Source: an uncultured Candidatus Saccharibacteria bacterium
Lineage (GTDB): Bacteria; Patescibacteriota; Saccharimonadia; Saccharimonadales; SZUA-47
Reading direction: 5' to 3'
Assembly: GCA_964536485.1 (NCBI GenBank)
Contig: CAZHXX010000005.1
Coordinates: 42 to 64,041 of the forward strand
DNA length: 64,000 nt
In this document: piece by piece, positions 1 to 64,000 of the stretch
Numbering within the stretch: the stretch's first letter is position 1
Layout: every line of letters begins with the position of its first letter
Program-made: the position numbers and the translations under genes
Notes under the pieces: model-generated
Seen by the model: only the letters and a program-made list of their open reading frames with translations
Told to the model about the DNA's origin: nothing
Databases searched by the model: none

Positions 1-57
1 TGAACCATTACGGAACATTGACAAAATATAATAAATAGTTGTATAATATTTACTATT

Positions 58-642
58 ATGTTTGGTCGACGCAAACCTACCCTAGCGATGCCTATCCCGC
101 TTTTGGAGTCACCTCTTCCCGAGGTGAAAGAACGTACTAAGCTTATATCAAGAGGACAAATATTTGAGGCGAACGATCCAGGTAATAAACTTGGCCGAAG
201 ACAGACGATTATTATTGATGCTTCACGCGTTGTTACACAAACCGGTGTTGTGCTTGAAGGAGCAAGAGTCTCCAAACTGCTTGGTCCTGTAGGGACAGAA
301 TATGAGCAGGACAACGACCCTTTTATGCGGGATGGTGCGTTGTTTGTGAACAGAAGCGGTTTTCCCTTAACTGGTCTCGGGCTCGCGTTTAAGCAGTCGC
401 CAGATTTAGTCGGGAGCTATCACCTACCCTTACCTCTACATAGTGTTATTGAACAAAGAAAATACGGAAGTACCTACGTAGAACCAGATCTCACCGAGGC
501 AGCAAAAGCTTCACTGATATTTGATGAAATCTATTTCTCTCACATATCACCCGACGAAAGAGTAGCAGGATTGAGCCCTAGCGATACAGTTCTCGTTCGA
601 AGTGCTGTTAGTGAGATGTTTGTGCAAGTCCCTGGTTTGTAG
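58..642 (+). CDS. hypothetical protein
   Basis: Intact 194-aa ORF, ATG start; no recognisable motifs. Confidence 0.4.
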   Translation: MFGRRKPTLAMPIPLLESPLPEVKERTKLISRGQIFEANDPGNKLGRRQTIIIDASRVVTQTGVVLEGARVSKLLGPVGTEYEQDNDPFMRDGALFVNRSGFPLTGLGLAFKQSPDLVGSYHLPLPLHSVIEQRKYGSTYVEPDLTEAAKASLIFDEIYFSHISPDERVAGLSPSDTVLVRSAVSEMFVQVPGL

Positions 643-955
643 GCTTATCACAAGGTAAAATTAAATTTTGATTTTATTTTTTGGCAATAATTTGACACCT
701 TTTTGTTACTTAGCATTAGTTTTATTGTGCTCTGTGGTATAACGAAATTTTGATAAACGTTGCACTTTGCTTGATTTGTCATACTGTGTTTTAATTATGT
801 TAAAGTGGGAGTCAAATACCACCATGCGCTGCTCATTCGGCGAACAACATGGCAAAACTCAACCGCTAGGATTGAATGAGTAGGTTTGCATCTTTTACGA
901 AAGTCGTCGAATTCGGAAGGGTAGCAAGCGCTCATCAACTAACAAAAGGACTACT

Positions 956-1144
956 ATGCAACATCAAGGCAAAAGTCTACAAGATATCCAGAAAGAAACC
1001 GGCTGGAGCTACGAGGACCATTTGAAACATTGGCGCTCGTGGGGTTCATGGTTTAGCTGGGGAAGCCCAGTGGGTCTTGGTCTGTTCTTTATCTCAGTGG
1101 CGTTTACGCTCTGGATATTGAGCCAGGCCTTTGGCTGGAAGTAA
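956..1144 (+). CDS. small Trp-rich membrane protein (hypothetical)
   Basis: 62-aa ORF with good SD (AAAGGA) 7 nt upstream; C-terminal hydrophobic helix. Confidence 0.35.
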   Translation: MQHQGKSLQDIQKETGWSYEDHLKHWRSWGSWFSWGSPVGLGLFFISVAFTLWILSQAFGWK

Positions 1145-1194
1145 TAAAACTTCTCGTTGAGGAAAATAGCACCGTAGAAATGCGGTGCTATTTT

Positions 1195-2100
1195 TTATAT
1201 AACTTCTCTATCGAGAAGTTTGATGCCTAATGCTGCTTGAACGTCACCCAAGTTCGTCCCGGCGTTAAATGACATCGAAGCTGAATGCACTCCATTCGCC
1301 AAAGCCATGTGCGTCAGTTCGGCCTCGAGCTCCTCTTCAGTGCAGTTTGGTCGTTTGTCGGTCATGACGTTAACTTTTGGAAAACGGTCTACTGCTTTCA
1401 TTAACATTCTTATTCTTGATTGTGTCAATGAAGCCGGATCTGCTCCCATTTTTGTACGATTGTTTGGCTCTTCACCAACAGCAATCCAGTCAAATTGTTC
1501 GCCATCTATTTCTATAGGGTGTGCAAACGGAATGCTAGGTCCTGGGTCTGATGGGGTAAACTCTGCAGCAAAATGCAACATAGCTCTTGCCTGGCGCATT
1601 GAAGTTGGGTATGCCACCACTCTGTCCATATGACTTCTTCGATGTGGAGAATCGCTCATTCCTTCAAATCTAAATTTTGCTTCGGCTAACTCCCCTAGTT
1701 TTTCTTGAGACACTTTATGCAACCCCATGAAAAGAGGAATGGTATCTGCAATGCCCGGGTTGAAGTACAGTCTTAAGCGAGCTTCAGATGAGTTTTCTGC
1801 AACAGGAAATGTTCCTTTAATCGAAACAAAACTTCCGTTGTAAACGGAACTACTTGTATCAAACGGGGTGCGTTCGGGGTCTGAAATGAGGTGAGCGAAT
1901 TCAATGTCGGAGGTAGGCGCGATCTCGTTTGTCTCAGAAAAATACAGTCCTCTTAAATCTCCTACGTGTCTTGTGCGAACGGTGTCAGGATAAGGTATGT
2001 TAGGCTCTGTATTGAACAAGGCTTGCAAATGAGGCTCTTTCCAGACAATAAGAGGATCTTTAAAAACTGGCTGAACCATCTCTGGTGTAATAATAGACAT
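1195..2100 (-). CDS. hypothetical protein (301 aa)
   Basis: Long intact minus-strand ORF with ATG start; no family recognised. Confidence 0.5.
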   Translation of the reverse strand: MSIITPEMVQPVFKDPLIVWKEPHLQALFNTEPNIPYPDTVRTRHVGDLRGLYFSETNEIAPTSDIEFAHLISDPERTPFDTSSSVYNGSFVSIKGTFPVAENSSEARLRLYFNPGIADTIPLFMGLHKVSQEKLGELAEAKFRFEGMSDSPHRRSHMDRVVAYPTSMRQARAMLHFAAEFTPSDPGPSIPFAHPIEIDGEQFDWIAVGEEPNNRTKMGADPASLTQSRIRMLMKAVDRFPKVNVMTDKRPNCTEEELEAELTHMALANGVHSASMSFNAGTNLGDVQAALGIKLLDREVI

Positions 2101-2191
2101 ATCTTTATATTATAACATAAAAATTATAATTATGTCAAAATATTTTACACAGTATAGTTTTTAAACTTAGCATGATTGTTATACTGAGCAT

Positions 2192-2749
2192 ATGAATATA
2201 GTATTGCTTGACCGCGACGGGACTATTATCCAAGACCCTCTTGATGAGCGCGTTGATAGTATTGATAAGATTGAACTGTTCGATGACAGTATTGAGGCGC
2301 TCACCTATTTAGCCCAGCATGATTTTGCTGTAGTCGTAGTTACTAATCAGGCAAGCATTGCGGAAGGCAGAATAACCGAAGAAGAATTTTGGACTATTCA
2401 TAATGAAGTGCTTGCTCTTCTGGCGCCAAGTGGCGTAGAAATTATAAAAACCTACATGAACCCAGAGGCAAGTGGTTCAAACGCTAGTGAATGGCACAAG
2501 CCTGGTCCTAAGATGCTTCTCCAGGCGGCAAAAGAACTAAACTTTGATATTGGCTCGGTGTATATGGTGGGCGATAATCAATCAGATGTTGAGGCTGGCA
2601 TAAGTGCAGGCTGTAAAGGAAGCATTTTGGTAAAGACCGCACGCAATAAAGTAGTGGTTTCTCCGCAGGCAGAGTACTCTGCACCAACACTACTGGACGC
2701 GGTGCGCTATGTAGTTGAGCACAGTTCCGAAGCACTTTATAAGGGATGA
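2192..2749 (+). CDS. HAD-IIIA family phosphatase (GmhB / histidinol-phosphatase-like)
   Basis: DRDGT HAD motif I at N-terminus; KPGPKM motif and GDNQSD motif typical of D,D-heptose-1,7-bisphosphate phosphatase-like HAD enzymes. Confidence 0.6.
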   Translation: MNIVLLDRDGTIIQDPLDERVDSIDKIELFDDSIEALTYLAQHDFAVVVVTNQASIAEGRITEEEFWTIHNEVLALLAPSGVEIIKTYMNPEASGSNASEWHKPGPKMLLQAAKELNFDIGSVYMVGDNQSDVEAGISAGCKGSILVKTARNKVVVSPQAEYSAPTLLDAVRYVVEHSSEALYKG

Positions 2750-2768
2750 GGTCTGCTATCATAAGTGG

Positions 2769-3194
2769 ATGAGTAGTTATCCAAAAAGCAGTGTGCCGTC
2801 AACTTATTGGCGAGTGTCTGCGAAAGTACTGATTTTTGACGAACAAAATCGCTTGCTAGTCTTTAAAGCAAGCGACGGGGAATGGGAAATGCCTGGCGGA
2901 GGATGGGAGCATGACGAAACCTATGAGCAATGTGTCCGGCGTGAACTTGCAGAAGAAATAGGGGTTGGAGTGCAAACAATCGGCCCTGTGCTATTTGTCT
3001 ATCCTGGCAAAACTGATAGTGGTAATCCAAAAATAAATATTGTATGTAAGGTAGAAATTGATAGCTCGGAGATACTGCCAACAGGTGACGAGTTGGTTGA
3101 GGCGAAATATGTCAGCAAGGAAGAATTTTTGAGGCTGCCGTTCTCTGAGGGTGAGAGCCCGGTTACAGCGCACACAGATAAAATTTGGCTATAG
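2769..3194 (+). CDS. NUDIX hydrolase
   Basis: Nudix box GGGWEHDETYEQCVRRELAEEIGV; track ORF begins at a TTG at 2715, ATG at 2769 gives a typical 141-aa Nudix protein. Confidence 0.7.
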   Translation: MSSYPKSSVPSTYWRVSAKVLIFDEQNRLLVFKASDGEWEMPGGGWEHDETYEQCVRRELAEEIGVGVQTIGPVLFVYPGKTDSGNPKINIVCKVEIDSSEILPTGDELVEAKYVSKEEFLRLPFSEGESPVTAHTDKIWL

Positions 3195-3212
3195 TATTTA
3201 TAAGGAGAAGAA

Positions 3213-3557
3213 ATGAACGACGAGGTAACGAAGTATATCCTAAACACAAAGCCATGGCAGGCGGATATCTGCACAAAGTTGCGTGAAATGATACACGGAG
3301 CAGTGCCCGAAATAGAAGAAAGACTACAGTATGGCAAGCCGCATTATCTCAAGAATGGGAGTTATGCAGCTGTACTCTATGCAAGTAAAGACAAGGTGTC
3401 GTTTATGCTCTTTAACGCGCAGGATATTGCGGAAGTACCTGGTCTTAGTCGCACGCTTGGAAATGGTGACCGTAAAGTGTTTGAATTTTTGGAGGGGCAC
3501 ATTGTTGACTATGCTCTGCTTACTGAACTTACTAAAAAGACGACCGCGGAACTCTAG
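3213..3557 (+). CDS. DUF1801 (YdhG-like) domain protein
   Basis: 114-aa protein resembling YdhG/DUF1801 family; SD GGAGAAG upstream. Confidence 0.5.
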   Translation: MNDEVTKYILNTKPWQADICTKLREMIHGAVPEIEERLQYGKPHYLKNGSYAAVLYASKDKVSFMLFNAQDIAEVPGLSRTLGNGDRKVFEFLEGHIVDYALLTELTKKTTAEL

Positions 3558-3560
3558 GAC

Positions 3561-4136
3561 ATGGCAATACTAGCGCCAGAATTTTATGCAAAAAATAGGG
3601 CTGAGTGGCGCAAATGGCTTGCAAAGAATCATTCGGCGGAGAAGTCTGTGTGGCTTGTCTATGACAAAGGCAAAGAGCGCCAGCTAAGCTATGATGATAT
3701 TGTTGAAGAAGCGCTGTGTTTTGGTTGGGTAGATAGCGTGCCCGGAAAAGTAAGTGAGACTCGGTCTAAGCTTTATATTAGTAAGCGTAAAGCTAAGAGC
3801 GCGTGGTCGAAGACAAATAAAGAGCGTGTTGAGAAGCTTATGCAGTCTGGGGCAATGATGAAAGCAGGCCTAGAAGCAATTACTTTAGCAAAAGAAAATG
3901 GTGCCTGGGACTTGCTTAATAAGTCAGACAACCTTGAGCGACCTCCAGAACTTGACGACTTGCTCAATAAAAACATACCAGCAAAAGAATTTTATTTCTC
4001 TATGTCGGCTTCTTCACAAAAATTAATTCTTGAGTGGATATATCAGGCAAAAACGGAACAAACGAAGATGAAGCGTATAAATGAAACAGTTGAGCTTGCA
4101 AAGCAAGGTATAAAAGCGCACCACTATCGACAGTAG
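3561..4136 (+). CDS. YdeI/OmpD-associated family protein
   Basis: 191-aa, pattern WRKWLAKNH...VWLVY...ISKRK typical of YdeI/bacteriocin-protection family. Confidence 0.55.
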   Translation: MAILAPEFYAKNRAEWRKWLAKNHSAEKSVWLVYDKGKERQLSYDDIVEEALCFGWVDSVPGKVSETRSKLYISKRKAKSAWSKTNKERVEKLMQSGAMMKAGLEAITLAKENGAWDLLNKSDNLERPPELDDLLNKNIPAKEFYFSMSASSQKLILEWIYQAKTEQTKMKRINETVELAKQGIKAHHYRQ

Positions 4137-4157
4137 CTATTTTGTTACAATAGAGTT

Positions 4158-4568
4158 ATGGCAACAAATAAAACTGTAGAAACAACTGCCTCGGTCTTAA
4201 GTTTTATTGACAGCTTAAGTGATGAAAAGCGAAGAGAAGAAAGCAAGAAATTGCTGCAACTTATGCATGAGGCAACCGGAACTGCTCCAGCACTATGGGG
4301 GCCAAGTATTATTGGGTTCGGCTCCTATCATTATGTCTATGAATCGGGGAGAGAAGGCGACACGCCGGTAGTAAGTTTCTCGCCCAGAAAAAATGCGCTT
4401 GTTCTCTATGGTGTTCTGCGCCAAGACCAAAATCTTGATGATACGGCACGTTTAGGTAAGGTAAAGCTTGGTAAGGGATGCCTTTATATAAAGTCTCTTA
4501 AAGAGATTGATAGTGTGCTACTGAAGGAAATGGTTAAAGAAGCTTTCGAGAATCGCCAGAACGCCTAG
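4158..4568 (+). CDS. DUF1801 domain protein (second copy)
   Basis: 136 aa; resembles DUF1801/YdhG-like proteins. Confidence 0.45.
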   Translation: MATNKTVETTASVLSFIDSLSDEKRREESKKLLQLMHEATGTAPALWGPSIIGFGSYHYVYESGREGDTPVVSFSPRKNALVLYGVLRQDQNLDDTARLGKVKLGKGCLYIKSLKEIDSVLLKEMVKEAFENRQNA

Positions 4569-4615
4569 CATGTGCTTGAAATACAGTGCTAGACTGGATG
4601 TAGGAGGCGAAAGCT

Positions 4616-5230
4616 ATGGAAAAAATAGACTTCAAAAAAGAACTCGCTGAGCTATACAGTGGTAAGGTAGGCAAACCGTGCGTGGTGAAGGTGCCAAAAA
4701 TGAACTTTTTGATGATTGATGGCCACGGTGATCCAAATACGTCCCAAGAATATGTTGATGCCATCCAGACACTTTATCCGCTTGCCTTTGCACTGAAATT
4801 TATGTGTAAGAAGGAGCTTGGCAAAGATTTTACCGTACTACCACTCGAGGGGCTATGGTGGGCAGAAGATATGGATACGTTTATAACAGGCAAAAAAGAT
4901 GCTTGGTCTTGGACGATGATGATTATGCAACCAGAATTTATTACAAACGACCTCTACGAGAGAGCGCTTGAAGCGGTAAAGACAAAAAAGAATCCACCGG
5001 CAATTGATAAGGTACGGTTTGATGTATACGACGAGGGGCGGGCAGCGCAAGTAATGTATGTGGGGGCTTATGCAGACGAAGGTCCAACTATTGCAGAGTT
5101 ACATGAGTTTATTGCGAAGCAAGGCGGAAGCTTGCAGGAGACAAACAAGCATCATCACGAGATATATTTAGGCGACCCACGACGTAGCGACCCGGCAAAG
5201 TTAAAAACTATCATAAGACAGCCTTTTTAA
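4616..5230 (+). CDS. GyrI-like small-molecule-binding domain protein
   Basis: C-terminal HHHEIYLGDPRRSDPAKLKTIIRQP characteristic of GyrI-like domain proteins. Confidence 0.55.
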   Translation: MEKIDFKKELAELYSGKVGKPCVVKVPKMNFLMIDGHGDPNTSQEYVDAIQTLYPLAFALKFMCKKELGKDFTVLPLEGLWWAEDMDTFITGKKDAWSWTMMIMQPEFITNDLYERALEAVKTKKNPPAIDKVRFDVYDEGRAAQVMYVGAYADEGPTIAELHEFIAKQGGSLQETNKHHHEIYLGDPRRSDPAKLKTIIRQPF

Positions 5231-6823
5231 CTAGCGAGCATCGTGAAGGCGAGTGAGGAGGTAGTTTGCTTCTTCATCCGTCATGATGCGTGTCTGCAAA
5301 TCTTTGTCGTAGACGGTAGGGGTAAGTTTTGTTTGGATGAGTTTGCCGCCAACAAAGTAATGTGTGAGGATGATGCCTCGTTCCGTACCAGGCCAGCTTG
5401 TTTGTTCAAAATAAAGATTGCCAATGCCGTAGTAGATTGGTTTGCCATTATAGAGCGTGTAGGTTTGTGGCTGGTGAGCTGAACTTCCCACGACAATATC
5501 TGCACCAAGGTCGATAAGTTTTTTGAATGTTGCTTCTTGTTCGCCAATTGGGACGTCGCATTCAGGGAACTCTTCAAATCCGTCTGGGTAGGCGTAACAC
5601 TCCCAATACTGGACATTGACCATAACAACATCTGACTTTTGCTTGGCTGTGGTAATTTCGCTCGCAATGCGGTCAAAGTCAAAGCTGTTCGCGCCGGCTT
5701 TGTTGGCACCTGCAATGGCACCACCATTTGGCGAGTCGGCATAGTTATAAGCGAGTAAGGTGAGCTTCGTGCCCTTCATATCTGTTTCATACGGTTTTGC
5801 GGCTTCTTCAGTGTTGAGACCACCACCAACCGTAGCCCATCCTAGTGATTTGTAGAGATTGATAGTCTGTGTGTTGTACTCACTTCCCACATCATTGTTG
5901 TGATTGCCAGTGAGCTCTACGATATCTACGCCACTATCTTTAAGAGTTTCTATGAAAGAAGGTGGGGAACAAAAGGCGGAATTGTTGTAGGCGCACCCTT
6001 CTTTAAATGAAACTTCGTTTGACACATGGGTAAGGTCTGCATCTGCGACAAAGTCACCAATTTTTTCGCTGAAGTATTTTGGGTCACCGACACTTTCAAG
6101 TTTTCTTTGCATCACACGCGTTAGGGCAGTTACCCCTGTCATATTGAACTTAAGTGTCGTATCTTTGGAAAATCCTTGTTTGAAATTTATGCCAGAAAAA
6201 TTAGTACTAGAGTTTCCGACAATCTCCATGGTCCTGAAGACCGCGCCGGTGGTGAAATCGTCGAGATAATAGTGGCCGTTGAAGGTAAGTACTTTACTAT
6301 TGGTAGAAATAGCTTTTGCAGATATGAAGGCAATGTCGTCGTCGCCAATGTCACTTATGTCATTAAACGATTTTATCGAATCTGCTGGCAAACCAAGATA
6401 CGTAGCTATACTTGATCGTAGTGAACTAGTAAGATCGGCAGAGACATAGACGGCTAGGCTTGAGAGGTCTGATGTCTGGACTTTTTGTCGAACAGACGTA
6501 AAGCTGGTGACAGGAACATAGGCATCTAAAATTCGCCCCACGTCAGTTGCTTGCTCACTCGTAGTGACTTTGATGGTTGTCGTGGCTCGGCTATCCAGGG
6601 GGACATTTTTTAGAGTATCGTTTATGAGTGTTTGTTCGCTAGGTGAGACCGAAGAGTCAAACAAGAGCAAGTGGTTGGGAATCGATGAAGTACTATCTCG
6701 AATTGTTTGGGTATAAATAAGATAGCCGCACCCTGTGAGTATCGCAAAAACTACGAGCCACGAAAGAACTCCTGTCCATCTCTTTGGAGGATGATTGTTG
6801 TCCACACTTGCAGGTTTTGTCAT
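5231..6823 (-). CDS. CapA/PgsA-family metallophosphoesterase (poly-gamma-glutamate capsule biosynthesis-like), N-terminal TM anchor
   Basis: C-terminal half shows CapA-type metallophosphatase motifs (VDIVELTGNHNND, GGGLN, GNLYFEQ); N-terminal TM helix. Confidence 0.7.
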   Translation of the reverse strand: MTKPASVDNNHPPKRWTGVLSWLVVFAILTGCGYLIYTQTIRDSTSSIPNHLLLFDSSVSPSEQTLINDTLKNVPLDSRATTTIKVTTSEQATDVGRILDAYVPVTSFTSVRQKVQTSDLSSLAVYVSADLTSSLRSSIATYLGLPADSIKSFNDISDIGDDDIAFISAKAISTNSKVLTFNGHYYLDDFTTGAVFRTMEIVGNSSTNFSGINFKQGFSKDTTLKFNMTGVTALTRVMQRKLESVGDPKYFSEKIGDFVADADLTHVSNEVSFKEGCAYNNSAFCSPPSFIETLKDSGVDIVELTGNHNNDVGSEYNTQTINLYKSLGWATVGGGLNTEEAAKPYETDMKGTKLTLLAYNYADSPNGGAIAGANKAGANSFDFDRIASEITTAKQKSDVVMVNVQYWECYAYPDGFEEFPECDVPIGEQEATFKKLIDLGADIVVGSSAHQPQTYTLYNGKPIYYGIGNLYFEQTSWPGTERGIILTHYFVGGKLIQTKLTPTVYDKDLQTRIMTDEEANYLLTRLHDAR

Positions 6824-6919
6824 CTTTTATAAATTGTATCATTAAGCGAGAGCGTTATTGCTATACTTTTAAGTACTATAGAAACGAATAACGTAAGAAA
6901 AAAGAAGGCGTTTCGCACC

Positions 6920-7582
6920 ATGCTCCTAGCTGTTGCTTTTGTTGTTACTTTTGAACTTTTAGCACTCGTGTGGTTGTGGCGGTCGGTAGGAGTGTATAAG
7001 AACTTCTGGGCTCAAAAAGCCCAAGAGAGCGGTGAGTTTACCTATCTTGCCCTTGGTGATTCGACGGCACAAGGCATTGGGGCGAGTAGCCCTATGCGTG
7101 GCTATGTGGGAGAGGTTGAAAAAAGACTGGAACAAAAAACAGGCAAGCGTGTCCGCGTGGTAAACCTCAGTGTTACGGGAGCGACGATGAGCGATTATTT
7201 GAGAGAGCAGGCACCAAAGATTGCCGATATAAAAGCCGATATTGTCACCATAGAGATCGGCGCAAATGATATAAGAACATTTCAGGAAGAGAAATTTCGG
7301 CGTGAATTTGAGCAGGTGCTAAAAACGCTGCCGGATGGTACATATGTCTCTAACATGCCATTATTTAACAGCCGACGCTCAAGTACGGCACCAGCAAAAC
7401 AGGCAAGCAAAATTATAGAAATATTGCTGGGCAACTATCCGCATCTTCATTTTGTCAATCTTGAAAAGCAGACGAGCGAGCACCAAAGTATTTTTGGCTT
7501 TGCCCCGGATTTGTTTCACCCAAACAATCTAAGCTACAAGAATTGGGCAGATGCGTTTTGGAACGAAATAGAAAAGAACTAG
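6920..7582 (+). CDS. SGNH/GDSL hydrolase family protein
   Basis: N-terminal TM, GDSL block YLALGDSTAQGIG, later GANDI block. Confidence 0.7.
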   Translation: MLLAVAFVVTFELLALVWLWRSVGVYKNFWAQKAQESGEFTYLALGDSTAQGIGASSPMRGYVGEVEKRLEQKTGKRVRVVNLSVTGATMSDYLREQAPKIADIKADIVTIEIGANDIRTFQEEKFRREFEQVLKTLPDGTYVSNMPLFNSRRSSTAPAKQASKIIEILLGNYPHLHFVNLEKQTSEHQSIFGFAPDLFHPNNLSYKNWADAFWNEIEKN

Positions 7583-7604
7583 AGCAAGGCGTACAATACT
7601 ACTT

Positions 7605-7766
7605 ATGAATAAGACATTATTGTATATTTGTATTACTATCTTTGGTGCTATTGGGGGGTATATCCCAGTGGTTTTCGGTGCGGACGGTTTTTCCGCTTGG
7701 GCAATTATAACGTCTACAATTGGAAGTATTGTTGGAGTGTTTGTTGCGAAACGTCTGTCGGACTAA
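7605..7766 (+). CDS. small membrane protein (possibly GlsB/YeaQ/YmgE-like)
   Basis: 53-aa ORF not in the track (below its size cutoff); two hydrophobic Gly-rich helices. Confidence 0.3.
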   Translation: MNKTLLYICITIFGAIGGYIPVVFGADGFSAWAIITSTIGSIVGVFVAKRLSD

Positions 7767-7814
7767 TAAAATTACATGGTTATTCTAGTTCTCTGTTAAA
7801 ATAGTCCAGATGAT

Positions 7815-7888
7815 GGCGCCTTGGCCGAGAAGTTAGGCAGCGGTCTGCAAAACCGCGTAGACGGGAGCGTTACCCGTAGGTGCCTCCA
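7815..7888 (+). tRNA. tRNA-Cys (GCA), non-canonical T-loop
   Basis: Hand fold: acceptor GGCGCCT/AGGTGCC (one G-U), anticodon stem GCGGT/ACCGC with loop CTGCAAA, T-stem ACGGG/CCCGT, U73 discriminator typical of tRNA-Cys, CCA encoded; T-loop AGCGTTA lacks TTC. Confidence 0.5.
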
Positions 7889-7922
7889 TAAACATCATAC
7901 ATAACAAATTTGACAAAAACGC

Positions 7923-8010
7923 GGGCGAATGGCGGAATTGGTATACGCGACAGACTTAAAATCTGTTGACTGAATAAGTCTTGTGGGTTCAAGTCCCACT
8001 TCGCCCACCA
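7923..8010 (+). tRNA. tRNA-Leu (TAA), class II with long variable arm
   Basis: Acceptor GGGCGAA/TTCGCCC, anticodon stem ACAGA/TCTGT loop CTTAAAA, variable arm GACT..AGTC, T-arm GTGGG-TTCAAGT-CCCAC, A73, CCA. Confidence 0.8.
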
Positions 8011-8016
8011 CAACAA

Positions 8017-8042
8017 AAACACCTTGCAAATAGGTGTTTTTT
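8017..8042 (+). terminator. rho-independent terminator after tRNA pair
   Basis: Hairpin AACACC-ttgcaaata-GGTGTT followed by TTTTT. Confidence 0.5.
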
Positions 8043-8059
8043 CATTGTAACGAGGTATA

Positions 8060-9505
8060 ATGAAACCTATGAATAAATTCTATGTCTGCACCGCAATACC
8101 CTATGTCAACGCTAAAGCCCACATTGGCCACGCTATGGACTTTTTGTATGCAGACATTTTGGCTCGCTATCATCGTCAACTAGGTGACGACGTACGCTTC
8201 AGTATTGGGACCGACGAACACGGGGCAAAAATTGCTGAAAAAGCCGCTGAAAATAATGTTACTCCACAGGCTTACACGGACCAGATAGTCCCAGGCTGGG
8301 TAGACTTTGCAAAAAAAGCGCACATAAGTAATGATTATTTTATCCGTACAACTCACCCAGAGCACGAGAAACGAGCAGGTGTAATCTGGAAAAATCTTGC
8401 AAATTATATCTATAAAGGAAGTTATGCCGGCTGGTATTGCGTGGGGTGTGAAGAATATAAGACCGATACTCATGTAAAAGATACAAACGGGGTGTGCCCA
8501 CTTCATAATCGCCCATATGACAAGCTTGAGGAAGAGAATTATTTCTTTAAACTCAGTGCTTTTACCGACCAAGTAAAGAGTGCGCTTGCTTTGGGCAAGA
8601 TGCAGATTGTCCCTGACTTTCGTAAGAAAGAGATTTTGAATGTACTCGAAGAAGGCTTGAGCGACATAAGTATATCTCGCCCATCAGGCAAGATTGCGTG
8701 GGGCATCCCTGTGCCTGGAGATACAACGCAAGTGATGTACGTATGGTTTGAAGCGCTCATGAACTATATTACGGTGCTTGGCTATCCTGACGGGGCAGAT
8801 TTTGCGAAGTATTGGCCAGCCGATGTGCAAGTAGTAGGAAAAGATATTCTGCGCTTCCATGCGGCAATCTGGCCGGCTATGTTGCTTGGGCTTGGACAGC
8901 CATTACCTAAGGTGCTGTATGCTCATGGGCACGTAAGCTCAGGCGGGCAGAAGATGAGTAAGACACTCGGCAACGTTATCGACCCAGTAGAAGTTATCGA
9001 GAAATACGGCGTTGATGCGTTTCGTTACTATCTTGCACGACATATATCAAGCTATGATGACGGTGACTTTACCTGGGAAAAATATACCGAAGTGTACAAT
9101 AGCGAGCTAGCAAACGAGCTGGGAAATGCCGTTTCACGCGTTGCTGCTATGGTGGTGAAATATCAAGAGGGAGTTATCGGCGACATTCCAGAAGCTGAAC
9201 ACGATGCAGGTGATTATCATGAAGCCCTGGCTGTATGCCGTTTTGACCGTGCACTGGAAGATGTATGGGATCAAGTTCGAGGCCTGAATCAGTATATTGA
9301 AGAAGAAAAGCCGTGGGAGATTGCCAAAGAGAACGATGAAGAGCACCTGCAAGAGGTCCTTGCCTATATGTGTGGCGCATTAATGCAGATAAGCACCTTA
9401 CTTGTACCGTTTATGCCAGAGACAGCAGAGAAGATAGCCAAAGTGTTCTCTGAGGGAATCGTTCGCAAGCTTGAAACTCCTTTGTTCCCTAAAGAAGAGG
9501 TGTAA
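8060..9505 (+). CDS. metG: methionyl-tRNA synthetase, short form without C-terminal tRNA-binding domain
   Basis: HIGH-type motif AHIGHA, KMSKS motif KMSKTLGNV, zinc knuckle CVGCEEY/CPLH. Confidence 0.9.
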   Translation: MKPMNKFYVCTAIPYVNAKAHIGHAMDFLYADILARYHRQLGDDVRFSIGTDEHGAKIAEKAAENNVTPQAYTDQIVPGWVDFAKKAHISNDYFIRTTHPEHEKRAGVIWKNLANYIYKGSYAGWYCVGCEEYKTDTHVKDTNGVCPLHNRPYDKLEEENYFFKLSAFTDQVKSALALGKMQIVPDFRKKEILNVLEEGLSDISISRPSGKIAWGIPVPGDTTQVMYVWFEALMNYITVLGYPDGADFAKYWPADVQVVGKDILRFHAAIWPAMLLGLGQPLPKVLYAHGHVSSGGQKMSKTLGNVIDPVEVIEKYGVDAFRYYLARHISSYDDGDFTWEKYTEVYNSELANELGNAVSRVAAMVVKYQEGVIGDIPEAEHDAGDYHEALAVCRFDRALEDVWDQVRGLNQYIEEEKPWEIAKENDEEHLQEVLAYMCGALMQISTLLVPFMPETAEKIAKVFSEGIVRKLETPLFPKEEV

Positions 9506-9515
9506 CATACGCCCT

Positions 9516-10328
9516 ATGGTGAAGAGTGACCTACGGTTTATTGATACGCACTGTCATATCCACGACACAGAATTTTCCCAGAAGTACGATCAGCCCGTAG
9601 AGGAGATTATTGAAGAATCAGTACACGACGGCATTGATACCTTTGTCTGTGTGGGGACAGATGTGAAAAGTTCTGAACAAGCGGTACATTTTGCCCGTTC
9701 GCACGAAGCTAGCTACGCCTCTTTAGCGCTACACCCCCACGAAGTAGCGGGCCTTGACGATGCCCAGCTTGAAGCAGGTATTGCTCGCTTCAAAGCCATG
9801 TTGGAAGCCGATTCATCGAAGATTGTTGCCATAGGCGAGTGTGGGCTAGACTACTTCTACCATCAAGATGAAACCATACAAGAAAGACAAAAAAGGCTCT
9901 TGCATCTACACCTTAAACTTGCCCTGCAGTATAATCTGCCCGTTATATTTCATATTCGCGATGCTTTTGAGGATTTTTTTGAGATTATTGATGAGTACCC
10001 AAAAATAACAGGGGTAGTTCATAGTTTTTCAGCCGGATCTGAGCAACTGAAAGGCGTGTTAGAACGTGGACTCTACGTTGGATTGAATGGTATAATGACA
10101 TTCTCAAAACAAACAGACCAATTGCAAGCCGCAAAAATGGTTCCTCTCGAGAAAATGGTGCTTGAAACAGATGCGCCTTTCTTGACTCCGGCGCCATTTC
10201 GTGGTACAATGTGCAAGCCGAAACATCTACGTGTTACCGCAAAGTTCTTGAGCGATCTCCGAAGTGAAAGCATCGAAGACCTCGCACGAGCAACCACGGT
10301 AAACGCAAAAGCACTGTTTAGGCTTTAG
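9516..10328 (+). CDS. tatD: TatD family metal-dependent DNase/hydrolase
   Basis: FIDTHCHIHD motif, GECGLDY; track ORF starts earlier (9471) overlapping metG, ATG at 9516 more plausible. Confidence 0.8.
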   Translation: MVKSDLRFIDTHCHIHDTEFSQKYDQPVEEIIEESVHDGIDTFVCVGTDVKSSEQAVHFARSHEASYASLALHPHEVAGLDDAQLEAGIARFKAMLEADSSKIVAIGECGLDYFYHQDETIQERQKRLLHLHLKLALQYNLPVIFHIRDAFEDFFEIIDEYPKITGVVHSFSAGSEQLKGVLERGLYVGLNGIMTFSKQTDQLQAAKMVPLEKMVLETDAPFLTPAPFRGTMCKPKHLRVTAKFLSDLRSESIEDLARATTVNAKALFRL

Positions 10329-10351
10329 AGACGAAAATAACTGAGGTAAAG

Positions 10352-10909
10352 ATGTTCGACCTACTGGAAATATTAGATTTGAAGCCTGAAGCACCAGAAT
10401 ACGGTGAGTCTACTGCTGAGATTATCCAAAATCGCTCACTTGATGTTGGGGGCTCTTTAGAAGCGGTTGGCCTGGCTATTAGTGCAATGCTTGGTGGTGT
10501 GCAAGAGCGTGTCGAGACATTCACTCATCAAACTGACGTCGTATTAAGTCCGCAAGTTGTAGCTTTATCGCAAGAAGCGAGCCGTATTCACGATGAAAAC
10601 GAAGCTACTGTGCGCCGGATGGCGCTTGGTAATGACTTAGGCTTTAATCCTGGTGCGCCTGAAGATACTGCACAAATTGTTGCTAAAAACGATGACATGG
10701 CGAATGCGATAAGCATGGAAGACGCTCGCGAGCAACTTTCACAGGTATTTGCAGGGACAAAGGTACCTTTTGAGCCTCTTGCGACTGAACCCTTGAAGCC
10801 TGTAGGGCAAGATCGAATTTATACACCAGAAGAACAACAACGGATTGCTGAGCTGGAATCACAGGTTGCATCAATGCATGCTACTAATGATCAGTTTGCG
10901 AAAGCTTAA
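10352..10909 (+). CDS. hypothetical acidic protein
   Basis: 185-aa intact ORF; no motif recognised. Confidence 0.4.
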   Translation: MFDLLEILDLKPEAPEYGESTAEIIQNRSLDVGGSLEAVGLAISAMLGGVQERVETFTHQTDVVLSPQVVALSQEASRIHDENEATVRRMALGNDLGFNPGAPEDTAQIVAKNDDMANAISMEDAREQLSQVFAGTKVPFEPLATEPLKPVGQDRIYTPEEQQRIAELESQVASMHATNDQFAKA

Positions 10910-10927
10910 AAAACAGGGCGGGTTGGG

Positions 10928-11311
10928 ATGAATATCTTTACACAGTTTTTCAAAGGAACAAACAGCGAAGAGCGCAAGCAAGCAATTCTGCAGGATTTGA
11001 TGCGCCGTGAAGTAGCATTGACGCGGGATATCTTTGGCACCGTGCCAGCAGGTACTCAGCGTGAATTCTTCTGCCTCGATAAGCATACTTGGGTGTGGTT
11101 TGAAGAATGGACCGATGCCAATGGGGTACGTCAGCAAGTAACGACTCGCTACGTCGTACGACCGAAAGAGATTATCAAATCTCAGAATGGTGGTGCCTAC
11201 CACAAACTTAGCATTGAAGAAGCAAAGAACTTCCACGAGGCAACCAAAGCTTATTACGCTCGCATAAAGACACATCTATACGCAGATAAGCCAGCACGAC
11301 ACACGTCGTAA
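10928..11311 (+). CDS. hypothetical protein
   Basis: 127-aa ORF immediately downstream of previous; no motif recognised. Confidence 0.4.
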   Translation: MNIFTQFFKGTNSEERKQAILQDLMRREVALTRDIFGTVPAGTQREFFCLDKHTWVWFEEWTDANGVRQQVTTRYVVRPKEIIKSQNGGAYHKLSIEEAKNFHEATKAYYARIKTHLYADKPARHTS

Positions 11312-11313
11312 GG

Positions 11314-12468
11314 ATGGCATTTGTGAGCGCGCCTGTTTATCTTGATTACGCTGCGGCAACACCGCTTGACCCCGTTGTTCAACAGGCAATGACTGATTTT
11401 TATACCAAAAAATTCTACAATCCCTCGGCACTATATACTGGCGCTCGAGAAGTAAAGCAAGCCCTCGAGCAGGCAAGGGCACAAGTTGCGCGTAATATTG
11501 GCGCAAAGCCGAGTGAGATAACATTTACTGCCGGTGGCACAGAGTCTGCCAATCTTGCAATAAAGGGTATAGCGCAGGCTTATCCTAGTGGAGAGATACT
11601 AGTGAGTACTGTTGAGCACGATGCAGTGTTGCGCCCAGCGCAGGCGCACGGTGCGCAACTTGTTGCCGTAGATAAGTTCGGCAGAATTCTACTGAGTGAC
11701 TTGCAGAAGAAGCTTACAGACTCGACGGTGCTTATCTCGGTCATGTATGCAAATAATGAAGTAGGAACGGTCCAGCCTTTGGATGAAATTGCATCGCTTG
11801 TTGCGGAGATAAGAAAACTGCGCAGGCAACAGGGGAATAACATGCCACTATTTCTGCATACCGATGCTTGCCAGGCGCCGTATTATCTAGATGTAAATGT
11901 GGCGCGACTTGGTGTTGACCTTATGACGCTTAATGGGGGCAAGCTTTATGGTCCAAAGCAGTCGGGCATTTTGTATCACCGTACTGGTGTGTCTTTGCAG
12001 GCACAGATTCTTGGGGGCGGGCAAGAGCTCGGCTTGCGCAGTGGGACAGAAAGTGTGGCGACGTGCGTTGGGTTTGCTGTGGCGCTTGAGCAGGCGGTGA
12101 GTCAACGTGCGGAAGTGACAAAGAAAGTGAAGGAACAAACCGAGCGCTTCCGCCAGCTACTCGAGGCTCAGTTTCCGGACAGTGTGTACAACGGCCATCC
12201 TAAAATACGCTTGCCTAATACCTTGCACGTAACCTTTCCTGGCAAAGATAATGAGCGCATGTTGTTTTCACTGGATGACCAAGGAGTGTATGCAGCGGCT
12301 GGCTCGGCGTGTAGCGCCAGTAATGAAGAAGCTTCTCACGTGCTGAAAGCAATGGGATTGCGAGATGCTGATTCGCGGGCAAGTATCCGCTTTACGCTTG
12401 GGAAATATACCACCCAAGAAGATATTGAGCAGGCGGTAAAAGCACTTGTCGTTGCAGTGTACGCGTAA
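11314..12468 (+). CDS. cysteine desulfurase (class V aminotransferase, IscS/NifS-like)
   Basis: LDYAATTPLDP, FTAGGTESANLAIKG, HTDACQA (PLP-Lys region), C-terminal SACS active-site Cys region. Confidence 0.85.
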   Translation: MAFVSAPVYLDYAAATPLDPVVQQAMTDFYTKKFYNPSALYTGAREVKQALEQARAQVARNIGAKPSEITFTAGGTESANLAIKGIAQAYPSGEILVSTVEHDAVLRPAQAHGAQLVAVDKFGRILLSDLQKKLTDSTVLISVMYANNEVGTVQPLDEIASLVAEIRKLRRQQGNNMPLFLHTDACQAPYYLDVNVARLGVDLMTLNGGKLYGPKQSGILYHRTGVSLQAQILGGGQELGLRSGTESVATCVGFAVALEQAVSQRAEVTKKVKEQTERFRQLLEAQFPDSVYNGHPKIRLPNTLHVTFPGKDNERMLFSLDDQGVYAAAGSACSASNEEASHVLKAMGLRDADSRASIRFTLGKYTTQEDIEQAVKALVVAVYA

Positions 12469-12537
12469 AAGAGTTGTCACCGTATAAACAAAAGCGGTAT
12501 ACTACGCGGTAAAGGGGAATACCCCTTGTAACGCATA

Positions 12538-13383
12538 ATGGCTAGCAAAATTAAAGAAAAACTATCCTTAAAACGAGTTTTGTCCGCGGTGGGGCTAGTG
12601 ACGCTGTGTGCTTTAGCACAAATGGGTCCTGTTGACGCTCAGACTATCACTCAGGGCTATGCTTCAGATGGGGCTATCCAGCGCGCTACAATCGTGTCAC
12701 TGAGTCTTGATAATGCCAAAAAAGTCGAACCCACAACACTGGATAACGACGAGCGTATGCATGGTGTTGTGGTGAGCGCAAATGACGCGCCGTTTACTCT
12801 GTCTACAGAAGATGAAAAAACATTTGTCGCAACAAAGGGTCGTTTCGAGGCCTTCGTGAGCAATGAGGGTGGCACAGTGCAAGCGGGTGATTTTGTGACA
12901 ATTTCTCGCGTAGGTGGCATTGGGAAGAAAGCTGGCGATAAAGATCAATATATTGTTGGTAAAGCTGTTTCTGGCTTTGACGGAGAAACAGGAGTGCTAA
13001 GTACGACGGATGTTGACGATAATGGTATAACCAAGAAAGTTGCAATCGGAAGAGTTCAAGTTGACATTGGAGTTTCAGGCAACCCATTGCTCAAGCCAAC
13101 CCGGGCAAATTTGCCGGGCTTTTTAGAGAGAGCTGCTGAAACAATCGCCGGAAAGTCACCCGTCAATCCGCTTCGAATTTATATTAGTATGATCATCTTA
13201 TTTACCGCGGCTACGGTGTCGGGAATATTGCTCTATTCTGGCGTGCGAAGTAGCCTTATCTCTATCGGGCGTAACCCTCTATCTAAGAAGTCGATTACCC
13301 GAAGTTTGCTCCAGGTCATAATGACAAGCATAATCATTTTGTTACTCGGCATTTTTGGGGTATATTTATTGTTGAGAATATAA
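12538..13383 (+). CDS. signal-peptide protein with C-terminal ATP-synthase c-subunit-like helical hairpin (carboxylate missing)
   Basis: N-terminal signal peptide, ~180-aa hydrophilic domain, then two TM helices separated by loop GRNPLSKKS resembling c-subunit ARQPE loop; sits in the atpE position of the operon. Internal Met at ~13189 would give a 64-aa c-like ORF. Confidence 0.45.
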   Translation: MASKIKEKLSLKRVLSAVGLVTLCALAQMGPVDAQTITQGYASDGAIQRATIVSLSLDNAKKVEPTTLDNDERMHGVVVSANDAPFTLSTEDEKTFVATKGRFEAFVSNEGGTVQAGDFVTISRVGGIGKKAGDKDQYIVGKAVSGFDGETGVLSTTDVDDNGITKKVAIGRVQVDIGVSGNPLLKPTRANLPGFLERAAETIAGKSPVNPLRIYISMIILFTAATVSGILLYSGVRSSLISIGRNPLSKKSITRSLLQVIMTSIIILLLGIFGVYLLLRI

Positions 13384-13428
13384 GCATAAGTAGTAAGAAT
13401 AGACAGCGGTGGGAGCGCATAGACTAAG

Positions 13429-14058
13429 GTGAGCATTGGAATACTAGTCGTAGTACTATTTGTTATCATCATGCTTTCTGGCGTGGCCTTGTGGCTTATT
13501 TTTAAAAAACCAACAGATAAAGCACCAAAAAACAAGAAGAAAAACGCGCTTGAAGATTTAAGCGACAAAGCCGTTGCTGATGTAGAGCATATTTTTAACG
13601 ATGAATTTCGAGAAGAACTCCGCAACCGAGGCCGGCTTCACTTTGAAAAGATTATTGGTGAAAATGCCATGTTCTTGCAACAAGATTTACGCTTGACGAC
13701 AAGCCAGCTTAACGAATTCATGAAAAATGAAATTAGTAAGGTGCTAAAAGAGGAATTCTCCAAATACGAAGAATCTATTAATGACGCAAAACAGCTTGCT
13801 ATTGAGTCAATCCAAAAAACTCAAACAACCATTGAGCAACAACGTGAATTGCTGACACAACAGCTCAATGAACAGCTTGCGACTGAAAAGAGTCGTTCTC
13901 TTAGCCGGTTTGAGTCTCACATGGCAGACATCGTCAACCATTATGTGCTTGAAGCAGTGGGAGAACAGATTGATTTGAGCGAACAGCTTGAGTTTATTTT
14001 GTCACAGATGGATCGAAACAAAGAAGCGATTATTAAGGATATTCGCGATGGTGCTTGA
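13429..14058 (+). CDS. atpF: F-type ATP synthase subunit b-like
   Basis: GTG start, N-terminal TM helix then long charged coiled-coil region; operon position. Confidence 0.5.
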   Translation: MSIGILVVVLFVIIMLSGVALWLIFKKPTDKAPKNKKKNALEDLSDKAVADVEHIFNDEFREELRNRGRLHFEKIIGENAMFLQQDLRLTTSQLNEFMKNEISKVLKEEFSKYEESINDAKQLAIESIQKTQTTIEQQRELLTQQLNEQLATEKSRSLSRFESHMADIVNHYVLEAVGEQIDLSEQLEFILSQMDRNKEAIIKDIRDGA

Positions 14059-14737
14059 TGAGCAACATACGATTACACTTCCTGTCAGTATTGTAAGTCC
14101 CACTGATATTGCTCGTCTTACCCGTGAAATAGAGGCGATCGATAATTTTTTCCGTGAGCAACAAATTAGAAACGCGGGGGCACCTAATACGCCACCACGT
14201 TTAAGTAAACTGATGGACCAGCTTGCTTCTGATAATCAGAAGAATTTGTTAGTTGAAGAAGATCGTAAGCAACTAGTATTGTTGCTTGAAAAGCTTCATG
14301 CTACCGCCCCTGTAATGCACATTAGTTTTAGCGTTGACCCGCCGGGTGCATATGTGCAGAAGATTGTTGAATGGTTGCGCAACAACGTTCATAGCTATGT
14401 ACTCGTAACGGTTGGTTTGCAACCAAACATTGGTGCAGGGTGTATTGTCCGTACAACCAATAAGCTATTCGATTTTAGCTTGCGAGAGTTTTTCTACCAG
14501 AAGAGAGACTTTTTCATAGAAAAAATGCATAGCGTGCTTGTTGATATACCACAAACAGAGACGGTCGCGTCACCTGTGCAAACGCAAGCCACAGCTCCAC
14601 TGAACGAAGCTGCTCCTGAATCGAGTACGCCAATTGTCGTCGCAACGTCCCCGACTCCTGCTCAAGTCGTGCAGACGGCGCCAGCACCAGTTCCTATTAC
14701 AGTAAAAATGGCGCCTACAGAGGTTGCTCATGAGTAG
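14048..14737 (+). CDS. atpH: F-type ATP synthase subunit delta-like with Pro/Ala/Thr-rich C-terminal extension
   Basis: C-terminal core [27 protein letters not shown] resembles delta/OSCP IGG..VRVGD..ID.S motif; position between b and alpha. Confidence 0.5.
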
Positions 14738-16322
14738 TTCAACTGGCAATCAACACTTCGACAAACTTATAGACGCGGGAAAGCCTGTCGGTGAAGTTAT
14801 TGGGGTAGAAAAATTCTTGATTAAAGTCAAAGGCCTGCAACCTTGCCGAATCCATGCACTCGTCATGTTTGAGGATGGGTCAAAGGGCTTTATTCATCAA
14901 GTTTTAAGTGATTATGTGATGATTCTTCATCTAGGTGACGTACAGCTTCGGCTTGGCATGATTGCCGTGATTCAGCACGAAGAATTGGTTGCAAAAGTAG
15001 GGCGAGACTTCATAGGTCGTGTCATTACCGTTACAGGCGAACCGCTTGACGGAAAAGGTCCTATTGCTGCGGACGCTGTATGGCCGGTGTTTAACATCGC
15101 TCCACCTATATTTGCTCGTAAGCTCCTTGATCGACAGCTTGAGACGGGTGTTGGGGCGCTTGATGCGCTGTTCCCGGTGGTGCGTGGCCAGCGTATGGCG
15201 ATGCTTGGAGATAATAAGTCGGGAAAGAGTACGCTTGCAACGCAGATGGTGATCAATCAGAAGAATACTGACCAAGTTGTGGTGTACTGTATGATTGCAA
15301 AACGTCGTTCCGATGTAGACACCTTACTGGCTCGCCTTCATGAGAGTGGAAGCCTCGAGAAGGCAATTGTGGTGGTGAGCACCATGTTTGAGTCACTTAT
15401 TATGAGCTATATTGCCCCGTATGTCGCATGCGCAATGGCTGAGTATCTCTGGCAAGAGAAAGCCCAAGATACCATTATTATTTATGACGACCTTACCTCA
15501 CATGCACATGCCTACCGAGAAGTAGCCCTTCTTTCTGGGGTGAGCCCAGGTCGTGATAGCTATCCTGGTGATATGTTCTTTGCACACTCTAGTTTGCTGG
15601 AGCGTGCCGGGCGCCTTGATAGTAATAGTGCACACCTCACAAGCATCCCAATCGTAAACGCTGCGGGAGGTGACATTACTGCTTATTTGCCGACAAACAT
15701 CATGTCTATTACTGATGGACAGTGGATCTTAGATATGGACATCTTCCGAAATGGTATTCGTCCGGCAGTGAATATGGGCCTTAGTGTGACGCGTGTAGGT
15801 GGTGTTGGGCACAACAAGAGGCAAAAAGATCTCGCCGCTCAAACCCTTAAGATGCTCGCAGATTATCGACAAAGCGAAGAATTTTCACACTTTGGTTCTG
15901 AACTTGCGCTTGAGGCAAAGAAAGCACTCGATACTGGTAAGCGCGTATTTGAACTCCTTACCCAAAGTCCGACAGAAGTGTTCTCTTTGCAGGCTCAGCA
16001 ACTTATGCTTGACCTCACGCTAAATTTGCCAGACGGTGCAACGCTAGACATCGGTAAGCTTAAGCTAAACGCAAACGAGATTGCAAATAGTATGCAAAAT
16101 GATTCTGATGAAGAATATGAGAAAGCAAAAACAGCGTTGAAGAAGCTTGTCTTGATTGAGCTTATGGGAGCTCCTTCCTCAGACAAGAAGACGGAACAAG
16201 AGGCGTCTAGCGAACCATCTGCAAAAGATGCTGAGGCAAAGAAGGACGAAAAACATAAAGATGAACAGAATAGTGAGGCCCCAGCCCCAGCAGAGCCTAA
16301 AAAAGAAGAGGTAAAGAAGTAA
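14730..16322 (+). CDS. atpA: F-type ATP synthase alpha subunit (divergent P-loop GDNKSGKST, Lys/Glu-rich C-terminal tail)
   Basis: Alpha/beta family architecture; P-loop region, [38 protein letters not shown] conserved alpha blocks; TTG at 14724 in track, ATG at 14730. Confidence 0.8.
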
Positions 16323-16323
16323 T

Positions 16324-18494
<2,171 letters not shown>

Positions 18495-18495
18495 C

Positions 18496-18813
18496 ATGGA
18501 CACAGCAACGACAAAAGATGATGCAACTGATCAGCATGCTCCAGTAAAAATTGATCCAAAGGCTGATCCTACCATGATGCAAATCAAGGTATATTCACCG
18601 TATCAAGTCTACTTTGATGAGTTAGCAACGAGCATCAGCGCCATAAACGATACAGGTCCTTTCGACATTTTAAAAGGACACCACCGCTTTTTGACTCTTC
18701 TTGTGCCCTGCGAACTTGTCATTGCGGCAGCAAAAGGCGAAGAAAAAATAAAGATTTCCCACGGGATTATGTATGTCAAGGAAGATCGTGTGACGGTCTT
18801 TCTTGATGTGTAG
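18496..18813 (+). CDS. atpC: F-type ATP synthase epsilon subunit
   Basis: MMQIKVYSPYQVYFD...FDILKGHHRFLTLLVPCELV matches epsilon beta-sandwich pattern; track ORF starts upstream overlapping atpD. Confidence 0.65.
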   Translation: MDTATTKDDATDQHAPVKIDPKADPTMMQIKVYSPYQVYFDELATSISAINDTGPFDILKGHHRFLTLLVPCELVIAAAKGEEKIKISHGIMYVKEDRVTVFLDV

Positions 18814-18843
18814 TTCTAGTTCTGAACGCCTGCGGATTAAGCT

Positions 18844-19818
18844 TTAGTCGATAACGATAAAGTCAAAACTTATAGAGCCTGAGGGTAGTGCTGTTGAGGT
18901 TGAGACGGTAAAGCCTGTGGTTGTCCTGTTTGACACAAACGAATAAGGTGCTGATGCATTCACAGGAGTTATGACAACATGAGGGTTGCTATTGAACGGC
19001 TTGTTGAAGCTAATGGTAGCAAGCGCACCACCACTCGCACTAGACCCAACGTTAATGGTTACTGTCCCAGCAGTATCGGTACCACTTATGGTCACCGTAC
19101 CACCCGAGCCAACAGCTCCACCTGAACTCACGCTTGGCGTGCCACCCCCAGCATCGATATGCTTGCCAAACTGCAAATCACCAGTGAGAGAAAGAGCATC
19201 AACTGTCAATGATGGAGCTGAGATTGGCCCTGCAAAAGAGCCTTGACCATTGACGGTAAGGTTCTTTTGAACCGTAAGAATGCCTTGGACGCTCGCGTCA
19301 CCCGCGATAGAGAGGGTATTTACCTGCACTTCATCAAAGGCACTTTTGCCAGAGACGGTGATACCAGGAAGGTTGAGGTCTCCACCAACTTTGATTGGTC
19401 CAGCCACATCAAGCCCGTCACGGATAAGTACTTTGCCGGCAAATACAGCGTTTGACTCAACGTTCAAAAGTTGCTTCGGGTCACCCACGGTTGCCTCATT
19501 GCTGGTGAGGCTGTCAATTGCATCCTGGGTGAGTTCTTGTGTCTTCACCGATTCTTCTTTTGCGGCCTGTTTGTTACTCGATTGCACGACCACGAAGATA
19601 ATAATGAGACTGATGATTATAAGGAGAATAAAAGCAAGCAAATAGATGTTGATGCGGTTTGCAATTTTAGTTGCAATGGAGCCTGGTGAGCGCTTCTTTT
19701 TTTTCTCTTCTGTTGATGAGCCTGCGTCAGGGGTTTCAGTAACAGTAGTGTCTTGCTCCTCCAACGTCTCCAGGGAATCAGCTGATTTTGATGCTTCGTC
19801 TTCTTTGTTCGGTTCCAT
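18844..19818 (-). CDS. membrane-anchored beta-solenoid (bactofilin-like repeat) protein
   Basis: Acidic N-terminus, one TM helix, then repetitive V/G/T-rich segments (VAGPIKVGGDLNLPGITVSG...TVTISGTDTAGTVTINVGSS) typical of beta-helical repeats. Confidence 0.4.
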   Translation of the reverse strand: MEPNKEDEASKSADSLETLEEQDTTVTETPDAGSSTEEKKKKRSPGSIATKIANRINIYLLAFILLIIISLIIIFVVVQSSNKQAAKEESVKTQELTQDAIDSLTSNEATVGDPKQLLNVESNAVFAGKVLIRDGLDVAGPIKVGGDLNLPGITVSGKSAFDEVQVNTLSIAGDASVQGILTVQKNLTVNGQGSFAGPISAPSLTVDALSLTGDLQFGKHIDAGGGTPSVSSGGAVGSGGTVTISGTDTAGTVTINVGSSASGGALATISFNKPFNSNPHVVITPVNASAPYSFVSNRTTTGFTVSTSTALPSGSISFDFIVID

Positions 19819-19959
19819 ATAACATGCTTAAGGTTTATTATTACCACCAGTGTATATGATTTGCCTTTTAATGTCACGAGAAAACGTAACCGTATTGCGA
19901 AGCTTCACATTCTGTGCAATAATCTTGTTAAAAGCAAAAGGATATTGGTAAAAACTCGC

Positions 19960-20643
19960 ATGGCACCTTATCAGCATCACGTCAATACCTACCGTAGAAT
20001 GCATCGTGCATCCAGAGTAAAGAAACTGTCAAAGTTAAGCCTATTTCTCGCGTCACTTGTTGCTATCGGCATTTCCGGAGATATATTGTGGCAAAAATTA
20101 CGAGCAGAAGATTCGGTGGTAAGCGTTGAGTCAACGTCTTCTGTTCAATCAGCTACGATTAACCTATTCCGTACTCCTTATTTTCAGTTTCAAGCAGATC
20201 GAAGCTGGGTCGAGGTTCCGGAAGTTAGCACTCCTACAAAGTTTATCTACAGAAGTTCCAATGGTCCGCTTTTAGAGCATCAGCTTACCGTCTATGTTAA
20301 TGAGCGTCCACCCGCTAAGCTAGCGGCTACTCATGTTTATACTGTAGCACTTGATGGTCGCAAGTTCAGCGAAGTACATCCAGCTGACAAGCACTGTAAT
20401 TCAGAGACAAAAGGCTTAAACAACGAGCCAAAAGTCATTACCTACAACGAAGTGACATTTAACTGTGATCTAGGCAGTTCTACTTTTTCTAGCTTCGTAG
20501 GGTTGCAGGGTGGCACGAATGAGATGGCAATTACTCGTCCAAATGGGGAGCAGGCAGTGTATTCTATCGTCTACGATGACCTGACTTTTTCTCCTAGCCC
20601 AAATCAAATAAATTCAATCATGAAGACGTTCCAGATTCATTAA
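19960..20643 (+). CDS. signal-anchored secreted hypothetical protein
   Basis: ATG at 19960 with AAAGGA SD; basic N-terminus and TM helix; track ORF begins at upstream alternative start. Confidence 0.4.
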   Translation: MAPYQHHVNTYRRMHRASRVKKLSKLSLFLASLVAIGISGDILWQKLRAEDSVVSVESTSSVQSATINLFRTPYFQFQADRSWVEVPEVSTPTKFIYRSSNGPLLEHQLTVYVNERPPAKLAATHVYTVALDGRKFSEVHPADKHCNSETKGLNNEPKVITYNEVTFNCDLGSSTFSSFVGLQGGTNEMAITRPNGEQAVYSIVYDDLTFSPSPNQINSIMKTFQIH

Positions 20644-20690
20644 AAGACAGCCAAAGCTTCTAGAACAACCTTTTTGCTTATGCTATAGTT

Positions 20691-21470
20691 ATGGCTATAG
20701 GTATGAGTAAAAAAGTTTTCTTCGTTATCGCAATAGCCACATTGTTTGTGGGCTCTTATAAAGATGTTGTCTATGCAGTTTCATCGTCGACAAACTATAG
20801 CGTGCAGGAATCAGCTTTTGGTGCGGGGAGCGGAAACGGTTCATCAGCAAGCTATGGTGCACAGGGTTCTGCTGGTCTTAATGGAGTAGGAAATGCCTCG
20901 AGCACCAATTATGACACGGTTGCAGGACTTATCACACCAGATGTTCCCTTCCTTGAATTTGTAGTTTCCGGTGCCACGGTTGATCTTGGTGTGCTCGATC
21001 CTAACACGCCTTCAAGCGGGGCTGCCCAGGCTGGTGCCTGTAACTGCTCGTTCTATGTTCGCTCATATGTTTCATCGGCATATGTGGTAACAACTATGTC
21101 GGCTCCGCCAACGAGTGAGTCTGGCAGGGTGCTAGCGGCAAAGGCAATCCAAGGCGTCCCGTCTTCGAGCCAAAGTGTCGAAGAGTTTGGTATAAACGTT
21201 GTGGCAAATTCCTCGCCTGCAATTGGTGCCGATCCAGTCAATCAGCCAGACAATAGCTTTGCCGATGGCGTTGCTGAAACTGGCTATAACGTCGCGAACC
21301 AATTCAAATACGCTATAGGTGATGTGATTGCACGTTCTGCAGGCACTGCTAATACAAAAGCCTGGGGCCAAACAGACTACACCATCAGCTATATCACCAA
21401 GAGCAGTACTTTGACGCCAGCCGGACTCTACAAGATGGATCATGTACTTGTAGCTACTTCTATTTACTAA
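20691..21470 (+). CDS. secreted protein, small paralog of the surface-protein family (WxL-like C-terminus)
   Basis: Signal peptide; shares TVDLGV block, paired Cys and GDVIARS / aromatic C-terminal motif with downstream paralogs. Confidence 0.45.
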   Translation: MAIGMSKKVFFVIAIATLFVGSYKDVVYAVSSSTNYSVQESAFGAGSGNGSSASYGAQGSAGLNGVGNASSTNYDTVAGLITPDVPFLEFVVSGATVDLGVLDPNTPSSGAAQAGACNCSFYVRSYVSSAYVVTTMSAPPTSESGRVLAAKAIQGVPSSSQSVEEFGINVVANSSPAIGADPVNQPDNSFADGVAETGYNVANQFKYAIGDVIARSAGTANTKAWGQTDYTISYITKSSTLTPAGLYKMDHVLVATSIY

Positions 21471-21559
21471 TAATTTAGTAACATTGATTGTTTCATGAAA
21501 GTATCATTTATATTAAGTAAATTTGTGGATAACTAGATTATTTTTGTGTAAAAATATGT

Positions 21560-21587
21560 TTGCTTCTGAAGACGTTTATGCTATAAA
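21560..21587 (+). promoter_or_regulatory. candidate sigma70-type promoter for surface-protein locus
   Basis: TTGCTT - 16 nt - TATAAA upstream of strong SD AAAAGGAG and ATG 21639. Confidence 0.3.
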
Positions 21588-21638
21588 TAAGAGGTAAATT
21601 AAAAATTAAACAAAAAAACACAAAAGGAGTACGTATAA

Positions 21639-22934
21639 ATGAATACGTCAATTTCAAAGACGGTAAGAGTTCGTTCTGCATTTGTTGCAGGCCTATTCTT
21701 ATTGGTCGTCGTTCTACCGCTTCTCGCAGTTGGTAGAGCATCTGCTTACGCTCAGCTGACAAACCGTCAGATAGCTATCGCTACCTCTGAAGTAAGTGCA
21801 GCTGACACGGTATACACCGTAAGCTTTAAGCCAGCAACAACAGGGAACATCAGAGGAATCGTCATTGATTTCTGTACTAGTCCTCTCGTTGGTACGGTAT
21901 GTACTGCGCCAACAGGTTTTGATACCCAAGAAGCAGGTCTTGGTGTCTACAACGAGTCTGGTTCTGGATTCGGTACAGGCTGGACACTCGATGGTACTGA
22001 AAGTACCTCAAACAAAGTGGTCATTAAAGATGCAAGCGGTGGAAGCGTGACTGCTGGTACAACAGTAAGCTTCGAGCTTGGTGACGGAACATCAGGTGAT
22101 GGGTTGACAAACCCTTCAACAAACGGTTCTTTCTACGCTCGAATCATGACCTATGCAGTAGCTACTGATGCTGATGCATATGATTCTGGTAGTACTGGTT
22201 CTAACAACCCACCATCAAGCACCGTTGACGCTGGCGGTATCGCTCTTAGCACTGCTAACCAGCTTACCGTGAACGCTCGTGTGCAGGAAGTCTTGCAGTT
22301 CTGTGTTGGGACAACTGACGCAGCTTCAGCAGATGACTGTACTGACATTTCTGGAACGACGGTTGATCTTGGAGTAATTCAAAGCGGTGCCCCAAGTATT
22401 TCACCTGTTTCAACCACAGTTGGTGGTAACAACAAGAGTGGTCTTGCAATGGTACGCACAAACGCAGTAAACGGCGTTGTGATCGACTACTTTGCTGAAC
22501 CAGTTACTGGTGACGGTGGATCAACTCACATGGCTTCACTACGTGTTAGTGGTGCAACTTGCACCGGCGACGGTACAATTGCTACTGGTTCTAAAGTTGA
22601 CCAGTGTTTCAACAGCTCAGGAACGACACAAGCTGTCTTTGCTGGTGCTGACGAAGGCTTCGGTATGACTGCTTCATCAGTTGACACCTCAAACGGAACA
22701 ACAGCCAATGTTGTAAGAGACGCAGAGTACGATGGTAACGGTACAAACGGTGCAGGTAACGGTTGGGCATGGGCTCAAGGTACACCTGACCGCATCGCAA
22801 GCTCTACTGGCTCTTCAGTAAAAGTTGTTGACGACGAAATGCTTAACTTGACCTTCGCAGCACAAGCTGCCGTAACGACTCCAACCGGTCAATACGGTGT
22901 CAAGAGCACATATATTGCAACAGCAAGCTTCTAG
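21639..22934 (+). CDS. secreted Cys-pair surface protein, paralog A (431 aa)
   Basis: Strong SD, signal peptide ending ASAYAQ, conserved C-x-C-TAP motif, Gly/Thr/Ser-rich, C-terminal ...TYIATASF. Confidence 0.6.
   Translation: MNTSISKTVRVRSAFVAGLFLLVVVLPLLAVGRASAYAQLTNRQIAIATSEVSAADTVYTVSFKPATTGNIRGIVIDFCTSPLVGTVCTAPTGFDTQEAGLGVYNESGSGFGTGWTLDGTESTSNKVVIKDASGGSVTAGTTVSFELGDGTSGDGLTNPSTNGSFYARIMTYAVATDADAYDSGSTGSNNPPSSTVDAGGIALSTANQLTVNARVQEVLQFCVGTTDAASADDCTDISGTTVDLGVIQSGAPSISPVSTTVGGNNKSGLAMVRTNAVNGVVIDYFAEPVTGDGGSTHMASLRVSGATCTGDGTIATGSKVDQCFNSSGTTQAVFAGADEGFGMTASSVDTSNGTTANVVRDAEYDGNGTNGAGNGWAWAQGTPDRIASSTGSSVKVVDDEMLNLTFAAQAAVTTPTGQYGVKSTYIATASF
21736..22927 (+). repeat. tandem duplication copy 1 (1192 bp, near-identical to 23155-24346)
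   Basis: Direct comparison: offset 1419 bp, identical except a few substitutions near 21758-21767; antisense ORF echoes in the track are duplicated too. Confidence 0.85.
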
Positions 22935-22956
22935 TAACAACTAGATATCCACAAAT

Positions 22957-22998
22957 AAAGCACAAGCAGTTTAAGAAACACTTGTGCTTTATTTAATT
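22957..22998 (+). terminator. rho-independent terminator between duplicated genes
   Basis: AAAGCACAAG - 14-nt loop - CTTGTGCTTT followed by ATTTAATT. Confidence 0.5.
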
Positions 22999-23057
22999 GT
23001 TTGTTAATATATTTTTGCAAACCCTAAAACAAAAACATTTAAATAAAAGGAGTGCAT

Positions 23058-24353
23058 ATGATACATGCATCGACTCTTCCTAAAAGGGTCAATAGCTTGC
23101 TTTTGGCAGGCGTAATTATGGCTTCGGTAATAGTACCGTTGCTAGTAACCGCGCGAGCATCTGCTTACGCTCAGCTTTCACAGCGTCAGATAGCTATCGC
23201 TACCTCTGAAGTAAGTGCAGCTGACACGGTATACACCGTAAGCTTTAAGCCAGCAACAACAGGGAACATCAGAGGAATCGTCATTGATTTCTGTACTAGT
23301 CCTCTCGTTGGTACGGTATGTACTGCGCCAACAGGTTTTGATACCCAAGAAGCAGGTCTTGGTGTCTACAACGAGTCTGGTTCTGGATTCGGTACAGGCT
23401 GGACACTCGATGGTACTGAAAGTACCTCAAACAAAGTGGTCATTAAAGATGCAAGCGGTGGAAGCGTGACTGCTGGTACAACAGTAAGCTTCGAGCTTGG
23501 TGACGGAACATCAGGTGATGGGTTGACAAACCCTTCAACAAACGGTTCTTTCTACGCTCGAATCATGACCTATGCAGTAGCTACTGATGCTGATGCATAT
23601 GATTCTGGTAGTACTGGTTCTAACAACCCACCATCAAGCACCGTTGACGCTGGCGGTATCGCTCTTAGCACTGCTAACCAGCTTACCGTGAACGCTCGTG
23701 TGCAGGAAGTCTTGCAGTTCTGTGTTGGGACAACTGACGCAGCTTCAGCAGATGACTGTACTGACATTTCTGGAACGACGGTTGATCTTGGAGTAATTCA
23801 AAGCGGTGCCCCAAGTATTTCACCTGTTTCAACCACAGTTGGTGGTAACAACAAGAGTGGTCTTGCAATGGTACGCACAAACGCAGTAAACGGCGTTGTG
23901 ATCGACTACTTTGCTGAACCAGTTACTGGTGACGGTGGATCAACTCACATGGCTTCACTACGTGTTAGTGGTGCAACTTGCACCGGCGACGGTACAATTG
24001 CTACTGGTTCTAAAGTTGACCAGTGTTTCAACAGCTCAGGAACGACACAAGCTGTCTTTGCTGGTGCTGACGAAGGCTTCGGTATGACTGCTTCATCAGT
24101 TGACACCTCAAACGGAACAACAGCCAATGTTGTAAGAGACGCAGAGTACGATGGTAACGGTACAAACGGTGCAGGTAACGGTTGGGCATGGGCTCAAGGT
24201 ACACCTGACCGCATCGCAAGCTCTACTGGCTCTTCAGTAAAAGTTGTTGACGACGAAATGCTTAACTTGACCTTCGCAGCACAAGCTGCCGTAACGACTC
24301 CAACCGGTCAATACGGTGTCAAGAGCACATATATTGCAACAGCAAGTTACTAA
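23058..24353 (+). CDS. secreted Cys-pair surface protein, paralog B (near-identical mature region)
   Basis: SD AAAAGGAG + ATG 23058 (track lists GTG 23052); different signal peptide, mature region identical to paralog A, last residue Y instead of F. Confidence 0.6.
   Translation: MIHASTLPKRVNSLLLAGVIMASVIVPLLVTARASAYAQLSQRQIAIATSEVSAADTVYTVSFKPATTGNIRGIVIDFCTSPLVGTVCTAPTGFDTQEAGLGVYNESGSGFGTGWTLDGTESTSNKVVIKDASGGSVTAGTTVSFELGDGTSGDGLTNPSTNGSFYARIMTYAVATDADAYDSGSTGSNNPPSSTVDAGGIALSTANQLTVNARVQEVLQFCVGTTDAASADDCTDISGTTVDLGVIQSGAPSISPVSTTVGGNNKSGLAMVRTNAVNGVVIDYFAEPVTGDGGSTHMASLRVSGATCTGDGTIATGSKVDQCFNSSGTTQAVFAGADEGFGMTASSVDTSNGTTANVVRDAEYDGNGTNGAGNGWAWAQGTPDRIASSTGSSVKVVDDEMLNLTFAAQAAVTTPTGQYGVKSTYIATASY
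23155..24346 (+). repeat. tandem duplication copy 2
   Basis: See copy 1. Confidence 0.85.
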
Positions 24354-24402
24354 ACTAACTAATCTGTTTTAGGATTTTGCAAAAGACTAATAGAATAGGG
24401 TT

Positions 24403-25467
24403 ATGAGACGAAAAAAACAAATCAGTTTTAGATTTCATAATGTCGCACGAGCGTTGTTGTTAGCAACGCTCGTGTCCCTATATAGTCTCTTTATCCCATT
24501 TAAAGCTCAGGCAACAGACCTCGCGAGCCGTAGTATCAGCTTAAAAAGTTCAGTCGCCGGAGAAACTACCCAGCACTTATTCACCTTTACGAACCCTACT
24601 GCATCCACGCTTGGGTCTATAAAATTTGAGTATTGTCAGAATAGCCCGTTGTTTTTTGAATCTTGTACGGCACCAGGCGGGCTAAACCTCTCTTCAGCAA
24701 CGCTCGCCGTGCAGACGGGTAATGCGGGGTTTGTAAAAGACCCTCTTTCGACGGCTACGTCACTTATTATAAGTAGAACGCCTGGAGGTTCTCTCAGCAC
24801 GGTCAATACTTACAGATTTGATTCAGTAATTAACCCTACAACAATCAACACCACCTATTTTGTTCGTATAAGCTTATACGCAAGCAATAATGCCACCGGT
24901 GTAAGCTTCGATCAAGGTGCGGTCGCCTTTAGTACAAGTGGTGGGTTTAGTATCGGTGCTTACGTCCCGCCGTTTATGATATTTTGCGTTGGCGTTACCG
25001 TAGCACAAGATTGTAGCAGTACGGTAGGAAGCTTGGTCAATTTTGGTGAACTTGAGTCTAATAAGACATCTTTTACCACTACACAGTTTGCCGGTGCCAC
25101 GAATGATCCAACGGGTATGCAGGTTTTTCTCAACGGCCAGACAATGACCTCCGGAAATAACACTATACCGGCGCTAGCAGTAAACTCTTCGAGCGCCACT
25201 GGGACCTCTCAATTTGGGGTGAACTTGCGCTCAAACAATGCTCCATCGGTTGGCTCGAGTCGAACTGGCCCCGGAACAATGTTTGCAACAACTAATTATG
25301 ACGTACAGAACCAGTACCGCTTCGTGGATGGAGACGTCATCGCGCGCTCCACTATTTCAACAGACTTTACGCGCATGACCGTTAGCTACATTGTTAATGT
25401 GAGCGAAGACCAAAAACCTGGTATTTACGCAACGACGCTTCTCTATACAGCCCTTGCAAGTTTTTAA
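24403..25467 (+). CDS. secreted surface protein, divergent paralog (354 aa)
   Basis: Signal peptide, FEYCQNSPLFFESCTAPGG (same C-x-C-TAP motif), FCVGVT..DCS block, GDVIARS and C-terminal ...TLLYTALASF. Confidence 0.5.
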   Translation: MRRKKQISFRFHNVARALLLATLVSLYSLFIPFKAQATDLASRSISLKSSVAGETTQHLFTFTNPTASTLGSIKFEYCQNSPLFFESCTAPGGLNLSSATLAVQTGNAGFVKDPLSTATSLIISRTPGGSLSTVNTYRFDSVINPTTINTTYFVRISLYASNNATGVSFDQGAVAFSTSGGFSIGAYVPPFMIFCVGVTVAQDCSSTVGSLVNFGELESNKTSFTTTQFAGATNDPTGMQVFLNGQTMTSGNNTIPALAVNSSSATGTSQFGVNLRSNNAPSVGSSRTGPGTMFATTNYDVQNQYRFVDGDVIARSTISTDFTRMTVSYIVNVSEDQKPGIYATTLLYTALASF

Positions 25468-25532
25468 TTTTATACTTGCTATTACTGCTACACTTTATTA
25501 AGCTAGTGTTAAAAGCAAATGAAGGAGAAGTA

Positions 25533-26504
25533 ATGATACAAAAACTTAAAGTTATAGTGCTTTCTGTGCTATTTACCATTGTGAGTATGCCGGCGTTGTC
25601 AGCGTCTGCACAAGAAAATGTGGTGGGGAGCGGGCTAAGTATTTCGCCAACAAGAACCGATCTTGTTGTCAATGCAGGAACAACAGCAGATCTAACTATT
25701 TCGCTAAAAAATGTCACTGGAGGACTTATCACCGCTAAAGCGTTCATGAACGACTTTGAACCAGATGGTGTTTCTGGCGAACCTAGACTGATTACCGACA
25801 GTGGGGTAAAGTCTGCATCATCAATCAAGGATTTTCTTGTAGGTCTTGAGGACGTATCTCTAGGTGTTGACGAGACGAAAGAGCTTAAACTAAAAGTTGA
25901 AGTACCAGCAGAAGCTTCACCTGGCGCATATTACGGCGTTATCCGCTACCAGGCTGTTCCAGTGAATGAAAATGGTGAAGAATCTGGCGGTGGACAGGTT
26001 GCGCTTACCGCAAGTGTGGGAACGATTGTTCTTGTAGAAGTGCCTGGTAACATCACCCAGAAGATTGAAATCAAAAGCCTAGCTGCCTATATTGGTGACA
26101 AAAAAGGGAAGTTCTTTACAAAGCGTCCTGAACAAGTGGGAATAAATGTCGAGAACCTTGGTAACGGCTTTGCACGACCTTTCGGTAAAGTAACTGTTAC
26201 TGACATGTTTAACAAACAAGTATTTTCATACGAAATGAACAATACTAACCCACGTGGCGTTGTGATGCCTAGCTCAACTCGTCTTTTCAAAGACAGTGTG
26301 AACGGGATTAGCAAGCCTGGACGATATAAGCTGGCTGCGGACATATCATATGGAAATGGCGGAGAAGTATACAGTATTTCGTCTACATTCTGGTATGTTC
26401 CAACGTGGCTCGTGATTACACTCCTTGTATTGTTGCTTGCTCTCGTAGGAGTCGCCTTATACCTAACACGCAAATACAAGACTCGCTCAATGAGACGCCG
26501 ATAA
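25533..26504 (+). CDS. cell-surface protein with C-terminal TM anchor, CscA-like (DUF916/DUF3324-like architecture)
   Basis: SD GAAGGAG + ATG 25533; signal peptide, SISPTRTDLVVNAGTTADLTISLKN beta-rich domain, PGAYYGVIRYQ block, single C-terminal TM followed by RKYKTRSMRRR. Confidence 0.5.
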   Translation: MIQKLKVIVLSVLFTIVSMPALSASAQENVVGSGLSISPTRTDLVVNAGTTADLTISLKNVTGGLITAKAFMNDFEPDGVSGEPRLITDSGVKSASSIKDFLVGLEDVSLGVDETKELKLKVEVPAEASPGAYYGVIRYQAVPVNENGEESGGGQVALTASVGTIVLVEVPGNITQKIEIKSLAAYIGDKKGKFFTKRPEQVGINVENLGNGFARPFGKVTVTDMFNKQVFSYEMNNTNPRGVVMPSSTRLFKDSVNGISKPGRYKLAADISYGNGGEVYSISSTFWYVPTWLVITLLVLLLALVGVALYLTRKYKTRSMRRR

Positions 26505-26529
26505 TTAGCACACACATACAAAGTAAAAA

Positions 26530-26557
26530 GCTCCCGCTATTCTCGCGGGAGCTTTTT
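26530..26557 (+). terminator. rho-independent terminator
   Basis: GCTCCCGC-tattct-GCGGGAGC followed by TTTTT. Confidence 0.7.
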
Positions 26558-26641
26558 CTATTGAGGCCAAAATCTTGTTGCGCTTACGCTTCCTATAGCT
26601 TACAATTACAGGTGTAACATTACGTAATATAAAGATTAAAA

Positions 26642-27589
26642 ATGAAAAAGTATCTACCACTCACGTGGCAAGACATGAAACGCCTACTTCTTGTCGTTTC
26701 GTTTAGTATTGCTGCTTTCTTTCTTGTGCTTGGTGCCCAGCCGGCATACGCACAGAGCACGGACCCAGAACAATCTGGGTCTGTTGGTTTGACTGGTACG
26801 ATAAGCGCACCGCCTCCAACGCAGGGTGCAAGCATTACCTTTCCAACAGGCGGACAATCCTTTACCGAAATGCCTGTTCCTGTGCGTGGGCTTTGTCCAA
26901 AGGGCCTGTTAGTGAAGCTTTTTAAGAACAATGTCTTTGCCGGCTCAGTACAGTGCGATAGTGGCACGTTTGAGCTAAGTATTGACCTATTTACAGGGAC
27001 AAATGATCTGATTGCTCGAGTCTATGACGAGCTTGACCAGCCTGGACCAGATTCTGCAACGGTGACAGTACAATTTGTAGACCCACGTAGAGGTGCCGGT
27101 ACTCGTGTAAGTGCTACCAGCAACTTTGCAAAGCGTGGGGCGAACCCGGGTCAAACGCTCACCTGGCCACTCATCATTAGTGGTGGGTCAGGACCATATG
27201 CAATTAGCGTTGATTGGGGAGACGGCAAAACAGCAGATCTTTTGAGTCAGCCATTTCCAGGTACACTAGATCTCTCGCATATTTATGATGCTGCCGGTGT
27301 GTATAACATTGTCATAAAAGTGAGTGATTCTAACGGTGGTACCGCCTTTTTGCAAGTAGTTGGTATTGCCAACGGCCCGCTTACCCAGACAAATGCGGAT
27401 GGTACGCCAATCGGGACAAAAGATGATGGTGTTGCCTTTATCGCCTCAGGAAGAACCACTATTGTTTGGTGGCCAGCGACTATTACAGTACCTTTTATTG
27501 TTTCTACCTTTTGGCTTGGTAAACGTTATATGCTGCGTGTTATGAAGAAGCGTATAGAGCGTGGTGAGCACCCGTTCTCAGATATTTAA
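26642..27589 (+). CDS. PKD-domain surface protein with C-terminal TM anchor
   Basis: Signal peptide; PKD signature ISVDWGDGKTAD...HIYDAAGVYNIVIKVSDSNGG; C-terminal TM and basic tail. Confidence 0.55.
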   Translation: MKKYLPLTWQDMKRLLLVVSFSIAAFFLVLGAQPAYAQSTDPEQSGSVGLTGTISAPPPTQGASITFPTGGQSFTEMPVPVRGLCPKGLLVKLFKNNVFAGSVQCDSGTFELSIDLFTGTNDLIARVYDELDQPGPDSATVTVQFVDPRRGAGTRVSATSNFAKRGANPGQTLTWPLIISGGSGPYAISVDWGDGKTADLLSQPFPGTLDLSHIYDAAGVYNIVIKVSDSNGGTAFLQVVGIANGPLTQTNADGTPIGTKDDGVAFIASGRTTIVWWPATITVPFIVSTFWLGKRYMLRVMKKRIERGEHPFSDI

Positions 27590-27778
27590 ACCGTACTTGG
27601 CGTATTTTGTCCGTTTTCTTGAATTATCCTCAGTCGTCGTATTGAAATACGCCTCCTTGCGGTTCCTCCAGAAGAACGAACAAACTACATCCAAGTACTT
27701 AAATAAACACAACCTTTTTTTGAGCCACAGGCTATGACGAGACTACGAAGAAAACCTCTAAATACTGCACTTTTGGAG

Positions 27779-28336
27779 TTAGATCGAGATAAAAGGTAAT
27801 GAATTTTTTTCTGCTACATCGTGAATTTGTGAAGGTGAATGCGATCTCAGATGATAAGAATATCGAGGGCTGGCCAGGAAAATGATTCCTGTAACTACAA
27901 GTAAGCGTGGATCAAGCACTACCTCGTTGTTTGTAATGGGAGAGGTTTGTTCAAGTAGTTGGTTGGCTTCATGTGGAGACAGTCTTGATAAGCGGTCTAG
28001 ACTTTCGTCGTCTATCCAAATATCGGTAGCGCTGGTAGCAATAATGGCGTCATCCGGAGCTTCAAGTATTAGGCCGTGTGAACCGCTAACAAAAAGTGGG
28101 TTTACTTCGTGACTTATTAAACTCGCTGAGATCACCGGTTGTCGATTGCGGCTTGTTCGGTGGCCCGTTCCTAAGGGAATGTCGATTTCAGTAAGATCAT
28201 CTATGAAGTATCTTTTTCTTTTTTGCTCATAGTCTATAAACCCGCTATCGATATGTACAAGATAGCGGTAGCTTTCCGGGTCATGACAGGCAGGATCTGT
28301 TACGCCTCCCCAAACTGTAAAATGCGTGCCAGGCAT
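27779..28336 (-). CDS. hypothetical protein
   Basis: 185-aa ORF divergent from mnmA; no motif recognised. Confidence 0.4.
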   Translation of the reverse strand: MPGTHFTVWGGVTDPACHDPESYRYLVHIDSGFIDYEQKRKRYFIDDLTEIDIPLGTGHRTSRNRQPVISASLISHEVNPLFVSGSHGLILEAPDDAIIATSATDIWIDDESLDRLSRLSPHEANQLLEQTSPITNNEVVLDPRLLVVTGIIFLASPRYSYHLRSHSPSQIHDVAEKNSLPFISI

Positions 28337-28356
28337 GCTATAATTATAGAATAATT

Positions 28357-29412
28357 ATGAATAATAAGCAAAAAATCAAAGTCTTTGTTGGCTTGTCTGG
28401 TGGCGTTGACAGTTCTGTAACCGCTGCGCTTTTGAAAGAGCAGGGGTACGACGTGACAGGGGTCTATATGAAGAACTGGAGCAAGGATTTGCCTGGTTTT
28501 CCGTGCCCTTGGAAAGAAGATTACCAGGATGCGAAACGAGTTGCTGTTAAACTCGGTATTCCATTTGAGCTATTTGACTTTGAGACTGAATATTTTGATC
28601 GTGTTGTGCAGTACATGTTGGATGGTTTTAAAGAAGGGATTACGCCAAACCCTGACATTATGTGTAACCAGGAGATAAAATTTAAGCTATTTTATGAAAC
28701 TGCTCGAGCAAGAGGTGCCGACTTTATTGCAACTGGTCATTACGCAAAGACAGAGAATGGGCGATTGTTGCAGGCGGTTGACGACAACAAAGATCAAACC
28801 TATTTTTTGTATCGCGTGAGTGAGGAGGCATTATTGCACACCCTTTTCCCGCTAGGAGACATGAAAAAACCACAAGTAAGAGAAGAGGCTAAAAAACGTG
28901 GCCTCGTGACGGCAAACAAAAAAGAGAGTATGGGCATCTGTTTTGTTGGAAAGGTGGGGATTAAAGAGTTCTTGAGCCAATATGTTGAGACAGAGCTAGG
29001 TGACATCATAGACCAAAATGGGGTGAAAATTGGCACGCATGATGGAGCCATTTTCTATACTATAGGGCAGCGTCATGGGTTGGACGTTGGTGGTGGATTG
29101 CCATACTACGTGACGGGCAAAAACATGCAAAAGAATGAAGTATATGTGACGAGTGACTTAAATGATGAGAGACTGTGGTCTAGTGAGATCTCTCTTGAGG
29201 CTTGCCACTGGATAAACAATAGACCGACAGTTGGAAAAAAATATTATGTGCGCACCAGGCACCGCGCAAAGCTTATCCCTTGCGTGGTTACGAGTTTAGA
29301 CGGGACTAAAGCCACGTTGCAGTTGGACGAGCAGATCCGAGCACTTACACCAGGCCAGTCGGCAGTCGTTTATGACGAAGAAGCTTGTCTAGGTGGTGGG
29401 ATTATCTGCTAA
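28357..29412 (+). CDS. mnmA: tRNA-specific 2-thiouridylase MnmA
   Basis: PP-loop VGLSGGVDSSV, conserved catalytic Cys region CFVGKV, C-terminal MnmA domain. Confidence 0.9.
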   Translation: MNNKQKIKVFVGLSGGVDSSVTAALLKEQGYDVTGVYMKNWSKDLPGFPCPWKEDYQDAKRVAVKLGIPFELFDFETEYFDRVVQYMLDGFKEGITPNPDIMCNQEIKFKLFYETARARGADFIATGHYAKTENGRLLQAVDDNKDQTYFLYRVSEEALLHTLFPLGDMKKPQVREEAKKRGLVTANKKESMGICFVGKVGIKEFLSQYVETELGDIIDQNGVKIGTHDGAIFYTIGQRHGLDVGGGLPYYVTGKNMQKNEVYVTSDLNDERLWSSEISLEACHWINNRPTVGKKYYVRTRHRAKLIPCVVTSLDGTKATLQLDEQIRALTPGQSAVVYDEEACLGGGIIC

Positions 29413-29421
29413 TCTAATAGT

Positions 29422-29643
29422 ATGATAGAAAGCTGGAATCCTCCACAGCCAAGTAACAGTGCCGGTTTCGAAGATGAAGTTGTTATGAGCGCTGTTCGCA
29501 GAGTGACGCAACTGTATGGGCTTCCAGGCCCAAGCAGAATTCCGTTACCCAAATTTGAAGGTGGCTATTTGGACCCAAGCGAAAGACTATTTTGGTTAGC
29601 GTACGGAACATTGCCACAAAGATTTGAAGGTTCAGACTGCTAA
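29422..29643 (+). CDS. small hypothetical protein
   Basis: 73-aa ORF; weak support. Confidence 0.25.
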   Translation: MIESWNPPQPSNSAGFEDEVVMSAVRRVTQLYGLPGPSRIPLPKFEGGYLDPSERLFWLAYGTLPQRFEGSDC

Positions 29644-29883
29644 TTTCTGACAAGACGGGTAGTTTGCTATACTGTTCAATAATGAGAAACACTCTAGTAA
29701 GCCGAATTCTAGCGCGCGCATGCGCCCATTGGGGATAATTTTTCTTTTTCACACAGATGTAGCATAATCATATATAAAGAAAGGAGCGCCATAGCTCTGG
29801 AAAGAGCAGACCGTAGAGACGATTTATTCGGCTCTACGGCTCGATGAGAAAACCTGAAAGGTTGTCTCATAAGGCAACGCCAC

Positions 29884-31767
29884 ATGAACGCCCAAGACAT
29901 ACGCAACAAATACTTAGCATATTTTAAACAACAAGGTCACGCTGTTATACCACGCGCCTTGATGGTGCCATACAACGAACCATCAGTGCTCTTTACTGGT
30001 TCTGGTATGCAACCACTCATTCCTTACTTACTCGGAGAAAAGCACCCAGAAGGGACGCGGCTTGTTGACTCTCAGACATGCTTGCGTGCGCAAGATATTG
30101 ACGAAGTTGGCGATAATCGTCATACAACCTTTTTTGAAATGCTCGGTAACTGGAGTCTAGGCGACTATTTCAAGGCAGAGCAACTCCCGTGGTTTTTTGA
30201 GTTTTTGACAAAAGAAGTTGGACTTAACCCAAGCAAACTGTACGTCACCTGCTGTAGCGGGTTCCCAGAATACAATGTGCCAAAAGACACCGAAAGTGGT
30301 GAGATATGGAAGAAGCTTTTTGCGAGCGTCAGCATTGATGCAAAAGAAGTTGAGATTGGGTCTGAAGAAAATGGCTACAAAGTTGGCGACCAAGGTGGAA
30401 GAATATTTTATTACGGCGAGAAAAACTGGTGGAGTCGTGATGGCGCACCTGCAAAAGTAAAAGTGGGCGAACCGTGCGGACCAGACAGTGAAGTGTTTTA
30501 TCTGTTTGACCATATCCAGCATGACACAAAATGGGGTGAGCATTGTCACCCTAACTGTGACTGCGGACGATACATGGAAATCGGTAACTCGGTCTTTATG
30601 GAATATTTGCGTACGGAAGCTGGGTTTGAAAAGTTGCCTGCGCAGAACGTTGACTTTGGGGCGGGGCTCGAGCGCATAGCCGCCGCTGCAATTGATTCTG
30701 ATGATATGTTTAAGATTAGTTTGCTATGGCCAATTATTGAAAAGCTACAAAGTCTTTCTGGTAAAACCTATGAAAGCCATACTGACAGTATGCGTGTGAT
30801 TGCGGACCATTTGCGGGCTGCGACATTCTTGGCTGTTGATGGTGTGGTGCCAAGCAACAAAGAGCAGGGTTATGTCATGCGTAGACTGATGCGCCGAGCA
30901 ATCTTAAAGGCATTTGACCTTGGTATTGAGCAAAATTTCATGCAGGAAGTCGTACCGGTTATTGCTGGGCTTTATACAACGGATTTTCCTGAAGTTGCGG
31001 AAGGCAAAGACAAAATTGTCGAAGTACTTGCAAAAGAAGAGAAGGTGTTCAGGCAGACCTTGCGTAAAGGAAAGCAAACCTTACCAAAGATTGCTGGCAA
31101 AAAACTCACTGGCGAAGAAGTGTTTACGATGTACGACACGTATGGATTCCCGATAGAGCTGAGCGTTGAAGAAGCAACCGTGCAGGGCATAGAGATTTCC
31201 GAAAACTGGAAAGAAGAATTTGACGCAAAGATGAAAGAGCAGCGCGAACGTTCGCAGACGGCTGCGAAGGGAACATTTAAAGGTGGACTTGGTGGTCATA
31301 CCTTGCAACACAAAAAATACCATACTGCCACGCATCTTATGTATCAAGCGCTTCGTGAAGTGCTTGGCGATCATGTCGTGCAAAATGGCTCAAATATCAC
31401 TGAAGAGCGCCTACGCTTTGACTTTAGCCATCCAGAAAAAGTGACGCCAGAACAAATAGCCCAAGTTGAAGAAATTGTAAACCGCGAAATTGCCAAAGAT
31501 TTGAAAGTAAGCTTTGCCGAATATCCAACCAAAGTGGCCCGCGAAGAAATGGGTGCACTAGGGCAGTTTGGCGACCGCTATGGTGAGACCGTAAAAGTCT
31601 ACAAAATGATAGCCGATGGCGCCGAGAAGCCGTTTAGTTTTGAAATTTGTGGGGGCCCTCACGTGGACCACACTCTGCAACTATTTGAAGATGGTAAACG
31701 CTTCAAAATACTTAAAGAAGAAGCAAGCTCTGCTGGCATCCGCCGGATTAAGGCAGCGCTCGTTTAA
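29884..31767 (+). CDS. alaS: alanyl-tRNA synthetase, truncated form lacking C-terminal C-Ala domain
   Basis: N-terminal catalytic core (FTGSGMQ, WGLG-like region), editing-domain HTATHLMYQALREVLG and CGGPHVDHT zinc motif; ends at 627 aa. Confidence 0.9.
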   Translation: MNAQDIRNKYLAYFKQQGHAVIPRALMVPYNEPSVLFTGSGMQPLIPYLLGEKHPEGTRLVDSQTCLRAQDIDEVGDNRHTTFFEMLGNWSLGDYFKAEQLPWFFEFLTKEVGLNPSKLYVTCCSGFPEYNVPKDTESGEIWKKLFASVSIDAKEVEIGSEENGYKVGDQGGRIFYYGEKNWWSRDGAPAKVKVGEPCGPDSEVFYLFDHIQHDTKWGEHCHPNCDCGRYMEIGNSVFMEYLRTEAGFEKLPAQNVDFGAGLERIAAAAIDSDDMFKISLLWPIIEKLQSLSGKTYESHTDSMRVIADHLRAATFLAVDGVVPSNKEQGYVMRRLMRRAILKAFDLGIEQNFMQEVVPVIAGLYTTDFPEVAEGKDKIVEVLAKEEKVFRQTLRKGKQTLPKIAGKKLTGEEVFTMYDTYGFPIELSVEEATVQGIEISENWKEEFDAKMKEQRERSQTAAKGTFKGGLGGHTLQHKKYHTATHLMYQALREVLGDHVVQNGSNITEERLRFDFSHPEKVTPEQIAQVEEIVNREIAKDLKVSFAEYPTKVAREEMGALGQFGDRYGETVKVYKMIADGAEKPFSFEICGGPHVDHTLQLFEDGKRFKILKEEASSAGIRRIKAALV

Positions 31768-32240
31768 GCTTGTTTTGGTTGTTCAGGAGCGAACGCCTTT
31801 GCACTAACAATTTGTGCGCCTTCGGCAATGAGGTCGAGCCAGGATACGACCCCCTTATGAACGCCTTGACCATCTATGGCGTAGAATTCCCTGTCAGGAA
31901 GTGAGAAAGTGTGTTGCTGTATATCTGTTAAGGTGACCTCAACGATAGATCGACAGACAATTTCTATACCAGTGAATGCTCTTTCTGTAGGGTACGCTTT
32001 GTCGTAGTAGTAAAATCCGTTGGCAGATTTGTCTAGCGAAAGAGCTATTGTTAGTTTTGAGCCGTCAGCATCCTGGGTTCTGTCAAATGTTAGTTGTGTC
32101 CCCACCCAACTTAGCTGAGAGCCAAGGTCTTTGAGCGCCTCAGGCTCGTAACCTGTCGGTATAAGCAGAGTTTCTTGATTAATAGGGAGATGATATGCTC
32201 CTGAAAAATGGTCAGGTATCCTGTCGGTCATGCTCGCCAT
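31764..32240 (-). CDS. hypothetical protein
   Basis: 158-aa ORF convergent with alaS (4-nt overlap). Confidence 0.45.
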   Translation of the reverse strand: MASMTDRIPDHFSGAYHLPINQETLLIPTGYEPEALKDLGSQLSWVGTQLTFDRTQDADGSKLTIALSLDKSANGFYYYDKAYPTERAFTGIEIVCRSIVEVTLTDIQQHTFSLPDREFYAIDGQGVHKGVVSWLDLIAEGAQIVSAKAFAPEQPKQA

Positions 32241-32330
32241 AATATATAAATTATATCATAATATTAGCATAAGTAAAATAAGGGCTTTCGGCTCTAAAGA
32301 TAACGACTAGCATGCTACAATAAAACGTAT

Positions 32331-33629
32331 ATGCTAACAAAGTTCCAAGGCCTTAAAGACAAGGCGCTTAAGACAGTCAAACCACACACCGGAAAAAACG
32401 CTGAGCGGTATCTTGTTGCTCTCGATATAGGAACAGAGAATGTCAAAGCTCTCATTGGCCGAATTGCTGAAGAAGAAGTCGAAATTATTGGGGTAGGCAG
32501 AGCTCATCAAGGCTTGCAAGACATGCAAGCAGGAGCAATTGCAGATATTGCCTCGGTCACGGCAAACTGTAATAAAGCACTGGCTGAGGCAGAAAAACAA
32601 GCTGGGGTTAGTGCGCGCGCTGTTGTTATTGGTATTGCCGGGGAACTTGTAAAAGGAATTACTGTTTCTGTTAGACTCCAGCGCAAAGACGCAAAAAAGG
32701 CACTCGACATCGATGAGGTTGAGCGGATTGTTGCGTTGGTGCAAAACCGCGCGTTAGAGCGTGCCAAGCAACAGATTGCGGACGAACTTGGCGGTAAGGA
32801 AATAGAGGTTCAGCTCGTTAATAGCGCGCTTGTGAGAATGGAAATTGATGGCTATGAGGTTACTAATCCTGTTGGGTTCCAGGGGAAAGAAGTCTTGGTT
32901 CAACTATATACCGCCTTTGCACCTATGATTCATATAGGTGCACTCGAGCAGGTGGCTACTCAGCTCGACATGGACTTACTTGCAGTGGCTGCTGAGCCTT
33001 TTGCTGTGGCACGTTCGGTGATTGGAGATGCAGATGACTCAACAATGAGCGCTGTGCTTATGGACGTTGGCGGAGGAACCACTGACATTGCTGTGTTAAA
33101 CGAAGGTGGTGTGCAAGGTACGCAGATGTTTGGTATTGGTGGACGAGCTTTTACAAAGAGCATCGTGCGCGATATTGAAGTTGGCTTTTTGGAAGCAGAG
33201 AAACTAAAGCTCGGAATTAGCGACGGCACAGCACCGCGACAGCTCACCGAGCGAATTGAGAAAGCCCTTACTAAAACAGTCAAAGTCTGGCGCTCTGGCG
33301 TTGAGCTTGCGCTTGGTGAATACAATACCCTCGAACATCTTCCGCATCACATTTTGCTTTGCGGAGGAGGTGCAAGCCTCGAACTCCTTGTAAACGAACT
33401 TGAGTCTAGCGACTGGTATCGACGCTTGCCGTTTGCGCGTAAGCCTAGTATCCACTTCATAAAACCAGAAGCAGTGGTTGGGATTACCGACACTACCGAT
33501 TCTCTTCACGACCACACCTTTGTGACAGCTATGGGCTTGCTCCGTGTTGGGTTAGACACTTTAGCACAAAACGGTGATTCTGGTTCTGAGAACGTGCAGT
33601 CTAAGATAAATAGACTGTTGAGGATATAA
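32331..33629 (+). CDS. ftsA: actin-like ATPase, FtsA-like (FtsA/PilM superfamily)
   Basis: LVALDIGTENVKAL phosphate-1 motif, DVGGGTTDIAV phosphate-2, C-terminal amphipathic tail SKINRLLRI; size fits FtsA better than PilM. Confidence 0.55.
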   Translation: MLTKFQGLKDKALKTVKPHTGKNAERYLVALDIGTENVKALIGRIAEEEVEIIGVGRAHQGLQDMQAGAIADIASVTANCNKALAEAEKQAGVSARAVVIGIAGELVKGITVSVRLQRKDAKKALDIDEVERIVALVQNRALERAKQQIADELGGKEIEVQLVNSALVRMEIDGYEVTNPVGFQGKEVLVQLYTAFAPMIHIGALEQVATQLDMDLLAVAAEPFAVARSVIGDADDSTMSAVLMDVGGGTTDIAVLNEGGVQGTQMFGIGGRAFTKSIVRDIEVGFLEAEKLKLGISDGTAPRQLTERIEKALTKTVKVWRSGVELALGEYNTLEHLPHHILLCGGGASLELLVNELESSDWYRRLPFARKPSIHFIKPEAVVGITDTTDSLHDHTFVTAMGLLRVGLDTLAQNGDSGSENVQSKINRLLRI

Positions 33630-33631
33630 GT

Positions 33632-35326
33632 ATGGCCGTCAGTAAAGAAACGATTTATATAGAGGCAGACGACGAAATAACGACAGTTATTGAGAAGATT
33701 ATAACGGCCAAAAACAAGATTATTGCTGTCGTACTACCTAAGCGGGCAACAGTGTTCCAGAGTGTTGTTAATATGAAGCTTCTAAAAAAAGCAGCAGATG
33801 AAACCAAGCGAAAGGTCGTACTCATAAGCTCAGAGCCAGGCATTGAAGCAATAGCAGGCGTGGCTGGGATGTACGTAGCGCAATCTTTGACCTCTAAGCC
33901 GGCTATCCCAAAACGAAGTGCCCCTGCATCGGCAGTCACGACCGTCTCGCTTGATGCGGAGGAACCATTAAAGGCGTCTGCTCAAAAAGTGAGTTTTGCC
34001 GAGAGAGAATCTCTTGCTTCTTTTCCTGATGATGAGGCAGACAATGACACGATTGAAATTGACAATACCGCGCAAGAGCCAAAAGAAGAAGCCGTCGAGA
34101 CGCTTATAGACAAAGGAAGCGAGAAGAAAAAGAAGTTCAAGATTCCTGATTTTAGCAGTTTTCGTCTTCGGTTAGGGCTAGGGATTACCGCTGTTGTGTT
34201 GTTGATTGTGGGCTGGTTCTTCGGCTTCATCATAATGCCAAAAGCGACTATAACGGTTAACGCCGATACATCGAACAGCCAGGTCAATATGGATGTTGTG
34301 CTGGATACAAGCGCGACGAGTGTCGATGAAAAATCCGGAGTCTTACCCGCAAAAGTCGCAGAAATAACCAAAGAAGATAAAGCGACTGCTCCCGCTACAG
34401 GTGAAAAGAACGTAGGAGAGAAGGCAACAGGTGTAGTAACTCTTACGAACTGCGCTTCTGGTGGGGCAAAGACTATCCCTGCTGGTACTGCTTTTAGTGC
34501 AGGTAGCTATACATTTGTCACGACAGCCGATGTTGATCTTGGTCCTGCGGTAATCGTTGGAACATGTCGAAGCGCCGACTTTCCTAATCTTACTACTCCT
34601 GGTGCAGTTGAAGACGTTGCAGTGGTTGCGACCAATCCTGGCGAAGGGTATAACCTCGCAGCACGTAGCTATCAGTCTTCAGTAAATGGAGTGAGCGCCT
34701 ATGGCTCGGATATGTCTGGAGGGTCGACAAAAGTTGTAAAAATAGTTAGTGCAGATGATATCCAAAAGGCGAAGGATCAGCTAAAAAGTACTGCAACAGC
34801 CGATGCTTCTAAAGAACTTAAAACAAAGCTTCAGGAACAACAACTTCAGGCCTTTCAGGAGACGCTTACGAATACAGAGCCAGCAGTAAAGGTTTCTGTG
34901 GCGGCTGACACGGAAGCAAGCGAAGTGGTGGTGACCCAAACTGTTACCTACAAAATGCTTGGGGTGCAAGCAGAACAACTTGCCTCGCTACTCAACGCAA
35001 AGATAAAGGCGTCTTTTGGCGACAATTCACAAAAGAACATTCGGAGCAATGGGCTTGATAAGGCGATATATACGCTAAAACAAAAAGAATCTGACACAAA
35101 ACAATCGGTATCTATACAAGCTATCGCTATTCTTGGTGCTTCATTTGACATGGAAGCAATTAAAAAAGATGTGGTAGGCAAAAAGCGTGGCGAGATTGAA
35201 AAAATGCTTGAATCTCGTGACGGAGTGCGTTCGGTAGGTGTTGAGTATAGTCCATTCTGGATAACAACCACGCCTAAGTCTGTAAGCAAAATAACAGTCG
35301 TTGTGAATGAAGTTGATGCACAATAG
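33632..35326 (+). CDS. bitopic membrane protein with ~100-aa cytoplasmic N-domain and large extracellular domain (hypothetical)
   Basis: SD GAGGA, single TM LGLGITAVVLLIVGWFFGFIIMP, Thr/Ala/Val-rich extracellular part. Confidence 0.45.
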   Translation: MAVSKETIYIEADDEITTVIEKIITAKNKIIAVVLPKRATVFQSVVNMKLLKKAADETKRKVVLISSEPGIEAIAGVAGMYVAQSLTSKPAIPKRSAPASAVTTVSLDAEEPLKASAQKVSFAERESLASFPDDEADNDTIEIDNTAQEPKEEAVETLIDKGSEKKKKFKIPDFSSFRLRLGLGITAVVLLIVGWFFGFIIMPKATITVNADTSNSQVNMDVVLDTSATSVDEKSGVLPAKVAEITKEDKATAPATGEKNVGEKATGVVTLTNCASGGAKTIPAGTAFSAGSYTFVTTADVDLGPAVIVGTCRSADFPNLTTPGAVEDVAVVATNPGEGYNLAARSYQSSVNGVSAYGSDMSGGSTKVVKIVSADDIQKAKDQLKSTATADASKELKTKLQEQQLQAFQETLTNTEPAVKVSVAADTEASEVVVTQTVTYKMLGVQAEQLASLLNAKIKASFGDNSQKNIRSNGLDKAIYTLKQKESDTKQSVSIQAIAILGASFDMEAIKKDVVGKKRGEIEKMLESRDGVRSVGVEYSPFWITTTPKSVSKITVVVNEVDAQ

Positions 35327-35747
35327 GATAGCGGGTGATGTCATTGCGCTCGATATAGGATTGTCGCGCACGGGCGTTGCTCGTATTAACACTACGGCAC
35401 GTATTGCTGAGGCATTGGAGCCAATCACCGACAGTCATCAACAGCTGGTGTCTGAACTTAAGAAGGTGTTTAGCCAGTTTGCTCCTGCCGCTGTGGTGCT
35501 TGGATTGCCACGAGGTCTTGATGGGCAAGATACCGAGCAGACAACGTATGTGCGTGGTGTTTTTAAGGACCTTACTCAAGCTTACCCAGATATGAACTTT
35601 TTTATGATTGACGAAGCGGGCACTACTAAGGAAGCCGAACTACGCGCAAGAGATGGCGAATCGGTGGATAGTGTTGCAGCGGGTATTATTGGAGAAGACT
35701 TTTTGGCAGAAATAATAAGGGGAAATATAGATGGCGTTACACTTTAA
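35307..35747 (+). CDS. ruvX: Holliday-junction resolvase-like YqgF/RuvX (pre-16S rRNA nuclease)
   Basis: IALDIGLSRTGVA RNase H-like motif, VLGLPRGLDG block typical of YqgF. Confidence 0.7.
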   Translation: MKLMHNRIAGDVIALDIGLSRTGVARINTTARIAEALEPITDSHQQLVSELKKVFSQFAPAAVVLGLPRGLDGQDTEQTTYVRGVFKDLTQAYPDMNFFMIDEAGTTKEAELRARDGESVDSVAAGIIGEDFLAEIIRGNIDGVTL

Positions 35748-36783
35748 AGATGGTCGTGTCCGCAAGCGTCGAAGGCTTGGTTTTTTCTTAGCATTAATTT
35801 TCTTCGTAGTCTTCTCACTTTTAGGGGCGGGCTTTGTGTACTATCAGTCGGGGCTGGAACCATTAAATAAGAATAATGATGAGCCTGTTGTGGTGACGAT
35901 TGTGCAAGGGATGAGTGATGCGCAAATAGGTGCTTTGCTAAAGTCAAAAGGGGTAATTAAGTCGGCCGAAGTGTACGAACTCTTCGTCCGCATTAGTCGA
36001 ATGACAGGCAAAGTTCAAGCGGGAAGCTACACTTTGAGTAGAAGCATGGATGTACGCCGTATTGTCGACAAGCTTACTGCTGGTGAAATTAACGTTGATT
36101 TGCTTACTATTTTGCCAGGAAAAACTATTAATGAGTTGCGCGCTGTCTTTGTTGATGCTGGGTATAGTGAAGAAGAGGTTGATACGGCGCTTGAGCCTGA
36201 CCAGTATGCTGATCACCCAGCCTTACGCGCTAAGCCGCCAAGTGCTTCGCTTGAAGGCTATCTCTACCCTGAAAGCTTTCAAAAAACCGATACAACACCT
36301 CTAAAAACAATTATTACCGCTTCTCTTGACCAAATGGCATCGGTGTTAAATGATGACGTAGAGGCAAAGTTATCCAAAAAAGGCTTAACCTTACATGATG
36401 GCGTTATTCTTGCCTCAATTATTGAAAAAGAGGTACATAGTGCCTCGGATAAGCCTATCGTGTCGCAAGTATTCCAGTCTCGTTTGAGCAACGGTATGCT
36501 TCTTGGTTCTGACGTGACGGCATATTATGGAGCTGAGGCCGAAGGACTGCCTCGCGCTGTTACCGCCGATACACCTTACAATACTCGTCTCTATTTGGGG
36601 CTTCCTCCTGGGCCTATAAGTAACTTCACGCAAGATTCCTTGCAGGCGGTGCTAGAGCCAAGCTCAACCGACTATCTGTATTTTGTTGCTGGGGATGATG
36701 GGATCACCTATTTTTCAAGAACCTTGCAGGAGCACGAAGCACTTACTGCTCAGCACTGTATAGAACTATGTGCTGCGCCGTAG
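35731..36783 (+). CDS. mltG: endolytic murein transglycosylase MltG (YceG-like)
   Basis: N-terminal TM, YceG-like domain with C-terminal FVAGDDGITYFSRTLQEH motif. Confidence 0.8.
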   Translation: MALHFKDGRVRKRRRLGFFLALIFFVVFSLLGAGFVYYQSGLEPLNKNNDEPVVVTIVQGMSDAQIGALLKSKGVIKSAEVYELFVRISRMTGKVQAGSYTLSRSMDVRRIVDKLTAGEINVDLLTILPGKTINELRAVFVDAGYSEEEVDTALEPDQYADHPALRAKPPSASLEGYLYPESFQKTDTTPLKTIITASLDQMASVLNDDVEAKLSKKGLTLHDGVILASIIEKEVHSASDKPIVSQVFQSRLSNGMLLGSDVTAYYGAEAEGLPRAVTADTPYNTRLYLGLPPGPISNFTQDSLQAVLEPSSTDYLYFVAGDDGITYFSRTLQEHEALTAQHCIELCAAP

Positions 36784-36802
36784 CCAAGCCTATGAGCAAA
36801 TG

Positions 36803-36831
36803 TTGACAATTTGACGCGTGACCTCTATAAT
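36803..36831 (+). promoter_or_regulatory. consensus sigma70 promoter (TTGACA-17-TATAAT)
   Basis: Perfect -35 TTGACA, 17-nt spacer, perfect -10 TATAAT; ~210 nt upstream of the LysM-CHAP gene. Confidence 0.55.
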
Positions 36832-37047
36832 CTTTAGCAGTATTTGTTTATTTTTGACTAAAAATTTAAGCAAATAGCACGTCGCAGTGTACGTAATAAT
36901 ATGTGATAAAACGGGACGGTCGAACACCCGTAAATAACAACTAAAAACACCTGCGAACTATGCGTTTTTCAGCCATTTTCCAAACGCACCCACAAGGAGT
37001 AAAGTATTCGTACGCAACTCACGTCTCATCTTGCAGAGTCTGCACTA

Positions 37048-38160
37048 GTGAAGACGGCTAACAACGTTACCGAAGATTTAAATCGTAAAGTTAAACGAAG
37101 TATTTTTCGTAGTAAACGTCGCATTGTTCGTTATGGGTTACTTGTTTGTAACCTTTTTTTAGTTGCAGGAATTGTTGGGTTTATTATCTCTACCCGGAAC
37201 GAAGCCCCAGCGTCTAGCACCCCTATTCTTAGCCTCACTGAAGAAAAAGCGGTCGTGAGCCCGCTTGATGAGATTTCTGGTGCTGATATTGCAGTCAATG
37301 TTGCGCAACTTGTTCATATGGACCAGACAACCTCAGTTATTAACAATGCCGACTCAGTAAAAGCTCAGCTGGATGTTGTCCCGAGCAGTACGCAAATTGT
37401 GTCTAAGCCACAAATTGTCGAAACAGAACTTAAGTCAAAAAAAGACATAAAAACCTACACAACCACAGATGGTGACACTATCGATTCTCTTGCCGAGAAA
37501 TTTGGCGTCGCGGCTGACAGTATCCGCTGGTCTAACGGTATTACAGGGGCTAAGATTGAAGCAAACAAGCAAATCGTCATCCCCCCAGTAAACGGGCTTG
37601 TGTATACGGTACAGTCTGGCGATACCCCTGAGACTTTGGCGTCGAAATATCGTTCTGACAAAGACCGTATTATTGCCTATAACGATGCCGAAATCGGTGG
37701 CCTTGTTATTGGTGAGAAGATTCTTATTCCAGATGGGAAAAAGCCAGATCCTCCCCGCGCTTACGTTAGTGTTTCTTATGGCTCGTCGGCAGTCTATGGC
37801 TTTAACGGCTATGATTATGGCTGGTGCACCTGGTATGTCGCGAAGCGTCGTGCCGAAGCTGGTAAACCACTACCTACCAATCTAGGAAATGCTGGTCCGT
37901 GGGCCTTTAACGCGGCACGCTATGGTATGCCAAATGGCAACACGCCAGCAGTCGGAGCCGCAGCCGTGACTGACAGAAGCAACCCAGGGCACGTTGCGTA
38001 TGTAGAAGAAGTAAATGAAGATGGTAGTATCTGGATAACTGAGATGAACTCTCGTGGACAAGCTTCTAAAACCGACAGTAGTCCGGCGGGTGGATGGGGC
38101 AGAGTTGACTGGAAGCTTATTCCTGTTGATAGAGCAAACAGATTCACCTACATCTACTAG
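37048..38160 (+). CDS. LysM-LysM-CHAP peptidoglycan hydrolase, membrane-anchored
   Basis: GTG start in track; two LysM repeats (YTTTDGDTIDSLAEKFGV, YTVQSGDTPETLASKY), C-terminal CHAP (GWCTWYVAKRR ... GHVAYVEEV). Confidence 0.75.
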   Translation: MKTANNVTEDLNRKVKRSIFRSKRRIVRYGLLVCNLFLVAGIVGFIISTRNEAPASSTPILSLTEEKAVVSPLDEISGADIAVNVAQLVHMDQTTSVINNADSVKAQLDVVPSSTQIVSKPQIVETELKSKKDIKTYTTTDGDTIDSLAEKFGVAADSIRWSNGITGAKIEANKQIVIPPVNGLVYTVQSGDTPETLASKYRSDKDRIIAYNDAEIGGLVIGEKILIPDGKKPDPPRAYVSVSYGSSAVYGFNGYDYGWCTWYVAKRRAEAGKPLPTNLGNAGPWAFNAARYGMPNGNTPAVGAAAVTDRSNPGHVAYVEEVNEDGSIWITEMNSRGQASKTDSSPAGGWGRVDWKLIPVDRANRFTYIY

Positions 38161-38213
38161 CATCATGCGGGTTAAGTAGGTTCTTAAAGAGTAATACGGT
38201 ATACTATTAAGCA

Positions 38214-39491
38214 ATGTTTATTGATGTAGCGACAGTTTTGGTAAAGGCCGGAGACGGTGGAAATGGTGTTGTCTCGTTTTTGCATGCCCGCGGACTTCCG
38301 ATGGGTGGACCGGATGGCGGTGATGGCGGGCACGGGGGTAACCTTGTGTTTACGGCAAGCAATAATGAAAATACGCTTGCAAATTTTCGCTACCAAAAAG
38401 AACTTAAAGCAGAGGACGGCCAGGCAGGCCGTGGCGCGAAGATGCATGGCCGAAACGGCAAAGATTTGATAGTAAACGTCCCCGTGGGAACTCAGATTAG
38501 TGAAGGCGACAGCGTACTCGCCGACCTTACTGAGCCTGGTGAAAGCGTTATTATTGCTAAAGGTGGTAATGGTGGTTTTGGGAATGCGCACTTTACGAGT
38601 AGTACGCGTCAAGCCCCGCGAGTTGCAGAAAAGGGCGAAAAAGGCGAGACCAAAGAGCTCAAACTTGAGCTAAAGATGATTGCTGATGTGGGCTTGATTG
38701 GTATGCCAAATGCCGGAAAAAGCACTTTGCTTGCGCGTATAAGTAACGCACGTCCAGAAATTGCTAATTATGCCTTTACGACGCTTCGCCCTAACCTTGG
38801 CGTGGTGAAGATTGAGAAGGGGAAAGAATTACTCTTTGCAGACATCCCGGGGCTTATTGAAGGCGCTTCTGAGGGTAAAGGGCTAGGTGACGAATTTTTG
38901 CGTCATGTGGAACGTACAAAAGTACTTATTCATCTTATTGACGCCTATAACGACGATATCGTTGCTGCTTATAAAACTATTCAAGAAGAGCTTAAAGCAT
39001 ACAAAATTGATATGAGCGGAAAGCCTCAGCTTGTTGCTATTAACAAGATTGACGGCCTAGATGAAGAAATCGTAGAGGATCTAAAAGCTCAGCTTAAGAA
39101 AGAGTCTGGGTTGGATGAGGTGTTTGCTATCTCTGCTAATAGTGGTTCCGGGGTGCAACAACTTCTCTACGCCGTAAATGGACTAGTGCAAAAACTGCGC
39201 GCGACCGAATTATTGCAACAAGCAGAAGAGGCAGAAAAACTGCCAGTTATTAGTATTGAAAAAGAAGTTGAACCTTGGAGGGTTGAGCTCACCGACGATG
39301 CAATTCTTATTTATGGCGAAAAAATTGAAAGATTTGTTGCTAAAACAGACTTTGAAAGCGAAGATGCGCTACGACGCTTGCGAGATATCATGCGCAAAAT
39401 GGGTATTATGCGGAAGATAGAGCGCCTAGACGCAACTCCGGGGCTCCCAATTTATTTTGGCGAGAATAGAACTGACCATTTGGAGTATTAA
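38214..39491 (+). CDS. obg: GTPase Obg/CgtA
   Basis: Obg fold glycine-rich N-domain GDGGNGVVSF..GGPDGGDGGHGG, G1 GMPNAGKST, C-terminal OCT/TGS-like domain. Confidence 0.9.
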   Translation: MFIDVATVLVKAGDGGNGVVSFLHARGLPMGGPDGGDGGHGGNLVFTASNNENTLANFRYQKELKAEDGQAGRGAKMHGRNGKDLIVNVPVGTQISEGDSVLADLTEPGESVIIAKGGNGGFGNAHFTSSTRQAPRVAEKGEKGETKELKLELKMIADVGLIGMPNAGKSTLLARISNARPEIANYAFTTLRPNLGVVKIEKGKELLFADIPGLIEGASEGKGLGDEFLRHVERTKVLIHLIDAYNDDIVAAYKTIQEELKAYKIDMSGKPQLVAINKIDGLDEEIVEDLKAQLKKESGLDEVFAISANSGSGVQQLLYAVNGLVQKLRATELLQQAEEAEKLPVISIEKEVEPWRVELTDDAILIYGEKIERFVAKTDFESEDALRRLRDIMRKMGIMRKIERLDATPGLPIYFGENRTDHLEY

Positions 39492-39494
39492 GCA

Positions 39495-41108
39495 GTGGGT
39501 TCTGATGATTCGTATCTGCTGAAAACGCGTATCAAACAGCTTGCTTCAAGTGAGCATGAGGGTAAATGCGTGCTGTACGTGATGAGCAGGGACCAGCGGG
39601 TTAAAGATAACCATGCACTGCTTGCTGCCCAGAAGCATGCTTTGGCAAAAAAACTCCCTCTAGCGGTAGTATTTTGTCTCTATGAGAAAGCAGGCTATAG
39701 AGCAAGGGAGCATTATGAGTTTATGCTTGCGGGGCTGAAAGAGGTCGAAGCAGAACTTGCTATACTAAACATCCCACTCATGATGGTGATTGGTAACCCA
39801 AAAGAAAAATTAAGTGCCGTGTTGCATCATACAGCACCAGATGCAGTTTATTTTGACTTCAACCCCTTGCGCGGGCCGTGTAAGCTTCAGCAGGCAGTCG
39901 CAGACGAGGCAAGCTGCAAGGTATTTGTGGTTGATACGCATAATGTCGTGCCTGCATGGGTCGCAAGCCCAAAGCAAGAAGTCGGTGCATATACTATGCG
40001 CCCAAAACTTCACAAACTTTTGAGTACTTATCTGGTTGAACCAGAGCTCTTACAAAAACACCCCTACAAGTGGCCTGGAGTTATTCAGACGCTCGAGGTG
40101 CTACAGCCCCTTATTAAAGAGATTATCGAGAAGATAGTGCGCAACAATACGCAGATTGTCTGGAGCAGTGGCTCTCAGGCTGCGCTAGAGCACTTAGAAT
40201 CGTTTATTGCGTCAAAACTAGAGAGATACGCAGTTGACCGCAACGACCCCACAGCAGGCTCACAGAGCGATCTATCTCCATATTTGCATTTTGGGCAACT
40301 TTCTTCTTTGCGCGTTGCTCTAAGACTTCGCGAAGAGGCTCATAGAGCGGGCAGTGACCTACATTTTCTCGCAAGCCCGAAAATGCCAAAACCAGAAGAT
40401 GCAGAGACAACCAAGCAGCGTGGCATCGACTCGCTCATAGAAGAAATGATAGTACGCAAAGAGTTGGCAGATAACTTCTGCTACTACAATGAAAATTATG
40501 ACAATATAGAGAGCGCACCGAAGTGGGCGCGTGTTTCACTCGACGCGCACCGTGATGATCCACGCGAACATGTATACACATATGAGGAATTACAAAACGC
40601 GCAGACTCATGACCCCGCATGGAACGCTTCACAAAGACAATTGACTACGACGGGGAAAATGCATGGCTACATGCGTATGTACTGGGCAAAGAAAGTGCTT
40701 GAGTGGTCCCCTAGTCGGGCTGATGTATCTGGTACTCTTGACAGTTTTTTGCCCAAAAATGACATGGACAGTACGAAGCGTACAGCCACACGTTCATTTT
40801 CAGTCAAAGAAACAGCCAATAGCACTCAGCTAATCAGCCCTGCAACTAGCAATCGAAGAAACTTACAACTTGAAAATTTAGCTGGGGCGGAATGGGCCAT
40901 TGAAGTATTGATACGGCTCAACGACCATTATTCAATAGATGGTGGAGACCCAAATGGCTATGCAGGAATCTTATGGTCAGTAGCCGGAGTTCACGACCGC
41001 CCGTGGTTTGAGCGACCCATATTTGGAGTCATCCGCTATATGAACTATGAAGGCTTAAAGCGTAAGTTTGATATTGAAGTATATCAAGCGGCAAAAAAAG
41101 TCGACTAA
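39495..41108 (+). CDS. class II CPD photolyase (with ~50-aa lineage-specific insertion)
   Basis: GTG start; LYVMSRDQRVKDNHALLAA, DNFCYYNENYD, THDPAWNASQ, GKMHGYMRMYWAKKVLEWS, DPNGYAGILWSVAGVHDRPWFERPIFG.IRYMNYEG match class II photolyase blocks. Confidence 0.85.
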   Translation: MGSDDSYLLKTRIKQLASSEHEGKCVLYVMSRDQRVKDNHALLAAQKHALAKKLPLAVVFCLYEKAGYRAREHYEFMLAGLKEVEAELAILNIPLMMVIGNPKEKLSAVLHHTAPDAVYFDFNPLRGPCKLQQAVADEASCKVFVVDTHNVVPAWVASPKQEVGAYTMRPKLHKLLSTYLVEPELLQKHPYKWPGVIQTLEVLQPLIKEIIEKIVRNNTQIVWSSGSQAALEHLESFIASKLERYAVDRNDPTAGSQSDLSPYLHFGQLSSLRVALRLREEAHRAGSDLHFLASPKMPKPEDAETTKQRGIDSLIEEMIVRKELADNFCYYNENYDNIESAPKWARVSLDAHRDDPREHVYTYEELQNAQTHDPAWNASQRQLTTTGKMHGYMRMYWAKKVLEWSPSRADVSGTLDSFLPKNDMDSTKRTATRSFSVKETANSTQLISPATSNRRNLQLENLAGAEWAIEVLIRLNDHYSIDGGDPNGYAGILWSVAGVHDRPWFERPIFGVIRYMNYEGLKRKFDIEVYQAAKKVD

Positions 41109-41123
41109 GGCACGGCTTAAGAA

Positions 41124-41606
41124 TTAATATAGTGAGCCGTTAGTATTGCAGTTTGGGTAAGTTTTAGAGCCAACGTATGGTTTTTGGTACACGGTTGTGT
41201 ATTTGATGACGCTATTAGTGTTCTTGGGAGTGGTTGGAAACGAAATTCCTCCAATTACCTGTCCCGAACTACTATATATGACAGAAGTTAAGGGCATTGA
41301 ATTCGGTGAGCGGTAGTATCCCGCTACTCGGTAAACAGAACCTCCTAAGGGAATAGCACATCCGTAAACTACGAAATATGATGTAGATGATATCAGTCCC
41401 CAATAATAAGCACTTGCCTCATCCTGTACATAATTCTTCCACACCCCATACCCAATACTAGAAAAAGCTAAGAACCCAGCAAGTCCTAAATAACTTAATT
41501 TCTTCCAATTCTTCTTAAAGTCTAAGTTCTTTAAACTAAACTTCTTTTTCTTGTTAGACTTAACCGCTTTCTTAACACTTGTTGCTTTTGTTTTAGATTT
41601 TGGCAT
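41124..41606 (-). CDS. basic N-terminus single-TM hypothetical protein
   Basis: 160-aa ORF, Lys-rich N-tail, TM, Tyr/Ser/Gly-rich ectodomain. Confidence 0.4.
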   Translation of the reverse strand: MPKSKTKATSVKKAVKSNKKKKFSLKNLDFKKNWKKLSYLGLAGFLAFSSIGYGVWKNYVQDEASAYYWGLISSTSYFVVYGCAIPLGGSVYRVAGYYRSPNSMPLTSVIYSSSGQVIGGISFPTTPKNTNSVIKYTTVYQKPYVGSKTYPNCNTNGSLY

Positions 41607-41678
41607 TAGTTTTTTCCTTAAATCATTTTGCTATTTATGTAACTGTTATGCTTACATAGAAACATGAAGTAATTCAAT

Positions 41679-43172
41679 ATGCAACAATATTTTTACAGAC
41701 ATTTCAAGCGAACGGCAACACTCACTTTTACATTATGCTTAGTTTTTGCCGTCATCACGCCCATAAAAAGTTCTGCTCAAGAGCTAACGGACGAGGCAAC
41801 TGTCCCTGCAATGTGTGGGACCACGCAGAACTACATCGAGTCATACCTCCAGCTTAGTAAAGGCAATTATGTAGTAACGTTTTCCTCTGACAACAGCGGA
41901 AAGTATGAGGTCTATAAAAGTAAGTTAGGCAAAGAATGTGAACGAATCGATGCTAATGATTCCTCTATACAAGTCACCGAAGATAATGTTCCAATTACAC
42001 TCCAGGTATTTTCACCAGACGACGCCATTTATGCAGATAAAAGTACTAGTCTCGTTGTAACAGCAACGGGCGACCCGTTTATCAGTGGATGTAGCGATGT
42101 GAGCGGGTGTGATATTACCTATAACAACGAAAAGGTGAGAGTTATACCACAGAAAACCTCGTTCTACTTTGACTCTCTAGCGGTATATCAATACAAACCA
42201 ATAACAGAAGTAGGCATAAAAAGAGTGAGCTATTCTATCGAAGGGCGAAAAGTATACGAAACCACGGCTCTGTTGCCGTTCAATAAACGCTATGTGCCTG
42301 CTGGCACACATGAAGTGCAGCGAACAGTAGAGTTAGAGAATGGACAACTGCTTGTAGCGAAAGACATGCTAGAAAACGGGGTGCAGGGAGACATTGGGCC
42401 GCTTTTTGTCAGCTGGGTGTATGCAAATTTACGGGTTTTAAGGGTGGCGGGTTGTATCTTTTTGGTCTTCATACTCCTCTTTATTCTTGAAATCATTCGG
42501 GCAAGAAGAAGAGTAAAGCATCTCTGGCTTGCCGAACATATCGCTACCTCCAAAGATGCAAAAGAAGCGCTACGACCAGGCGTTATCTTTAATGAAGACA
42601 TCGACCCTCTAAGAGCAGTTATAGGGCTCATGAAACTTCCGGCACTCGTCTTGCTAGTTGTAGTGAGTGTTTTTGTTGTGACGACAAAATTTGGGTTTAC
42701 CCTAATTAAAACCGACGGGAAGAGTATGAACAACACTATACAAGACCATCAGCAGCTTGCTGTTAATCTATTGCCACGTTCTTTTGCTAGCCTGCAGCGA
42801 GGTGATTTTTTGCCAAGTAGGGGAGATATAGTAATCTTTGAACGAAAGAGCGAATCTGCTGTTGATGGAGGGACAGAAAAAATGTTGCTCGTAAAACGAG
42901 TCATTGGCTTACCGGGAGACGTTGTACACGTAGCACCTCAAAAAGTAACAGTCGATACAATAAAAGGCGAAAAGACTGTATCTTATACAGATACTGATCA
43001 GGCGTGGTACAAAACAGTAAATGTCTCAGAGTTTAACGGACAACTTGATGTCACGTTAGGTCCGGGCGAAGTTTTTGTCATGGGTGACAACCGGGATAAC
43101 TCTATTGATTCGCGCTTTTTTGGACCTATTAAGGCTGAAGATATTGTTGGTGAAGTCTTGCGTCCTTTGTAA
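41679..43172 (+). CDS. lepB: signal peptidase I (S26) with large N-terminal secreted domain
   Basis: C-terminal S26 blocks GKSMNNT (Ser), LVKRVIGLPGD (Lys), VFVMGDNRDNSIDSRFFGPI; preceded by TM and a ~250-aa domain carrying its own signal peptide. Confidence 0.7.
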   Translation: MQQYFYRHFKRTATLTFTLCLVFAVITPIKSSAQELTDEATVPAMCGTTQNYIESYLQLSKGNYVVTFSSDNSGKYEVYKSKLGKECERIDANDSSIQVTEDNVPITLQVFSPDDAIYADKSTSLVVTATGDPFISGCSDVSGCDITYNNEKVRVIPQKTSFYFDSLAVYQYKPITEVGIKRVSYSIEGRKVYETTALLPFNKRYVPAGTHEVQRTVELENGQLLVAKDMLENGVQGDIGPLFVSWVYANLRVLRVAGCIFLVFILLFILEIIRARRRVKHLWLAEHIATSKDAKEALRPGVIFNEDIDPLRAVIGLMKLPALVLLVVVSVFVVTTKFGFTLIKTDGKSMNNTIQDHQQLAVNLLPRSFASLQRGDFLPSRGDIVIFERKSESAVDGGTEKMLLVKRVIGLPGDVVHVAPQKVTVDTIKGEKTVSYTDTDQAWYKTVNVSEFNGQLDVTLGPGEVFVMGDNRDNSIDSRFFGPIKAEDIVGEVLRPL

Positions 43173-43190
43173 AACTGCTACACTGAACAT

Positions 43191-44645
43191 ATGACTTTTT
43201 ATTTCTACGACCTAGAAACCTCAAGCGGGAGTGCTCGAACTGGGCGTGTTATGCAGTTTGCCGGGCAACGGACCAACGAAAATCTAGAACCAATTGGCGA
43301 GCCAGATAACTTGCTTGTAAAACTGCCAGATGATATTTTGCCTGAACCTGACGCCATTTTGGTGCATGGCATTACACCACAGCAGACTTTGCGCGATGGG
43401 ATAACCGAAGCAGATTTTGCTGAGTTTTTTAATGAGAAAATAGCTCAGCCTAACACGGTGTTTGTTGGCTATAACAATATACGTTTTGACGATGAGTTTA
43501 TGCGTCTTGTCTGTTATCGAACCTTCCATGACCCTTACGAATGGCACTGGAAAGACGGCCGAGGCAGATGGGACTTACTGGACGCAATGCGCATGATGCG
43601 AGCACTCCGACCTGAAGGCTTACGGTGGCCGTTTACCGAAGATGGCAAACCGACGGTCAAACTTGAATTACTTGCTAAGGAGAATGATGTTTTGCATAAA
43701 AATGCGCATGATGCATTGAGTGATGTTCTCGCCCTTATTGAATTAGCAAGACGCTTTAAGTCGTCTCAGCCTCGGTTGTTTAGTTATTTGTTGCTTGCTC
43801 GTGACAAAAAGCAAGTCGCTAAATTATGCGAAGGAGGTGAACCATTTGTCTATACCTCTGGCAAATATGCGAGCGAGTATCATAAGACAACAATCGTACA
43901 GACGCTTTTTCGGCATCCACGCCGTGAAGCGGCTATTGTGTACGATTTACGTTTCGACCCGACAGAATGGTTCAAGAAAACGGCAAAAGAACTTGCAGAG
44001 CACTGGAAAGCTCGTTACGGTGACGATAAAAAGCCTTTGCCAGTGAAAACCATGCAATATAATCGTTGTCCGGCGGTTGCCCCGCTTGCCGTTCTTGACG
44101 AAAAAAGCAGAGAGAGGATTGGCTATAGCAAAGATTTTGAGACGCACCTGCAGACACTTCACGACAATCCTGAGTTCATACAAACTCTCAAGGACGCCCT
44201 TGATATTATCGAAAATGAACAACAAACTCGTCTTGCGCTTGATCAGCCGGTTGACGCCCAGTTGTACGATGAGTTTTGGAATGATAAAGACAAGAGCGAA
44301 ATGCTTGCACTACGCATGAGTGACCCAGCAGAAATTGGCTCTAAGTTAGCAGAGATAAAAAATAAGCGGTTGCGTGAGCTGGCTCCGCTCTACAAAGCAC
44401 GCAACTTTCCTGCTCTGCTTACGCCCGAAGAACATGACGCATGGGAAGCACGACGCTATAAGCTGTTTTATGGCAATGGGCAGACAGGCCAGCTTGCACG
44501 CGTGGGACAACGCCTTGTCGAGATAGCTAAAACGCGCAAATTAAGTGCCAATGACGAATATTTACTCTCAGAACTCCAGCTGTATATAGAAAGTATCTTG
44601 CCTGAAGCACCAGATACGATTTCAAACGTAAATGAACTTAATTAG
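43191..44645 (+). CDS. sbcB: exodeoxyribonuclease I
   Basis: DEDDh exonuclease motifs FYFYDLETSS, GYNNIRFDDEF, HNAHDALSDV; SbcB C-terminal domain. Confidence 0.8.
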   Translation: MTFYFYDLETSSGSARTGRVMQFAGQRTNENLEPIGEPDNLLVKLPDDILPEPDAILVHGITPQQTLRDGITEADFAEFFNEKIAQPNTVFVGYNNIRFDDEFMRLVCYRTFHDPYEWHWKDGRGRWDLLDAMRMMRALRPEGLRWPFTEDGKPTVKLELLAKENDVLHKNAHDALSDVLALIELARRFKSSQPRLFSYLLLARDKKQVAKLCEGGEPFVYTSGKYASEYHKTTIVQTLFRHPRREAAIVYDLRFDPTEWFKKTAKELAEHWKARYGDDKKPLPVKTMQYNRCPAVAPLAVLDEKSRERIGYSKDFETHLQTLHDNPEFIQTLKDALDIIENEQQTRLALDQPVDAQLYDEFWNDKDKSEMLALRMSDPAEIGSKLAEIKNKRLRELAPLYKARNFPALLTPEEHDAWEARRYKLFYGNGQTGQLARVGQRLVEIAKTRKLSANDEYLLSELQLYIESILPEAPDTISNVNELN

Positions 44646-44836
44646 ATTGATAGCCGACGGAATCTCTCGATATCTGTCATGGTGCGCATAATCTCGCGCT
44701 GAATCGTTTTTTGTCTTTTTACGAGATAGCGCAAGAGTACCATCACAAGCAATATCCCACAGATTGTTTCTATGGTGTCAAAAGTCACTTGAAAATTAGT
44801 CCCTGGAACATAGCCAGAGATTAAAAACTGCCACAC
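44642..44836 (-). CDS. small membrane protein (hypothetical)
   Basis: 64-aa ORF downstream of the PGPGW gene on the same strand. Confidence 0.25.
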   Translation of the reverse strand: MWQFLISGYVPGTNFQVTFDTIETICGILLVMVLLRYLVKRQKTIQREIMRTMTDIERFRRLSI

Positions 44837-44894
44837 GTTCGTGCCACCTCGCTTACTTGAGACGGATTATACCACAAGTTTGCTAAATATGCAA

Positions 44895-45326
44895 CTATTT
44901 TTTACCGGTTCGCCTGAGCTGCTTGTCCAGCCATGAAAGTCGGTTGCGATTGAGCATAAAGATTGTCGATGCACTGGCCATTGTTCCAATGCTTAGTCCT
45001 TTTAAGAGCCACTGCTCAACAGCAATGTTGAGCCAAAGCCCCCCGGCAAACAACACGATTGCAAAAATATCCCACGCAAGTTTGATGGCCGGTTTGTCAG
45101 GAAAAATGATGCTTTGAAGACTTTCACTATGCTTCTTTACGTAGTGAATTGCATTATCTGCCCAGTCGTGATTGACAGCAAGGAACCCAAAGCCAGCTAG
45201 GATGAGGGGAATACCGCCGGGTCCAGGAAGAGGGCCAAGAAAAGGAACAAGCAACAAACACCCCACGCCTGCTAAATCGGTGAGGATAACCTTGAAGAGC
45301 GAATTATTGTTTTGTTTACGGGCCAT
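44895..45326 (-). CDS. PGPGW-motif transmembrane protein
   Basis: LPGPGGIPLILAGFGFLA matches PGPGW family signature. Confidence 0.5.
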   Translation of the reverse strand: MARKQNNNSLFKVILTDLAGVGCLLLVPFLGPLPGPGGIPLILAGFGFLAVNHDWADNAIHYVKKHSESLQSIIFPDKPAIKLAWDIFAIVLFAGGLWLNIAVEQWLLKGLSIGTMASASTIFMLNRNRLSWLDKQLRRTGKK

Positions 45327-45435
45327 ACATAGAGTATAACGTGTAGAGCTTGGCCGCGCTCTATTTCAGGTGCACAAAACATGGTAGTAAATTTCCTATA
45401 CCTGCATGCCAACGGATAGCGTATAATAATAGGTC

Positions 45436-48252
45436 ATGTCGGAGGTAATACGTGTTCAGGGTGCAAGAGAGCACAACCTGAAGAATATCAACATAGAACT
45501 GCCACGTAATTCTTTGGTAGTAATTACGGGTTTAAGCGGTTCCGGAAAGTCTTCGCTTGCGTTTGATACGATTTATGCCGAAGGTCAGAGACGCTATGTA
45601 GAATCATTGAGTGCCTATGCACGTCAGTTTCTTGGGCTTATGGAAAAACCGGATGTTGACCAAATTGACGGTTTGAGCCCAGCTATTTCTATCGACCAAA
45701 AATCTACAAGTAGGAACCCTCGCTCTACGGTTGCGACGGTGACCGAGATATACGACTATCTTCGTTTGCTCTATGCGCGTATTGGAACACCACATGGTCC
45801 TGACGGAAAACCAATTCAGACTATGACAATTCAGGATATTACTGACGGAGTACGTAGTCTGCCAAAAGACCACAGGCTGATGATTCTAGCACCCGTTGTT
45901 ATAGACAAAAAAGGTGAACACGCCCACATCCCAGAGCTCTACTCAAGGCAAGGCTATGCGCGTGCAAGAGTTGACGGGGTTGTTTATTCACTGGATGAAT
46001 TTCCAGAACTAGATAAAAAATATAAACACTCGATCGAAATTATCGTAGATCGTGTCGTCAATAATGATGATCAAGCAGGTCGTATATTCCAAGCGGTAGA
46101 GAACGCTTTGCAACTAGCTGATGGGCAGCTGGCGGTAGTAGATGCGGACGAACAAGACAAAGAACATCGCTTTAGTCAGCGTTACTACAACCCAGCGTAT
46201 CCTGATTTTAATGCGCCAGACATGGAGCCGAGAACATTTAGCTTTAATAGTCCGCACGGAGCATGTCCTGTTTGCACGGGCCTTGGAAATCGACTTGAAG
46301 TTGACCCTGAGCTGGTGTTGCCAAATGGAAAACTTACTATTGCAGAAGGGGCTATTCGTCCCTATAACCGTATGGCGCCAGATGCCTGGAACATGAAAAA
46401 AATGCAGGCAGTTGCAGAACGATATAGGTTTTCTATCCATGTGCCGACGTCAGAGCTTACAGAATCACAGCTTGAAAAGATCATGTACGGAACAGGTACT
46501 GAAACGTATTCAATTTCGCTTGGCTCTGGTCGGTATTTTGACACGACATATGAAGGGGTCATCCCAAACTTAGAACGAAGACATAAGGAAACCGATAGCG
46601 ACTTCATGCGCAGGGAAATTGAGCGTTTTATGGTGGAGAAGCCTTGTCATGCATGTCGTGGTAAACGACTTAAGCCAGAAGTTTTAGCGGTTACTGTTGC
46701 AGATCAATCGATTATGGACTTATGCGAACTTTCTGTTGAAGATGCGGTAGATTTCTTCTCACATATTCAATTTAGTGACAAAGAAATGAATATCGCGCGC
46801 CAGGTGATTAAAGAGATTAACGCGCGTTTGAGTTTTTTGAACGAAGTAGGACTTGGCTATTTGACACTTGCCCGCAGTGCCAATACGCTCTCTGGCGGTG
46901 AAGCGCAACGCATTCGTTTGGCTACCCAAATTGGATCTGGACTCCAGGGCGTGCTCTACGTGCTTGATGAACCGTCTATCGGGCTTCATCAGCGAGATAA
47001 TGACAGACTTATACGGACACTAAAACGCCTTAAGGAGCTTGGAAACACCGTTATTGTGGTGGAGCATGATGAAGATACCATTCGTACGGCAGATTACCTG
47101 GTAGATATTGGTCCTGGTGCTGGCGTGCACGGTGGGCATGTCGTCGCGGCTGGTACCCCAGAAGAAGTCTCAAAGAGCAAAGAAAGTATTACCGGCAAAT
47201 ACCTGCGAGGGGAAGTACAAGTTGCCGTACCAAAGAAGCGTCGAAAGGGAAGTGGAAAATCATTATTTGTCCGAGGTGCGCGTGAAAATAACCTAAGAAA
47301 CATTGATGTAGAAGTACCTCTCGGCAAAATGGTGGTAGTAAGTGGCGTGAGCGGTTCGGGCAAGAGCACACTTATTAATGATATTTTGGCAAAAGAACTG
47401 CATATTCGTTTGAGCCGTGCGCATGAAGCAGTTGGACGTCACGATGATATTGAGGGCATAGAGCATCTCGATAAAGTAATTATTATTGACCAATCTCCTA
47501 TTGGGCGGACTCCTCGAAGTAACCCGGCAACGTATGTAGGGCTGTTTACGCCAATCCGCGAACTGTTTGCAAGTACGCCCGAAGCGAAAATTCGCGGTTA
47601 TAAAGCTGGCAGATTTAGCTTCAACGTTCGTGGTGGACGATGCGAAAACTGTCAGGGTGACGGCATGATTAAGATAGAAATGCATTTCTTGCCCGATGTA
47701 TACGTGCCTTGCGAAGTCTGCAAAGGGCGACGATACAACCGTGAAGCGCTTGAGATTCACTTCAAGGGGAAGACTATTGCAGATATTCTTGAAATGACGG
47801 TTGAGCAAGGCTTTGAGTTTTTTGAGAATATCCCTTCAATTGCTAAGAAACTCGAAACATTGGTACAAGTAGGGCTTGGCTACATGCGTCTTGGCCAGTC
47901 GGCAACAACATTGTCTGGTGGCGAAGCACAGCGCGTAAAACTTGCCACCGAACTATCAAAACGGCCAACAGGGCGTACACTCTATGTGCTTGATGAGCCA
48001 ACAACAGGACTACACATGGATGATGTGCGCCGTCTGATGGATGTATTACATGCTCTCGTAGACACGGGAAATAGCATGGTGATTATTGAGCACAACTTGG
48101 ACGTTATTAAGTCTGCAGACCACATTATCGATATGGGACCAGAAGGCGGTTCGCACGGTGGGCTTGTGGTTGCTAGTGGCACACCAGAAGAAGTTGCAAA
48201 GGTAAAAGAATCTTATACAGGCAAATTCTTGGCACCAATGCTTCTCAAGTAA
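45436..48252 (+). CDS. uvrA: excinuclease ABC subunit A
   Basis: Two ABC ATPase modules (GLSGSGKSSLAF, GVSGSGKSTL), LSGGEAQR signature twice, zinc-finger Cys clusters. Confidence 0.95.
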   Translation: MSEVIRVQGAREHNLKNINIELPRNSLVVITGLSGSGKSSLAFDTIYAEGQRRYVESLSAYARQFLGLMEKPDVDQIDGLSPAISIDQKSTSRNPRSTVATVTEIYDYLRLLYARIGTPHGPDGKPIQTMTIQDITDGVRSLPKDHRLMILAPVVIDKKGEHAHIPELYSRQGYARARVDGVVYSLDEFPELDKKYKHSIEIIVDRVVNNDDQAGRIFQAVENALQLADGQLAVVDADEQDKEHRFSQRYYNPAYPDFNAPDMEPRTFSFNSPHGACPVCTGLGNRLEVDPELVLPNGKLTIAEGAIRPYNRMAPDAWNMKKMQAVAERYRFSIHVPTSELTESQLEKIMYGTGTETYSISLGSGRYFDTTYEGVIPNLERRHKETDSDFMRREIERFMVEKPCHACRGKRLKPEVLAVTVADQSIMDLCELSVEDAVDFFSHIQFSDKEMNIARQVIKEINARLSFLNEVGLGYLTLARSANTLSGGEAQRIRLATQIGSGLQGVLYVLDEPSIGLHQRDNDRLIRTLKRLKELGNTVIVVEHDEDTIRTADYLVDIGPGAGVHGGHVVAAGTPEEVSKSKESITGKYLRGEVQVAVPKKRRKGSGKSLFVRGARENNLRNIDVEVPLGKMVVVSGVSGSGKSTLINDILAKELHIRLSRAHEAVGRHDDIEGIEHLDKVIIIDQSPIGRTPRSNPATYVGLFTPIRELFASTPEAKIRGYKAGRFSFNVRGGRCENCQGDGMIKIEMHFLPDVYVPCEVCKGRRYNREALEIHFKGKTIADILEMTVEQGFEFFENIPSIAKKLETLVQVGLGYMRLGQSATTLSGGEAQRVKLATELSKRPTGRTLYVLDEPTTGLHMDDVRRLMDVLHALVDTGNSMVIIEHNLDVIKSADHIIDMGPEGGSHGGLVVASGTPEEVAKVKESYTGKFLAPMLLK

Positions 48253-48328
48253 AGCTTTGTGCGCACAACACTTTGATGAGCACGTAATGAGCCTGTTATA
48301 CTAAAGACATAGAAAAGAGGGAAAACCA

Positions 48329-48973
48329 ATGAGTTCAGAGACAATCGCGCTAGAAGCAGAAAAACGTGAAGCCACAGGGAAACAGGTAAAGGCACTTCGT
48401 GCTACGGGCCAAGTGCCGGCTACCATTTATGAAAAGGGAAAAGAATCTCTCAACGTGCAATTGACGTATTTGCCGCTGTTTAAGGCGTGGCACAAGGCTG
48501 GAAAGCACCACCCAATTGAGCTCACGATTGATGGCAAAAAGCACCTAACCATGATTAAAGATGTGTCTTATGACCCGGTAAAAGCTACGTTGACCCATGT
48601 GTCATTCCACGCAATTAAAATGAATGTTGCTGTTGAAGCAGAAGTGCCACTTCATATGACAGGTCAAGCACCGGCGAGTGTTGCTGGACTACTCGTAAGA
48701 CTCAACATCGACAGCGTAGCTGTGAAGGGGTTGCCAAACCAAATCCCAGACGCTATCGAAGTTGATGTCACGGGAATTGCTACAGAAGATGATGACATTC
48801 GCATGAACCAACTCGTTGTCCCTAAAGAGATTGAGCTCTTAGAAACCGACCCAGAAGCGGTCGTGGTGAGCGTGACTGTTCCACGAGCCGAGATTGAGAA
48901 GGAAGCTGAAGAAGAAATTGCAGCTGCTGACGTCCCAAGCGCAAACGGTGGCGACAATTCCACAGAAGCGTAA
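48329..48973 (+). CDS. rplY: 50S ribosomal protein L25 / general stress protein Ctc
   Basis: L25 N-domain plus Ctc C-terminal extension; REATGKQVKALRATGQVPA start typical. Confidence 0.85.
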   Translation: MSSETIALEAEKREATGKQVKALRATGQVPATIYEKGKESLNVQLTYLPLFKAWHKAGKHHPIELTIDGKKHLTMIKDVSYDPVKATLTHVSFHAIKMNVAVEAEVPLHMTGQAPASVAGLLVRLNIDSVAVKGLPNQIPDAIEVDVTGIATEDDDIRMNQLVVPKEIELLETDPEAVVVSVTVPRAEIEKEAEEEIAAADVPSANGGDNSTEA

Positions 48974-48994
48974 GCGAGCTATAGCATAAGAATA

Positions 48995-49024
48995 TTGACT
49001 TTTTAGAATATATTATGATATAAT
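48995..49024 (+). promoter_or_regulatory. candidate promoter TTGACT-18-TATAAT, possibly producing a leaderless mRNA
   Basis: -10 ends ~9 nt before ATG 49034. Confidence 0.35.
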
Positions 49025-49033
49025 ATATTTATT

Positions 49034-49267
49034 ATGTCATTACGTTTTCCTGATTTTGCTGAGCCTGCGAATCTTGCTATTCATTGTCAAAATAGGATTA
49101 CATCTCTAGTAAGTGGTGATGAAGACAGAAAACACTTAAAAGTTCTTGCAGAAGAGCGACAAAGACAGTTGAATACTTTGTTTAACTTAACTGGCGAAGT
49201 CCAGTTGAACGAATATGTGACTCCGATCCCGCCTTTCGATTTTACGAATCAGAAAGATGTCGCGTAA
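49034..49267 (+). CDS. small hypothetical protein
   Basis: 77-aa ORF behind candidate promoter. Confidence 0.3.
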   Translation: MSLRFPDFAEPANLAIHCQNRITSLVSGDEDRKHLKVLAEERQRQLNTLFNLTGEVQLNEYVTPIPPFDFTNQKDVA

Positions 49268-49272
49268 CCGTT

Positions 49273-49584
49273 ATGGCTCGTTATGAATATCGACCGCGTC
49301 CAAGTATTGACCCAAGACCAGATTGTATGCGCGCAGGGTGGAGAACACCTGAAGACATCACTCCTGAAGGAGCGGAAGTAAACCGGGAGGTTATAGGTGG
49401 ACTGGCTTCAAGAGTTCTGAATCATGTTGCAGATGGTCAACTCGATGGAGTATATTCAAAAGATTTTGGTAGAGTCATTTTTGATGCTGATACAACACCT
49501 GAAGGTGAAGCCTTATTTTTAGCACAAACCGTAGGGCAAAACGGTAATACAGTACTTTATTTTGCCGAAAAAAATATTGGTTAA
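49273..49584 (+). CDS. small hypothetical protein
   Basis: 103-aa ORF 5 nt after previous. Confidence 0.3.
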   Translation: MARYEYRPRPSIDPRPDCMRAGWRTPEDITPEGAEVNREVIGGLASRVLNHVADGQLDGVYSKDFGRVIFDADTTPEGEALFLAQTVGQNGNTVLYFAEKNIG

Positions 49585-51356
49585 TCTTGTAGAAACCCAC
49601 CAGATTGGTGATTCCAGAGACGGGCGTACAGCCCGTTTTTCTTTGTGCTGAGAGTTTTGTGCGTGCCTTCTTCAACAATTCTACCTTCCTTAAGCACGAC
49701 AATTCTGTCTAGATGCTGAATGGTGCTAAGCCGGTGCGCGATGACGATAGTTGTTTTATTTTTCATGAGAGTTTTTAATGCAGCTTGAATAGCTACTTCG
49801 CTTTCGCTGTCGAGTGCACTCGTAGCTTCGTCAAGAAGGAGAATAGGTGCGTCTTTTAGGATTGCCCGAGCAATTGCGATACGTTGTTTCTGGCCTCCGG
49901 AGAGCTTTACACCACGCTCACCAACTAATGTTTCATAGCCTGCTGGTAGGCTGTTTATGAATTCATCTGCACGTGCAAGTTTTGCGGCATTTTTTACCTC
50001 AGCATCGGTCGCATTGGGCTTTCCGTAGCGAATGTTTTCAGATAACGAACGGTGAAATAGGAGTGGCTCTTGCGGTACATAGGATATGAAATTACGTAAG
50101 TCGGCTTGCGCAATATCTGCAATATTTTGATCACCTATCAAGATTTCGCCTTTTTGTACGTCCATGAAGCGGAAAAGAAGTTTAGTAATAGTAGTTTTAC
50201 CGCCACCGCTTGGTCCCACGAGCCCAACTTTTTCACCTGGTTTTACATATAAGCTGAGATCCTTGAACAGTTTATTTTTGTTGTGCGAAAACTCAATATT
50301 CCTAAAATTAATTGAACTATCTTGGGGTTTAAATTCTTTGGCTGGGTGCTTGTCCTTTACGGCAGGTTCGCGTAGGAGCATTTCGGTTGCTTCTTGCGCA
50401 TCACCAAGCGCACGGTTTATGTTACGTAGAGCTGCCTGGGGGAAGTCCCATAGCCGCTGGGCTATATTAGATGTGTATGCAAGAAGAAGGAATACAGTGC
50501 TTACCTGTGCATCAAATTTTACGACACTTATGACAGCAATAATAAGCGCAACAGCCTGAATTGTGGAGGTAACCCAGCCAAAGAAAAATTCGCGTTTGAG
50601 CGAAGACCACATGAGGTTATTAGTAGCGTGCATGGTGTTTTGAGTAGCTTGTTCAAAGCGCTTTTTCTCTGAACGGTGCGCAGCAAAACTTTTTACTGCC
50701 AAAATATTAGTCACCATATCTGCTAAATATCCCGTCTGTATATTTATCTTGGTTGCTTCTATTGATGAGAATTCACGCACTCGCTTTGTGAGTTTTGCGG
50801 CAACAAACATATAAATTGATGAAATCATGACTAGCGCGATGACGAATAAGGGAGCGCGCGTCCACATAATCACGGAAGTAGATATGAAGATGATAAAAAG
50901 ACCGTAGAGATTAAAGAATGTCGTGTCTGCTATACGAATGTACGCGCTAGTAAATTTATTCGTACGAGAGACAAGTGAACCGCCAAACGAGTTTGCGTGA
51001 AAGTCGGCATCAAGCTCCATGAGGTGATTGAATAGTGTTCGATATAAGTCACGTTGAACGTGGGATTCAAGTTTCCATATGAGGTATATCATAATGCGCC
51101 AAATAAGGCTTCCGGCAACAATAACCATGGCCGAATACCACACAAGGTCATGCCCAAAATCATTCCAGATAGTAGCTTTACTAAAGCTTCCTTTTGCGAG
51201 CCTATCCAAGACCGAAGCCGCAATAAGTGGTGGCAGAATTTGGTGGAAAAGTAGTGTTATCGGCAGTCCGACAATAAGCCCGGCTAAAAATTTAGGGTAT
51301 TTACGGCAATGTTGCCAATATATGCGAATAGTGTGCTTATTTACGGCGTCTTTCAT
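49581..51356 (-). CDS. ABC transporter, fused permease/ATP-binding exporter (MsbA-like)
   Basis: Six-TM N-domain, Walker A GPSGGGKTT, signature LSGGQKQRIAIARA, Walker B ILLLDEATSALD. Confidence 0.85.
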   Translation of the reverse strand: MKDAVNKHTIRIYWQHCRKYPKFLAGLIVGLPITLLFHQILPPLIAASVLDRLAKGSFSKATIWNDFGHDLVWYSAMVIVAGSLIWRIMIYLIWKLESHVQRDLYRTLFNHLMELDADFHANSFGGSLVSRTNKFTSAYIRIADTTFFNLYGLFIIFISTSVIMWTRAPLFVIALVMISSIYMFVAAKLTKRVREFSSIEATKINIQTGYLADMVTNILAVKSFAAHRSEKKRFEQATQNTMHATNNLMWSSLKREFFFGWVTSTIQAVALIIAVISVVKFDAQVSTVFLLLAYTSNIAQRLWDFPQAALRNINRALGDAQEATEMLLREPAVKDKHPAKEFKPQDSSINFRNIEFSHNKNKLFKDLSLYVKPGEKVGLVGPSGGGKTTITKLLFRFMDVQKGEILIGDQNIADIAQADLRNFISYVPQEPLLFHRSLSENIRYGKPNATDAEVKNAAKLARADEFINSLPAGYETLVGERGVKLSGGQKQRIAIARAILKDAPILLLDEATSALDSESEVAIQAALKTLMKNKTTIVIAHRLSTIQHLDRIVVLKEGRIVEEGTHKTLSTKKNGLYARLWNHQSGGFLQD

Positions 51357-51464
51357 AAGAGTCTTTTTTTGTATTGGACCAACTTCTTAGTATTTGTCTC
51401 TCAACTTTGAAGCTGTTCTTGCAATTGAATTACTAGTATAACGGGCACAATAACTGATGTAAAG

Positions 51465-53516
51465 GTGGAATTTCTAGGCGCTAAAAGTTACAATGAGCGC
51501 AGTAGCGATATGAGTGAAGAAGACAAGTCACAATCAATGAGCGACAAAGATCGCACGATGGCGAACCGTTTTGGCGGTGAGGCTAATGAAGATGCACCCG
51601 AAAAAGATGATGACGATGATGAGAAAGACGAAAAAAAGGACGAAAAACGTCCACCAAAGCGAGCGCTCTTTTTGCCTGCAGAAAAAGATGAGTCTGCGAG
51701 CTCTGTAGAAAAAACTGAAGAAGATAAGCCAAAGCGCAATTTGTTTAGTGGTTTTTTGCGTACAGATGCTGTACCAGAAGAAAAGACTGAGCAAGTTCCC
51801 GAAGAGAATCCACATGAGGTGGTTGAGGTTACAGCTGAAGATGCTAGTAACGAGCAAGATGTAGAAGCGCCAGCTCCTGTTCCTGAGCAGACAGGGGAAG
51901 CCGAACAAGAAGCAACACGTGAGGAATTTCAGGAAGTAGTGCTTGATAGGATAGGCGAGGTAGAAGCAGAACTCGAGACAAAGCACACCGAAGAAGAGGC
52001 AACAGAAGTATTGGCGAATGCAGACTTTTTAGAGCAGGTTGGTGAGCGTTTGGAAGAGGGTATGGCCCCTGAAGAAGCAATAGATGATGCACTTGAAGAT
52101 CAGATAGAGCCAGTTGAGGCTGACGCAACACCGGCCGATCTCAAAAATGTTGCTAATTTTGAGCCTGCTGAAGAAGAGGAAGAGGCTGTTATCCCCCCGG
52201 TAGCAACGCCTGTTCGTCCAACTCGCGTGCCTCCACGTCCACCACTCCCACCTGTGCCCCCAGTGACTCCTTACATGCCTCCGTCGCCGGGTGGTCCTCC
52301 GCATAATCCTAACCTTCCAAGTGGTGGTGCAATTAGTCCTAATATGGTCAGAAATGACCCAGACGTCGAGCAAATGAATGACTATTACTATCGCAAGCGC
52401 CGAAGCGGAGACTTGTTGCTAGGTGGTGTTGTTGGATATCTGCTTGGAAAACGTCGTGGTAGAAGAGCTACAGAGGCTAAGTTTGAGCCTGAACTACGCA
52501 AGCGTGATGACGCTATCGGCGACCTAAAAGACAAGCTCATGACTAGTGAAGAAAAAGTGCGCGCTCTTGCGTCTGCTAAAAGCGCCGAGCTTGCCACTGT
52601 AGAAGCGAATGCGCCAAAAACAGAAGTTGTTCAAAAAGTCGTCCCAGTGGTAGAAGCAAAGACAGAATATGTTGAAGTACCATCTGTTGAAGTTGTGACC
52701 CAAAAGATTGAATCTTTGCCAGTAGATACTATTGAAGTTGAGCGACAAACACTTGTTGAGCAAGAGAAAGTGTTCTTGGAATCGATAGAAGTGCCCGTAC
52801 AAGAGCCGTTTGAGCCAGAGAAACTTAGCGAGTTACTTACACGGAGCGAAGTTGTAGAGCAATTACAGACCGTCGCTGAAAAAGTAATCGTAGAGAAAGA
52901 AGCGGGAGAGGCTACCGCTACAACGATAGAAAAGATTGTCGAAGTTCCGCAAGTCAGCTACGAGCGCGGAGAAACAAAAATGTCTCAGTCAAACGAGAAG
53001 CAAGTAAGTCCACCAGCTATTGAGGCAAAAAAGGATCCGCGTACGATGACCATGCACGAGTTGCTGGAAGTAGCCGACCATATTTTCTTAGAGAAAACGA
53101 GTGTGCGCGAGCTGTATGAGCATCATCGCATCGACGCGGTAAATCTACGACGCGTGGTACTAGAGTATATGAACGGCGGAACGCGTTACGAAAAGGTGCT
53201 ACGACGGTCTCTCGAAGCAGTAGAAATGCAGCGCGAACTACGCAACGAAATTCGCCATGATCCGAGTGCAACATTTAATGCTAACGATGAGTCCGCAGGA
53301 AGAAACGAATCCGCATCTGACAGCTCAGACCAGGGCAAGAAAGACGCTCTTACGGGTGCTGATGTGCGCAGACAGCAAAATTCTTACACGGCCGATTCTC
53401 AGCAAGAAAAACAACCGTCCGATGAACAGCTCATGATCTCGAATGGCACTGCGATTGTGGTCGGGGTGCTGATGGGCATTGCAATCATGATTGTATTGTT
53501 CTTGTACGCTCGCTAG
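51465..53516 (+). CDS. large acidic, Pro-rich membrane protein (hypothetical)
   Basis: GTG start in track (ATG ~51510 possible); Glu/Asp-rich disordered N-half, Pro-rich PPVPPVTPYMPPSPGGPP, two hydrophobic segments (mid and C-terminal). Confidence 0.45.
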   Translation: MEFLGAKSYNERSSDMSEEDKSQSMSDKDRTMANRFGGEANEDAPEKDDDDDEKDEKKDEKRPPKRALFLPAEKDESASSVEKTEEDKPKRNLFSGFLRTDAVPEEKTEQVPEENPHEVVEVTAEDASNEQDVEAPAPVPEQTGEAEQEATREEFQEVVLDRIGEVEAELETKHTEEEATEVLANADFLEQVGERLEEGMAPEEAIDDALEDQIEPVEADATPADLKNVANFEPAEEEEEAVIPPVATPVRPTRVPPRPPLPPVPPVTPYMPPSPGGPPHNPNLPSGGAISPNMVRNDPDVEQMNDYYYRKRRSGDLLLGGVVGYLLGKRRGRRATEAKFEPELRKRDDAIGDLKDKLMTSEEKVRALASAKSAELATVEANAPKTEVVQKVVPVVEAKTEYVEVPSVEVVTQKIESLPVDTIEVERQTLVEQEKVFLESIEVPVQEPFEPEKLSELLTRSEVVEQLQTVAEKVIVEKEAGEATATTIEKIVEVPQVSYERGETKMSQSNEKQVSPPAIEAKKDPRTMTMHELLEVADHIFLEKTSVRELYEHHRIDAVNLRRVVLEYMNGGTRYEKVLRRSLEAVEMQRELRNEIRHDPSATFNANDESAGRNESASDSSDQGKKDALTGADVRRQQNSYTADSQQEKQPSDEQLMISNGTAIVVGVLMGIAIMIVLFLYAR

Positions 53517-53572
53517 TCTCTTCAAAATTGCGCCCACATCTGTTATTATGTGCTGTGAAGAGAAGAGATATC

Positions 53573-54424
53573 ATGCAAAAAATTATTCTTTACTACAAAT
53601 TCACTCCTATTAAAGACCCAGAAATGACGATGCGCTGGCAACGCGAACTGTGCACTCGTCTTGGCTTGAAAGGGCGTATCTTGATTAGCCCACATGGCAT
53701 TAACGGCACGCTTGGTGGGCATATTGACGACCTGACTGCTTACAAAAGGGCTATGAATGAATCGGGTGTTTTTCGTGGCATTACTTACAAGTGGAGTAAT
53801 GGTGGCGTTGAAGATTTTCCAAAATTACGCGTCAAGGTCAAGCCAGAAATTGTGGCATTTGATGCAGCAGATGAGATTGTGGTGACAGAAAAAGGGGTAG
53901 TAAACGGCGGCAAACATCTAAAACCTGCTGCCGTACACAAACTTGTTGAAGAAAAGGGTGATGAAGTTATTTTTTATGACGGACGCAATATGTATGAGGC
54001 ACAAATAGGTCGTTTCAAAAACACGATTATTCCCAATACGACAACAAGCCGTGACTTCAAAAAAGACCTTGAAGAGGGAGAGATTTCAAAGTACAAAGAC
54101 AAGCCAATTGTCACGTATTGTACCGGCGGAATTCGCTGTGAGATTTTGAGCGCCATGATGCTTAATCGTGGCTACAAAGAGGTCTATCAGATAGATGGTG
54201 GCATTGTGAAATATGGTGAAAAGTATGCAGACGACGGGCTGTGGGAAGGCAAGCTATTTGTCTTTGACGATCGAATGCAAATGGGTTTTTCAGACAAAGC
54301 CAAAGACATCGCCACTTGCGAAAAGTGTGGCAAAAAGACATCGCATCAGATAAATAGCACAAACATTCGACGTAAGTTACATGTTGTTTGTGAAAACTGC
54401 GCTACCCAAAAAGTACTAGACTAA
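53573..54424 (+). CDS. trhO: rhodanese-domain tRNA uridine(34) hydroxylase TrhO (UPF0176/YceA family)
   Basis: MQKIILYYKF start typical of family; rhodanese active-site CTGGIRCE; C-terminal Cys cluster. Confidence 0.75.
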   Translation: MQKIILYYKFTPIKDPEMTMRWQRELCTRLGLKGRILISPHGINGTLGGHIDDLTAYKRAMNESGVFRGITYKWSNGGVEDFPKLRVKVKPEIVAFDAADEIVVTEKGVVNGGKHLKPAAVHKLVEEKGDEVIFYDGRNMYEAQIGRFKNTIIPNTTTSRDFKKDLEEGEISKYKDKPIVTYCTGGIRCEILSAMMLNRGYKEVYQIDGGIVKYGEKYADDGLWEGKLFVFDDRMQMGFSDKAKDIATCEKCGKKTSHQINSTNIRRKLHVVCENCATQKVLD

Positions 54425-54490
54425 TCTAAATTATTGTGATATAATATTATAAATTAATTGACAATAAGTTGTAAAGGAAGCTAATTCGTT

Positions 54491-55000
54491 ATGGATGTCA
54501 AGAAAGCACCGGGTGCCTTACTAAACAAGAGGTTCAAACTTGCTCTACCAAAAATCGATATGAAATTTGGGACTGTTTTGGCCTTGACTGCGGCGGGATA
54601 TCTTATCGTAAATGATGGAAATGCGGGGAATGCAGGTCGTGATGTAGCGAGCGACGTGAAAAATAAAGTCGCTCCTGCAATAGCTACTGTTGTCTCTGAC
54701 GGTATTGATTTTGCTGGTGGTGCTATTGAAGGCGCAACAGATGGTAATGGCGTAGACATTAAACTTCCCGAATTTAGTAGTGGTGAACAGCAGGCGAGTG
54801 ATACTGTTGGTAGCACGGGTTCAGCAATACTTGATTTGGCTGGTCTAGGTTGTGTGAGTGGCGAATATTCTAATGCGAAAGGTCCCTGGGGCGCAATGCA
54901 AGATGCGGGGCTCAGTGAAGCGATAATTGCTAGCGTTATCGATACAGAACAAGTGAAAGCTATACCGGGCAACGCGCAGTCAATTCAAATCAACTGTTAG
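54491..55000 (+). CDS. Gly/Ala-rich hypothetical protein with N-terminal TM
   Basis: 169-aa ORF; no motif recognised. Confidence 0.35.
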   Translation: MDVKKAPGALLNKRFKLALPKIDMKFGTVLALTAAGYLIVNDGNAGNAGRDVASDVKNKVAPAIATVVSDGIDFAGGAIEGATDGNGVDIKLPEFSSGEQQASDTVGSTGSAILDLAGLGCVSGEYSNAKGPWGAMQDAGLSEAIIASVIDTEQVKAIPGNAQSIQINC

Positions 55001-55037
55001 TCCACTCTATATCTCGGCGTACTGTATTCTTATAGTG

Positions 55038-56555
55038 ATGGCTAACGCACAGTTATTAGAGAAACTTAAAAATCTTCCGAAAACTCCGGGGGTGTATTTT
55101 CATAAAGACGCATCGGGTGAAACTATTTATGTGGGGAAGGCGGCGGTGCTGCGCAACCGAGTGCGTCAGTACTTTCAGAAGTCGCGTAACCGAGATCCAA
55201 AGACTGAGGCGCTTGTTGCAGAAATTGTTGATACAGAATGGATAGAAGTAGAAACAGAGCTCGATGCGTTGTTTCTCGAAGCCGAGATGATTCGACGTTA
55301 TTTGCCTCGGTACAACATATTACTTCGTGACGATAAGAGCTTGCAGTATGTGCGCATAGACATAAAGTCCGACCACCCTACGGTGACCTTTATTCGTCGT
55401 CCGCTTGATGATGGTGCCGAGTATTTTGGTCCGTATTTTCAGGGGTTTGCGGTGAAGAAAGCGTTGCGCTTACTACGTAGAATTTTTCCTTATGCAGTGA
55501 CGCGTGAGCAAGCAACTATGGGCAGTAGATTGTATGAGCAAATAGGGCTTGACCCAGGGCTTAAAAATGGGCGGACAAGTATAGAGGAATACCGTAAAAA
55601 TTTGCGTAACCTAATGTCTTACTTACGTGGAAATCGCGTGACACTCATGAACGAAATTGAAAAGCAGATGAAAGAGGCGGCGCGTGAGCAAGAATTTGAA
55701 CGAGCGGCAGCCTTGCGCAACAAGTTGTATGAACTCAAAAGCTTAAAGAAGCAAATTATATTCTCTGACAGAGAGTTTATGGACGCCAGCAAAGACAAGG
55801 GTCTGGCAGGACTTGCTGATTTGCTTGGTATAGAGCTCCCTAAGCGCATCGAAGGCTATGACATTAGCCATATGTCTGGTACTGATAACGTTGCAAGTAT
55901 GGTGGTGTTTACAAATGGATTGCCCGACAAAACAAACTACCGAAAGTTTAAAATGCGCCTGAAGGGTAATAACGATTTTGCGCATATGCACGAAGCACTT
56001 TCGAGACGCTTGAGTGACAAAAATATAAAACAGTGGGGCCTACCAACCTTGTTTTTGATAGATGGCGGTAAGGGGCAACTGGGTGCAGCAATCCGTGCAC
56101 GTGATGAGCTTGGAGTGACGGTACCTATGGTGGGGCTTGCCAAGCGTGAAGAAGAGATAGTCGTGCATGCAGAAAAGTCGTTAGTTATGTCTGAGGGACT
56201 GCAAGAAAGAGCTCGCAAACTGCATGCAAGCCTGCAAGAGTCAGATGACTTCGTGCTTATTGATTTGCCAGACACCAACGACATAGTTAAGCTACTGCAG
56301 CGAGTTCGTGACGAATCTCATCGTTTTGCCGTGACGTATCACTCAACCTTGAAAGCAAACCGGCAACTCACCAGTTGGCTTGATGCCGTGCCAGGCATTG
56401 GCCCTGCAACAATAAGGAAGCTTATCAGAATATTTGGGAGCTCGAGAGGAGTCTTGCAAGCAAGGTACACCGAACTTGAGGAACTTTTAGGTGAAAGTAA
56501 AGCAACTATTCTCAAGCAGTACATTCGTGCAGAGAAAAAAGTAGACAAAAACTAA
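55038..56555 (+). CDS. uvrC: excinuclease ABC subunit C
   Basis: GIY-YIG GVYFHKDASGETIYVGKA...RVRQYF, UvrC endonuclease domain, C-terminal HhH GIGPATIRKLIRIFGS; GTG at 55035 in track, ATG 55038. Confidence 0.9.
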   Translation: MANAQLLEKLKNLPKTPGVYFHKDASGETIYVGKAAVLRNRVRQYFQKSRNRDPKTEALVAEIVDTEWIEVETELDALFLEAEMIRRYLPRYNILLRDDKSLQYVRIDIKSDHPTVTFIRRPLDDGAEYFGPYFQGFAVKKALRLLRRIFPYAVTREQATMGSRLYEQIGLDPGLKNGRTSIEEYRKNLRNLMSYLRGNRVTLMNEIEKQMKEAAREQEFERAAALRNKLYELKSLKKQIIFSDREFMDASKDKGLAGLADLLGIELPKRIEGYDISHMSGTDNVASMVVFTNGLPDKTNYRKFKMRLKGNNDFAHMHEALSRRLSDKNIKQWGLPTLFLIDGGKGQLGAAIRARDELGVTVPMVGLAKREEEIVVHAEKSLVMSEGLQERARKLHASLQESDDFVLIDLPDTNDIVKLLQRVRDESHRFAVTYHSTLKANRQLTSWLDAVPGIGPATIRKLIRIFGSSRGVLQARYTELEELLGESKATILKQYIRAEKKVDKN

Positions 56556-56744
56556 AGTTGTGATATAGTGCAGAGAATTATGAGTGACAAATCCTACCAT
56601 CAAATTTCTTCTGCAAACGCGCCTTATTATGTATCTACTGATAGATATCGTGGCCTCGTTGCCTAAAGATACCGTAATTTTTAAAATGTTCGCTTACGGT
56701 ACTGGCACGAAGAAGAACTCAATAATTTAAATTGAGGATATTTT

Positions 56745-57272
56745 ATGAATAACTTTACAGGACAACGGCCGGAAGTCCTTTTTGGCGGTGAGCTAACTTG
56801 GCTAGGAATACACGATAAACGACTCGGAGCATTTGCAAGTCTATCAGAAAAGCAAAGACGTGAGGCCACGACAGATTGGTCTTCTATTCTTACTGAAGAA
56901 AGCGCACGAGGGAGAGTTTTTGGCGCGCATCTACTGAGACAAATCTTAGCGCGTAATGCAGAAGCTATTGAAGAAGCACAACTAGAGCAAGAAGCGGTGA
57001 AGCTAAGTTTTTTACCAGATCGTTTCCACGAGTGGCTTCCTACAGGACAGATTGATAATGCATGGCTTGGTGAAAGGTACGGTTCAGTCGGCAATTGGTG
57101 TTTGGTGGGTGTTGGTGAGCACATTGTGCTTAGTGGCTTTGCTAAACAATTTCTCGCACCAACACCTATGTATGGTTTACAAAGGTTGTCTGCCGTTTCT
57201 ATGCATGTGAGGCCCTTTGTTCCTGAAGTTGCAGAACAAATTGCATGCGCTGTTCAACGGATAGAGGATTAA
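56745..57272 (+). CDS. hypothetical protein
   Basis: 175-aa ORF; no motif recognised. Confidence 0.4.
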   Translation: MNNFTGQRPEVLFGGELTWLGIHDKRLGAFASLSEKQRREATTDWSSILTEESARGRVFGAHLLRQILARNAEAIEEAQLEQEAVKLSFLPDRFHEWLPTGQIDNAWLGERYGSVGNWCLVGVGEHIVLSGFAKQFLAPTPMYGLQRLSAVSMHVRPFVPEVAEQIACAVQRIED

Positions 57273-57290
57273 CTGCTATACTGGCTTTTA

Positions 57291-58487
57291 ATGAGTCAGT
57301 TTAACAAACAGTTTTTTGCTAGGAATCGGGAGCGTTTAATGCAGACGCTCCCAGATTCACTTATTATTTTGAGCGCGAATGCATGCCTGCAACAGTCGGC
57401 AGATCTTGCGTTTCCATTTCGGCAAGATAGTAGTTTTTGGTACCTCAGTGGAATCAACGAGCCAGATATTTTGTTAGTCATTGACACAAAAAAAGGTACA
57501 TCGACTCTCCTTATAGCCGAGCAAAATGACTACCAGATTGAATGGGACGGAGCGGTTGAAACAGAGGGCTATCAAAAAATAAGTGGCATAACTCTCTTTT
57601 CTTCTCAGAATGAACTAAAGCACTTAATTGAGGATGCAAAAAAGCGGGGACTTACTATTTGCAGTGTCAGGCCGGCTGAAGAGCGGGTTGAACCATATGG
57701 CTTTTATGCAAATCCAGCCCGAAGGTTATTGTATGCACAGCTTGAGACATGTGGTGTGAAGGAGCCTAAAGACATTCGACTGCAACTTGCACAACTAAGA
57801 CAAATTAAGCAAGAGCCAGAACTTCGTGCGCTTCAGCGTGCGATAGATATCACAGGTGACGTACTTTCTGACGTAAAAGCAAAGCTTTCTCGCTTTAAGA
57901 CCGAAAAAGATGTAGAACGAGCTATTACGGCAGGGTTTTATTCTGCTGGTGGTGATGGCCATGCGTATGAACCAATTGTTGCATCTGGGAAGAATGCAAG
58001 TACTATTCATTACAATAAGAATAATGAGGCTCTCGCAAAAGGTCACCTATTGCTGCTTGATGTTGGAGCACAGTCAGAGGGATACGCCGCCGATATTAGC
58101 CGAGCATGGGCGGTCGGGCACCCGACAAAACGGCAAAAAGAAGTGTATGACGCTGTATGTGAGTTGCAGGAGCAAGCATTCTCGCTATTGAAGCCGGGAG
58201 TGTATCTTAAGGAATACCAAGAAGAAATGGAAAAAAGAGCTGCGAAAACAATAGAAAAGCTAGGGAAATCCCCACGACCTTTCCCGCACGGGTTTTCTCA
58301 TTTTCTTGGGCTTGATGTTCATGATGCAGGAGACTACAGCTCTCCATTGCAACCAGGAACAGTACTTACGGTTGAACCTGGCTTTTACTTTTCGGATGAA
58401 TCGATAGGGGTGCGCGTCGAGGACGATATTCTCATTACCAAAAGTGGGTACATAAACCTGTCAGAACGAATACCAAAACTGTTATAA
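57291..58487 (+). CDS. M24-family Xaa-Pro aminopeptidase / prolidase
   Basis: Creatinase/prolidase N-domain plus M24 metal ligand blocks (LLLDVGAQSEGYAADISR, HGFSHFLGLDVHD, VEPGFY, VRVEDD). Confidence 0.8.
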   Translation: MSQFNKQFFARNRERLMQTLPDSLIILSANACLQQSADLAFPFRQDSSFWYLSGINEPDILLVIDTKKGTSTLLIAEQNDYQIEWDGAVETEGYQKISGITLFSSQNELKHLIEDAKKRGLTICSVRPAEERVEPYGFYANPARRLLYAQLETCGVKEPKDIRLQLAQLRQIKQEPELRALQRAIDITGDVLSDVKAKLSRFKTEKDVERAITAGFYSAGGDGHAYEPIVASGKNASTIHYNKNNEALAKGHLLLLDVGAQSEGYAADISRAWAVGHPTKRQKEVYDAVCELQEQAFSLLKPGVYLKEYQEEMEKRAAKTIEKLGKSPRPFPHGFSHFLGLDVHDAGDYSSPLQPGTVLTVEPGFYFSDESIGVRVEDDILITKSGYINLSERIPKLL

Positions 58488-58861
58488 TGAAAGTAATGAA
58501 GAAGAACAAAAAATCTCGATTTATCGTGCGATGGTTTGTGTGTAGTTTTGGCTTGTGGATCGCTGCCGAACTGCTTGGTGCAAGTAGCATTAGCTACGGT
58601 GGAAAATTGAGTGCTATTATTTTTTCGGGACTTTTTTTGGCTATCATAAACACCATCATTCGGCCACTAGTAGTCTTTTTAACCTTGCCAGCAGTGTTAT
58701 TGAGTCTTGGAATCTTCATGGTTGTCATCAATGCTCTGATGGTTTTGCTCGCGGCACGGCTGTATGGCCCTCTTGAAGTTGCAGGATTTGGCGTTGCCGT
58801 CATTGCCGGTATTATCATCGGTCTGGTAAACTGGTTAGTAAGTGCTTTATTAGAGGAGTAA
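58487..58861 (+). CDS. DUF360 / phage-holin-4_2 family membrane protein
   Basis: Four-TM pattern with AIINTIIRPLVVFLTLP...LGIFMVVINALMVLLAARL typical of YvlD/DUF360; start overlaps the pepP stop by 1 nt (TAATG). Confidence 0.6.
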   Translation: MKVMKKNKKSRFIVRWFVCSFGLWIAAELLGASSISYGGKLSAIIFSGLFLAIINTIIRPLVVFLTLPAVLLSLGIFMVVINALMVLLAARLYGPLEVAGFGVAVIAGIIIGLVNWLVSALLEE

Positions 58862-58864
58862 GAA

Positions 58865-59080
58865 ATGTCAATTTGGAACTATATTATGGTGGGCTCAGCG
58901 ATAGTAATGATTATATTAATTTTGATTCAGGTCAGAGGCGCTAGTTTGGGTGCCGGACTTGGCGGTGGCGGGGAAGTTAACACTGTCCGTCGTGGTTCAG
59001 ATAAAAGTATTTTTAGTCTCACTATCATCGCTGCGCTAGGATTTGCCTTGTCAATTATTCTAGAAATAATACTTGCGTAA
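58865..59080 (+). CDS. secG: preprotein translocase subunit SecG
   Basis: 71 aa, TM - QVRGASLGAGLGGGGE loop - TM, matching SecG Gly-rich loop. Confidence 0.65.
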   Translation: MSIWNYIMVGSAIVMIILILIQVRGASLGAGLGGGGEVNTVRRGSDKSIFSLTIIAALGFALSIILEIILA

Positions 59081-59102
59081 AGTGTAGGGGTAACTAAACA
59101 CT

Positions 59103-60908
59103 ATGGTGGAAAACGCAAAACGCAGTTACCATCGCTTTCGAATGCGCCTAAGGCGTAAAGTGCGTAAACAGCGCCATCAGGTGGAAGATATTTCCGTGCA
59201 AGCAGACGACATGCTCGATAAGCATGTGTTTCGTCGTGTTGGCCACTTGAAGGGTGTAAGAAGATTTGTTTTTTCTTGGGTGCTACTAGTCTCATTCGTT
59301 GGACTTGGTGCAATATGGCAGGTGAAGAGCCTTGATTCTTTTTATCTTGAGCTTGTTCCTGCGAGTGGCGGAGTATACCGTGAGGGAATGATAGGGTCAT
59401 TTACGACCGCAAATCCTCTTTTTGCGGTTAACGATGTCGATAGCTCTGTCTCTCGCTTAGTTTTTTCTGGGCTTTTCAAGCTTTCGCCAGAGGGCACTCT
59501 TGAGCCAGATTTAGCAACGAGCTATGAAGCAAACACAGATGGCACCGTCTATACAGTTCATTTGAAAGACAATATACGATGGCAAGATGGTGCTCCTTTT
59601 ACCTCGAGCGATGTGTTGTTTACGTATGAACGTATAAAAAATCCAGAAGTTAAATCGCCGTTGTTTAACAGCTGGTCAGCAATTACCGCAGAAGCAAAGG
59701 ATGATTATACGGTTGTATTCACATTGCCTAATACGCTGAGCTCTTTTCCTTTTTCGATGACGAACGGAATTATCCCAAAGCACTTACTTGGTGACATCTC
59801 GCCAGTTGATTTGCGCAACGTACCTTTTAATAGCGTGAATCCGGTAGGGACTGGCTTGTTTCGGTTTAATAAGGTGGAGGTTCTCGGAGATTCTATCGTA
59901 GAGCGTCAAGAAAAAGTAACCTTAGAAAAAAATACGATGTATTACGGAAAAGTGCCAATGATTGATGGTATTACACTGCGCACCTTCAGAGATGAAGATT
60001 CTATGCTTGAGTCATTTAAGAAGCAGGAAATTTCCGCTATGGTTGGGCTAGAAACGCTCCGAGATGACGCACAGGATGACAACACCGTGCAAACCTTTAG
60101 TACGCCATTGTCTGGGCAGGTAATGCTCTTTTTGAAAAACTCGACACCAGCGCTTAGCGATGTTACTGTGCGCAAAGCTTTGCTTCGTGCGACAAATACT
60201 GAAGCACTTAGACAGAAAATCGGGTACAACTTAGTGAGCTCCGATTCGCCGTTTTTGAAGTCGCATTTTACTTATGACCCCACAAAGATTCAGCTACCGT
60301 TTGATAGCGCTGAGGCAGAACGGTTGCTCGACAGTACGGGGTGGGTGAAAAATATAAGTGGTATGCGTGAAAAAGATGGACAAAAATTGACGCTACGACT
60401 TGTTTCGCAAAGCATAAGTGAATATGCAACGGTAGCTCAGGAGTTACAGAAGCAGTGGGCAAGTGTCGGCGTGCAAGTCGAAGCAGTCCTGCAACCAGAA
60501 GAGGACGTTCAGACGGGGGCAATTATTCAGCATGACTATGATGTGTTGCTTTATGGCATTTCACTTGGACCAGACCCCGACGTTTTTGCGTTTTGGCACA
60601 GCTCACAGACGGATCCACGCTTGCGGTCGAGGCTTAATTTGTCGGAGTACACGAGTAAAGTAGCCGATTTATCGCTGGAGGCAGGAAGAACACGTACAAA
60701 TGCCGAGCTACGGAAGGTAAAATATGGGCCGTTTCTTGATGCTTGGACTGCTGATGTACCGGCTATAGCGCTGTATCAACCCCGTTTCTTATTTGTTGTT
60801 AGAGGGACGCTCGAAGGATACAGAAGTGGGCAGTTTACCAACGCTTCGGATAGGTTTTATTCAGTAGCAGACTGGCAAATCCGGCGTGAAAAAACAGTAA
60901 AATATTAA
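59103..60908 (+). CDS. ABC transporter substrate-binding protein, family 5 (oligopeptide/dipeptide-binding)
   Basis: N-terminal TM/signal anchor, SBP_bac_5-like blocks (LVPASGGVYREG, LEPDLATSYE, WQDGAPFTS.DV). Confidence 0.75.
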   Translation: MVENAKRSYHRFRMRLRRKVRKQRHQVEDISVQADDMLDKHVFRRVGHLKGVRRFVFSWVLLVSFVGLGAIWQVKSLDSFYLELVPASGGVYREGMIGSFTTANPLFAVNDVDSSVSRLVFSGLFKLSPEGTLEPDLATSYEANTDGTVYTVHLKDNIRWQDGAPFTSSDVLFTYERIKNPEVKSPLFNSWSAITAEAKDDYTVVFTLPNTLSSFPFSMTNGIIPKHLLGDISPVDLRNVPFNSVNPVGTGLFRFNKVEVLGDSIVERQEKVTLEKNTMYYGKVPMIDGITLRTFRDEDSMLESFKKQEISAMVGLETLRDDAQDDNTVQTFSTPLSGQVMLFLKNSTPALSDVTVRKALLRATNTEALRQKIGYNLVSSDSPFLKSHFTYDPTKIQLPFDSAEAERLLDSTGWVKNISGMREKDGQKLTLRLVSQSISEYATVAQELQKQWASVGVQVEAVLQPEEDVQTGAIIQHDYDVLLYGISLGPDPDVFAFWHSSQTDPRLRSRLNLSEYTSKVADLSLEAGRTRTNAELRKVKYGPFLDAWTADVPAIALYQPRFLFVVRGTLEGYRSGQFTNASDRFYSVADWQIRREKTVKY

Positions 60909-60950
60909 GAACTTTGCTTGGCCGAACGAAAGTGTTTGCACTTTGAGTGA

Positions 60951-61013
60951 GCAATTTTAGGCAAGTCAAGATTTGAACCTTTATAATAATGTGTACGCGG
61001 ATGTGGTGGAATG
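60951..61013 (+). repeat. direct repeat DR1: tRNA-Leu promoter-like region plus first 17 nt of tRNA-Leu (truncated copy)
   Basis: ~85% identical to 61213-61276; ends GCGGATGTGGTGGAATG then diverges (no tRNA body). Confidence 0.7.
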
Positions 61014-61212
61014 TGAGAAATGCCTGTGGCATTTCGCAAGGCAACCTTCACTAGCAAACTTGTTTTCAAAGATGAAGTTTCGGGTGAAATGAGCCTGTGG
61101 CTCGTTGCAAGGATTATTGTCTGATTTTATACTTGTATAAAGTAAGACAAAATCTGGGTCGCTAAAAGTGACCGCCAAAGGTGACAGACACGCGTGCTTG
61201 CGTTCAACGCAA

Positions 61213-61276
61213 GCAATTTTTAGACAAGTCAAGATTCGAACCTTTATACTTAAGTAGATGCGGATGTGGTGGAATG
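61213..61276 (+). repeat. direct repeat DR2 (authentic tRNA-Leu(CAG) upstream region and 5' end)
   Basis: Contains TAGACA-17-TTATAC promoter-like elements then tRNA start. Confidence 0.7.
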
Positions 61277-61343
61277 GTAGACACGCTGGCTTCAGGTGCC
61301 AGTGTCGCAAGACGTGAAGGTTCAAGTCCTTTCATCCGCACCA
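61260..61343 (+). tRNA. tRNA-Leu (CAG)
   Basis: Acceptor GCGGATG/CATCCGC, anticodon stem CTGGC/GCCAG loop TTCAGGT, long variable arm, T-arm GAAGG-TTCAAGT-CCTTT, A73, CCA. Confidence 0.8.
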
Positions 61344-61403
61344 ATCAAAGTGGAGCCTTGCAAAAGGCTCCTTTTTGATTGGTGATGGTGATAGATTTGA
61401 ACC
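61336..61403 (+). repeat. inverted repeat IR-L (tRNA 3' end CCGCACCA plus terminator hairpin plus ~30 nt)
   Basis: Reverse complement of 63290-63356, 1 indel in 67 nt. Confidence 0.85.
61352..61376 (+). terminator. rho-independent terminator after tRNA-Leu(CAG)
   Basis: GGAGCCTT-gcaa-AAGGCTCC followed by TTTTT. Confidence 0.75.
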
Positions 61404-61497
61404 CTTGGGTCGAGAAAGTTCAGTGAACTTTCGAGTTTTCCTTGCTTGACCACCCGAGATACGCTTGCGTTCTCGAGGGTGTGAAAAATAATATGTT

Positions 61498-61515
61498 GTC
61501 CTCTCGTCCGCACCA
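61498..61515 (+). pseudogene. orphan 3' fragment of tRNA-Leu (GTCCTCTCGTCCGCACCA)
   Basis: Identical to the 3' end of tRNA-Leu(GAG) at 63522-63607 but no tRNA body upstream. Confidence 0.6.
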
Positions 61516-61629
61516 ATCACTGCATCTGTGCACCTCACTCGTAAACGAACGGTAATGCTGAGAGAAATACGAAAATTATGTCCCATCCAAACTAGTTATG
61601 CTATGATTAAATCATTCTAACGATAAAGG

Positions 61630-63270
61630 TTGACAGTGAATAAAGTTGCACAGTATTTGCAGCAGCATTTGAATGGCGAAATCATAACGTCGCCAGATGC
61701 GCTTGAGTATTTTTCAACAGATGAAAGTATTTTGCGAATTACTCCGCAACTTGCTCTCTACCCACGCTCAGAAAATGACGTCCGTAAAGTAGCAAGATTT
61801 ACCTGGCAACTTGCAGAAAAAGGTCGAGCAGTCCCGATTACTGCACGCGGAATGGGAACAGATCAGACAGGCGCATCGCTTGGGACAGGAATTATTCTTG
61901 TAACACCAGCACACATGAACAGAATTATTGAACTCGATCCAAAAACTGGCGTTGTTACGGCTGAAGCGGGTATTACACTAGATAAATTGCAACAGGTGCT
62001 CTACACCCATGGACGTTTTTTGCCACCAGTATCAAGCGTGAACCAGACAGCTACTCTCGGTGGGGCAGTATCAAATGATGATAGTGGCAGAGGAAGTTAT
62101 AAGTATGGTCCAATGCAACGGTTTGTGCGTAGCCTGAGAGTTGTTTTGGCGAATGGGGAAGTGATTGATACGGGACGAATAAGCAAAAGAGAGCTGAGTA
62201 AAAAGCTTGGGTTGGCGTCGTTTGAGGGTGAGATATATCGTTCCCTTGATAAGCTCATAGAAGAGTCGCACAGTACGCTTTCGCAACTTGCAACAGTGAC
62301 TGACCATAGTGCCGCGGGATATAACATTTCTGACGTCAAGCAAAAAGACGGTTCGTTTGACCTGACACCGTTATTTGTTGGCGCACAAGGTACTTTGGGA
62401 GTAATTACTGAAGTTACGCTTGAAACTTTGCCATATAACCCGTCAAAAGATTTTCTCATTGCAGGATTTATAGACAGAGAAAGTGCTTGGACGTCGGTAC
62501 AAAAGCTGAACGATATGAAAGATGGTGCCACAGCCATAGATTTTGTCGATCAGACATTATTGCGAACGGTTGAAACACTTAACCCGGCGGTACTCAAACC
62601 ACTTGAGGGTGGTCGTCCTGCGGTACTTTTGTTCATTGATATTGATAACGATACAGCGCGAACACGTAAAAAAATTGTAAAACGGATACGTAAAACACTT
62701 GAGTCATCTGGGGCTGAGATTGTTGAGCCGGTAGAAACCGAGGAGCATGTATGGGAACGGCTTAGAGATGCGGCCTCTTTGCACCTTACCAATGTTTCTG
62801 GGAAGAAGCGAGCTATTCCTGTTCTTGATGATGCACAAGTACCACTAGATAAGATGATAGGATTCTTTAAAGAGCTTGAAGCACTTATGCAGACGGCAAT
62901 GATTGAAGAGTTTGCAGTTTGGGGTCAGGCAGGAACGGGCTTGGTGCATGTCGCTCCTCTTCTTGACCTTTCGGCAGTTGGTGACAGGCAAAAGCTGTTT
63001 AAGGTGATGGAAGCATATTACGGCTATATCTGCACCATCGGTGGTTCGATTAGCGGTGAGTATGCAGAAGGACGCCTGCGGGCAATATTTGCTCAAAAAC
63101 AATTTAGCGAGCAAGCACTTGCAGTATTTCGTTCGACCAAAGCTATATTTGATCCACAGCAGACTATGAATCCTGGCGTTAAAGTCGGAGTAAGTCTGGA
63201 ATCCTTAAAGCCGTTGCTCAGAGAAGAGTATGCACTTCAACATCAGTTTGTGCATTTACCTCGGGGCTAA
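61630..63270 (+). CDS. FAD-linked oxidase (PCMH-type FAD-binding domain; GlcD/D-lactate dehydrogenase family)
   Basis: TTG/GTG start; FAD-binding domain blocks (ITARGMGTDQTG, GG.VSNDDSGRGSYKYGPM), C-terminal FAD-oxidase domain. Confidence 0.8.
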   Translation: MTVNKVAQYLQQHLNGEIITSPDALEYFSTDESILRITPQLALYPRSENDVRKVARFTWQLAEKGRAVPITARGMGTDQTGASLGTGIILVTPAHMNRIIELDPKTGVVTAEAGITLDKLQQVLYTHGRFLPPVSSVNQTATLGGAVSNDDSGRGSYKYGPMQRFVRSLRVVLANGEVIDTGRISKRELSKKLGLASFEGEIYRSLDKLIEESHSTLSQLATVTDHSAAGYNISDVKQKDGSFDLTPLFVGAQGTLGVITEVTLETLPYNPSKDFLIAGFIDRESAWTSVQKLNDMKDGATAIDFVDQTLLRTVETLNPAVLKPLEGGRPAVLLFIDIDNDTARTRKKIVKRIRKTLESSGAEIVEPVETEEHVWERLRDAASLHLTNVSGKKRAIPVLDDAQVPLDKMIGFFKELEALMQTAMIEEFAVWGQAGTGLVHVAPLLDLSAVGDRQKLFKVMEAYYGYICTIGGSISGEYAEGRLRAIFAQKQFSEQALAVFRSTKAIFDPQQTMNPGVKVGVSLESLKPLLREEYALQHQFVHLPRG

Positions 63271-63289
63271 GCTTGTCTTTTCGCCTTTC

Positions 63290-63356
63290 GGTTCAAATCT
63301 ATCACCATCACCAATCAAAAGGAGCCTTTTGCAAGGCTCCACTTTGATTGGTGCGG
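63290..63356 (-). repeat. inverted repeat IR-R
   Basis: See IR-L; contains the same terminator hairpin, functional in minus orientation. Confidence 0.85.
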
Positions 63357-63440
63357 ACGAGAGGACTTGACTGGTTATCTCGCTCGAGTGTGCAAGCACA
63401 TCTCACTCACCGCTTCGCTCCATCTGACTCCTCAAACTGA
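63349..63440 (-). pseudogene. degenerate tRNA-Leu-like remnant (intact 3' end, decayed body)
   Basis: Minus-strand ...AGTCCTCTCGTCCGCACCA 3' end; upstream sequence cannot form acceptor/T-arm pairing (GCGGTGA vs required GCGGACG; T-loop GTCAAGT without stem). Confidence 0.5.
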
Positions 63441-63487
63441 CACTGGCAGTTTTCGCCTTTCGGTTCAAGTCCTGCAATCAGACCAAA

Positions 63488-63513
63488 TTAAAAAGCCCAG
63501 ATAAATCTGGACT
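63488..63513 (-). terminator. rho-independent terminator after tRNA-Val/tRNA-Leu array (minus strand)
   Basis: Minus-strand AGUCCAGAU-uu-AUCUGGGCU (one G-U) followed by UUUUAAU. Confidence 0.55.
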
Positions 63514-63521
63514 TCTTAATT

Positions 63522-63607
63522 TGGTGCGGACGAGAGGACTTGAACCTCCACAGGATCGCTCCCACTACCACCTCAAGGTAGCGTGTCTACCATTCCACCA
63601 CGTCCGC
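63522..63607 (-). tRNA. tRNA-Leu (GAG)
   Basis: Reverse complement folds: acceptor GCGGACG/CGTCCGC, anticodon stem CTACC/GGTAG loop TTGAGGT, long variable arm, T-arm GGAGG-TTCAAGT-CCTCT, A73, CCA. Confidence 0.8.
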
Positions 63608-63630
63608 GAAATAACTTTTTAAAATAAAAA

Positions 63631-63707
63631 TGGTGGGTTGTGAGGGATTCGAACCCCCGACCCCCTCGGTGTAAACGAGGTGCTCTAGCCAACTGAGCTA
63701 ACAACCC
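63631..63707 (-). tRNA. tRNA-Val (TAC)
   Basis: Reverse complement: acceptor GGGTTGT/ACAACCC, D-arm GCTC-AGTTGGCTA-GAGC, anticodon stem CCTCG/CGAGG loop TTTACAC, T-arm GGGGG-TTCGAAT-CCCTC, CCA. Confidence 0.85.
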
Positions 63708-63805
63708 AAGTTACTGAATTCTACTATTTTTTATTGATAAATTCAATACACTTCTCACTGATAGCGGTGCTATACTTATTGAGTAAGACGAATAAAGGAG
63801 TAGAA

Positions 63806-64000
63806 ATGATAATTGCATTAGTAGTACTAGGCCTTCTTGCGCTTGTACTTGTTGTTATGTATAACGGGTTAGTTAACACAAAGGTTCGTGTCGACGAAGC
63901 ATGGAGCGACATAACCGTTCAGTTGAAGCGCCGTGTTGACCTGATCCCAAATCTTGTAGAGACAGTTAAAGGGTATGCAAAGCACGAAAAGGGGGTATTT
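63806..64000 (+). CDS. lemA: LemA family protein (5' partial, runs off window)
   Basis: SD AAAGGAG; N-terminal TM then [43 protein letters not shown], the LemA signature. Confidence 0.6.

Follow-up and report, generated by a model that had tools for sequence, protein, structure and literature searches.

A c-subunit-like protein without the ion-binding carboxylate heads a putative second F-type-derived ATPase operon in Saccharibacteria

Results

A probable second ATPase operon

The operon spanning 12538-18813 of the window (the whole stretch of DNA analysed here, 64 kb from an uncultured Saccharibacteria bacterium) rather probably encodes a second F-type-derived ATPase, one that, judging from its genes and their predicted products, would hydrolyse ATP without translocating ions. 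Except for the missing atpB, its genes (c-like, b-like, delta, alpha, gamma, beta, epsilon) follow the canonical order. A sequence-only reading of this DNA had proposed, as the first of its alternatives, an F1-like complex that does not translocate ions and serves another role, and this remains the best-supported reading, since the membrane carboxylate is absent, the a-subunit gene is absent and the hairpin of the first protein is c-like. The features on which the analysis rests are as follows.

12474..12503, + strand: candidate sigma-70-like promoter, TTGTCA-18-TATACT (10/12), the best match of the region, in the 70-bp gap 5' of the first gene; a candidate only, as such sites are no more numerous in the region than shuffling predicts
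12538..13383, + strand: first gene of the operon, encoding a 281-aa c-like subunit that carries an ectodomain (homologues, AF2, Foldseek)
12538..12639, + strand: signal peptide, residues 1-34 (hydropathy, AF2 helix 11-27, conserved A34-Q35; cleavage predicted between V-D-A and Q)
12640..13107, + strand: extracytoplasmic beta domain, residues 35-190, related to phage capsid cement/decoration proteins
13168..13377, + strand: c-subunit-like transmembrane helical hairpin, residues 211-280 (AF2, Foldseek, c-profile matches with controls)
13267..13278, + strand: invariant cytoplasmic loop G244-R245-N246-P247, counterpart of the c-subunit R-Q/N-P loop
13429..14058, + strand: b-like peripheral-stalk candidate, 209 aa (position; architecture of one N-terminal transmembrane helix followed by a long helical region)
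14048..14737, + strand: divergent delta/OSCP subunit, 229 aa (TIGR01145 E 0.0018; family profile; AF2 and Foldseek)
14730..16322, + strand: 530-aa F1 alpha-like subunit whose C-terminal tail is rich in Lys and Glu (Pfam ATP-synt_ab 4e-67)
16324..17187, + strand: F1 gamma-like subunit, 287 aa (Pfam ATP-synt 2e-32)
17187..18494, + strand: F1 beta-like catalytic subunit, 435 aa (Pfam 7e-62; Walker A GGAGVGKT present)
18496..18813, + strand: 105-aa epsilon-like subunit confined to the N-terminal beta-sandwich (the Pfam ATP-synt_DE_N match extends to the C-terminus)

A class-V aminotransferase gene ends at 12468, 70 bp 5' of the 281-aa ORF, and the next gene (13429) follows 45 bp 3' of it, so that there is no room for another gene on either side. 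In about 80 species all seven genes have intact reading frames, in invariant order and with starts that overlap or abut, as if coupled. A cluster of surface-protein genes adjoins the operon; one locus (L077) keeps the operon without this neighbouring cluster.

Architecture of the 281-aa protein

From N- to C-terminus, the four parts of the protein are a signal peptide, a beta domain of about 150 aa, a short helix and a two-helix hairpin; no Pfam or NCBIfam family is matched at threshold. Hydropathy analysis places hydrophobic segments at residues 9-27, 214-232 and 260-278. The AF2 model (mean pLDDT 94, pTM 0.76) shows an N-terminal helix (11-27), the beta domain (38-181), a helix (194-204) and two hairpin helices (211-245 and 247-280) with the turn at G244-R245-N246-P247. 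The hairpin thus measures about 70 aa; the sequence-only reading was right in placing one at the C-terminus and wrong in its length of 64 aa. It is this hairpin, rather than the ectodomain, that is the best-conserved part of the protein.

With its Lys/Arg-rich N-terminus, hydrophobic core and conserved A34-Q35, the first segment is plausibly a signal peptide cleaved between V-D-A and Q. Hydropathy, the AF2 helix and the conserved A34-Q35 all agree with the earlier placement of a signal-peptide-bearing N-terminal domain outside the membrane. Because the signal peptide precedes it, the N-terminus of the hairpin lies outside, which corresponds to an N-out/loop-in/C-out topology, and the cytoplasmic loop carries R/K/K/R, in line with the positive-inside rule. 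A free c-like protein starting at an internal Met had also been suggested. The residue concerned, M217 (13186), is not conserved, its column being occupied by M, L, I, A or T in homologues, and comparative support for such a product is therefore absent.

Similarity of the hairpin to subunit c

We compared the protein with 57 diverse homologues, sharing 30-56% identity with it. G-R-N-P is the sole invariant stretch of their hairpins and aligns with 'aRqP' (RQP) of the c-subunit profile; the longer loop GRNPLSKKS is present exactly as previously described. In a Foldseek search against PDB, the best matches of the hairpin were F-type c subunits with rmsd of 1.0-1.4 Å, among them Chloroflexus c (9itt_I, TM score 0.91, rmsd 1.0 Å over 67 residues) and PS3 c (6n2d, TM score 0.88), a result that is partly expected for any such hairpin, given that F-type c subunits are judged to dominate hairpin matches and that AF2 may itself have built the hairpin on them.

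Profile scores point in the same direction. When a c-subunit HMM was run against 6337 ORFs of the loci, E<1 was reached only by six members of the 281-aa family (best E 0.076), and all six align in register, RQP falling on RNP. Ranked among background ORFs, the median score of the family falls in the top 0.4%. Genuine hairpins reach 6.2 bits, shuffles preserving the composition of TM1, loop and TM2 reach -0.3 +/- 2.1 (median empirical p 0.01).

More stringent comparisons gave little. Alignment of the hairpin to c by hhalign covered just 19 loop columns (P 0.044, probability 1.2%), PF00137 (ATP-synt_C) did not match even at E<=10, whether the hairpin alone or the 57 members were searched, and the hairpin profile, run on PDB sequences with hmmsearch, recovered no c chain, only a spurious chemokine match. 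Pfam searches with hairpins alone returned nothing relevant, and PF09527 (AtpZ/AtpI) is absent from the matches. The GxGxGxG packing motif is missing from TM1. Sequence evidence for homology between hairpin and subunit c is weak. By fold, loop, topology, gene position and a profile score that is low and yet above controls, the hairpin is nevertheless c-subunit-like. The proposal that the protein in the atpE position carries a c-subunit-like hairpin is borne out by these agreeing lines, and the similarity to c on which it depended is detectable, both in c-profile scores exceeding the controls and in the Foldseek matches.

Absence of the carboxylate and of subunit a

Among the 57 homologues, helix 2 of the hairpin has no conserved acidic residue (Asp or Glu). 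The position of the c-subunit Glu corresponds to S264 if the c-profile alignment of a homologue is followed, or to I265 if 18 residues are counted from the loop Pro, in accordance with the Ile/Ser reported there before. Family-wide, this position is held by small residues (S, A or G) and also by V.

Six-frame translation of the 64-kb window yielded neither a nor c subunits, and nor did the 10-kb flanks of the operon in 84 related loci, in a search of limited sensitivity for divergent a subunits. The window contains no ORF of a-subunit size with 5-6 transmembrane segments, and no gene for a multi-transmembrane partner occurs near the operon in the 84 loci. The earlier observation that the operon lacks an a-subunit gene thus extends to the whole window and to the 10-kb flanks of the 84 loci. 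A 71-aa two-transmembrane ORF at 58865-59080 was considered as a stray c subunit and rejected, for its loop is Gly-rich and not of the RQP type; by loop and sequence it is presumably a SecG-like protein. In F-ATPases the membrane carboxylate and subunit a are each useless without the other, so their joint loss is coherent.

The ectodomain resembles phage cement proteins

Foldseek matched the ectodomain to 9ocb_H (E 1.7e-3), 8qsy and 8saj in PDB, and to 35 entries of BFVD at E<=1e-3 (best 1.6e-9). Pfam searches with the 57 members hit PF23982 in 19 (best 8.5e-6), PF22758 in seven and PF09956 in five. The ectodomain is homologous to phage capsid cement proteins.

F1 and stalk subunits

The F1 and stalk subunits all score below the NCBIfam cut-offs (bits/cut-off): alpha (atpA) 393/484, beta (TIGR01039) 404/463, gamma (TIGR01146) 96/194, epsilon (TIGR01216) 45/67 and delta (TIGR01145) 18.5/57.5. 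By the same scores they are nearer to canonical F1 than to N-ATPase or mycoplasma models. The epsilon-like subunit has no C-terminal helical domain.

The delta subunit is confirmed by profile and fold: delta/OSCP proteins make up 13 of the 15 top PDB matches of its family profile and all of the top 27 Foldseek matches of its AF2 model. Its N-terminal domain is reduced and its tail is disordered and rich in Pro, Thr and Ala; several homologues are named delta subunit by JGI. The b-like protein has no NCBIfam match. Pfam ATP-synt_B (PF00430) matches weakly in seven of 39 family members (best E 2.5e-4), and neither the family profile against PDB nor hhalign against E. coli b was significant. Mean column identity of this family is 64%; its one transmembrane helix is poorly conserved. 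The peripheral stalk (delta plus b-like protein) is retained, its b-like part being assigned from position, architecture and weak matches.

Distribution in Saccharibacteria

The 281-aa family, for which there is no Pfam model, comprises 1195 clusters at 50% identity and extends over at least 166 Saccharimonadia species, in every case within this operon. Gene order is identical in 84 of 84 loci from about 80 Saccharimonadia species, and the c-like gene lies directly upstream of the b-like gene (median distance 30 bp) in all 83 testable loci.

Cultured Southlakia does not possess this operon. Its canonical atpIBEFHAGDC stands at another locus, and the equivalent site reads MetRS-TatD-hyp-hyp-cysteine desulfurase-YdcF-MnmA-AlaRS-PilM, with no ATPase. 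Judged by gene context, the operon of the 281-aa protein is not a positional orthologue of the canonical atp operon. In the available part of a published count table, a different Saccharibacterium (GCA_001790445) has two copies each of AtpA, AtpD, AtpG and AtpC and one each of AtpE, AtpB, AtpF and AtpH; among the CPR genomes of that part, no other shows this 2/1 pattern. The suggestion that atpB lies elsewhere is probably true in part, with atpB belonging to a separate canonical enzyme and not to this one.

Discussion

Proposed mechanism

The ATPase probably spends ATP on work at the cell surface instead of ion movement. Such an enzyme would descend from a canonical atpB-E-F-H-A-G-D-C operon whose order was kept while atpB was lost and atpE was remodelled into the 281-aa protein, its c-type hairpin losing the ion-binding carboxylate and a signal peptide and a cement-like ectodomain being added. 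Copies of the hairpin would form a c-ring-like oligomer, with the cytoplasmic G-R-N-P loops docking gamma and epsilon, and delta together with the membrane-anchored b-like protein would hold alpha3beta3. ATP hydrolysis might then turn gamma, epsilon and the ring, the epsilon subunit having no inhibitory C-terminal domain, and the energy output would be movement of an extracellular crown of cement-like domains, not an ion gradient. Gene content and order, conservation, fold and motif similarity and the missing carboxylate and neighbouring a subunit are observed, whereas ring formation, rotation, an external target and a mode limited to hydrolysis are inferred.

A weak point of this mechanism is resistance to torque in the membrane, where, in the absence of subunit a, the b-like protein would be held by one poorly conserved transmembrane helix. 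That a carboxylate-free c-type ring passes torque across the membrane and spins an extracellular crown acting on wall or surface proteins is a tentative idea, to which we give perhaps one chance in several. Were it true, this surface machine would have no described counterpart in any bacterium and would have arisen separately from the F1-like enzymes of mycoplasmas.

Alternative explanations

The likeness to subunit c might be convergent, the hairpin being a generic two-transmembrane anchor of a surface protein co-transcribed with an F1-like ATPase that is tethered via the b-like protein. Profile-profile and Pfam tests below significance, the readiness with which Foldseek matches helical hairpins and the surface-protein genes clustering beside the operon would all fit, and still we find this rather unlikely: a passive anchor is not expected to be the best-conserved part of the protein with an invariant loop, the gene occupies exactly the atpE position in 83 of 83 loci, the c-profile score exceeds both composition-preserving shuffles and all other membrane ORFs of the loci, and L077 keeps the operon without the surface cluster. 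Somewhat less likely still is a split canonical ATP synthase, in which the present genes belong to the sole F1Fo, atpB and atpE are located elsewhere and the 281-aa protein is an AtpI/AtpZ-like accessory or assembly factor. Split atp operons occur in other bacteria, which provides a precedent; the visible genome is limited to 64 kb, and the general divergence of CPR proteins could explain the sub-threshold NCBIfam scores. Yet the hairpin matches c subunits and PF09527 does not appear among its Pfam matches, G-R-N-P, the F1-docking motif of c, is invariant, and recognised canonical operons (Southlakia) have atpI-B-E beside atpF and no 281-aa gene. Published counts of 2/2/2/2 versus 1/1/1/1, as far as the available part of the table goes, also suit two enzymes, not a single split one.

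Ion pumping of an unconventional sort, through a non-carboxylate site (e.g. Q259/T263/S264) and with another protein replacing subunit a, appears very unlikely. These polar residues are conserved in close relatives and one distant member has Glu at the position of Q259, but they are not conserved family-wide, position 264 being constrained only to small residues and Q259 sitting close to the end of the helix that faces the cytoplasm; to our knowledge, every characterised rotary ATPase requires a membrane carboxylate and an a-type Arg, and the 84 loci contain no nearby multi-transmembrane partner gene. It is extremely improbable that the operon is a decaying, functionless copy of ATP synthase. 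Sub-cut-off scores and the loss of atpB, of the membrane carboxylate and of the C-terminal domain of epsilon might be read as degeneration, but seven ORFs kept intact and in unchanging order across about 80 species, their coupled-looking starts, the 64% mean column identity of the b-like protein, the intact Walker A of beta and the 1195 clusters of the 281-aa family speak against it.

Significance and comparison with known systems

If a non-translocating ATPase is indeed encoded here, its anatomy is intermediate: both stalks and a c-type membrane subunit are kept, the carboxylate is lost and an outward domain is gained, making visible an evolutionary route from a rotary ion pump to a mechanical device. 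An uncharacterised family of 1195 clusters gains a testable functional hypothesis. As genetic tools exist for Saccharibacteria (PMC10633639), surface work is open to experiment. Metabolic reconstructions of Saccharibacteria should take the operon into account, since its alpha, beta, gamma and epsilon matches may wrongly be taken for those of an F-type ATP synthase when genes are counted.

With F-type subunit c (AtpE, PF00137) the first protein shares the transmembrane hairpin topology, the R-(Q/N)-P loop, a gene directly 5' of b and a fit of 1.0-1.4 Å; unlike c, it lacks both an Asp/Glu in helix 2 and the GxGxGxG motif in helix 1, is longer by about 200 residues at its N-terminus and has no adjoining subunit a. 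Phage cement/decoration proteins (PF23982, XM1 gp53; PF22758, E217 gp24/Pam3 gp6; PF09956) have the fold and weak sequence similarity in common with residues ~35-190, whereas the present domain is joined to a signal peptide and a membrane hairpin and encoded in a syntenic cellular operon with no phage context.

N-ATPase (alternate F1F0) is likewise a second F-type operon beside the main enzyme. It keeps a, b and an ion-binding c, however, adds AtpQ/AtpR and differs in gene order; membership was rejected on TIGR03324 and TIGR03305 scores (330 vs cut-off 750 and 367 vs 752) and on the lack of atpQ/atpR, a and c genes. The gliding G1-ATPase of Mycoplasma mobile (Type 2) is also an F1-derived motor for mechanical work and not ion transport, but it consists of cytoplasmic dimeric chains with no c-like subunit, and scores for NF045863 and NF045858 (329 vs cut-off 600 and 339 vs 850) led us to reject this class too.

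A precedent is offered by the Type 3 F1-like X0 ATPase of mycoplasmas, whose subunit MMCAP2_0577 has a signal peptide, ectodomains and two C-terminal transmembrane helices (PMC12994834). Its cluster (MSC_0618-0624/MMCAP2_0575-0581) comprises seven genes, including those for a 12-transmembrane protein and a small cytoplasmic protein, and is linked to the MIB-MIP system (PMC3369863, PMC12994834). Shared with the present operon are an alpha/beta/gamma/epsilon-like set in a tiny host-dependent bacterium, the lack of a and c subunits and a presumed hydrolysis-driven work at the cell surface. In mycoplasmas this set stands beside a genuine F1Fo; the published counts for GCA_001790445 would fit such an arrangement, and by analogy its second set would parallel mycoplasma Types 2 and 3 beside Type 1. 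The mycoplasma enzyme has no peripheral stalk, whereas b-like protein and delta are kept here; the Saccharibacteria operon in turn encodes neither a 12-transmembrane nor a small cytoplasmic protein, has no MIB-MIP genes beside it, and its ectodomain is small (~150 aa) and cement-like. Membership in Type 3 was rejected on this difference in gene content and on the scores of alpha and beta against the MSC_0619 and MSC_0618 models (254/520 and 352/570 bits/cut-off). Being far below these cut-offs and nearer to canonical F1, alpha and beta point to an origin independent of Type 3. The operon would thus represent an independently derived equivalent, present in at least 166 species of another ultra-small, host-dependent bacterial lineage.

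Operon architecture and distribution

The window derives from a member of Candidatus Saccharibacteria, judging by homologue names and by the related loci, all of which come from Saccharibacteria/Saccharimonadia assemblies. Its F-type-derived ATPase operon starts 70 bp downstream of a gene for a class-V aminotransferase (cysteine desulfurase-type), and the gap immediately 5' of the first ORF holds the top promoter-like match of the region. Another 45 bp separate this ORF from a series of genes that overlap or abut:

12538-13383 (+), ORF, c-like protein, 281 aa
13429-14058, one-TM helical protein (b-like)
14048-14737, delta-like
14730-16322, alpha
16324-17187, gamma
17187-18494, beta
18496-18813, epsilon

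Gene order is the same in 84/84 related Saccharimonadia loci: MetRS, TatD, a small hypothetical gene, aminotransferase, c-like, b-like, delta, alpha, gamma, beta, epsilon. In every locus the atpE slot is taken by the c-like gene, which lies upstream of the b-like gene in 83/83 cases (median gap 30 bp). Neither an a or c subunit nor a second alpha or beta was found within 10 kb in these 84 loci.

The 281-aa family comprises 950 clusters at 90% identity (E<=1e-3), none carrying a Pfam domain, and 1195 clusters at 50% identity, 702 of them below 1e-10. With one genome scanned for each GTDB species, relatives turned up in 166 genomes; the best 80 of these are all Saccharimonadia, bar one contig labelled Limnocylindria. 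The locus deposited as 'Candidatus Limnocylindria' (Chloroflexota; DATHJH010000036.1) shows full Saccharibacteria-type synteny, and its label is probably a binning error.

Right after the operon lies a cluster of signal-peptide/TM proteins without Pfam family (19861-27589, +; 18844-19818, -), of 260, 259, 431, 433, 354, 342 and 315 aa. In the 342-aa protein, a C-terminal TM anchor accompanies a faint WxL-interacting-protein/DUF916-like hit; a PKD domain is present in the 315-aa protein, and a convergent 324-aa protein combines a TM helix, a faint H-lectin hit and a weak bactofilin hit, which we take to reflect a beta-helix. The adjacent genes for the 431-aa and 433-aa proteins (21639-22934 and 23052-24353) are essentially identical past the first ~40 residues, which a recent tandem duplication or misassembly would explain. 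In all loci whose fetched flank was long enough to show it (up to 48/84), the cluster accompanies the operon; it is missing at the Southlakia site and in one locus, L077, where MnmA directly follows epsilon.

The 281-aa protein

AlphaFold2, run with an alignment of 57 homologues, gave a very confident model (pLDDT 94, pTM 0.76). The hydrophobic helix at the N-terminus (11-27) and a conserved V-D-A|Q are followed by a beta domain (38-181) and then a short helix (194-204). A pair of long antiparallel helices (211-245, 247-280) that meet at G244-R245-N246-P247 makes up the C-terminal part. Given the signal peptide in front, the beta domain and the C-terminus are outside, as the sequence-only reading had it for the N-terminal domain, and the positively charged hairpin loop GRNPLSKKSITR is cytoplasmic. 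The topology is the same as in F-type c subunits.

In Foldseek searches the ectodomain matched capsid decoration/cement proteins (Sf11 9ocb, HFTV1 8qsy, Adjutor 8saj) and, in BFVD, numerous structural proteins of phages (35 hits at E<=1e-3, best E 1.6e-9). Pfam found XM1_gp53_minor_capsid in 19/57 family members (best E 8.5e-6), Phage_cement in 7/57 and Phage_cement_2 in 5/57. Domains of the cement/decoration type act as protein-protein 'staples'. The neighbouring surface-protein cluster may be a functional partner of this ectodomain.

The PDB matches of the hairpin are F-type c subunits: Chloroflexus 9itt_I (TM 0.91, rmsd 1.0 A over 67 residues), Bacillus PS3 (TM 0.88), and mammalian, chloroplast, yeast and mycobacterial ones. 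We ran an HMM, built from 11 canonical c subunits, against 6337 ORFs from the 84 loci. Only six ORFs reached E<1, all of them members of the 281-aa family and all in register, with 'vaRqPe' opposite 'iGRNPL'; one alignment spans 73/79 profile positions and places the conserved Glu opposite the Ser of a T-S pair. Ranked against all other ORFs, the family's median score falls in the top 0.4%. Real hairpins scored 6.2 bits, against -0.3 +/- 2.1 for shuffles that preserve composition segment by segment, in helix 1, in the loop and in helix 2 (median empirical p 0.01; p<=0.05 in 48/57 sequences). The sole invariant hairpin stretch among the 57 sequences, 30-56% identical to the window protein, is G-R-N-P.

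Against this likeness, Pfam gave no c-subunit match for the hairpin, including the 57 family members, hmmsearch of the hairpin profile against PDB sequences did not find c subunits, hhalign aligned the loop alone (P 0.044), and the GxGxGxG motif is absent from the hairpin. That F-type c subunits predominate among its structure-search matches is our own judgement, which also counts against the likeness. The earlier claim of c-subunit likeness holds for fold, HMM score, loop and gene position, but not for these profile searches. The lack of a carboxylate is evident: the equivalent position is S264/I265, with small residues there family-wide. Descent of the hairpin from atpE is likely, though not proven; because the defining carboxylate is absent, the protein is outside the c family as currently defined.

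One other small two-TM ORF was followed up among ORFs of at least 60 aa. At 58487-59080 a 124-aa three-TM ORF precedes a 71-aa two-TM ORF with Gly-rich loop GASLGAGLGGGGE; the latter, which to us resembles SecG, was ruled out as a c subunit since it lacks the RQP loop.

F1 and stalk subunits

The ATP-synt_ab domain is present in both alpha and beta, Walker A is intact in beta, and epsilon consists of the beta-sandwich only. Every subunit misses its NCBIfam equivalog cut-off, yet for all of them the canonical F1 models fit better than those for N-ATPase, MSC_0618/0619 or the gliding ATPase. The delta subunit is genuine: delta/OSCP chains make up 13/15 top PDB hits of its family profile and all top 27 Foldseek hits of its model, in which the N-terminal domain is reduced, and several homologues bear the JGI name delta subunit. 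The b-like protein, the best-conserved accessory subunit (64% mean column identity), is a candidate b subunit only by position, architecture and weak ATP-synt_B hits (7/39 family members). Unlike canonical b subunits, it has a near-invariant stretch, FNDEFREELRNRGRLHFEKIIGENAMFLQQDLRLTTSQLN, directly after a poorly conserved TM helix, which hints at a specific membrane-proximal contact.

Two tails are low-confidence or disordered, one of ~65 aa, Pro/Thr/Ala-rich, in delta (14540-14737) and one of ~50 aa, Lys/Glu-rich, in alpha (16170-16322). Lengths vary from locus to locus, delta spanning about 156-255 aa once two longer ORF calls are excluded, and alpha 475-578 aa. In JAUIBF010000001.1 (L001/L017), beta is called at 504 aa, and extra ORFs of 94 aa (between alpha and gamma) and 53 aa (between gamma and beta) may, like it, be start-site or overlap artefacts.

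Relation to the canonical ATP synthase

Southlakia epibionticum has atpZ/I-B-E-F-H-A-G-D-C at SEML1_0349-0358 (PMC10633639 supplement). There, YdcF, MnmA, AlaRS and PilM come immediately after the block MetRS-TatD-hyp-hyp-cysteine desulfurase (0664-0660). The window has the same order, MnmA (28357), AlaRS (29884) and a PilM-like gene (32331), with ~15 kb, the ATPase operon and surface-protein cluster, between the aminotransferase and these genes. The operon is therefore not a positional orthologue of the canonical one.

In an excerpt of Supplementary Data 4 of PMC10656485, the Saccharibacterium GCA_001790445 has two each of AtpA, AtpD, AtpG and AtpC and one each of AtpE, AtpB, AtpF and AtpH, alone among the CPR genomes listed there; RAAC3_TM7_1 has one of each. 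Such counts would be expected if a canonical enzyme were joined by a single operon of the window type, since COGs do not pick up the c-like, b-like and delta genes.

Discussion

The joint, coherent disappearance of subunit a and the c carboxylate speaks against ion translocation. That both stalks are kept, that the F1-docking loop is invariant and that conservation is strong all speak for a machine that works. The earlier suggestion of a non-translocating F1-like complex is to this extent strengthened, and the balance leans towards a second, non-translocating F-type-derived ATPase. We propose that ATP would here drive movement, probably rotation, of a c-type ring with an extracellular crown; our confidence in this rotating-crown mechanism is low. 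Loss of subunit a makes the anchoring of the stator a difficulty.

Reviews give Patescibacteria merely 'an F-type ATP synthase', and no paper in the literature searched joined Saccharibacteria with 'F1-like'. In function, the closest analogue is the F1-like X0 ATPase of mycoplasmas, on which the MIB-MIP antibody-cleavage system depends. As here, one subunit of the X0 enzyme combines a signal peptide and ectodomains with a pair of C-terminal TM helices (PMC12994834, PMC3369863). Since every accessory subunit and the alpha/beta lineage differ, the likeness is convergent.

Follow-up and report, generated by a model that had tools for sequence, protein, structure and literature searches.

A probable Pam-type pilus operon with a WxLIP-related chaperone in a Saccharimonadia bacterium

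Six open reading frames lie on the same strand at 20691-27589 of the window, i.e. the whole 64 kb stretch of DNA that was analysed, and every product looks exported. Signal peptides were called from n/h/AxA features and from the N-terminal helices in AF2 models. An earlier note on this DNA had given the coordinates, strand and lengths of the six ORFs correctly, but two of the starts are better moved (to 23058 and 25533). Using the Pam family models available in NCBIfam, NF058578 (PamR), NF058579 (PamT) and NF058581 (Pam_pilin_C), the first gene is named PamT-like and the last one PamR. With NF058581, the C-terminal domain model of Pam pilins, the 259-aa protein (114.6 bits) and the 354-aa protein (145.8 bits) score above the cut-off of 55, and the pair of 431-aa pilins stays below it (13 bits).

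The first gene (20691..21470, + strand) encodes a PamT-like single-domain, tip-type pilin of 259 aa. Besides the signal peptide, the protein has an N-terminal stretch rich in Gly and Ser, a linker-like strand with the sequence VPFLEFVV, and the C-terminal domain of Pam pilins. It matches the PamT model over the full length with an E-value of 1.1e-64 and 218.1 bits, 22 bits short of the equivalog cut-off of 240. Two copies of a major-type two-domain pilin of 431 aa follow on the + strand, copy 1 at 21639..22934 and copy 2 at 23058..24353. Mature copy 1 has 39.3 kDa and three invariant Cys pairs. The start of copy 2 is most likely ATG 23058 (431 aa) and not GTG 23052 (433 aa), as AAGGAG stands in front of the ATG and the length agrees with a 431-aa database protein from the same contig (P0003). 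The tandem genes are nearly identical (blastn 99.3 % over 1209 nt, 21736-22943 against 23155-24361). In the protein alignment the mature copy 2 differs from copy 1 by two residues right after the signal peptide and by the final residue (Y for F); the signal peptides themselves have diverged. The fourth gene (24403..25467, + strand) encodes a two-domain pilin of 354 aa in the PamE position (mature 33.2 kDa, two invariant Cys pairs), with an N-terminal beta-sandwich (41-177), a conserved linker (186-200) that joins the two domains in the AF2 model (pLDDT 91), and the C-terminal Pam pilin domain.

These four proteins had been considered paralogs, and they are, albeit in a graded manner. BLASTP connects the 431-aa with the 354-aa pilin across the N-terminal domain and the linker (E 7e-19) and the 259-aa with the 354-aa pilin across the C-terminal domain (E 5e-11), but the 259-aa protein with the 431-aa pilin at E 0.005 only. 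An HMM built from the homologues of the 354-aa pilin picked up all four genes (6e-30 for the 431-aa pilin, 7e-29 and 2e-16) and nothing further in the 64 kb. The cysteine motifs C-x(8-10)-C-TAP and FCVG..DC, previously ascribed to all four, are present in the three two-domain proteins and missing from the 259-aa protein. Where present, the cysteines are strictly kept: C78, C88, C195 and C204 are invariant in 61 homologues of the 354-aa type, and the 431-aa type has six invariant cysteines (58 homologues). Such constancy would be expected of subunits that disulfides stabilise outside the cell. In the 61 homologues of the 354-aa type no stretch of 15 residues is better conserved than the linker 186-200 (0.83), and the last 18 residues come next (0.78). 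The aromatic-ended C-terminal motif is real as well, with a Gly 14 residues ahead of the terminal F/Y in all pilin classes.

The fifth gene (25533..26504, + strand) encodes a putative membrane-anchored two-Ig-domain chaperone of the PamD/PamC type. Its start is most likely ATG 25533, which gives a product of 323 aa; AAGGAG lies upstream and the homologues have 322-325 aa. The protein has a signal peptide, two domains (35-144 and 161-288), a TM helix (291-314) and a basic tail, and the pI of the mature form is 9.0. The AF2 model (pLDDT 89.8) consists of two beta-sandwiches and the C-terminal TM helix. Foldseek searches of the PDB gave the crystal structures of E. faecium WxLIP (9i1y/9i25) as the best matches (E 3.4e-11), followed by CfaA, YadV, Caf1M, CsuC, FimC, SafB, PapD, FaeE and DraB with E-values from 2e-9 to 2e-6. 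No NCBIfam model matches this protein and it is the single chaperone gene in the 64 kb; HMM searches of the 64 kb recovered no pilin or chaperone genes beyond those of the locus.

The suggestion that the fifth protein is CscA-like was borne out. Its own match to Pfam DUF916 (PF06030) is weak (E 0.043, 14.3 bits, threshold 27.3), but 49 of 61 relatives match this model at E<=0.01, and hhalign of the family against 50 Pfam-verified Firmicutes WxLIPs gave 98.7 % probability (E 2.8e-16) with the full-length alignment colinear over both domains (252 columns). DUF916 homology is therefore present even if Pfam's own cut-off is not reached by the window protein. With the signal peptide and TM segment removed the probability was 95.6 % (E 1.1e-8). 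Domain 1 matched the N-terminal (PGBD) domain of WxLIP with 96.5 % (E 9.3e-10, controls at E>=0.015); domain 2 alone gave 6.8 % (E 0.005). The second WxLIP domain, DUF3324 (PF11797), was found by Pfam in none of the 61 relatives. Pfam PapD models matched none of them at E<=0.01 either, so the likeness to PapD is one of fold only. Taking the profile comparisons and the predicted structure together, we consider the fifth protein a genuine homologue of CscA/WxLIP.

The last gene (26642..27589, + strand) encodes PamR, an RbmA-like/PKD-like two-domain protein of 315 aa. It scored 381.8 bits with NF058578 (cut-off 300) over profile positions 9-296 of 297, and the family comprises 252 representative clusters at E<=1e-30. 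The protein has a conserved mature N-terminal strand (SGSVGLTGTISAPPP) and, as noted before, a C-terminal TM helix with a basic tail. Its earlier description as a PKD-domain protein stands in part: all members of the family alignment keep the WGDG core, but the Pfam match is below threshold (22.6 bits against 27). A weak N-terminal match to the EF2685/EF0750 family was also seen (E 0.027).

Upstream of the six genes lies a conserved TM protein of 227 aa with an N-terminal TM anchor (19960..20643, + strand; the ORF opens at 19861). It had no family match in Pfam or NCBIfam. Its homologues have 227-228 aa and occur in the same cluster in two relatives (L003 and L004), and in L003 the gene is placed between PamT and the major pilins; it probably has an accessory role in the locus. 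The divergent, membrane-anchored beta-solenoid neighbour described before was also confirmed (18844..19818, - strand, 324 aa); its TM anchor is N-terminal. In Pfam it gave a sub-threshold Bactofilin match (E 1e-4) and a weak H-type lectin match, and the gene keeps its position and orientation in both relatives. The genes atpG/atpD/atpC are found at 16324-18813. The gene order in the two relatives agrees with that of the window: atpA-G-D-C, solenoid, TM protein, PamT, two tandem large pilins, a pilin of ~350 aa, a 324-aa chaperone, PamR, mnmA and alaS.

A terminator-like hairpin followed by UUUAUUU lies between the duplicate pilin genes (about 22953..22994, + strand; -18.5 kcal/mol, z -4.1, none of 200 shuffles equally stable), and a strong bidirectional intrinsic-terminator-like hairpin lies 3′ of the chaperone gene (26525..26557; -23.3 kcal/mol, z -5.7) with a 13-bp stem, an A-run before and a U-run after it. 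Hairpins of this kind thus follow the first duplicate and the anchored gene; none was found behind the second duplicate or behind the 259-aa gene. Shine-Dalgarno sequences, said to be strong, are clear before three of the six genes. A promoter-like element had also been proposed for the locus; the promoter scan showed no enrichment over shuffles.

Judged by its sequence, the gene cluster at 20691-27589 is a copy of the Pam pilus operon known from ultrasmall CPR/Saccharibacteria. In Ca. Mycosynbacter amalyticus this operon, which adjoins genes for ATP synthase and one for a tail-fibre-like protein, encodes PamT, PamA/B/E and two kinds of TM-anchored protein, PamC/D resembling PapD/FimC and PamR resembling RbmA (bioRxiv 10.64898/2026.03.03.709456, a 2026 preprint). 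The beta-solenoid protein corresponds to this operon-linked 'tail fibre-like protein'. The neighbourhood in the window matches the surroundings of the published operon and the locus is therefore a new member of a system that is already known, though very recently. We give a probability of about 0.8 to the reading of the whole locus, including the assembly steps proposed below, as a compact operon for a Pam-type pilus in a member of the Saccharimonadia (CPR/Patescibacteria).

The analysis establishes which genes are present, their families and folds, how conservation is distributed and the synteny; we infer the role of the chaperone, the order of the subunits, PamR as the anchor and each step of assembly in the present organism. 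All products would be exported by Sec. The C-terminal domain of each pilin would be an incomplete Ig-like domain with an open groove, and the membrane-anchored chaperone (25533-26504) would donate a strand to cap it. The tethering of the chaperone to the cytoplasmic membrane would make an outer-membrane usher dispensable; the locus has no ORF of usher size (the largest has 433 aa, and every ORF is accounted for). Subunits may then polymerise by donor-strand exchange, in which the inter-domain linker of the incoming pilin displaces the chaperone strand; the high conservation of this linker supports the idea indirectly. The one-domain PamT-like protein would take the tip position, the duplicated 431-aa pilin would form the shaft and the 354-aa pilin would serve as proximal adaptor. 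PamR is proposed to act as pilus terminator and membrane anchor: its N-terminal strand would enter the last subunit and its C-terminal helix would keep the fibre in the membrane. The fibre would probably serve for reaching and binding host bacteria. Polymerisation of Pam pilins through linker-strand insertion was seen by cryo-EM of the M. amalyticus fibre; the preprint is unreviewed, and what it says on the chaperone, the order of subunits and the anchor was predicted with AlphaFold (bioRxiv 10.64898/2026.03.03.709456).

The earlier note had read the locus as a candidate Csc/WxL-like cluster. On this reading the products would form a non-filamentous, peptidoglycan-bound platform in which the paralogues are WxL-like wall binders and the fifth protein is a CscA/WxLIP stabiliser. 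Since the chaperone is truly related to CscA/WxLIP, this guess was half right, and the architecture also parallels CscA/B/C/D (PMC1534035). The pilin motif G-x-Y-x3-L-x-Y resembles the WxL motif Y-x3-L-x-W-x-L and gives the best-scoring local alignment between the families; the sole aligned piece is a 20-residue C-terminal hairpin, which the note had already picked out (E 0.03). However, the WxL domain (PF13731) was not found in any window protein nor in 61 pilin homologues at E<=0.1, and hhalign against 56 verified WxL proteins gave a probability of 22 % at full length, of 1.7 % when the C-terminal domain was taken alone and of 0.2 % with a pooled profile of C-terminal domains. Membership of the four pilins in the WxL family is thus not detectable by any test run. 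None of the six proteins ends in the LPXTG sorting signal of a CscD, the family models call the genes Pam pilus components, and relatives of these proteins were shown as filaments by cryo-EM (bioRxiv 10.64898/2026.03.03.709456). We consider a wall-bound Csc/WxL complex unlikely.

Whole-chain fold searches with the pilin model gave only generic Ig-like/adhesin matches (integrins, MSCRAMMs, cohesins), which would suit a set of secreted adhesins or S-layer-like proteins, unrelated to one another, that have Ig-like folds in common and do not assemble together. The strict conservation of gene order in relatives, the dedicated chaperone-like gene in the cluster and the matches to Pam models argue against it, as does conservation that peaks in the linker and C-terminal strand and not on exposed surfaces, and we regard this explanation as very unlikely. 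The suspicion that the aromatic C-termini are beta-signals of outer-membrane proteins, implying an outer membrane and the BAM pathway, draws on the terminal F or Y being invariant in the pilin families. This residue, however, sits in the C-terminal strand of the Pam pilin domain, which makes the idea unnecessary, and the pilin model shows soluble beta-sandwiches and no barrels. Pilins of chaperone-usher systems likewise carry conserved C-terminal aromatic motifs. An outer-membrane signal is in our view extremely improbable, and we retain the Pam-type pilus operon as the preferred reading.

Compared with the M. amalyticus system, the window locus shares the PamT-like tip pilin, the two-domain pilins with conserved linker and paired cysteines, the TM-anchored PapD-like chaperone, the TM-anchored RbmA/PKD-like PamR, signal peptides throughout, the ATP synthase and tail-fibre-like neighbours and the Saccharimonadia lineage. 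It differs in having one chaperone without a second, no separate PamB/PamC module downstream of PamR, a tandemly duplicated and homogenised shaft-type pilin gene, large pilins of 431 aa (39 kDa mature) instead of 55 kDa, and an extra conserved TM protein upstream. Synteny equates the 431-aa and 354-aa genes with PamA and PamE, whereas the mature mass of the 431-aa type and its three Cys pairs agree with the description of PamB instead.

With the classical, alternate and archaic chaperone-usher pili (Pap, Fim, CFA/I, Caf1, Csu) the system shares the two-Ig-domain chaperone fold and, as proposed for the window pilins, incomplete Ig-like subunits completed by a donated strand, and its subunits likewise have a Gly...aromatic motif at the C-terminus. 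Unlike them, it has no usher and no outer membrane, its chaperone is membrane-tethered, the Pam donor strand is the inter-domain linker and not an N-terminal extension, and Pam subunits carry an additional N-terminal domain. It also differs from sortase-assembled Gram-positive pili, as there are no LPXTG pilins or pilus sortase among the locus genes: no C-terminus carries an LPXTG motif and the ORFs all have non-sortase roles. PamR is termed RbmA-like by NCBIfam and the preprint after the tandem FnIII matrix protein of Vibrio cholerae, but differs from it by a signal peptide, a conserved strand at the N-terminus, a C-terminal TM anchor and the PKD-like WGDG core of its second domain.

The Csc/WxL clusters of Lactobacillales and Bacillales consist of CscA, which is WxLIP (DUF916 + DUF3324 + TM), the WxL proteins CscB/CscC and the short LPXTG protein CscD. 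CscA was defined as a protein of 320-380 aa with one copy per cluster, basic pI and a C-terminal TM (PMC1534035), all of which apply to the chaperone, homologous to WxLIP in sequence profile and structure. Both kinds of locus contain a domain-only subunit, multi-domain subunits sharing its C-terminal domain, an anchored two-Ig protein and a small anchored protein. WxLIP is bound to WxL in PDB 9i25 and in an AF2 model, in which a WxLIP strand is inserted into WxL (PMC10599100), the same principle as proposed for PamC/D. In contrast to Csc/WxL, no WxL domain is detectable in the subunits of the window locus, the chaperone's DUF3324 signal is not significant by itself, anchoring would rely on the TM helix of a two-domain protein instead of an LPXTG peptide, and the organism belongs to CPR and not to Firmicutes. 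Csc was described as a wall-bound complex and the Pam product as a long filament. The link between the chaperone and WxLIP goes unmentioned in the Pam preprint (bioRxiv 10.64898/2026.03.03.709456). The homology of the chaperone to WxLIP suggests a relationship between Pam pili and Csc/WxL clusters, as systems of single-membrane bacteria that are assisted by a chaperone and do without an usher.

The ORF listing contained all six + strand genes described in the earlier note at exactly its coordinates, 20691-21470, 21639-22934, 23052-24353, 24403-25467, 25476-26504 and 26642-27589. All six products seem to be exported, as that note had proposed: a basic stretch, a hydrophobic stretch and an AxA-type site follow one another at every N-terminus (6/6), and both AF2 models, those of the fifth protein and of the 354-aa pilin, start with a helix that precedes beta structure. 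The second of the two duplicated genes probably starts at ATG 23058, because its product read from there (431 aa) equals the database protein P0003 from the same contig. For the fifth gene the start is probably ATG 25533 (323 aa), given the AAGGAG located upstream and the lengths of the homologues (322-325 aa).

The locus can be identified as a Pam pilus operon, a system described only very recently. Pfam was almost silent on the six proteins in the profile search of the window, and matches were found in NCBIfam. The sixth protein is PamR (NF058578, 381.8 bits, cut-off 300), and the first is matched by PamT along its entire length (E 1e-64), with 218 bits falling just short of the cut-off of 240. 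Both the first protein and the 354-aa protein (145.8 bits) exceed the cut-off for the Pam pilin C-terminal domain. The NCBIfam Pam models derive from a 2026 preprint (bioRxiv 10.64898/2026.03.03.709456) on the thin filaments of Candidatus Mycosynbacter amalyticus, in which the pilins PamA and PamB were identified by cryo-EM. According to the same preprint, the operon of M. amalyticus encodes also PamE, a third two-domain pilin; PamT, which has the C-terminal domain only and is the proposed tip; PamC and PamD, PapD/FimC-like chaperones that carry a TM helix at the C-terminus; and PamR, an RbmA-like protein that has a strand at the N-terminus and likewise a C-terminal TM helix, proposed to serve as terminator and anchor. 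The preprint links the Pam operon to ATP synthase genes and to a 'tail fibre-like' gene. A corresponding context is present in the window, with atpG, atpD and atpC at 16324-18813 and, as noticed previously, a divergent gene for a TM-anchored beta-solenoid protein at 18844-19818 (-). The search for a conserved gene order in related genomes was successful in two relatives, represented by a 924-kb JGI contig (L003) and a 52-kb contig (L004). Both share the order atpA-G-D-C, solenoid (syntenic with the window gene), a TM protein of about 228 aa and PamT, continuing with two tandem large pilins, a pilin of about 350 aa, a 324-aa chaperone, PamR, mnmA and alaS. The assignment is based on the NCBIfam matches, the ATP synthase and solenoid context, and this order in relatives. 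Close homologues carrying names come from Candidatus Saccharibacteria/Saccharimonadales MAGs. As the pilus system was named only in 2026 and is already covered by NCBIfam and the preprint, the identity of the locus is itself no longer a discovery; what we add is the link to WxLIP, the description of a minimal gene set and the homogenised duplication of a pilin gene. The readings of the locus as bearing an OMP beta-signal or as a sortase pilus were rejected.

Several features around the operon deserve a record. The gene at 19960-20643 (+) encodes a 227-aa protein that is TM-anchored at its N-terminus, contains two Cys and matches no family; it is kept in the clusters of the relatives, lying in L003 between PamT and the large pilins, and may belong to the Pam locus as an accessory component not yet named. 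The product of 18844-19818 (-) has an acidic N-terminus, a TM helix at about 55-77, a beta-solenoid region resembling bactofilin (sub-threshold Pfam hit, E 1e-4) and a C-terminal part that weakly matches H-type lectin. Between PamR and mnmA there is a 185-aa ORF without family match (27779-28336, -), present in a Logan contig of the same organism (L001) and absent from the equivalent position in L003 and L004. Many of the more distant PamR homologues carry, ahead of the hydrophobic segment, a cytoplasmic N-terminal motif of the approximate form LSxHxHTG(K/R)xLxxxHTSY (alignment A6), which may represent a CPR-specific targeting or sorting signal; the window PamR lacks such a motif.

The earlier note had interpreted the locus as Csc/WxL-like, with four WxL-like paralogues and a CscA-like anchored protein, and the two halves of this interpretation fared differently. 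The CscA half was borne out as homology. In the AF2 model of the fifth protein (pLDDT 89.8), a signal helix is followed by two beta-sandwiches (35-144 and 161-288) and a TM helix (291-314). The best Foldseek matches in PDB were 9i1y, 'WxLIP from Enterococcus faecium' (E 3.4e-11), and 9i25, 'WxLIP ... bound to long WxL' (E 3.8e-10), followed by RbmA and the chaperone-usher chaperones CfaA, YadV, Caf1M, CsuC, FimC, SafB, PapD and DraB. At the level of Pfam, the window protein itself hits DUF916 only weakly (E 0.043), and 49 of 61 family members match PF06030 at E<=0.01 (best 3.2e-7). For profile-profile comparison we retrieved 68 Firmicutes loci by the conserved WxLIP motif NQIDKxxxYFDLK and took from them 50 WxLIP and 57 small WxL sequences; Pfam recognised PF06030 and PF11797 in 50/50 of the former and PF13731 in 56/57 of the latter. 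The Pam chaperone family aligned with WxLIP over its full length in 252 colinear columns (98.7%, E 2.8e-16), and the match persisted after removal of the signal peptide and TM segment (95.6%, E 1.1e-8) and for domain 1 by itself (96.5%, E 9.3e-10). The match of domain 2 by itself was not significant (6.8%), and reversed and cross-domain controls gave E>=0.015. The protein also agrees with the definition of CscA (PMC1534035) in size, single copy, basic pI (9.0) and TM anchor.

The WxL half found no support. No PF13731 match at E<=0.1 was found in the window proteins or in 61 homologues, and hhalign of the pilin against the verified WxL set reached 22% at full length and 1.7% with the C-terminal domain. 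A pooled profile of PamT/E/A C-terminal domains scored 0.2%, and the comparison with the WxL domain stayed insignificant whether the pilin C-terminal domain was taken with or without linker, as the pooled profile or in global mode. The sole local alignment covers the C-terminal hairpin to which the earlier note had drawn attention (VNVSxxQxPGvYAtTLtYtA in the pilin, LsVPgxTxKxxxYtTTLTWxL in WxL; E 0.03). In control comparisons, Ig domain 1 of the chaperone gave a similar score with this 'PG-Y-...' hairpin (E 1e-3), which marks the alignment as a generic feature of Ig F-G hairpins and as no evidence for WxL homology. PDB sequence searches with the 431-aa, 354-aa and 323-aa proteins gave no meaningful match, profiles A1 and A3 retrieved no WxLIP, WxL or Pam chains among PDB sequences, and whole-chain fold searches with the pilin model were uninformative.

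The four pilins are related to each other to different degrees. An HMM of the 354-aa homologues matches all four genes and nothing more in the 64-kb window. The 431-aa and 354-aa pilins share the N-terminal domain and linker (E 7e-19), the 259-aa and 354-aa pilins share the C-terminal domain (E 5e-11), and the 259-aa and 431-aa pilins are connected at E 0.005 only. The Cys-pair motifs, previously attributed to all four, are confined to the three two-domain pilins, where they are invariant within their families; the 259-aa protein has none. The C-terminal aromatic-ended motif was correctly recognised: G-x-Y-...-[F/Y] occurs in all pilin classes, with Gly 14 residues ahead of the terminal aromatic. 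Across 61 homologues of the 354-aa pilin, conservation over stretches of 15 residues peaks in the linker 186-200 (0.83); the last 18 residues rank second (0.78), and the N-terminal domain reaches 0.56. In residues 30-92 of the PamT-like product (20691-21470), the mature N-terminus is rich in Gly and Ser and repeats an S-T-N-Y motif, and a segment reading VPFLEFVV can be aligned to VPPFMIFCVG, the donor linker in two-domain pilins; PamT is described in the preprint as having no linker strand.

Over 1209 nt (21736-22943 vs 23155-24361), the genes of the two large pilins show 99.3% identity; their signal peptides differ, and a terminator-like hairpin lies between the genes. Tandem pairs are present in the relatives too (L003 5966-8792, L004 6100-8818). 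Identity within a genome is about 100% in the window (mature proteins), 96.7% in L004 and 80% in L003, against 34-67% between genomes, and the parts coding for signal peptides and the intergenic terminator/promoter region of the duplicates stay different. Judged from these sequences, the pattern points to concerted evolution (gene conversion) or to repeated duplication of a highly expressed shaft pilin. In the Logan contigs L001 and L002, which are independent short-read assemblies of this organism, the break falls precisely at the duplicated pilins, just upstream of the 354-aa gene. The repeat is likely collapsed or missing in many MAGs, so survey counts of large pilin genes may be too low.

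Regarding transcription signals, the earlier prediction of terminators after the duplicated genes and after the anchored gene was confirmed in part. Stable hairpins with a U-run follow the first duplicate (z -4.1 against shuffles) and the fifth gene (z -5.7), but folding of the locus revealed none 3′ of the second duplicate, nor of the first gene. The predicted promoter was not supported by the promoter scan, in which sigma-70-like sites were rarer than in shuffles (10 vs 15.2), and we therefore limit the claim to a shared TATGCTATA element. The form TATGCTATA(G/A) is common to 20672-20690, upstream of the PamT-like gene, and 21575-21600, upstream of the first large-pilin gene, and may be an extended -10 promoter element. 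At the PamT-like gene it ends 2 nt before the ATG and there is no Shine-Dalgarno sequence; the PamT transcript may lack a leader or carry only a very short one.

The mechanism with the best support follows the model of the preprint, transferred to the simpler gene set of the window. Sec would export every component, and the membrane-tethered chaperone would cap the open groove of each pilin C-terminal domain until the linker of the next pilin displaces the chaperone strand by donor-strand exchange. PamT would occupy the tip, the duplicated 431-aa pilin would build the shaft and the 354-aa pilin would be proximal, with the N-terminal strand of PamR closing the fibre and its TM helix anchoring it. 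The model is supported here by the conserved linker and C-terminus of the 354-aa pilin, by the conserved mature N-terminus of the PamR family (nPQSGSiGLxGxVxGPPP, alignment A6; the strand reads SGSVGLTGTI in the window PamR) and by the lack of any usher-sized gene in the ORF listing of the locus. Polymerisation by linker insertion, in which the C-terminal domain takes up the linker of its neighbour, is experimental in M. amalyticus only (bioRxiv 10.64898/2026.03.03.709456); the chaperone role, subunit order and anchoring are predictions. Pam fibres are candidates for host capture by CPR episymbionts.

[quoted passage not shown] The homology of the chaperone to CscA/WxLIP provides a concrete evolutionary link from Pam to a large family of Gram-positive surface clusters, among them virulence loci of enterococci and Listeria with a mechanism that remains under debate. 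We tentatively propose that Pam pili and the Firmicutes Csc/WxL clusters are two branches of a single ancient donor-strand system in single-membrane bacteria, one that is assisted by a chaperone and has no usher, and give this a probability of only about 0.35, because homology between the subunit domains is not detectable by Pfam or hhalign. What makes the kinship plausible is the chaperone homology together with a strand-motif logic shared by WxL and CscD proteins. In eight Firmicutes loci (L005, L018, L020, L031, L037, L050, L060, L070), small WxL proteins and short LPXTG CscD-like proteins of the same locus have a common mature N-terminal strand motif, YESNGKVSF and YESNGKISF, respectively, in L005 and xGI(T/S)F or xV(T/S)F in the others, usually followed in WxL proteins by a Pro-rich linker. 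The large WxL proteins of the fetched loci (787 and 936 aa) lack it. [quoted passage not shown] If the proposal is true, CscA/WxLIP is a membrane-tethered pilus-type chaperone and not a 'host-binding' protein, small WxL proteins are strand-donating subunits, large ones are tip adhesins, and CscD is a sortase-anchored terminator equivalent to PamR. The link predicts that WxL clusters may assemble by donor-strand exchange and that Pam chaperones may also touch peptidoglycan.

Such a division into tip adhesin, strand-donating subunit and anchored terminator parallels PamT/A/E/R. Compared with M. amalyticus, the window locus has one chaperone instead of two, as the HMM of the fifth-protein family matches only that gene in the 64 kb, and it lacks the PamB/PamC module that follows PamR there. 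Its large pilin (mature 39.3 kDa, three Cys pairs) is closer to PamB as described (38.7 kDa, three pairs) than to PamA (55.3 kDa, two pairs), yet holds the position of PamA. The locus is a minimal version that shows the core parts of the Pam system: a single chaperone, one pilin each for tip and adaptor, a shaft pilin in two copies and an anchor.

Follow-up and report, generated by a model that had tools for sequence, protein, structure and literature searches.

Inverted repeats of tRNA-Leu and terminator sequence around an oxidase gene of a Saccharibacteria genome, and the tRNA-associated repeat family to which they appear to belong

In a 64-kb stretch of DNA from an uncultured Candidatus Saccharibacteria bacterium (the window), a gene for a FAD-binding oxidoreductase (the oxidase) lies between inverted repeats that abut tRNA-Leu sequences. 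This arrangement raises the question of whether the repeats are a device, such as a switch that inverts the gene, or a by-product of how the genes are laid out. A sequence-only reading had described the repeats as 67 nt long. They are present and extend further, with arms at 61322-61403 and 63290-63370 (82/81 nt, 96% identity) that differ by 2 mismatches and one 1-nt indel. The outer part (61322-61375/63317-63370; 54 nt, 96%) is contiguous with an inner part (61373-61403/63290-63320; 31 nt) that is 100% identical; both mismatches fall within the tRNA 3′ end, and from 61336 on the sole difference is the 1-nt indel. The genes, arms and tRNA-derived pieces of the locus are as follows.

60955-61013, plus strand: duplicated tRNA-Leu(CAG) promoter segment and a 17-nt 5′ tRNA-Leu fragment (GCGGATGTGGTGGAATG, 60997-61013); 60955-61023 matches 61218-61286 at 83% over 69 nt, at a spacing of 263
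61218-61259, plus strand: promoter-like region of tRNA-Leu(CAG), TAGACA-18-TATACT (promoter scan, 61221-61250)
61260-61343, plus strand: intact tRNA-Leu(CAG) (ARAGORN; Rfam tRNA model, 57.1 bits)
61322-61403, no strand assigned: left arm, consisting of the last 22 nt of tRNA-Leu(CAG), a palindromic terminator (core 61352-61371) and a mirror T-arm/acceptor-like fragment (61380-61403, minus-strand sense)
61498-61519, plus strand: orphan tRNA-Leu 3′ fragment, from the T-loop/T-stem, with 0 mismatches, in direct orientation with tRNA-Leu(CAG) and 172 nt past the corresponding gene position
61636-63270, plus strand: oxidase gene, likely GTG start at 61636 in an ORF that opens at 61630 (PF01565, 1e-32; PF02913, 6e-29)
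63290-63370, no strand assigned: right arm, consisting of a mirror T-arm fragment (63290-63313, plus-strand sense), a palindromic terminator (core 63321-63340) and an orphan tRNA-Leu 3′ fragment (63345-63370, minus strand)
63462-63520, no strand assigned: mirror T-arm fragment (63462-63486) and palindromic terminator of tRNA-Leu(GAG) (63487-63520), -27.9 kcal/mol, z=-8.0
63522-63607, minus strand: intact tRNA-Leu(GAG) (ARAGORN; Rfam tRNA model)
63631-63707, minus strand: intact tRNA-Val(TAC) (ARAGORN; Rfam tRNA model)

Palindromic terminator hairpins can resemble inverted repeats, and the arms might in principle be two independent terminators that are alike by chance or convergence. We give this explanation practically no weight. 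Loop and stem of the hairpin are both inverted, which marks the arms as genuine inverted copies and not look-alike palindromes; moreover, identity continues beyond the hairpin, for 30 nt of the mirror fragment and 22 nt of the tRNA 3′ end, and no such matches are expected by chance. The 20-nt hairpin core GGAGCCTTGCAAAAGGCTCC occurs exactly twice in the 64 kb, on opposite strands, where shuffled sequences lead one to expect 0.

The hairpins themselves are strong. Folding gave ∼24 bp and -35.6 kcal/mol (z=-6.2) for the left arm, and -30.3 kcal/mol on the plus strand (z=-4.8) and -35.5 kcal/mol on the minus strand (z=-6.5) for the right. A scan for a GC-rich hairpin followed by a T run flagged 61352-61371 and 63321-63340 on both strands, which upholds, as a prediction, the earlier suggestion of a bidirectional terminator. 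The plus-strand T-tract behind the hairpin at 63340 is weak (ACTTTGATT).

The tRNA-derived pieces around the arms are arranged in a regular order. The tRNA-Leu 3′ end GTCCTCTCGTCCGCACCA occurs at 61498-61515 (plus strand), 63349-63366 (minus strand) and 63522-63539 (minus strand, within the intact tRNA-Leu(GAG)), with 0.01 expected by chance, and tRNA-Leu(CAG) carries it with 2 mismatches; both the perfect copy beside the right arm and the orphaned plus-strand copy that had been reported are thus in place. On the left, reading the plus strand, tRNA-Leu(CAG) is followed by a terminator, a mirror fragment, an element that we call E (type A) and the orphan fragment. On the right, reading the minus strand, tRNA-Leu(GAG) is followed by a terminator, a mirror, E (type B), a fragment, and then a second terminator, mirror and stub of E, that is, two tandem modules with a period of 172-173 nt. 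The left side, reverse-complemented, aligns colinearly with the right across ∼360 nt, and the repeat arms are the segments from tRNA 3′ end through terminator to mirror in two modules, the left one and the distal one on the right. A direct repeat that had been noted at 19 nt extends to 22 nt at 95% identity (63278-63299/63450-63471). The direct repeats of the tRNA 3′ portion (61498-61519, plus strand; 63345-63370, minus strand) bound inserts of ∼150 nt and not the oxidase. The promoter-like region at 61218-61259 holds a T-loop remnant and the mirror T-arm motif CAAGTCAAGATTCGAACC, with the repeat AGATTCGAACCTTT at 61232-61245. No further copies of the arms or modules were found within the 64-kb window, including at tRNA-Cys and tRNA-Leu(TAA). 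The arms do not have the character of boundaries of a composite transposon or MITE: they occur only at these two sites in the 64 kb, consist of tRNA and terminator sequence, and showed no short target-type duplication abutting them. Pairing of the mirror and orphan fragments into a tRNA-like minihelix was considered and rejected, the mirrored acceptor strand being decayed, by eye, in most copies.

The sequence-only reading had suggested that the oxidase segment might invert and had asked whether the gene is foreign. Every named homologue among the best 120 is from Saccharibacteria (an exact-sequence lookup of the protein returned no record), GC content across the locus is uniform, and the gene lies in a gene order conserved in Saccharibacteria, UvrC-PepP-holin-SecG-SBP-[tRNA-Leu]-oxidase-[tRNA-Leu, tRNA-Val]-LemA-M48-LigA. 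By these comparisons the oxidase is a native, vertically inherited and fixed gene, and a foreign origin is not supported; the foreign or patchy cargo of a tRNA-targeted island is not what is seen here, the oxidase being found throughout Saccharibacteria in conserved synteny. In 58 of 58 loci it is on the strand of the upstream SBP gene, and its orientation with respect to the downstream LemA gene is constant in 18 of 18; this comparison spans species with oxidase identities of 47% to 89%, and no orientation variant was seen among these loci. No recombinase, invertase or integrase is evident among the ORFs at 52000-64000 (which include UvrC, PepP, SecG, SBP and the oxidase; three were Pfam-scanned).

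These observations argue against an active invertible element, in which the 82-nt arms or the two tRNA-Leu genes would recombine, flip the 1.9-kb segment and change oxidase expression or tRNA context. Moreover, an apparently conserved promoter-like motif, TGCTATGAT, lies ∼35 nt ahead of the oxidase start inside the segment, so inversion would not switch the oxidase on or off. On the other side, the repeats are adequate in length and identity, inverted repeats surround the oxidase in related genomes too (made there of other module parts or of the tRNA genes themselves), modules have crossed between the sides of the gene during evolution, and many assemblies end at the oxidase flanks in contigs of 1.9-3.1 kb (L001, L002, L009, L042, L073, L074, L080). 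Such contig breaks could stem from repeats or from heterogeneity. We regard an active invertible element as very improbable.

We conclude that the inverted repeat is probably a by-product of gene layout and local recombination rather than a switch. In the proposed explanation, two paralogous tRNA-Leu genes, CAG upstream and GAG downstream, each trail such modules while facing the resident oxidase, and the arms are inverted only because these two tRNA genes converge on it. The 60-nt identical arm core may reflect recent gene conversion or duplication between the sides: the arms are identical, bar the indel, over the terminator and mirror, compared with ∼89-90% identity between the homologous block and its counterparts in L003 and L002. 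As judged from hairpin energy and the consensus scan, the left-arm hairpin would terminate tRNA-Leu(CAG), and that of the right arm would have two roles: ending plus-strand transcription of the oxidase and, on the minus strand, stopping read-through that arrives from the tRNA-Leu(GAG) side. In our model, the mirror fragments remain from an inverted duplication about the terminator palindrome that was followed by loss. Such inverted duplication and loss would explain why the tRNA genes, and never the oxidase, occur either way round in related species. A repeat of 82 nt at 96% identity would be long enough for RecA-dependent inversion, which counts against this explanation.

Module content varies among the three closest relatives, as rapid turnover would produce. 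In L001 a type-B module lies on the left, inverted relative to the right side of the window, and in L002 types A and B stand in tandem on the left. Modules found on the right in the window occupy the left side, in inverted form, in L001, L002 and L003, which means that sequence was exchanged across the oxidase in the course of evolution. Gene conversion is our preferred route for this exchange; two nested inversions would give the same result.

The remaining parts of the modules in the window are copies or remnants of E, none of which were found elsewhere in the 64 kb.

61012-61082, plus strand: truncated type-C E, lacking the last hairpin and joined directly to a tRNA 5′ fragment inside the D-arm (type-C profile match 61011-61084, E=1.2e-15; 89% over 72 nt to L005)
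61083-61173, plus strand: full-length, 91-nt type-C E (GGTGAAATGAGCC...GGGTCGCTAAAAGTGACC), which folds to the three-hairpin shape of the family consensus (-32.1 kcal/mol, z=-5.5)
61404-61497, plus strand: degenerate type-A E, which occupies the interval from the terminator module to the orphan tRNA 3′ end (match at 61396-61488 to a profile built with this copy included)
63278-63289, minus strand: what remains of an E copy, 12 nt from its 5′ end (GAAAGGCGAAAA), truncated next to the stop codon of the oxidase; joined to the mirror fragment, it makes up one of the two copies of the 22-nt direct repeat
63371-63461, minus strand: degenerate type-B E (profile match 63470-63371; fold not stable, z=+0.9)

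The type-A copy is called degenerate because its fold lacks significant stability (z=-1.3). Its surroundings are conserved, 61338-61516 being 90.5% identical to L003 over 179 nt and 61383-61516 being 90.3% identical to L002. The type-B copy had been taken for a decayed tRNA body. This does not hold: the Rfam tRNA model found no match in 63371-63449 even at E≤10, and the stretch is homologous to E, which is not a tRNA. Positions 63348-63551 match L001 (285-82) at 88.8% over 206 nt, and the type-B copy is 86% identical over 66 nt to L078, although the oxidase of L078 is only 47% identical. Alignment of the window with L004 had suggested that this body was a normal tRNA-Leu promoter region; in a test of 12 loci only L004 showed the upstream similarity, so the suggestion was rejected as an account of the family in general, and the upstream copies that resemble the body there are extra E modules.

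Across genomes, E is a sharply defined element of ∼90 nt with three hairpins, many copies and no coding capacity, carried by at least 120 metagenomic loci. In the consensus structure 95.2% of cells are paired, compared with 74.1% in shuffles and at most 46% in slid controls; 25 of 33 pairs show compensatory changes, and 420 cells changed on both sides, compared with 111 in shuffles. The hairpins fold on the tRNA-sense strand, G-U pairs are far commoner than A-C, and GGTGAGAA, TTCGCAAGG and CGGGG are invariant single-stranded motifs. Searches of Rfam returned only tRNAs and chance-level matches (window 60000-64000 at E≤10; seven loci with full-length E at E≤1), and neither E nor the supposed body matched a tRNA, tmRNA or other Rfam family. 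A search of the literature for repeats, introns or structured RNAs associated with tRNAs in Saccharibacteria or Patescibacteria found nothing relevant.

E sits inside partial copies of tRNA genes, in the D loop, the anticodon loop at position 37/38, the variable loop or the T loop. Its neighbours are intact tRNA genes of nearly all identities; any tRNA detected close to E was intact and of the matching identity, and for roughly one in three instances the contig stretch examined contained no tRNA. E almost always shares the strand of the nearest tRNA. Downstream of tRNA-Leu(CAG), tRNA-Leu(GAG) and tRNA-Val(TAC), it mostly starts 42-62 nt past the tRNA 3′ end and is followed by that tRNA's own 3′ fragment, while its left flank is the 5′ strand of the T-stem, itself preceded by an inverted copy of the T-arm. 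Further copies of E stand upstream of tRNAs and adjoin 5′ fragments cut within the D, anticodon or variable loop. Some loci carry it as tandem arrays (172-190-nt period) or between small gene cassettes. In the upstream arrays of L182, each copy of a tRNA 5′ part plus E is preceded by the same spacer as the intact gene, a spacer that we infer to hold a promoter.

Comparison of loci showed what by sequence is the same module family across Saccharibacteria. The order is tRNA 3′ end, long palindromic terminator, mirror-image T-arm, E (∼90-100 nt), and an orphan tRNA 3′ end starting in the T-loop, and the layout between the tRNA and the orphan end is conserved across loci. Of 75 loci, 18 have an orphan 3′ end, mostly with 0 mismatches, that points the same way as its parent tRNA and lies 150-185 nt (in one case 243 nt) downstream of it. 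These ends match the acceptor sequence of each genome's resident tRNA (as in L005), which fits concerted evolution. The tRNA-Leu(CAG) gene is on the plus strand in 22 loci and on the minus strand in 23, and tRNA-Leu(GAG) is on the plus strand in 40 and on the minus strand in 20; the identities of the two are swapped in 5.

The sequence-only reading had also raised integration or excision at tRNA-Leu. Part of this stands, in that the evidence supports the view that orphan 3′ ends record recombination at tRNA-Leu genes; the part that would make the arms the boundary of an island does not. A more general version, which concerns the origin of the modules and is compatible with our preferred explanation of the repeat, is that the modules derive, as scars or as miniature forms, from site-specific integrative elements targeting the T-loop or 3′ end of tRNA genes, with attL/attR-like repeats and E as an attachment-site arm, the inverted repeat then marking insertion ends at two converging tRNA-Leu genes. 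Consistent with this idea, direct repeats run from the T-loop to CCA, often through the terminator, around a defined insert, at a consistent spacing of 150-190 nt. In L160 a 172-aa ORF (putatively GNAT-like, by eye) and a 117-aa ORF lie between successive modules, flanked by 9-nt copies of the tRNA acceptor end; L147 has a similar one-gene spacing; and at the right junction both L001 and L002 have an additional 136-aa gene, absent from the window. However, in addition to the lack of an integrase among the ORFs near the window locus, ORF clustering found no recurrent recombinase-like or transposase family near the 120 E-bearing metagenomic loci, and the E motif had 0 matches in 2.9 million viral contigs, a result that led us to reject E as a phage or prophage attachment arm. 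Nor would a single attachment site predict E upstream of tRNAs at D-, anticodon- and variable-loop 5′ fragments, and a simple attP x attB event would not yield the T-stem 5′ strand and inverted T-arm copy to the left of E. We therefore hold this origin to be rather unlikely.

Alternatively, E and its flanking tRNA pieces may be functional RNA genes, for instance a small structured RNA whose maturation is aided by adjoining tRNA-derived segments, or what is left of tRNA genes that once were split or contained introns, with the arms conserved as parts of transcription units. The strong covariation on the tRNA-sense strand, the invariant single-stranded motifs, the shared strand and the L182 arrays, with their presumed promoter-bearing spacer, would fit this reading, and the insertion points resemble sites of archaeal and some eukaryotic tRNA introns (PMC3241643, PMC9602550). 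Against it, among 111 instances (35 cut-offset combinations each), in-silico removal of E restored a detectable tRNA in 1, so the interrupted copies are incomplete and E was rejected as an intron of functional tRNAs. Furthermore, the tRNA detected near E is an intact copy of matching identity, types A and B, the window copies beside the arms, are degenerate and lack a stable fold, and hairpin covariation is equally expected of DNA repeats recognised as hairpins. We consider a functional RNA unlikely.

We tentatively propose, at somewhat under even confidence, that E defines a new class of tRNA-gene-associated element that builds modules, arrays and occasional small gene cassettes and drives tRNA genes to flip and shuffle locally, either as a non-autonomous mobile element targeting tRNA-shaped DNA or RNA or as a structured RNA matured beside tRNAs, and that the inverted repeat in the window is one of its footprints. 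The oxidase repeat itself is ordinary, a recombination scar with predicted terminator function. The locus nevertheless exposes a repeat system that seemingly shapes the tRNA loci of ultra-small symbiotic bacteria throughout this major group. This system leaves spare tRNA pieces and duplicates terminators and promoters, may let tRNA genes switch orientation and carry small accessory genes, and plausibly accounts for frequent assembly breaks at tRNA loci in these genomes. Should E turn out to be mobile with a preference for tRNA loops, or to be processed as an RNA, bacteria would gain a new mobile or non-coding RNA element, one that interestingly parallels the split tRNAs and non-canonical tRNA introns found in small archaea.

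Several known systems resemble parts of this arrangement. Site-specific invertible DNA switches (Hin/Gin, fim, shufflons) share with the oxidase locus inverted repeats around a gene-sized segment, but here there is no invertase, a single orientation in 58 of 58 loci, arms of tRNA and terminator sequence, and an apparent promoter inside the segment. Among the short structured interspersed repeats of bacteria (REP/BIME/REPIN, MITEs, Rickettsia palindromic elements), E finds a likeness in its size of ∼90 nt, its hairpins with compensatory changes, and its many non-coding copies. It differs from them in lacking terminal inverted repeats and short target duplications, in accompanying fragments of tRNA genes, on the strand of the tRNA, at all sites where a tRNA was detected close by, in having no associated transposase identified by ORF clustering at 120 loci, and in having no copies elsewhere in the 64-kb window.

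Integrative elements leave direct repeats of tRNA 3′ ends, and remnants flanked by att sites but devoid of an integrase are known as CIME-type elements. The modules are similar in their orphan tRNA 3′ end, T-loop to CCA, in direct orientation downstream of an intact tRNA, in their tandem accretion and, in some loci, in the small cargo genes between repeats. In contrast to CIME-type elements, their insert measures only ∼150-190 nt and has a structured core that is conserved. No integrase occurs close by or recurs among loci, the viral contigs searched lack the motif, E-like elements also lie upstream of tRNAs with 5′ fragments cut in other loops, and the downstream module always includes an inverted T-arm copy.

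Tandem inversion duplications, which arise by template switching at quasi-palindromes, have been described in Salmonella, and duplication followed by random loss is a model of tRNA rearrangement in animal mitochondria. Here, too, the tRNA 3′ sequence runs forward, inverted and forward, with the first junction in the terminator palindrome and the second in a small variable-loop/T-stem palindrome, and tRNA genes occur in either orientation at a fixed position. The third copy, however, always has E in the T-loop, the outcome recurs at many tRNA genes, and a full inverted tRNA copy, as an intermediate would carry, was not found.

Finally, non-canonical tRNA introns and split tRNA genes are described in Archaea and some algae (PMC3241643, PMC9602550). 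The present hosts are bacterial, the interrupted copies are incomplete and, where a tRNA was detected, an intact copy stands alongside; a bulge-helix-bulge junction also looks unlikely because the last hairpin of E pairs, by eye, within E. The likeness to those introns lies in where E interrupts the tRNA sequence: the D loop, the anticodon loop at 37/38, the variable loop and the T loop.

The inverted repeat flanking the FAD-binding oxidoreductase gene (the oxidase, 61636-63270, + strand) was present in the sequence as the sequence-only reading had described the region. A repeat search returned two contiguous pairs of inverted arms, 61322-61375/63317-63370 (54 nt, 96% identity) and 61373-61403/63290-63320 (31 nt, 100% identity), the whole repeat being 82/81 nt long, its arms differing by two mismatches and a single 1-nt indel. 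Both its hairpin core and a 24-nt piece, GGTTCAAATCTATCACCATCACCA, occurred exactly twice in the 64 kb, on opposite strands, with 0 copies expected by chance. The tRNA-Leu 3′ end, GTCCTCTCGTCCGCACCA, was found in three exact copies and one with two mismatches; ARAGORN and Rfam identified only three real tRNA genes here, tRNA-Leu(CAG) on the + strand and tRNA-Leu(GAG) and tRNA-Val(TAC) on the - strand. The direct repeat previously given as 19 nt was present at 63278 and 63450 and is 22 nt long.

Alignment of the reverse-complemented left side with the right side showed that the two are colinear over about 360 nt. Read in the direction of the tRNA, each side is made up of units in which tRNA-Leu is followed by a palindromic terminator and then by the mirror, a fragment that looks like the T-arm and acceptor end of the tRNA in reverse complement. 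After a further ∼95 nt comes an orphan tRNA-Leu 3′ end that begins in the T-loop. On the right side the unit is present twice in a row, with a period of 172-173 nt, and the end of the oxidase gene truncates the distal copy after 12 nt. The left arm of the inverted repeat consists of the tRNA 3′ end, terminator and mirror of the left unit, and the right arm of the same three parts of the distal right unit. RNA folding paired the tRNA end (...CCGCACCA) with the mirror in a ∼24-bp hairpin in each arm (−30 to −36 kcal/mol, z −4.8 to −6.5), and a consensus scan found both hairpins terminator-like on both strands; the arm hairpins may therefore double as terminators. The terminator-plus-mirror block was 100% identical between the arms but only about 89-90% identical to two related loci, L003 and L002, a pattern indicating that gene conversion or duplication has acted recently within this genome. 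In the preferred reading, the inverted repeat is a pair of copies of a tRNA trailer module that face in opposite directions and would be kept alike by conversion or recent duplication. The earlier proposal of an inverted duplication holds in that the arms share a common ancestor. Template switching (tandem inversion duplication) fits as an origin of the module itself, given that tRNA 3′ sequence runs forward, inverted and forward again with junctions at palindromes.

The sequence-only reading had also raised inversion of the oxidase segment as a possibility and proposed checking the gene for a foreign origin. We compared oxidase contexts among homologues of 71-89% identity and 80 species-level genomes (loci from other genomes and metagenome contigs are designated L001-L207, with oxidase homologues in L001-L087). 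A single neighbourhood was conserved: UvrC, aminopeptidase P, a holin-like protein, SecG, a family-5 solute-binding protein, the oxidase, tRNA-Leu/tRNA-Val, LemA, an M48 peptidase and LigA. The solute-binding protein gene lay upstream on the same strand in all 58 loci where it was seen, and LemA followed the oxidase, again co-oriented with it, in 18 of 18; this constant orientation gives inversion no support. Nor was there support for a foreign gene: of the best 120 homologues (544-545 aa), every named one was from Saccharibacteria or Saccharimonadales, synteny was conserved, and the GC content of the window was flat. The ORF has FAD_binding_4 and FAD-oxidase_C domains. Upstream of it, at 61589-61629 and in the same place in L001 and L003-L006, lies a conserved motif, (A/C)TTATGCTATGAT...CATTC, that shares 97.6% identity with L001 across 41 nt. 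Because this motif, about 35 nt before the start, resembles an extended −10 element (TGCTATGAT) and was conserved in the relatives compared, the oxidase probably has its own promoter.

The tRNA genes around the oxidase were found in either orientation. Relative to the oxidase, the upstream tRNA-Leu(CAG) was on the + strand in 22 loci and the - strand in 23, and the downstream tRNA-Leu(GAG) on the + strand in 40 and the - strand in 20; the two identities were exchanged in 5 loci, and the upstream tRNA was missing in some relatives (L003, L006). Across L001-L087, tRNA-Leu(CAG), tRNA-Leu(GAG) and tRNA-Val(TAC) kept their positions around the oxidase, with both orientations at roughly comparable frequency. 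Modules also differed among close relatives. L001 (88% oxidase identity) has a type-B module left of the oxidase, inverted with respect to the window's right side, and the gene there is flanked by a separate set of inverted repeats of roughly 70 nt; in L002 (89%), modules of types A and B stand in tandem left of the oxidase; L003 (77%) has both on the right, without the upstream tRNA; and L004 and L010 have none after tRNA-Leu(GAG). These differences show that modules are quickly gained, lost and swapped between the two tRNA-Leu positions, with the oxidase remaining in place. The earlier suggestion of integration or excision at tRNA-Leu captures something real for the modules and fails for the oxidase. 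In the two closest relatives, L001 (2069-2479) and L002 (2120-2530), an extra gene, predicted to encode a membrane protein of 136 aa, separates the oxidase from the right-hand terminator/fragment; the window lacks this gene, so that a small gene was gained or lost at a module junction. Many assemblies gave a short contig (1.9-3.1 kb; L001, L002, L009, L036, L042, L073, L074, L080) that contains only the oxidase and ends in the flanking tRNA-Leu or module repeats, which seem to break short-read assemblies.

The ∼95-nt stretches within the units (61404-61497 and 63371-63461) had been labelled a decayed tRNA body, a label that does not stand, as neither matched a tRNA model. Relatives conserve them well: identity was 90.5% to L003 (179 nt) and 88.8% to L001 (206 nt), and it reached 86% over 66 nt in L078, whose oxidase shares only 47% identity with that of the window. 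In 18 of 75 loci the local tRNA-Leu 3′ end recurred in direct orientation 150-185 nt downstream of the gene (one at 243 nt); such copies usually had 0 mismatches, following the acceptor sequence of their own genome's tRNA, and the sequence between gene and copy had a shared layout across loci. Profiles of three sub-types (A/B, C and D) found 52 copies in 88 loci and cross-matched one another; the A/B profile was built including the window's own copies, whose membership rests mainly on independent pairwise similarities and the cross-matches. Nearly all copies were on the strand of the nearest tRNA, and most began 42-62 nt past its end and were followed by that tRNA's own 3′ fragment, a layout seen for tRNA-Val and both tRNA-Leu genes. 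A plain tRNA promoter region was rejected as a general explanation, since a direct test across 12 loci gave upstream similarity in L004 only. We regard the stretches as degenerate copies of a repeat element, E, whose best-preserved sub-type, C, is also in the window, upstream of tRNA-Leu(CAG):

61012-61082, truncated E of type C, fused to a 17-nt tRNA-Leu 5′ fragment
61083-61173, full 91-nt E of type C, folding into the family consensus shape

A scan for the E 5′ hairpin motif gave at least 120 loci in public metagenome contigs and 0 matches in 2.9 million viral contigs; E loci include window 61012-61173, L005, L018, L034, L062, L063, L078 and L088-L207. The length of E is sharply defined (mode 89-90 nt in 111 instances among the matches listed). 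An alignment of 65 non-redundant copies revealed three hairpin domains with compensatory changes in 25 of 33 predicted pairs. Cells were paired in 95.2% of cases, compared with 74.1% in shuffles (0 of 500 reached the observed value) and at most 46% when partners were slid by 1-3 columns, and double-change cells numbered 420 versus 111 in shuffles. G-U pairs were common (one was kept in 59 of 65 copies) and A-C rare, indicating that the folding strand is the tRNA-sense strand. The motifs GGTGAGAA, TTCGCAAGG and CGGGG were invariant. E had no match in Rfam, and literature searches gave no description of it.

Among the matches listed, E adjoined nearly all kinds of tRNA gene (Gly, Lys, Gln, Glu, Ser, His, Trp, Arg, Pro, Val, Tyr, Phe, Ile, Thr and several Leu), and with few exceptions it shared the strand of the tRNA. 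Downstream copies had the layout tRNA, palindromic terminator, mirror, E and orphan tRNA 3′ end. Upstream copies lay about 60 nt before an intact tRNA, and ahead of each was a 5′ portion of that tRNA. This portion stopped in the D loop (Gly, Gln, Trp, Phe, Leu), between anticodon-loop positions 37 and 38 (Pro, L182), in the variable loop (for Val) or at the T-stem. In L184, a tRNA-Leu(CAG) copy interrupted twice sits directly beside the intact gene. When E was removed in silico, a tRNA became detectable in only 1 of 111 instances, so the interrupted copies are incomplete; at loci with a detected tRNA, the functional gene is presumably the intact one alongside. Occupancy in this genome is partial, since tRNA-Cys and tRNA-Leu(TAA) at 7815-8050 have plain terminators and no module. 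An RNA-level role for E fits the covariation, strand bias and loop positions, and site-specific integration as the origin of the module fits the direct repeats and cassettes. Among these readings of the module's origin and of E, a non-autonomous DNA element together with recombination scars ranks first, if not by a wide margin. No recombinase-like protein family recurred near E among the matches listed.

Small genes lie between successive modules in L160 (11160-12700) and L147 (1-1000), each spacer comprising a tRNA acceptor end, terminator, mirror, E and tRNA 3′ fragment. These genes are a 172-aa ORF that reads as GNAT-like (putative), a 117-aa ORF and, in L147, a single ORF. The layout resembles a cassette array, and the stretch examined showed neither an intact tRNA nor a recombinase. 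Tandem E arrays with periods of 186-189 nt occur in L182 and L204. In L182 (4350-4830, - strand), two tandem copies with a 189-nt period each consist of tRNA-Pro(GGG) positions 1-37 followed by E, with an intact tRNA-Pro directly after; the insertion point, 37/38 in the anticodon loop, is the classical site of tRNA introns.
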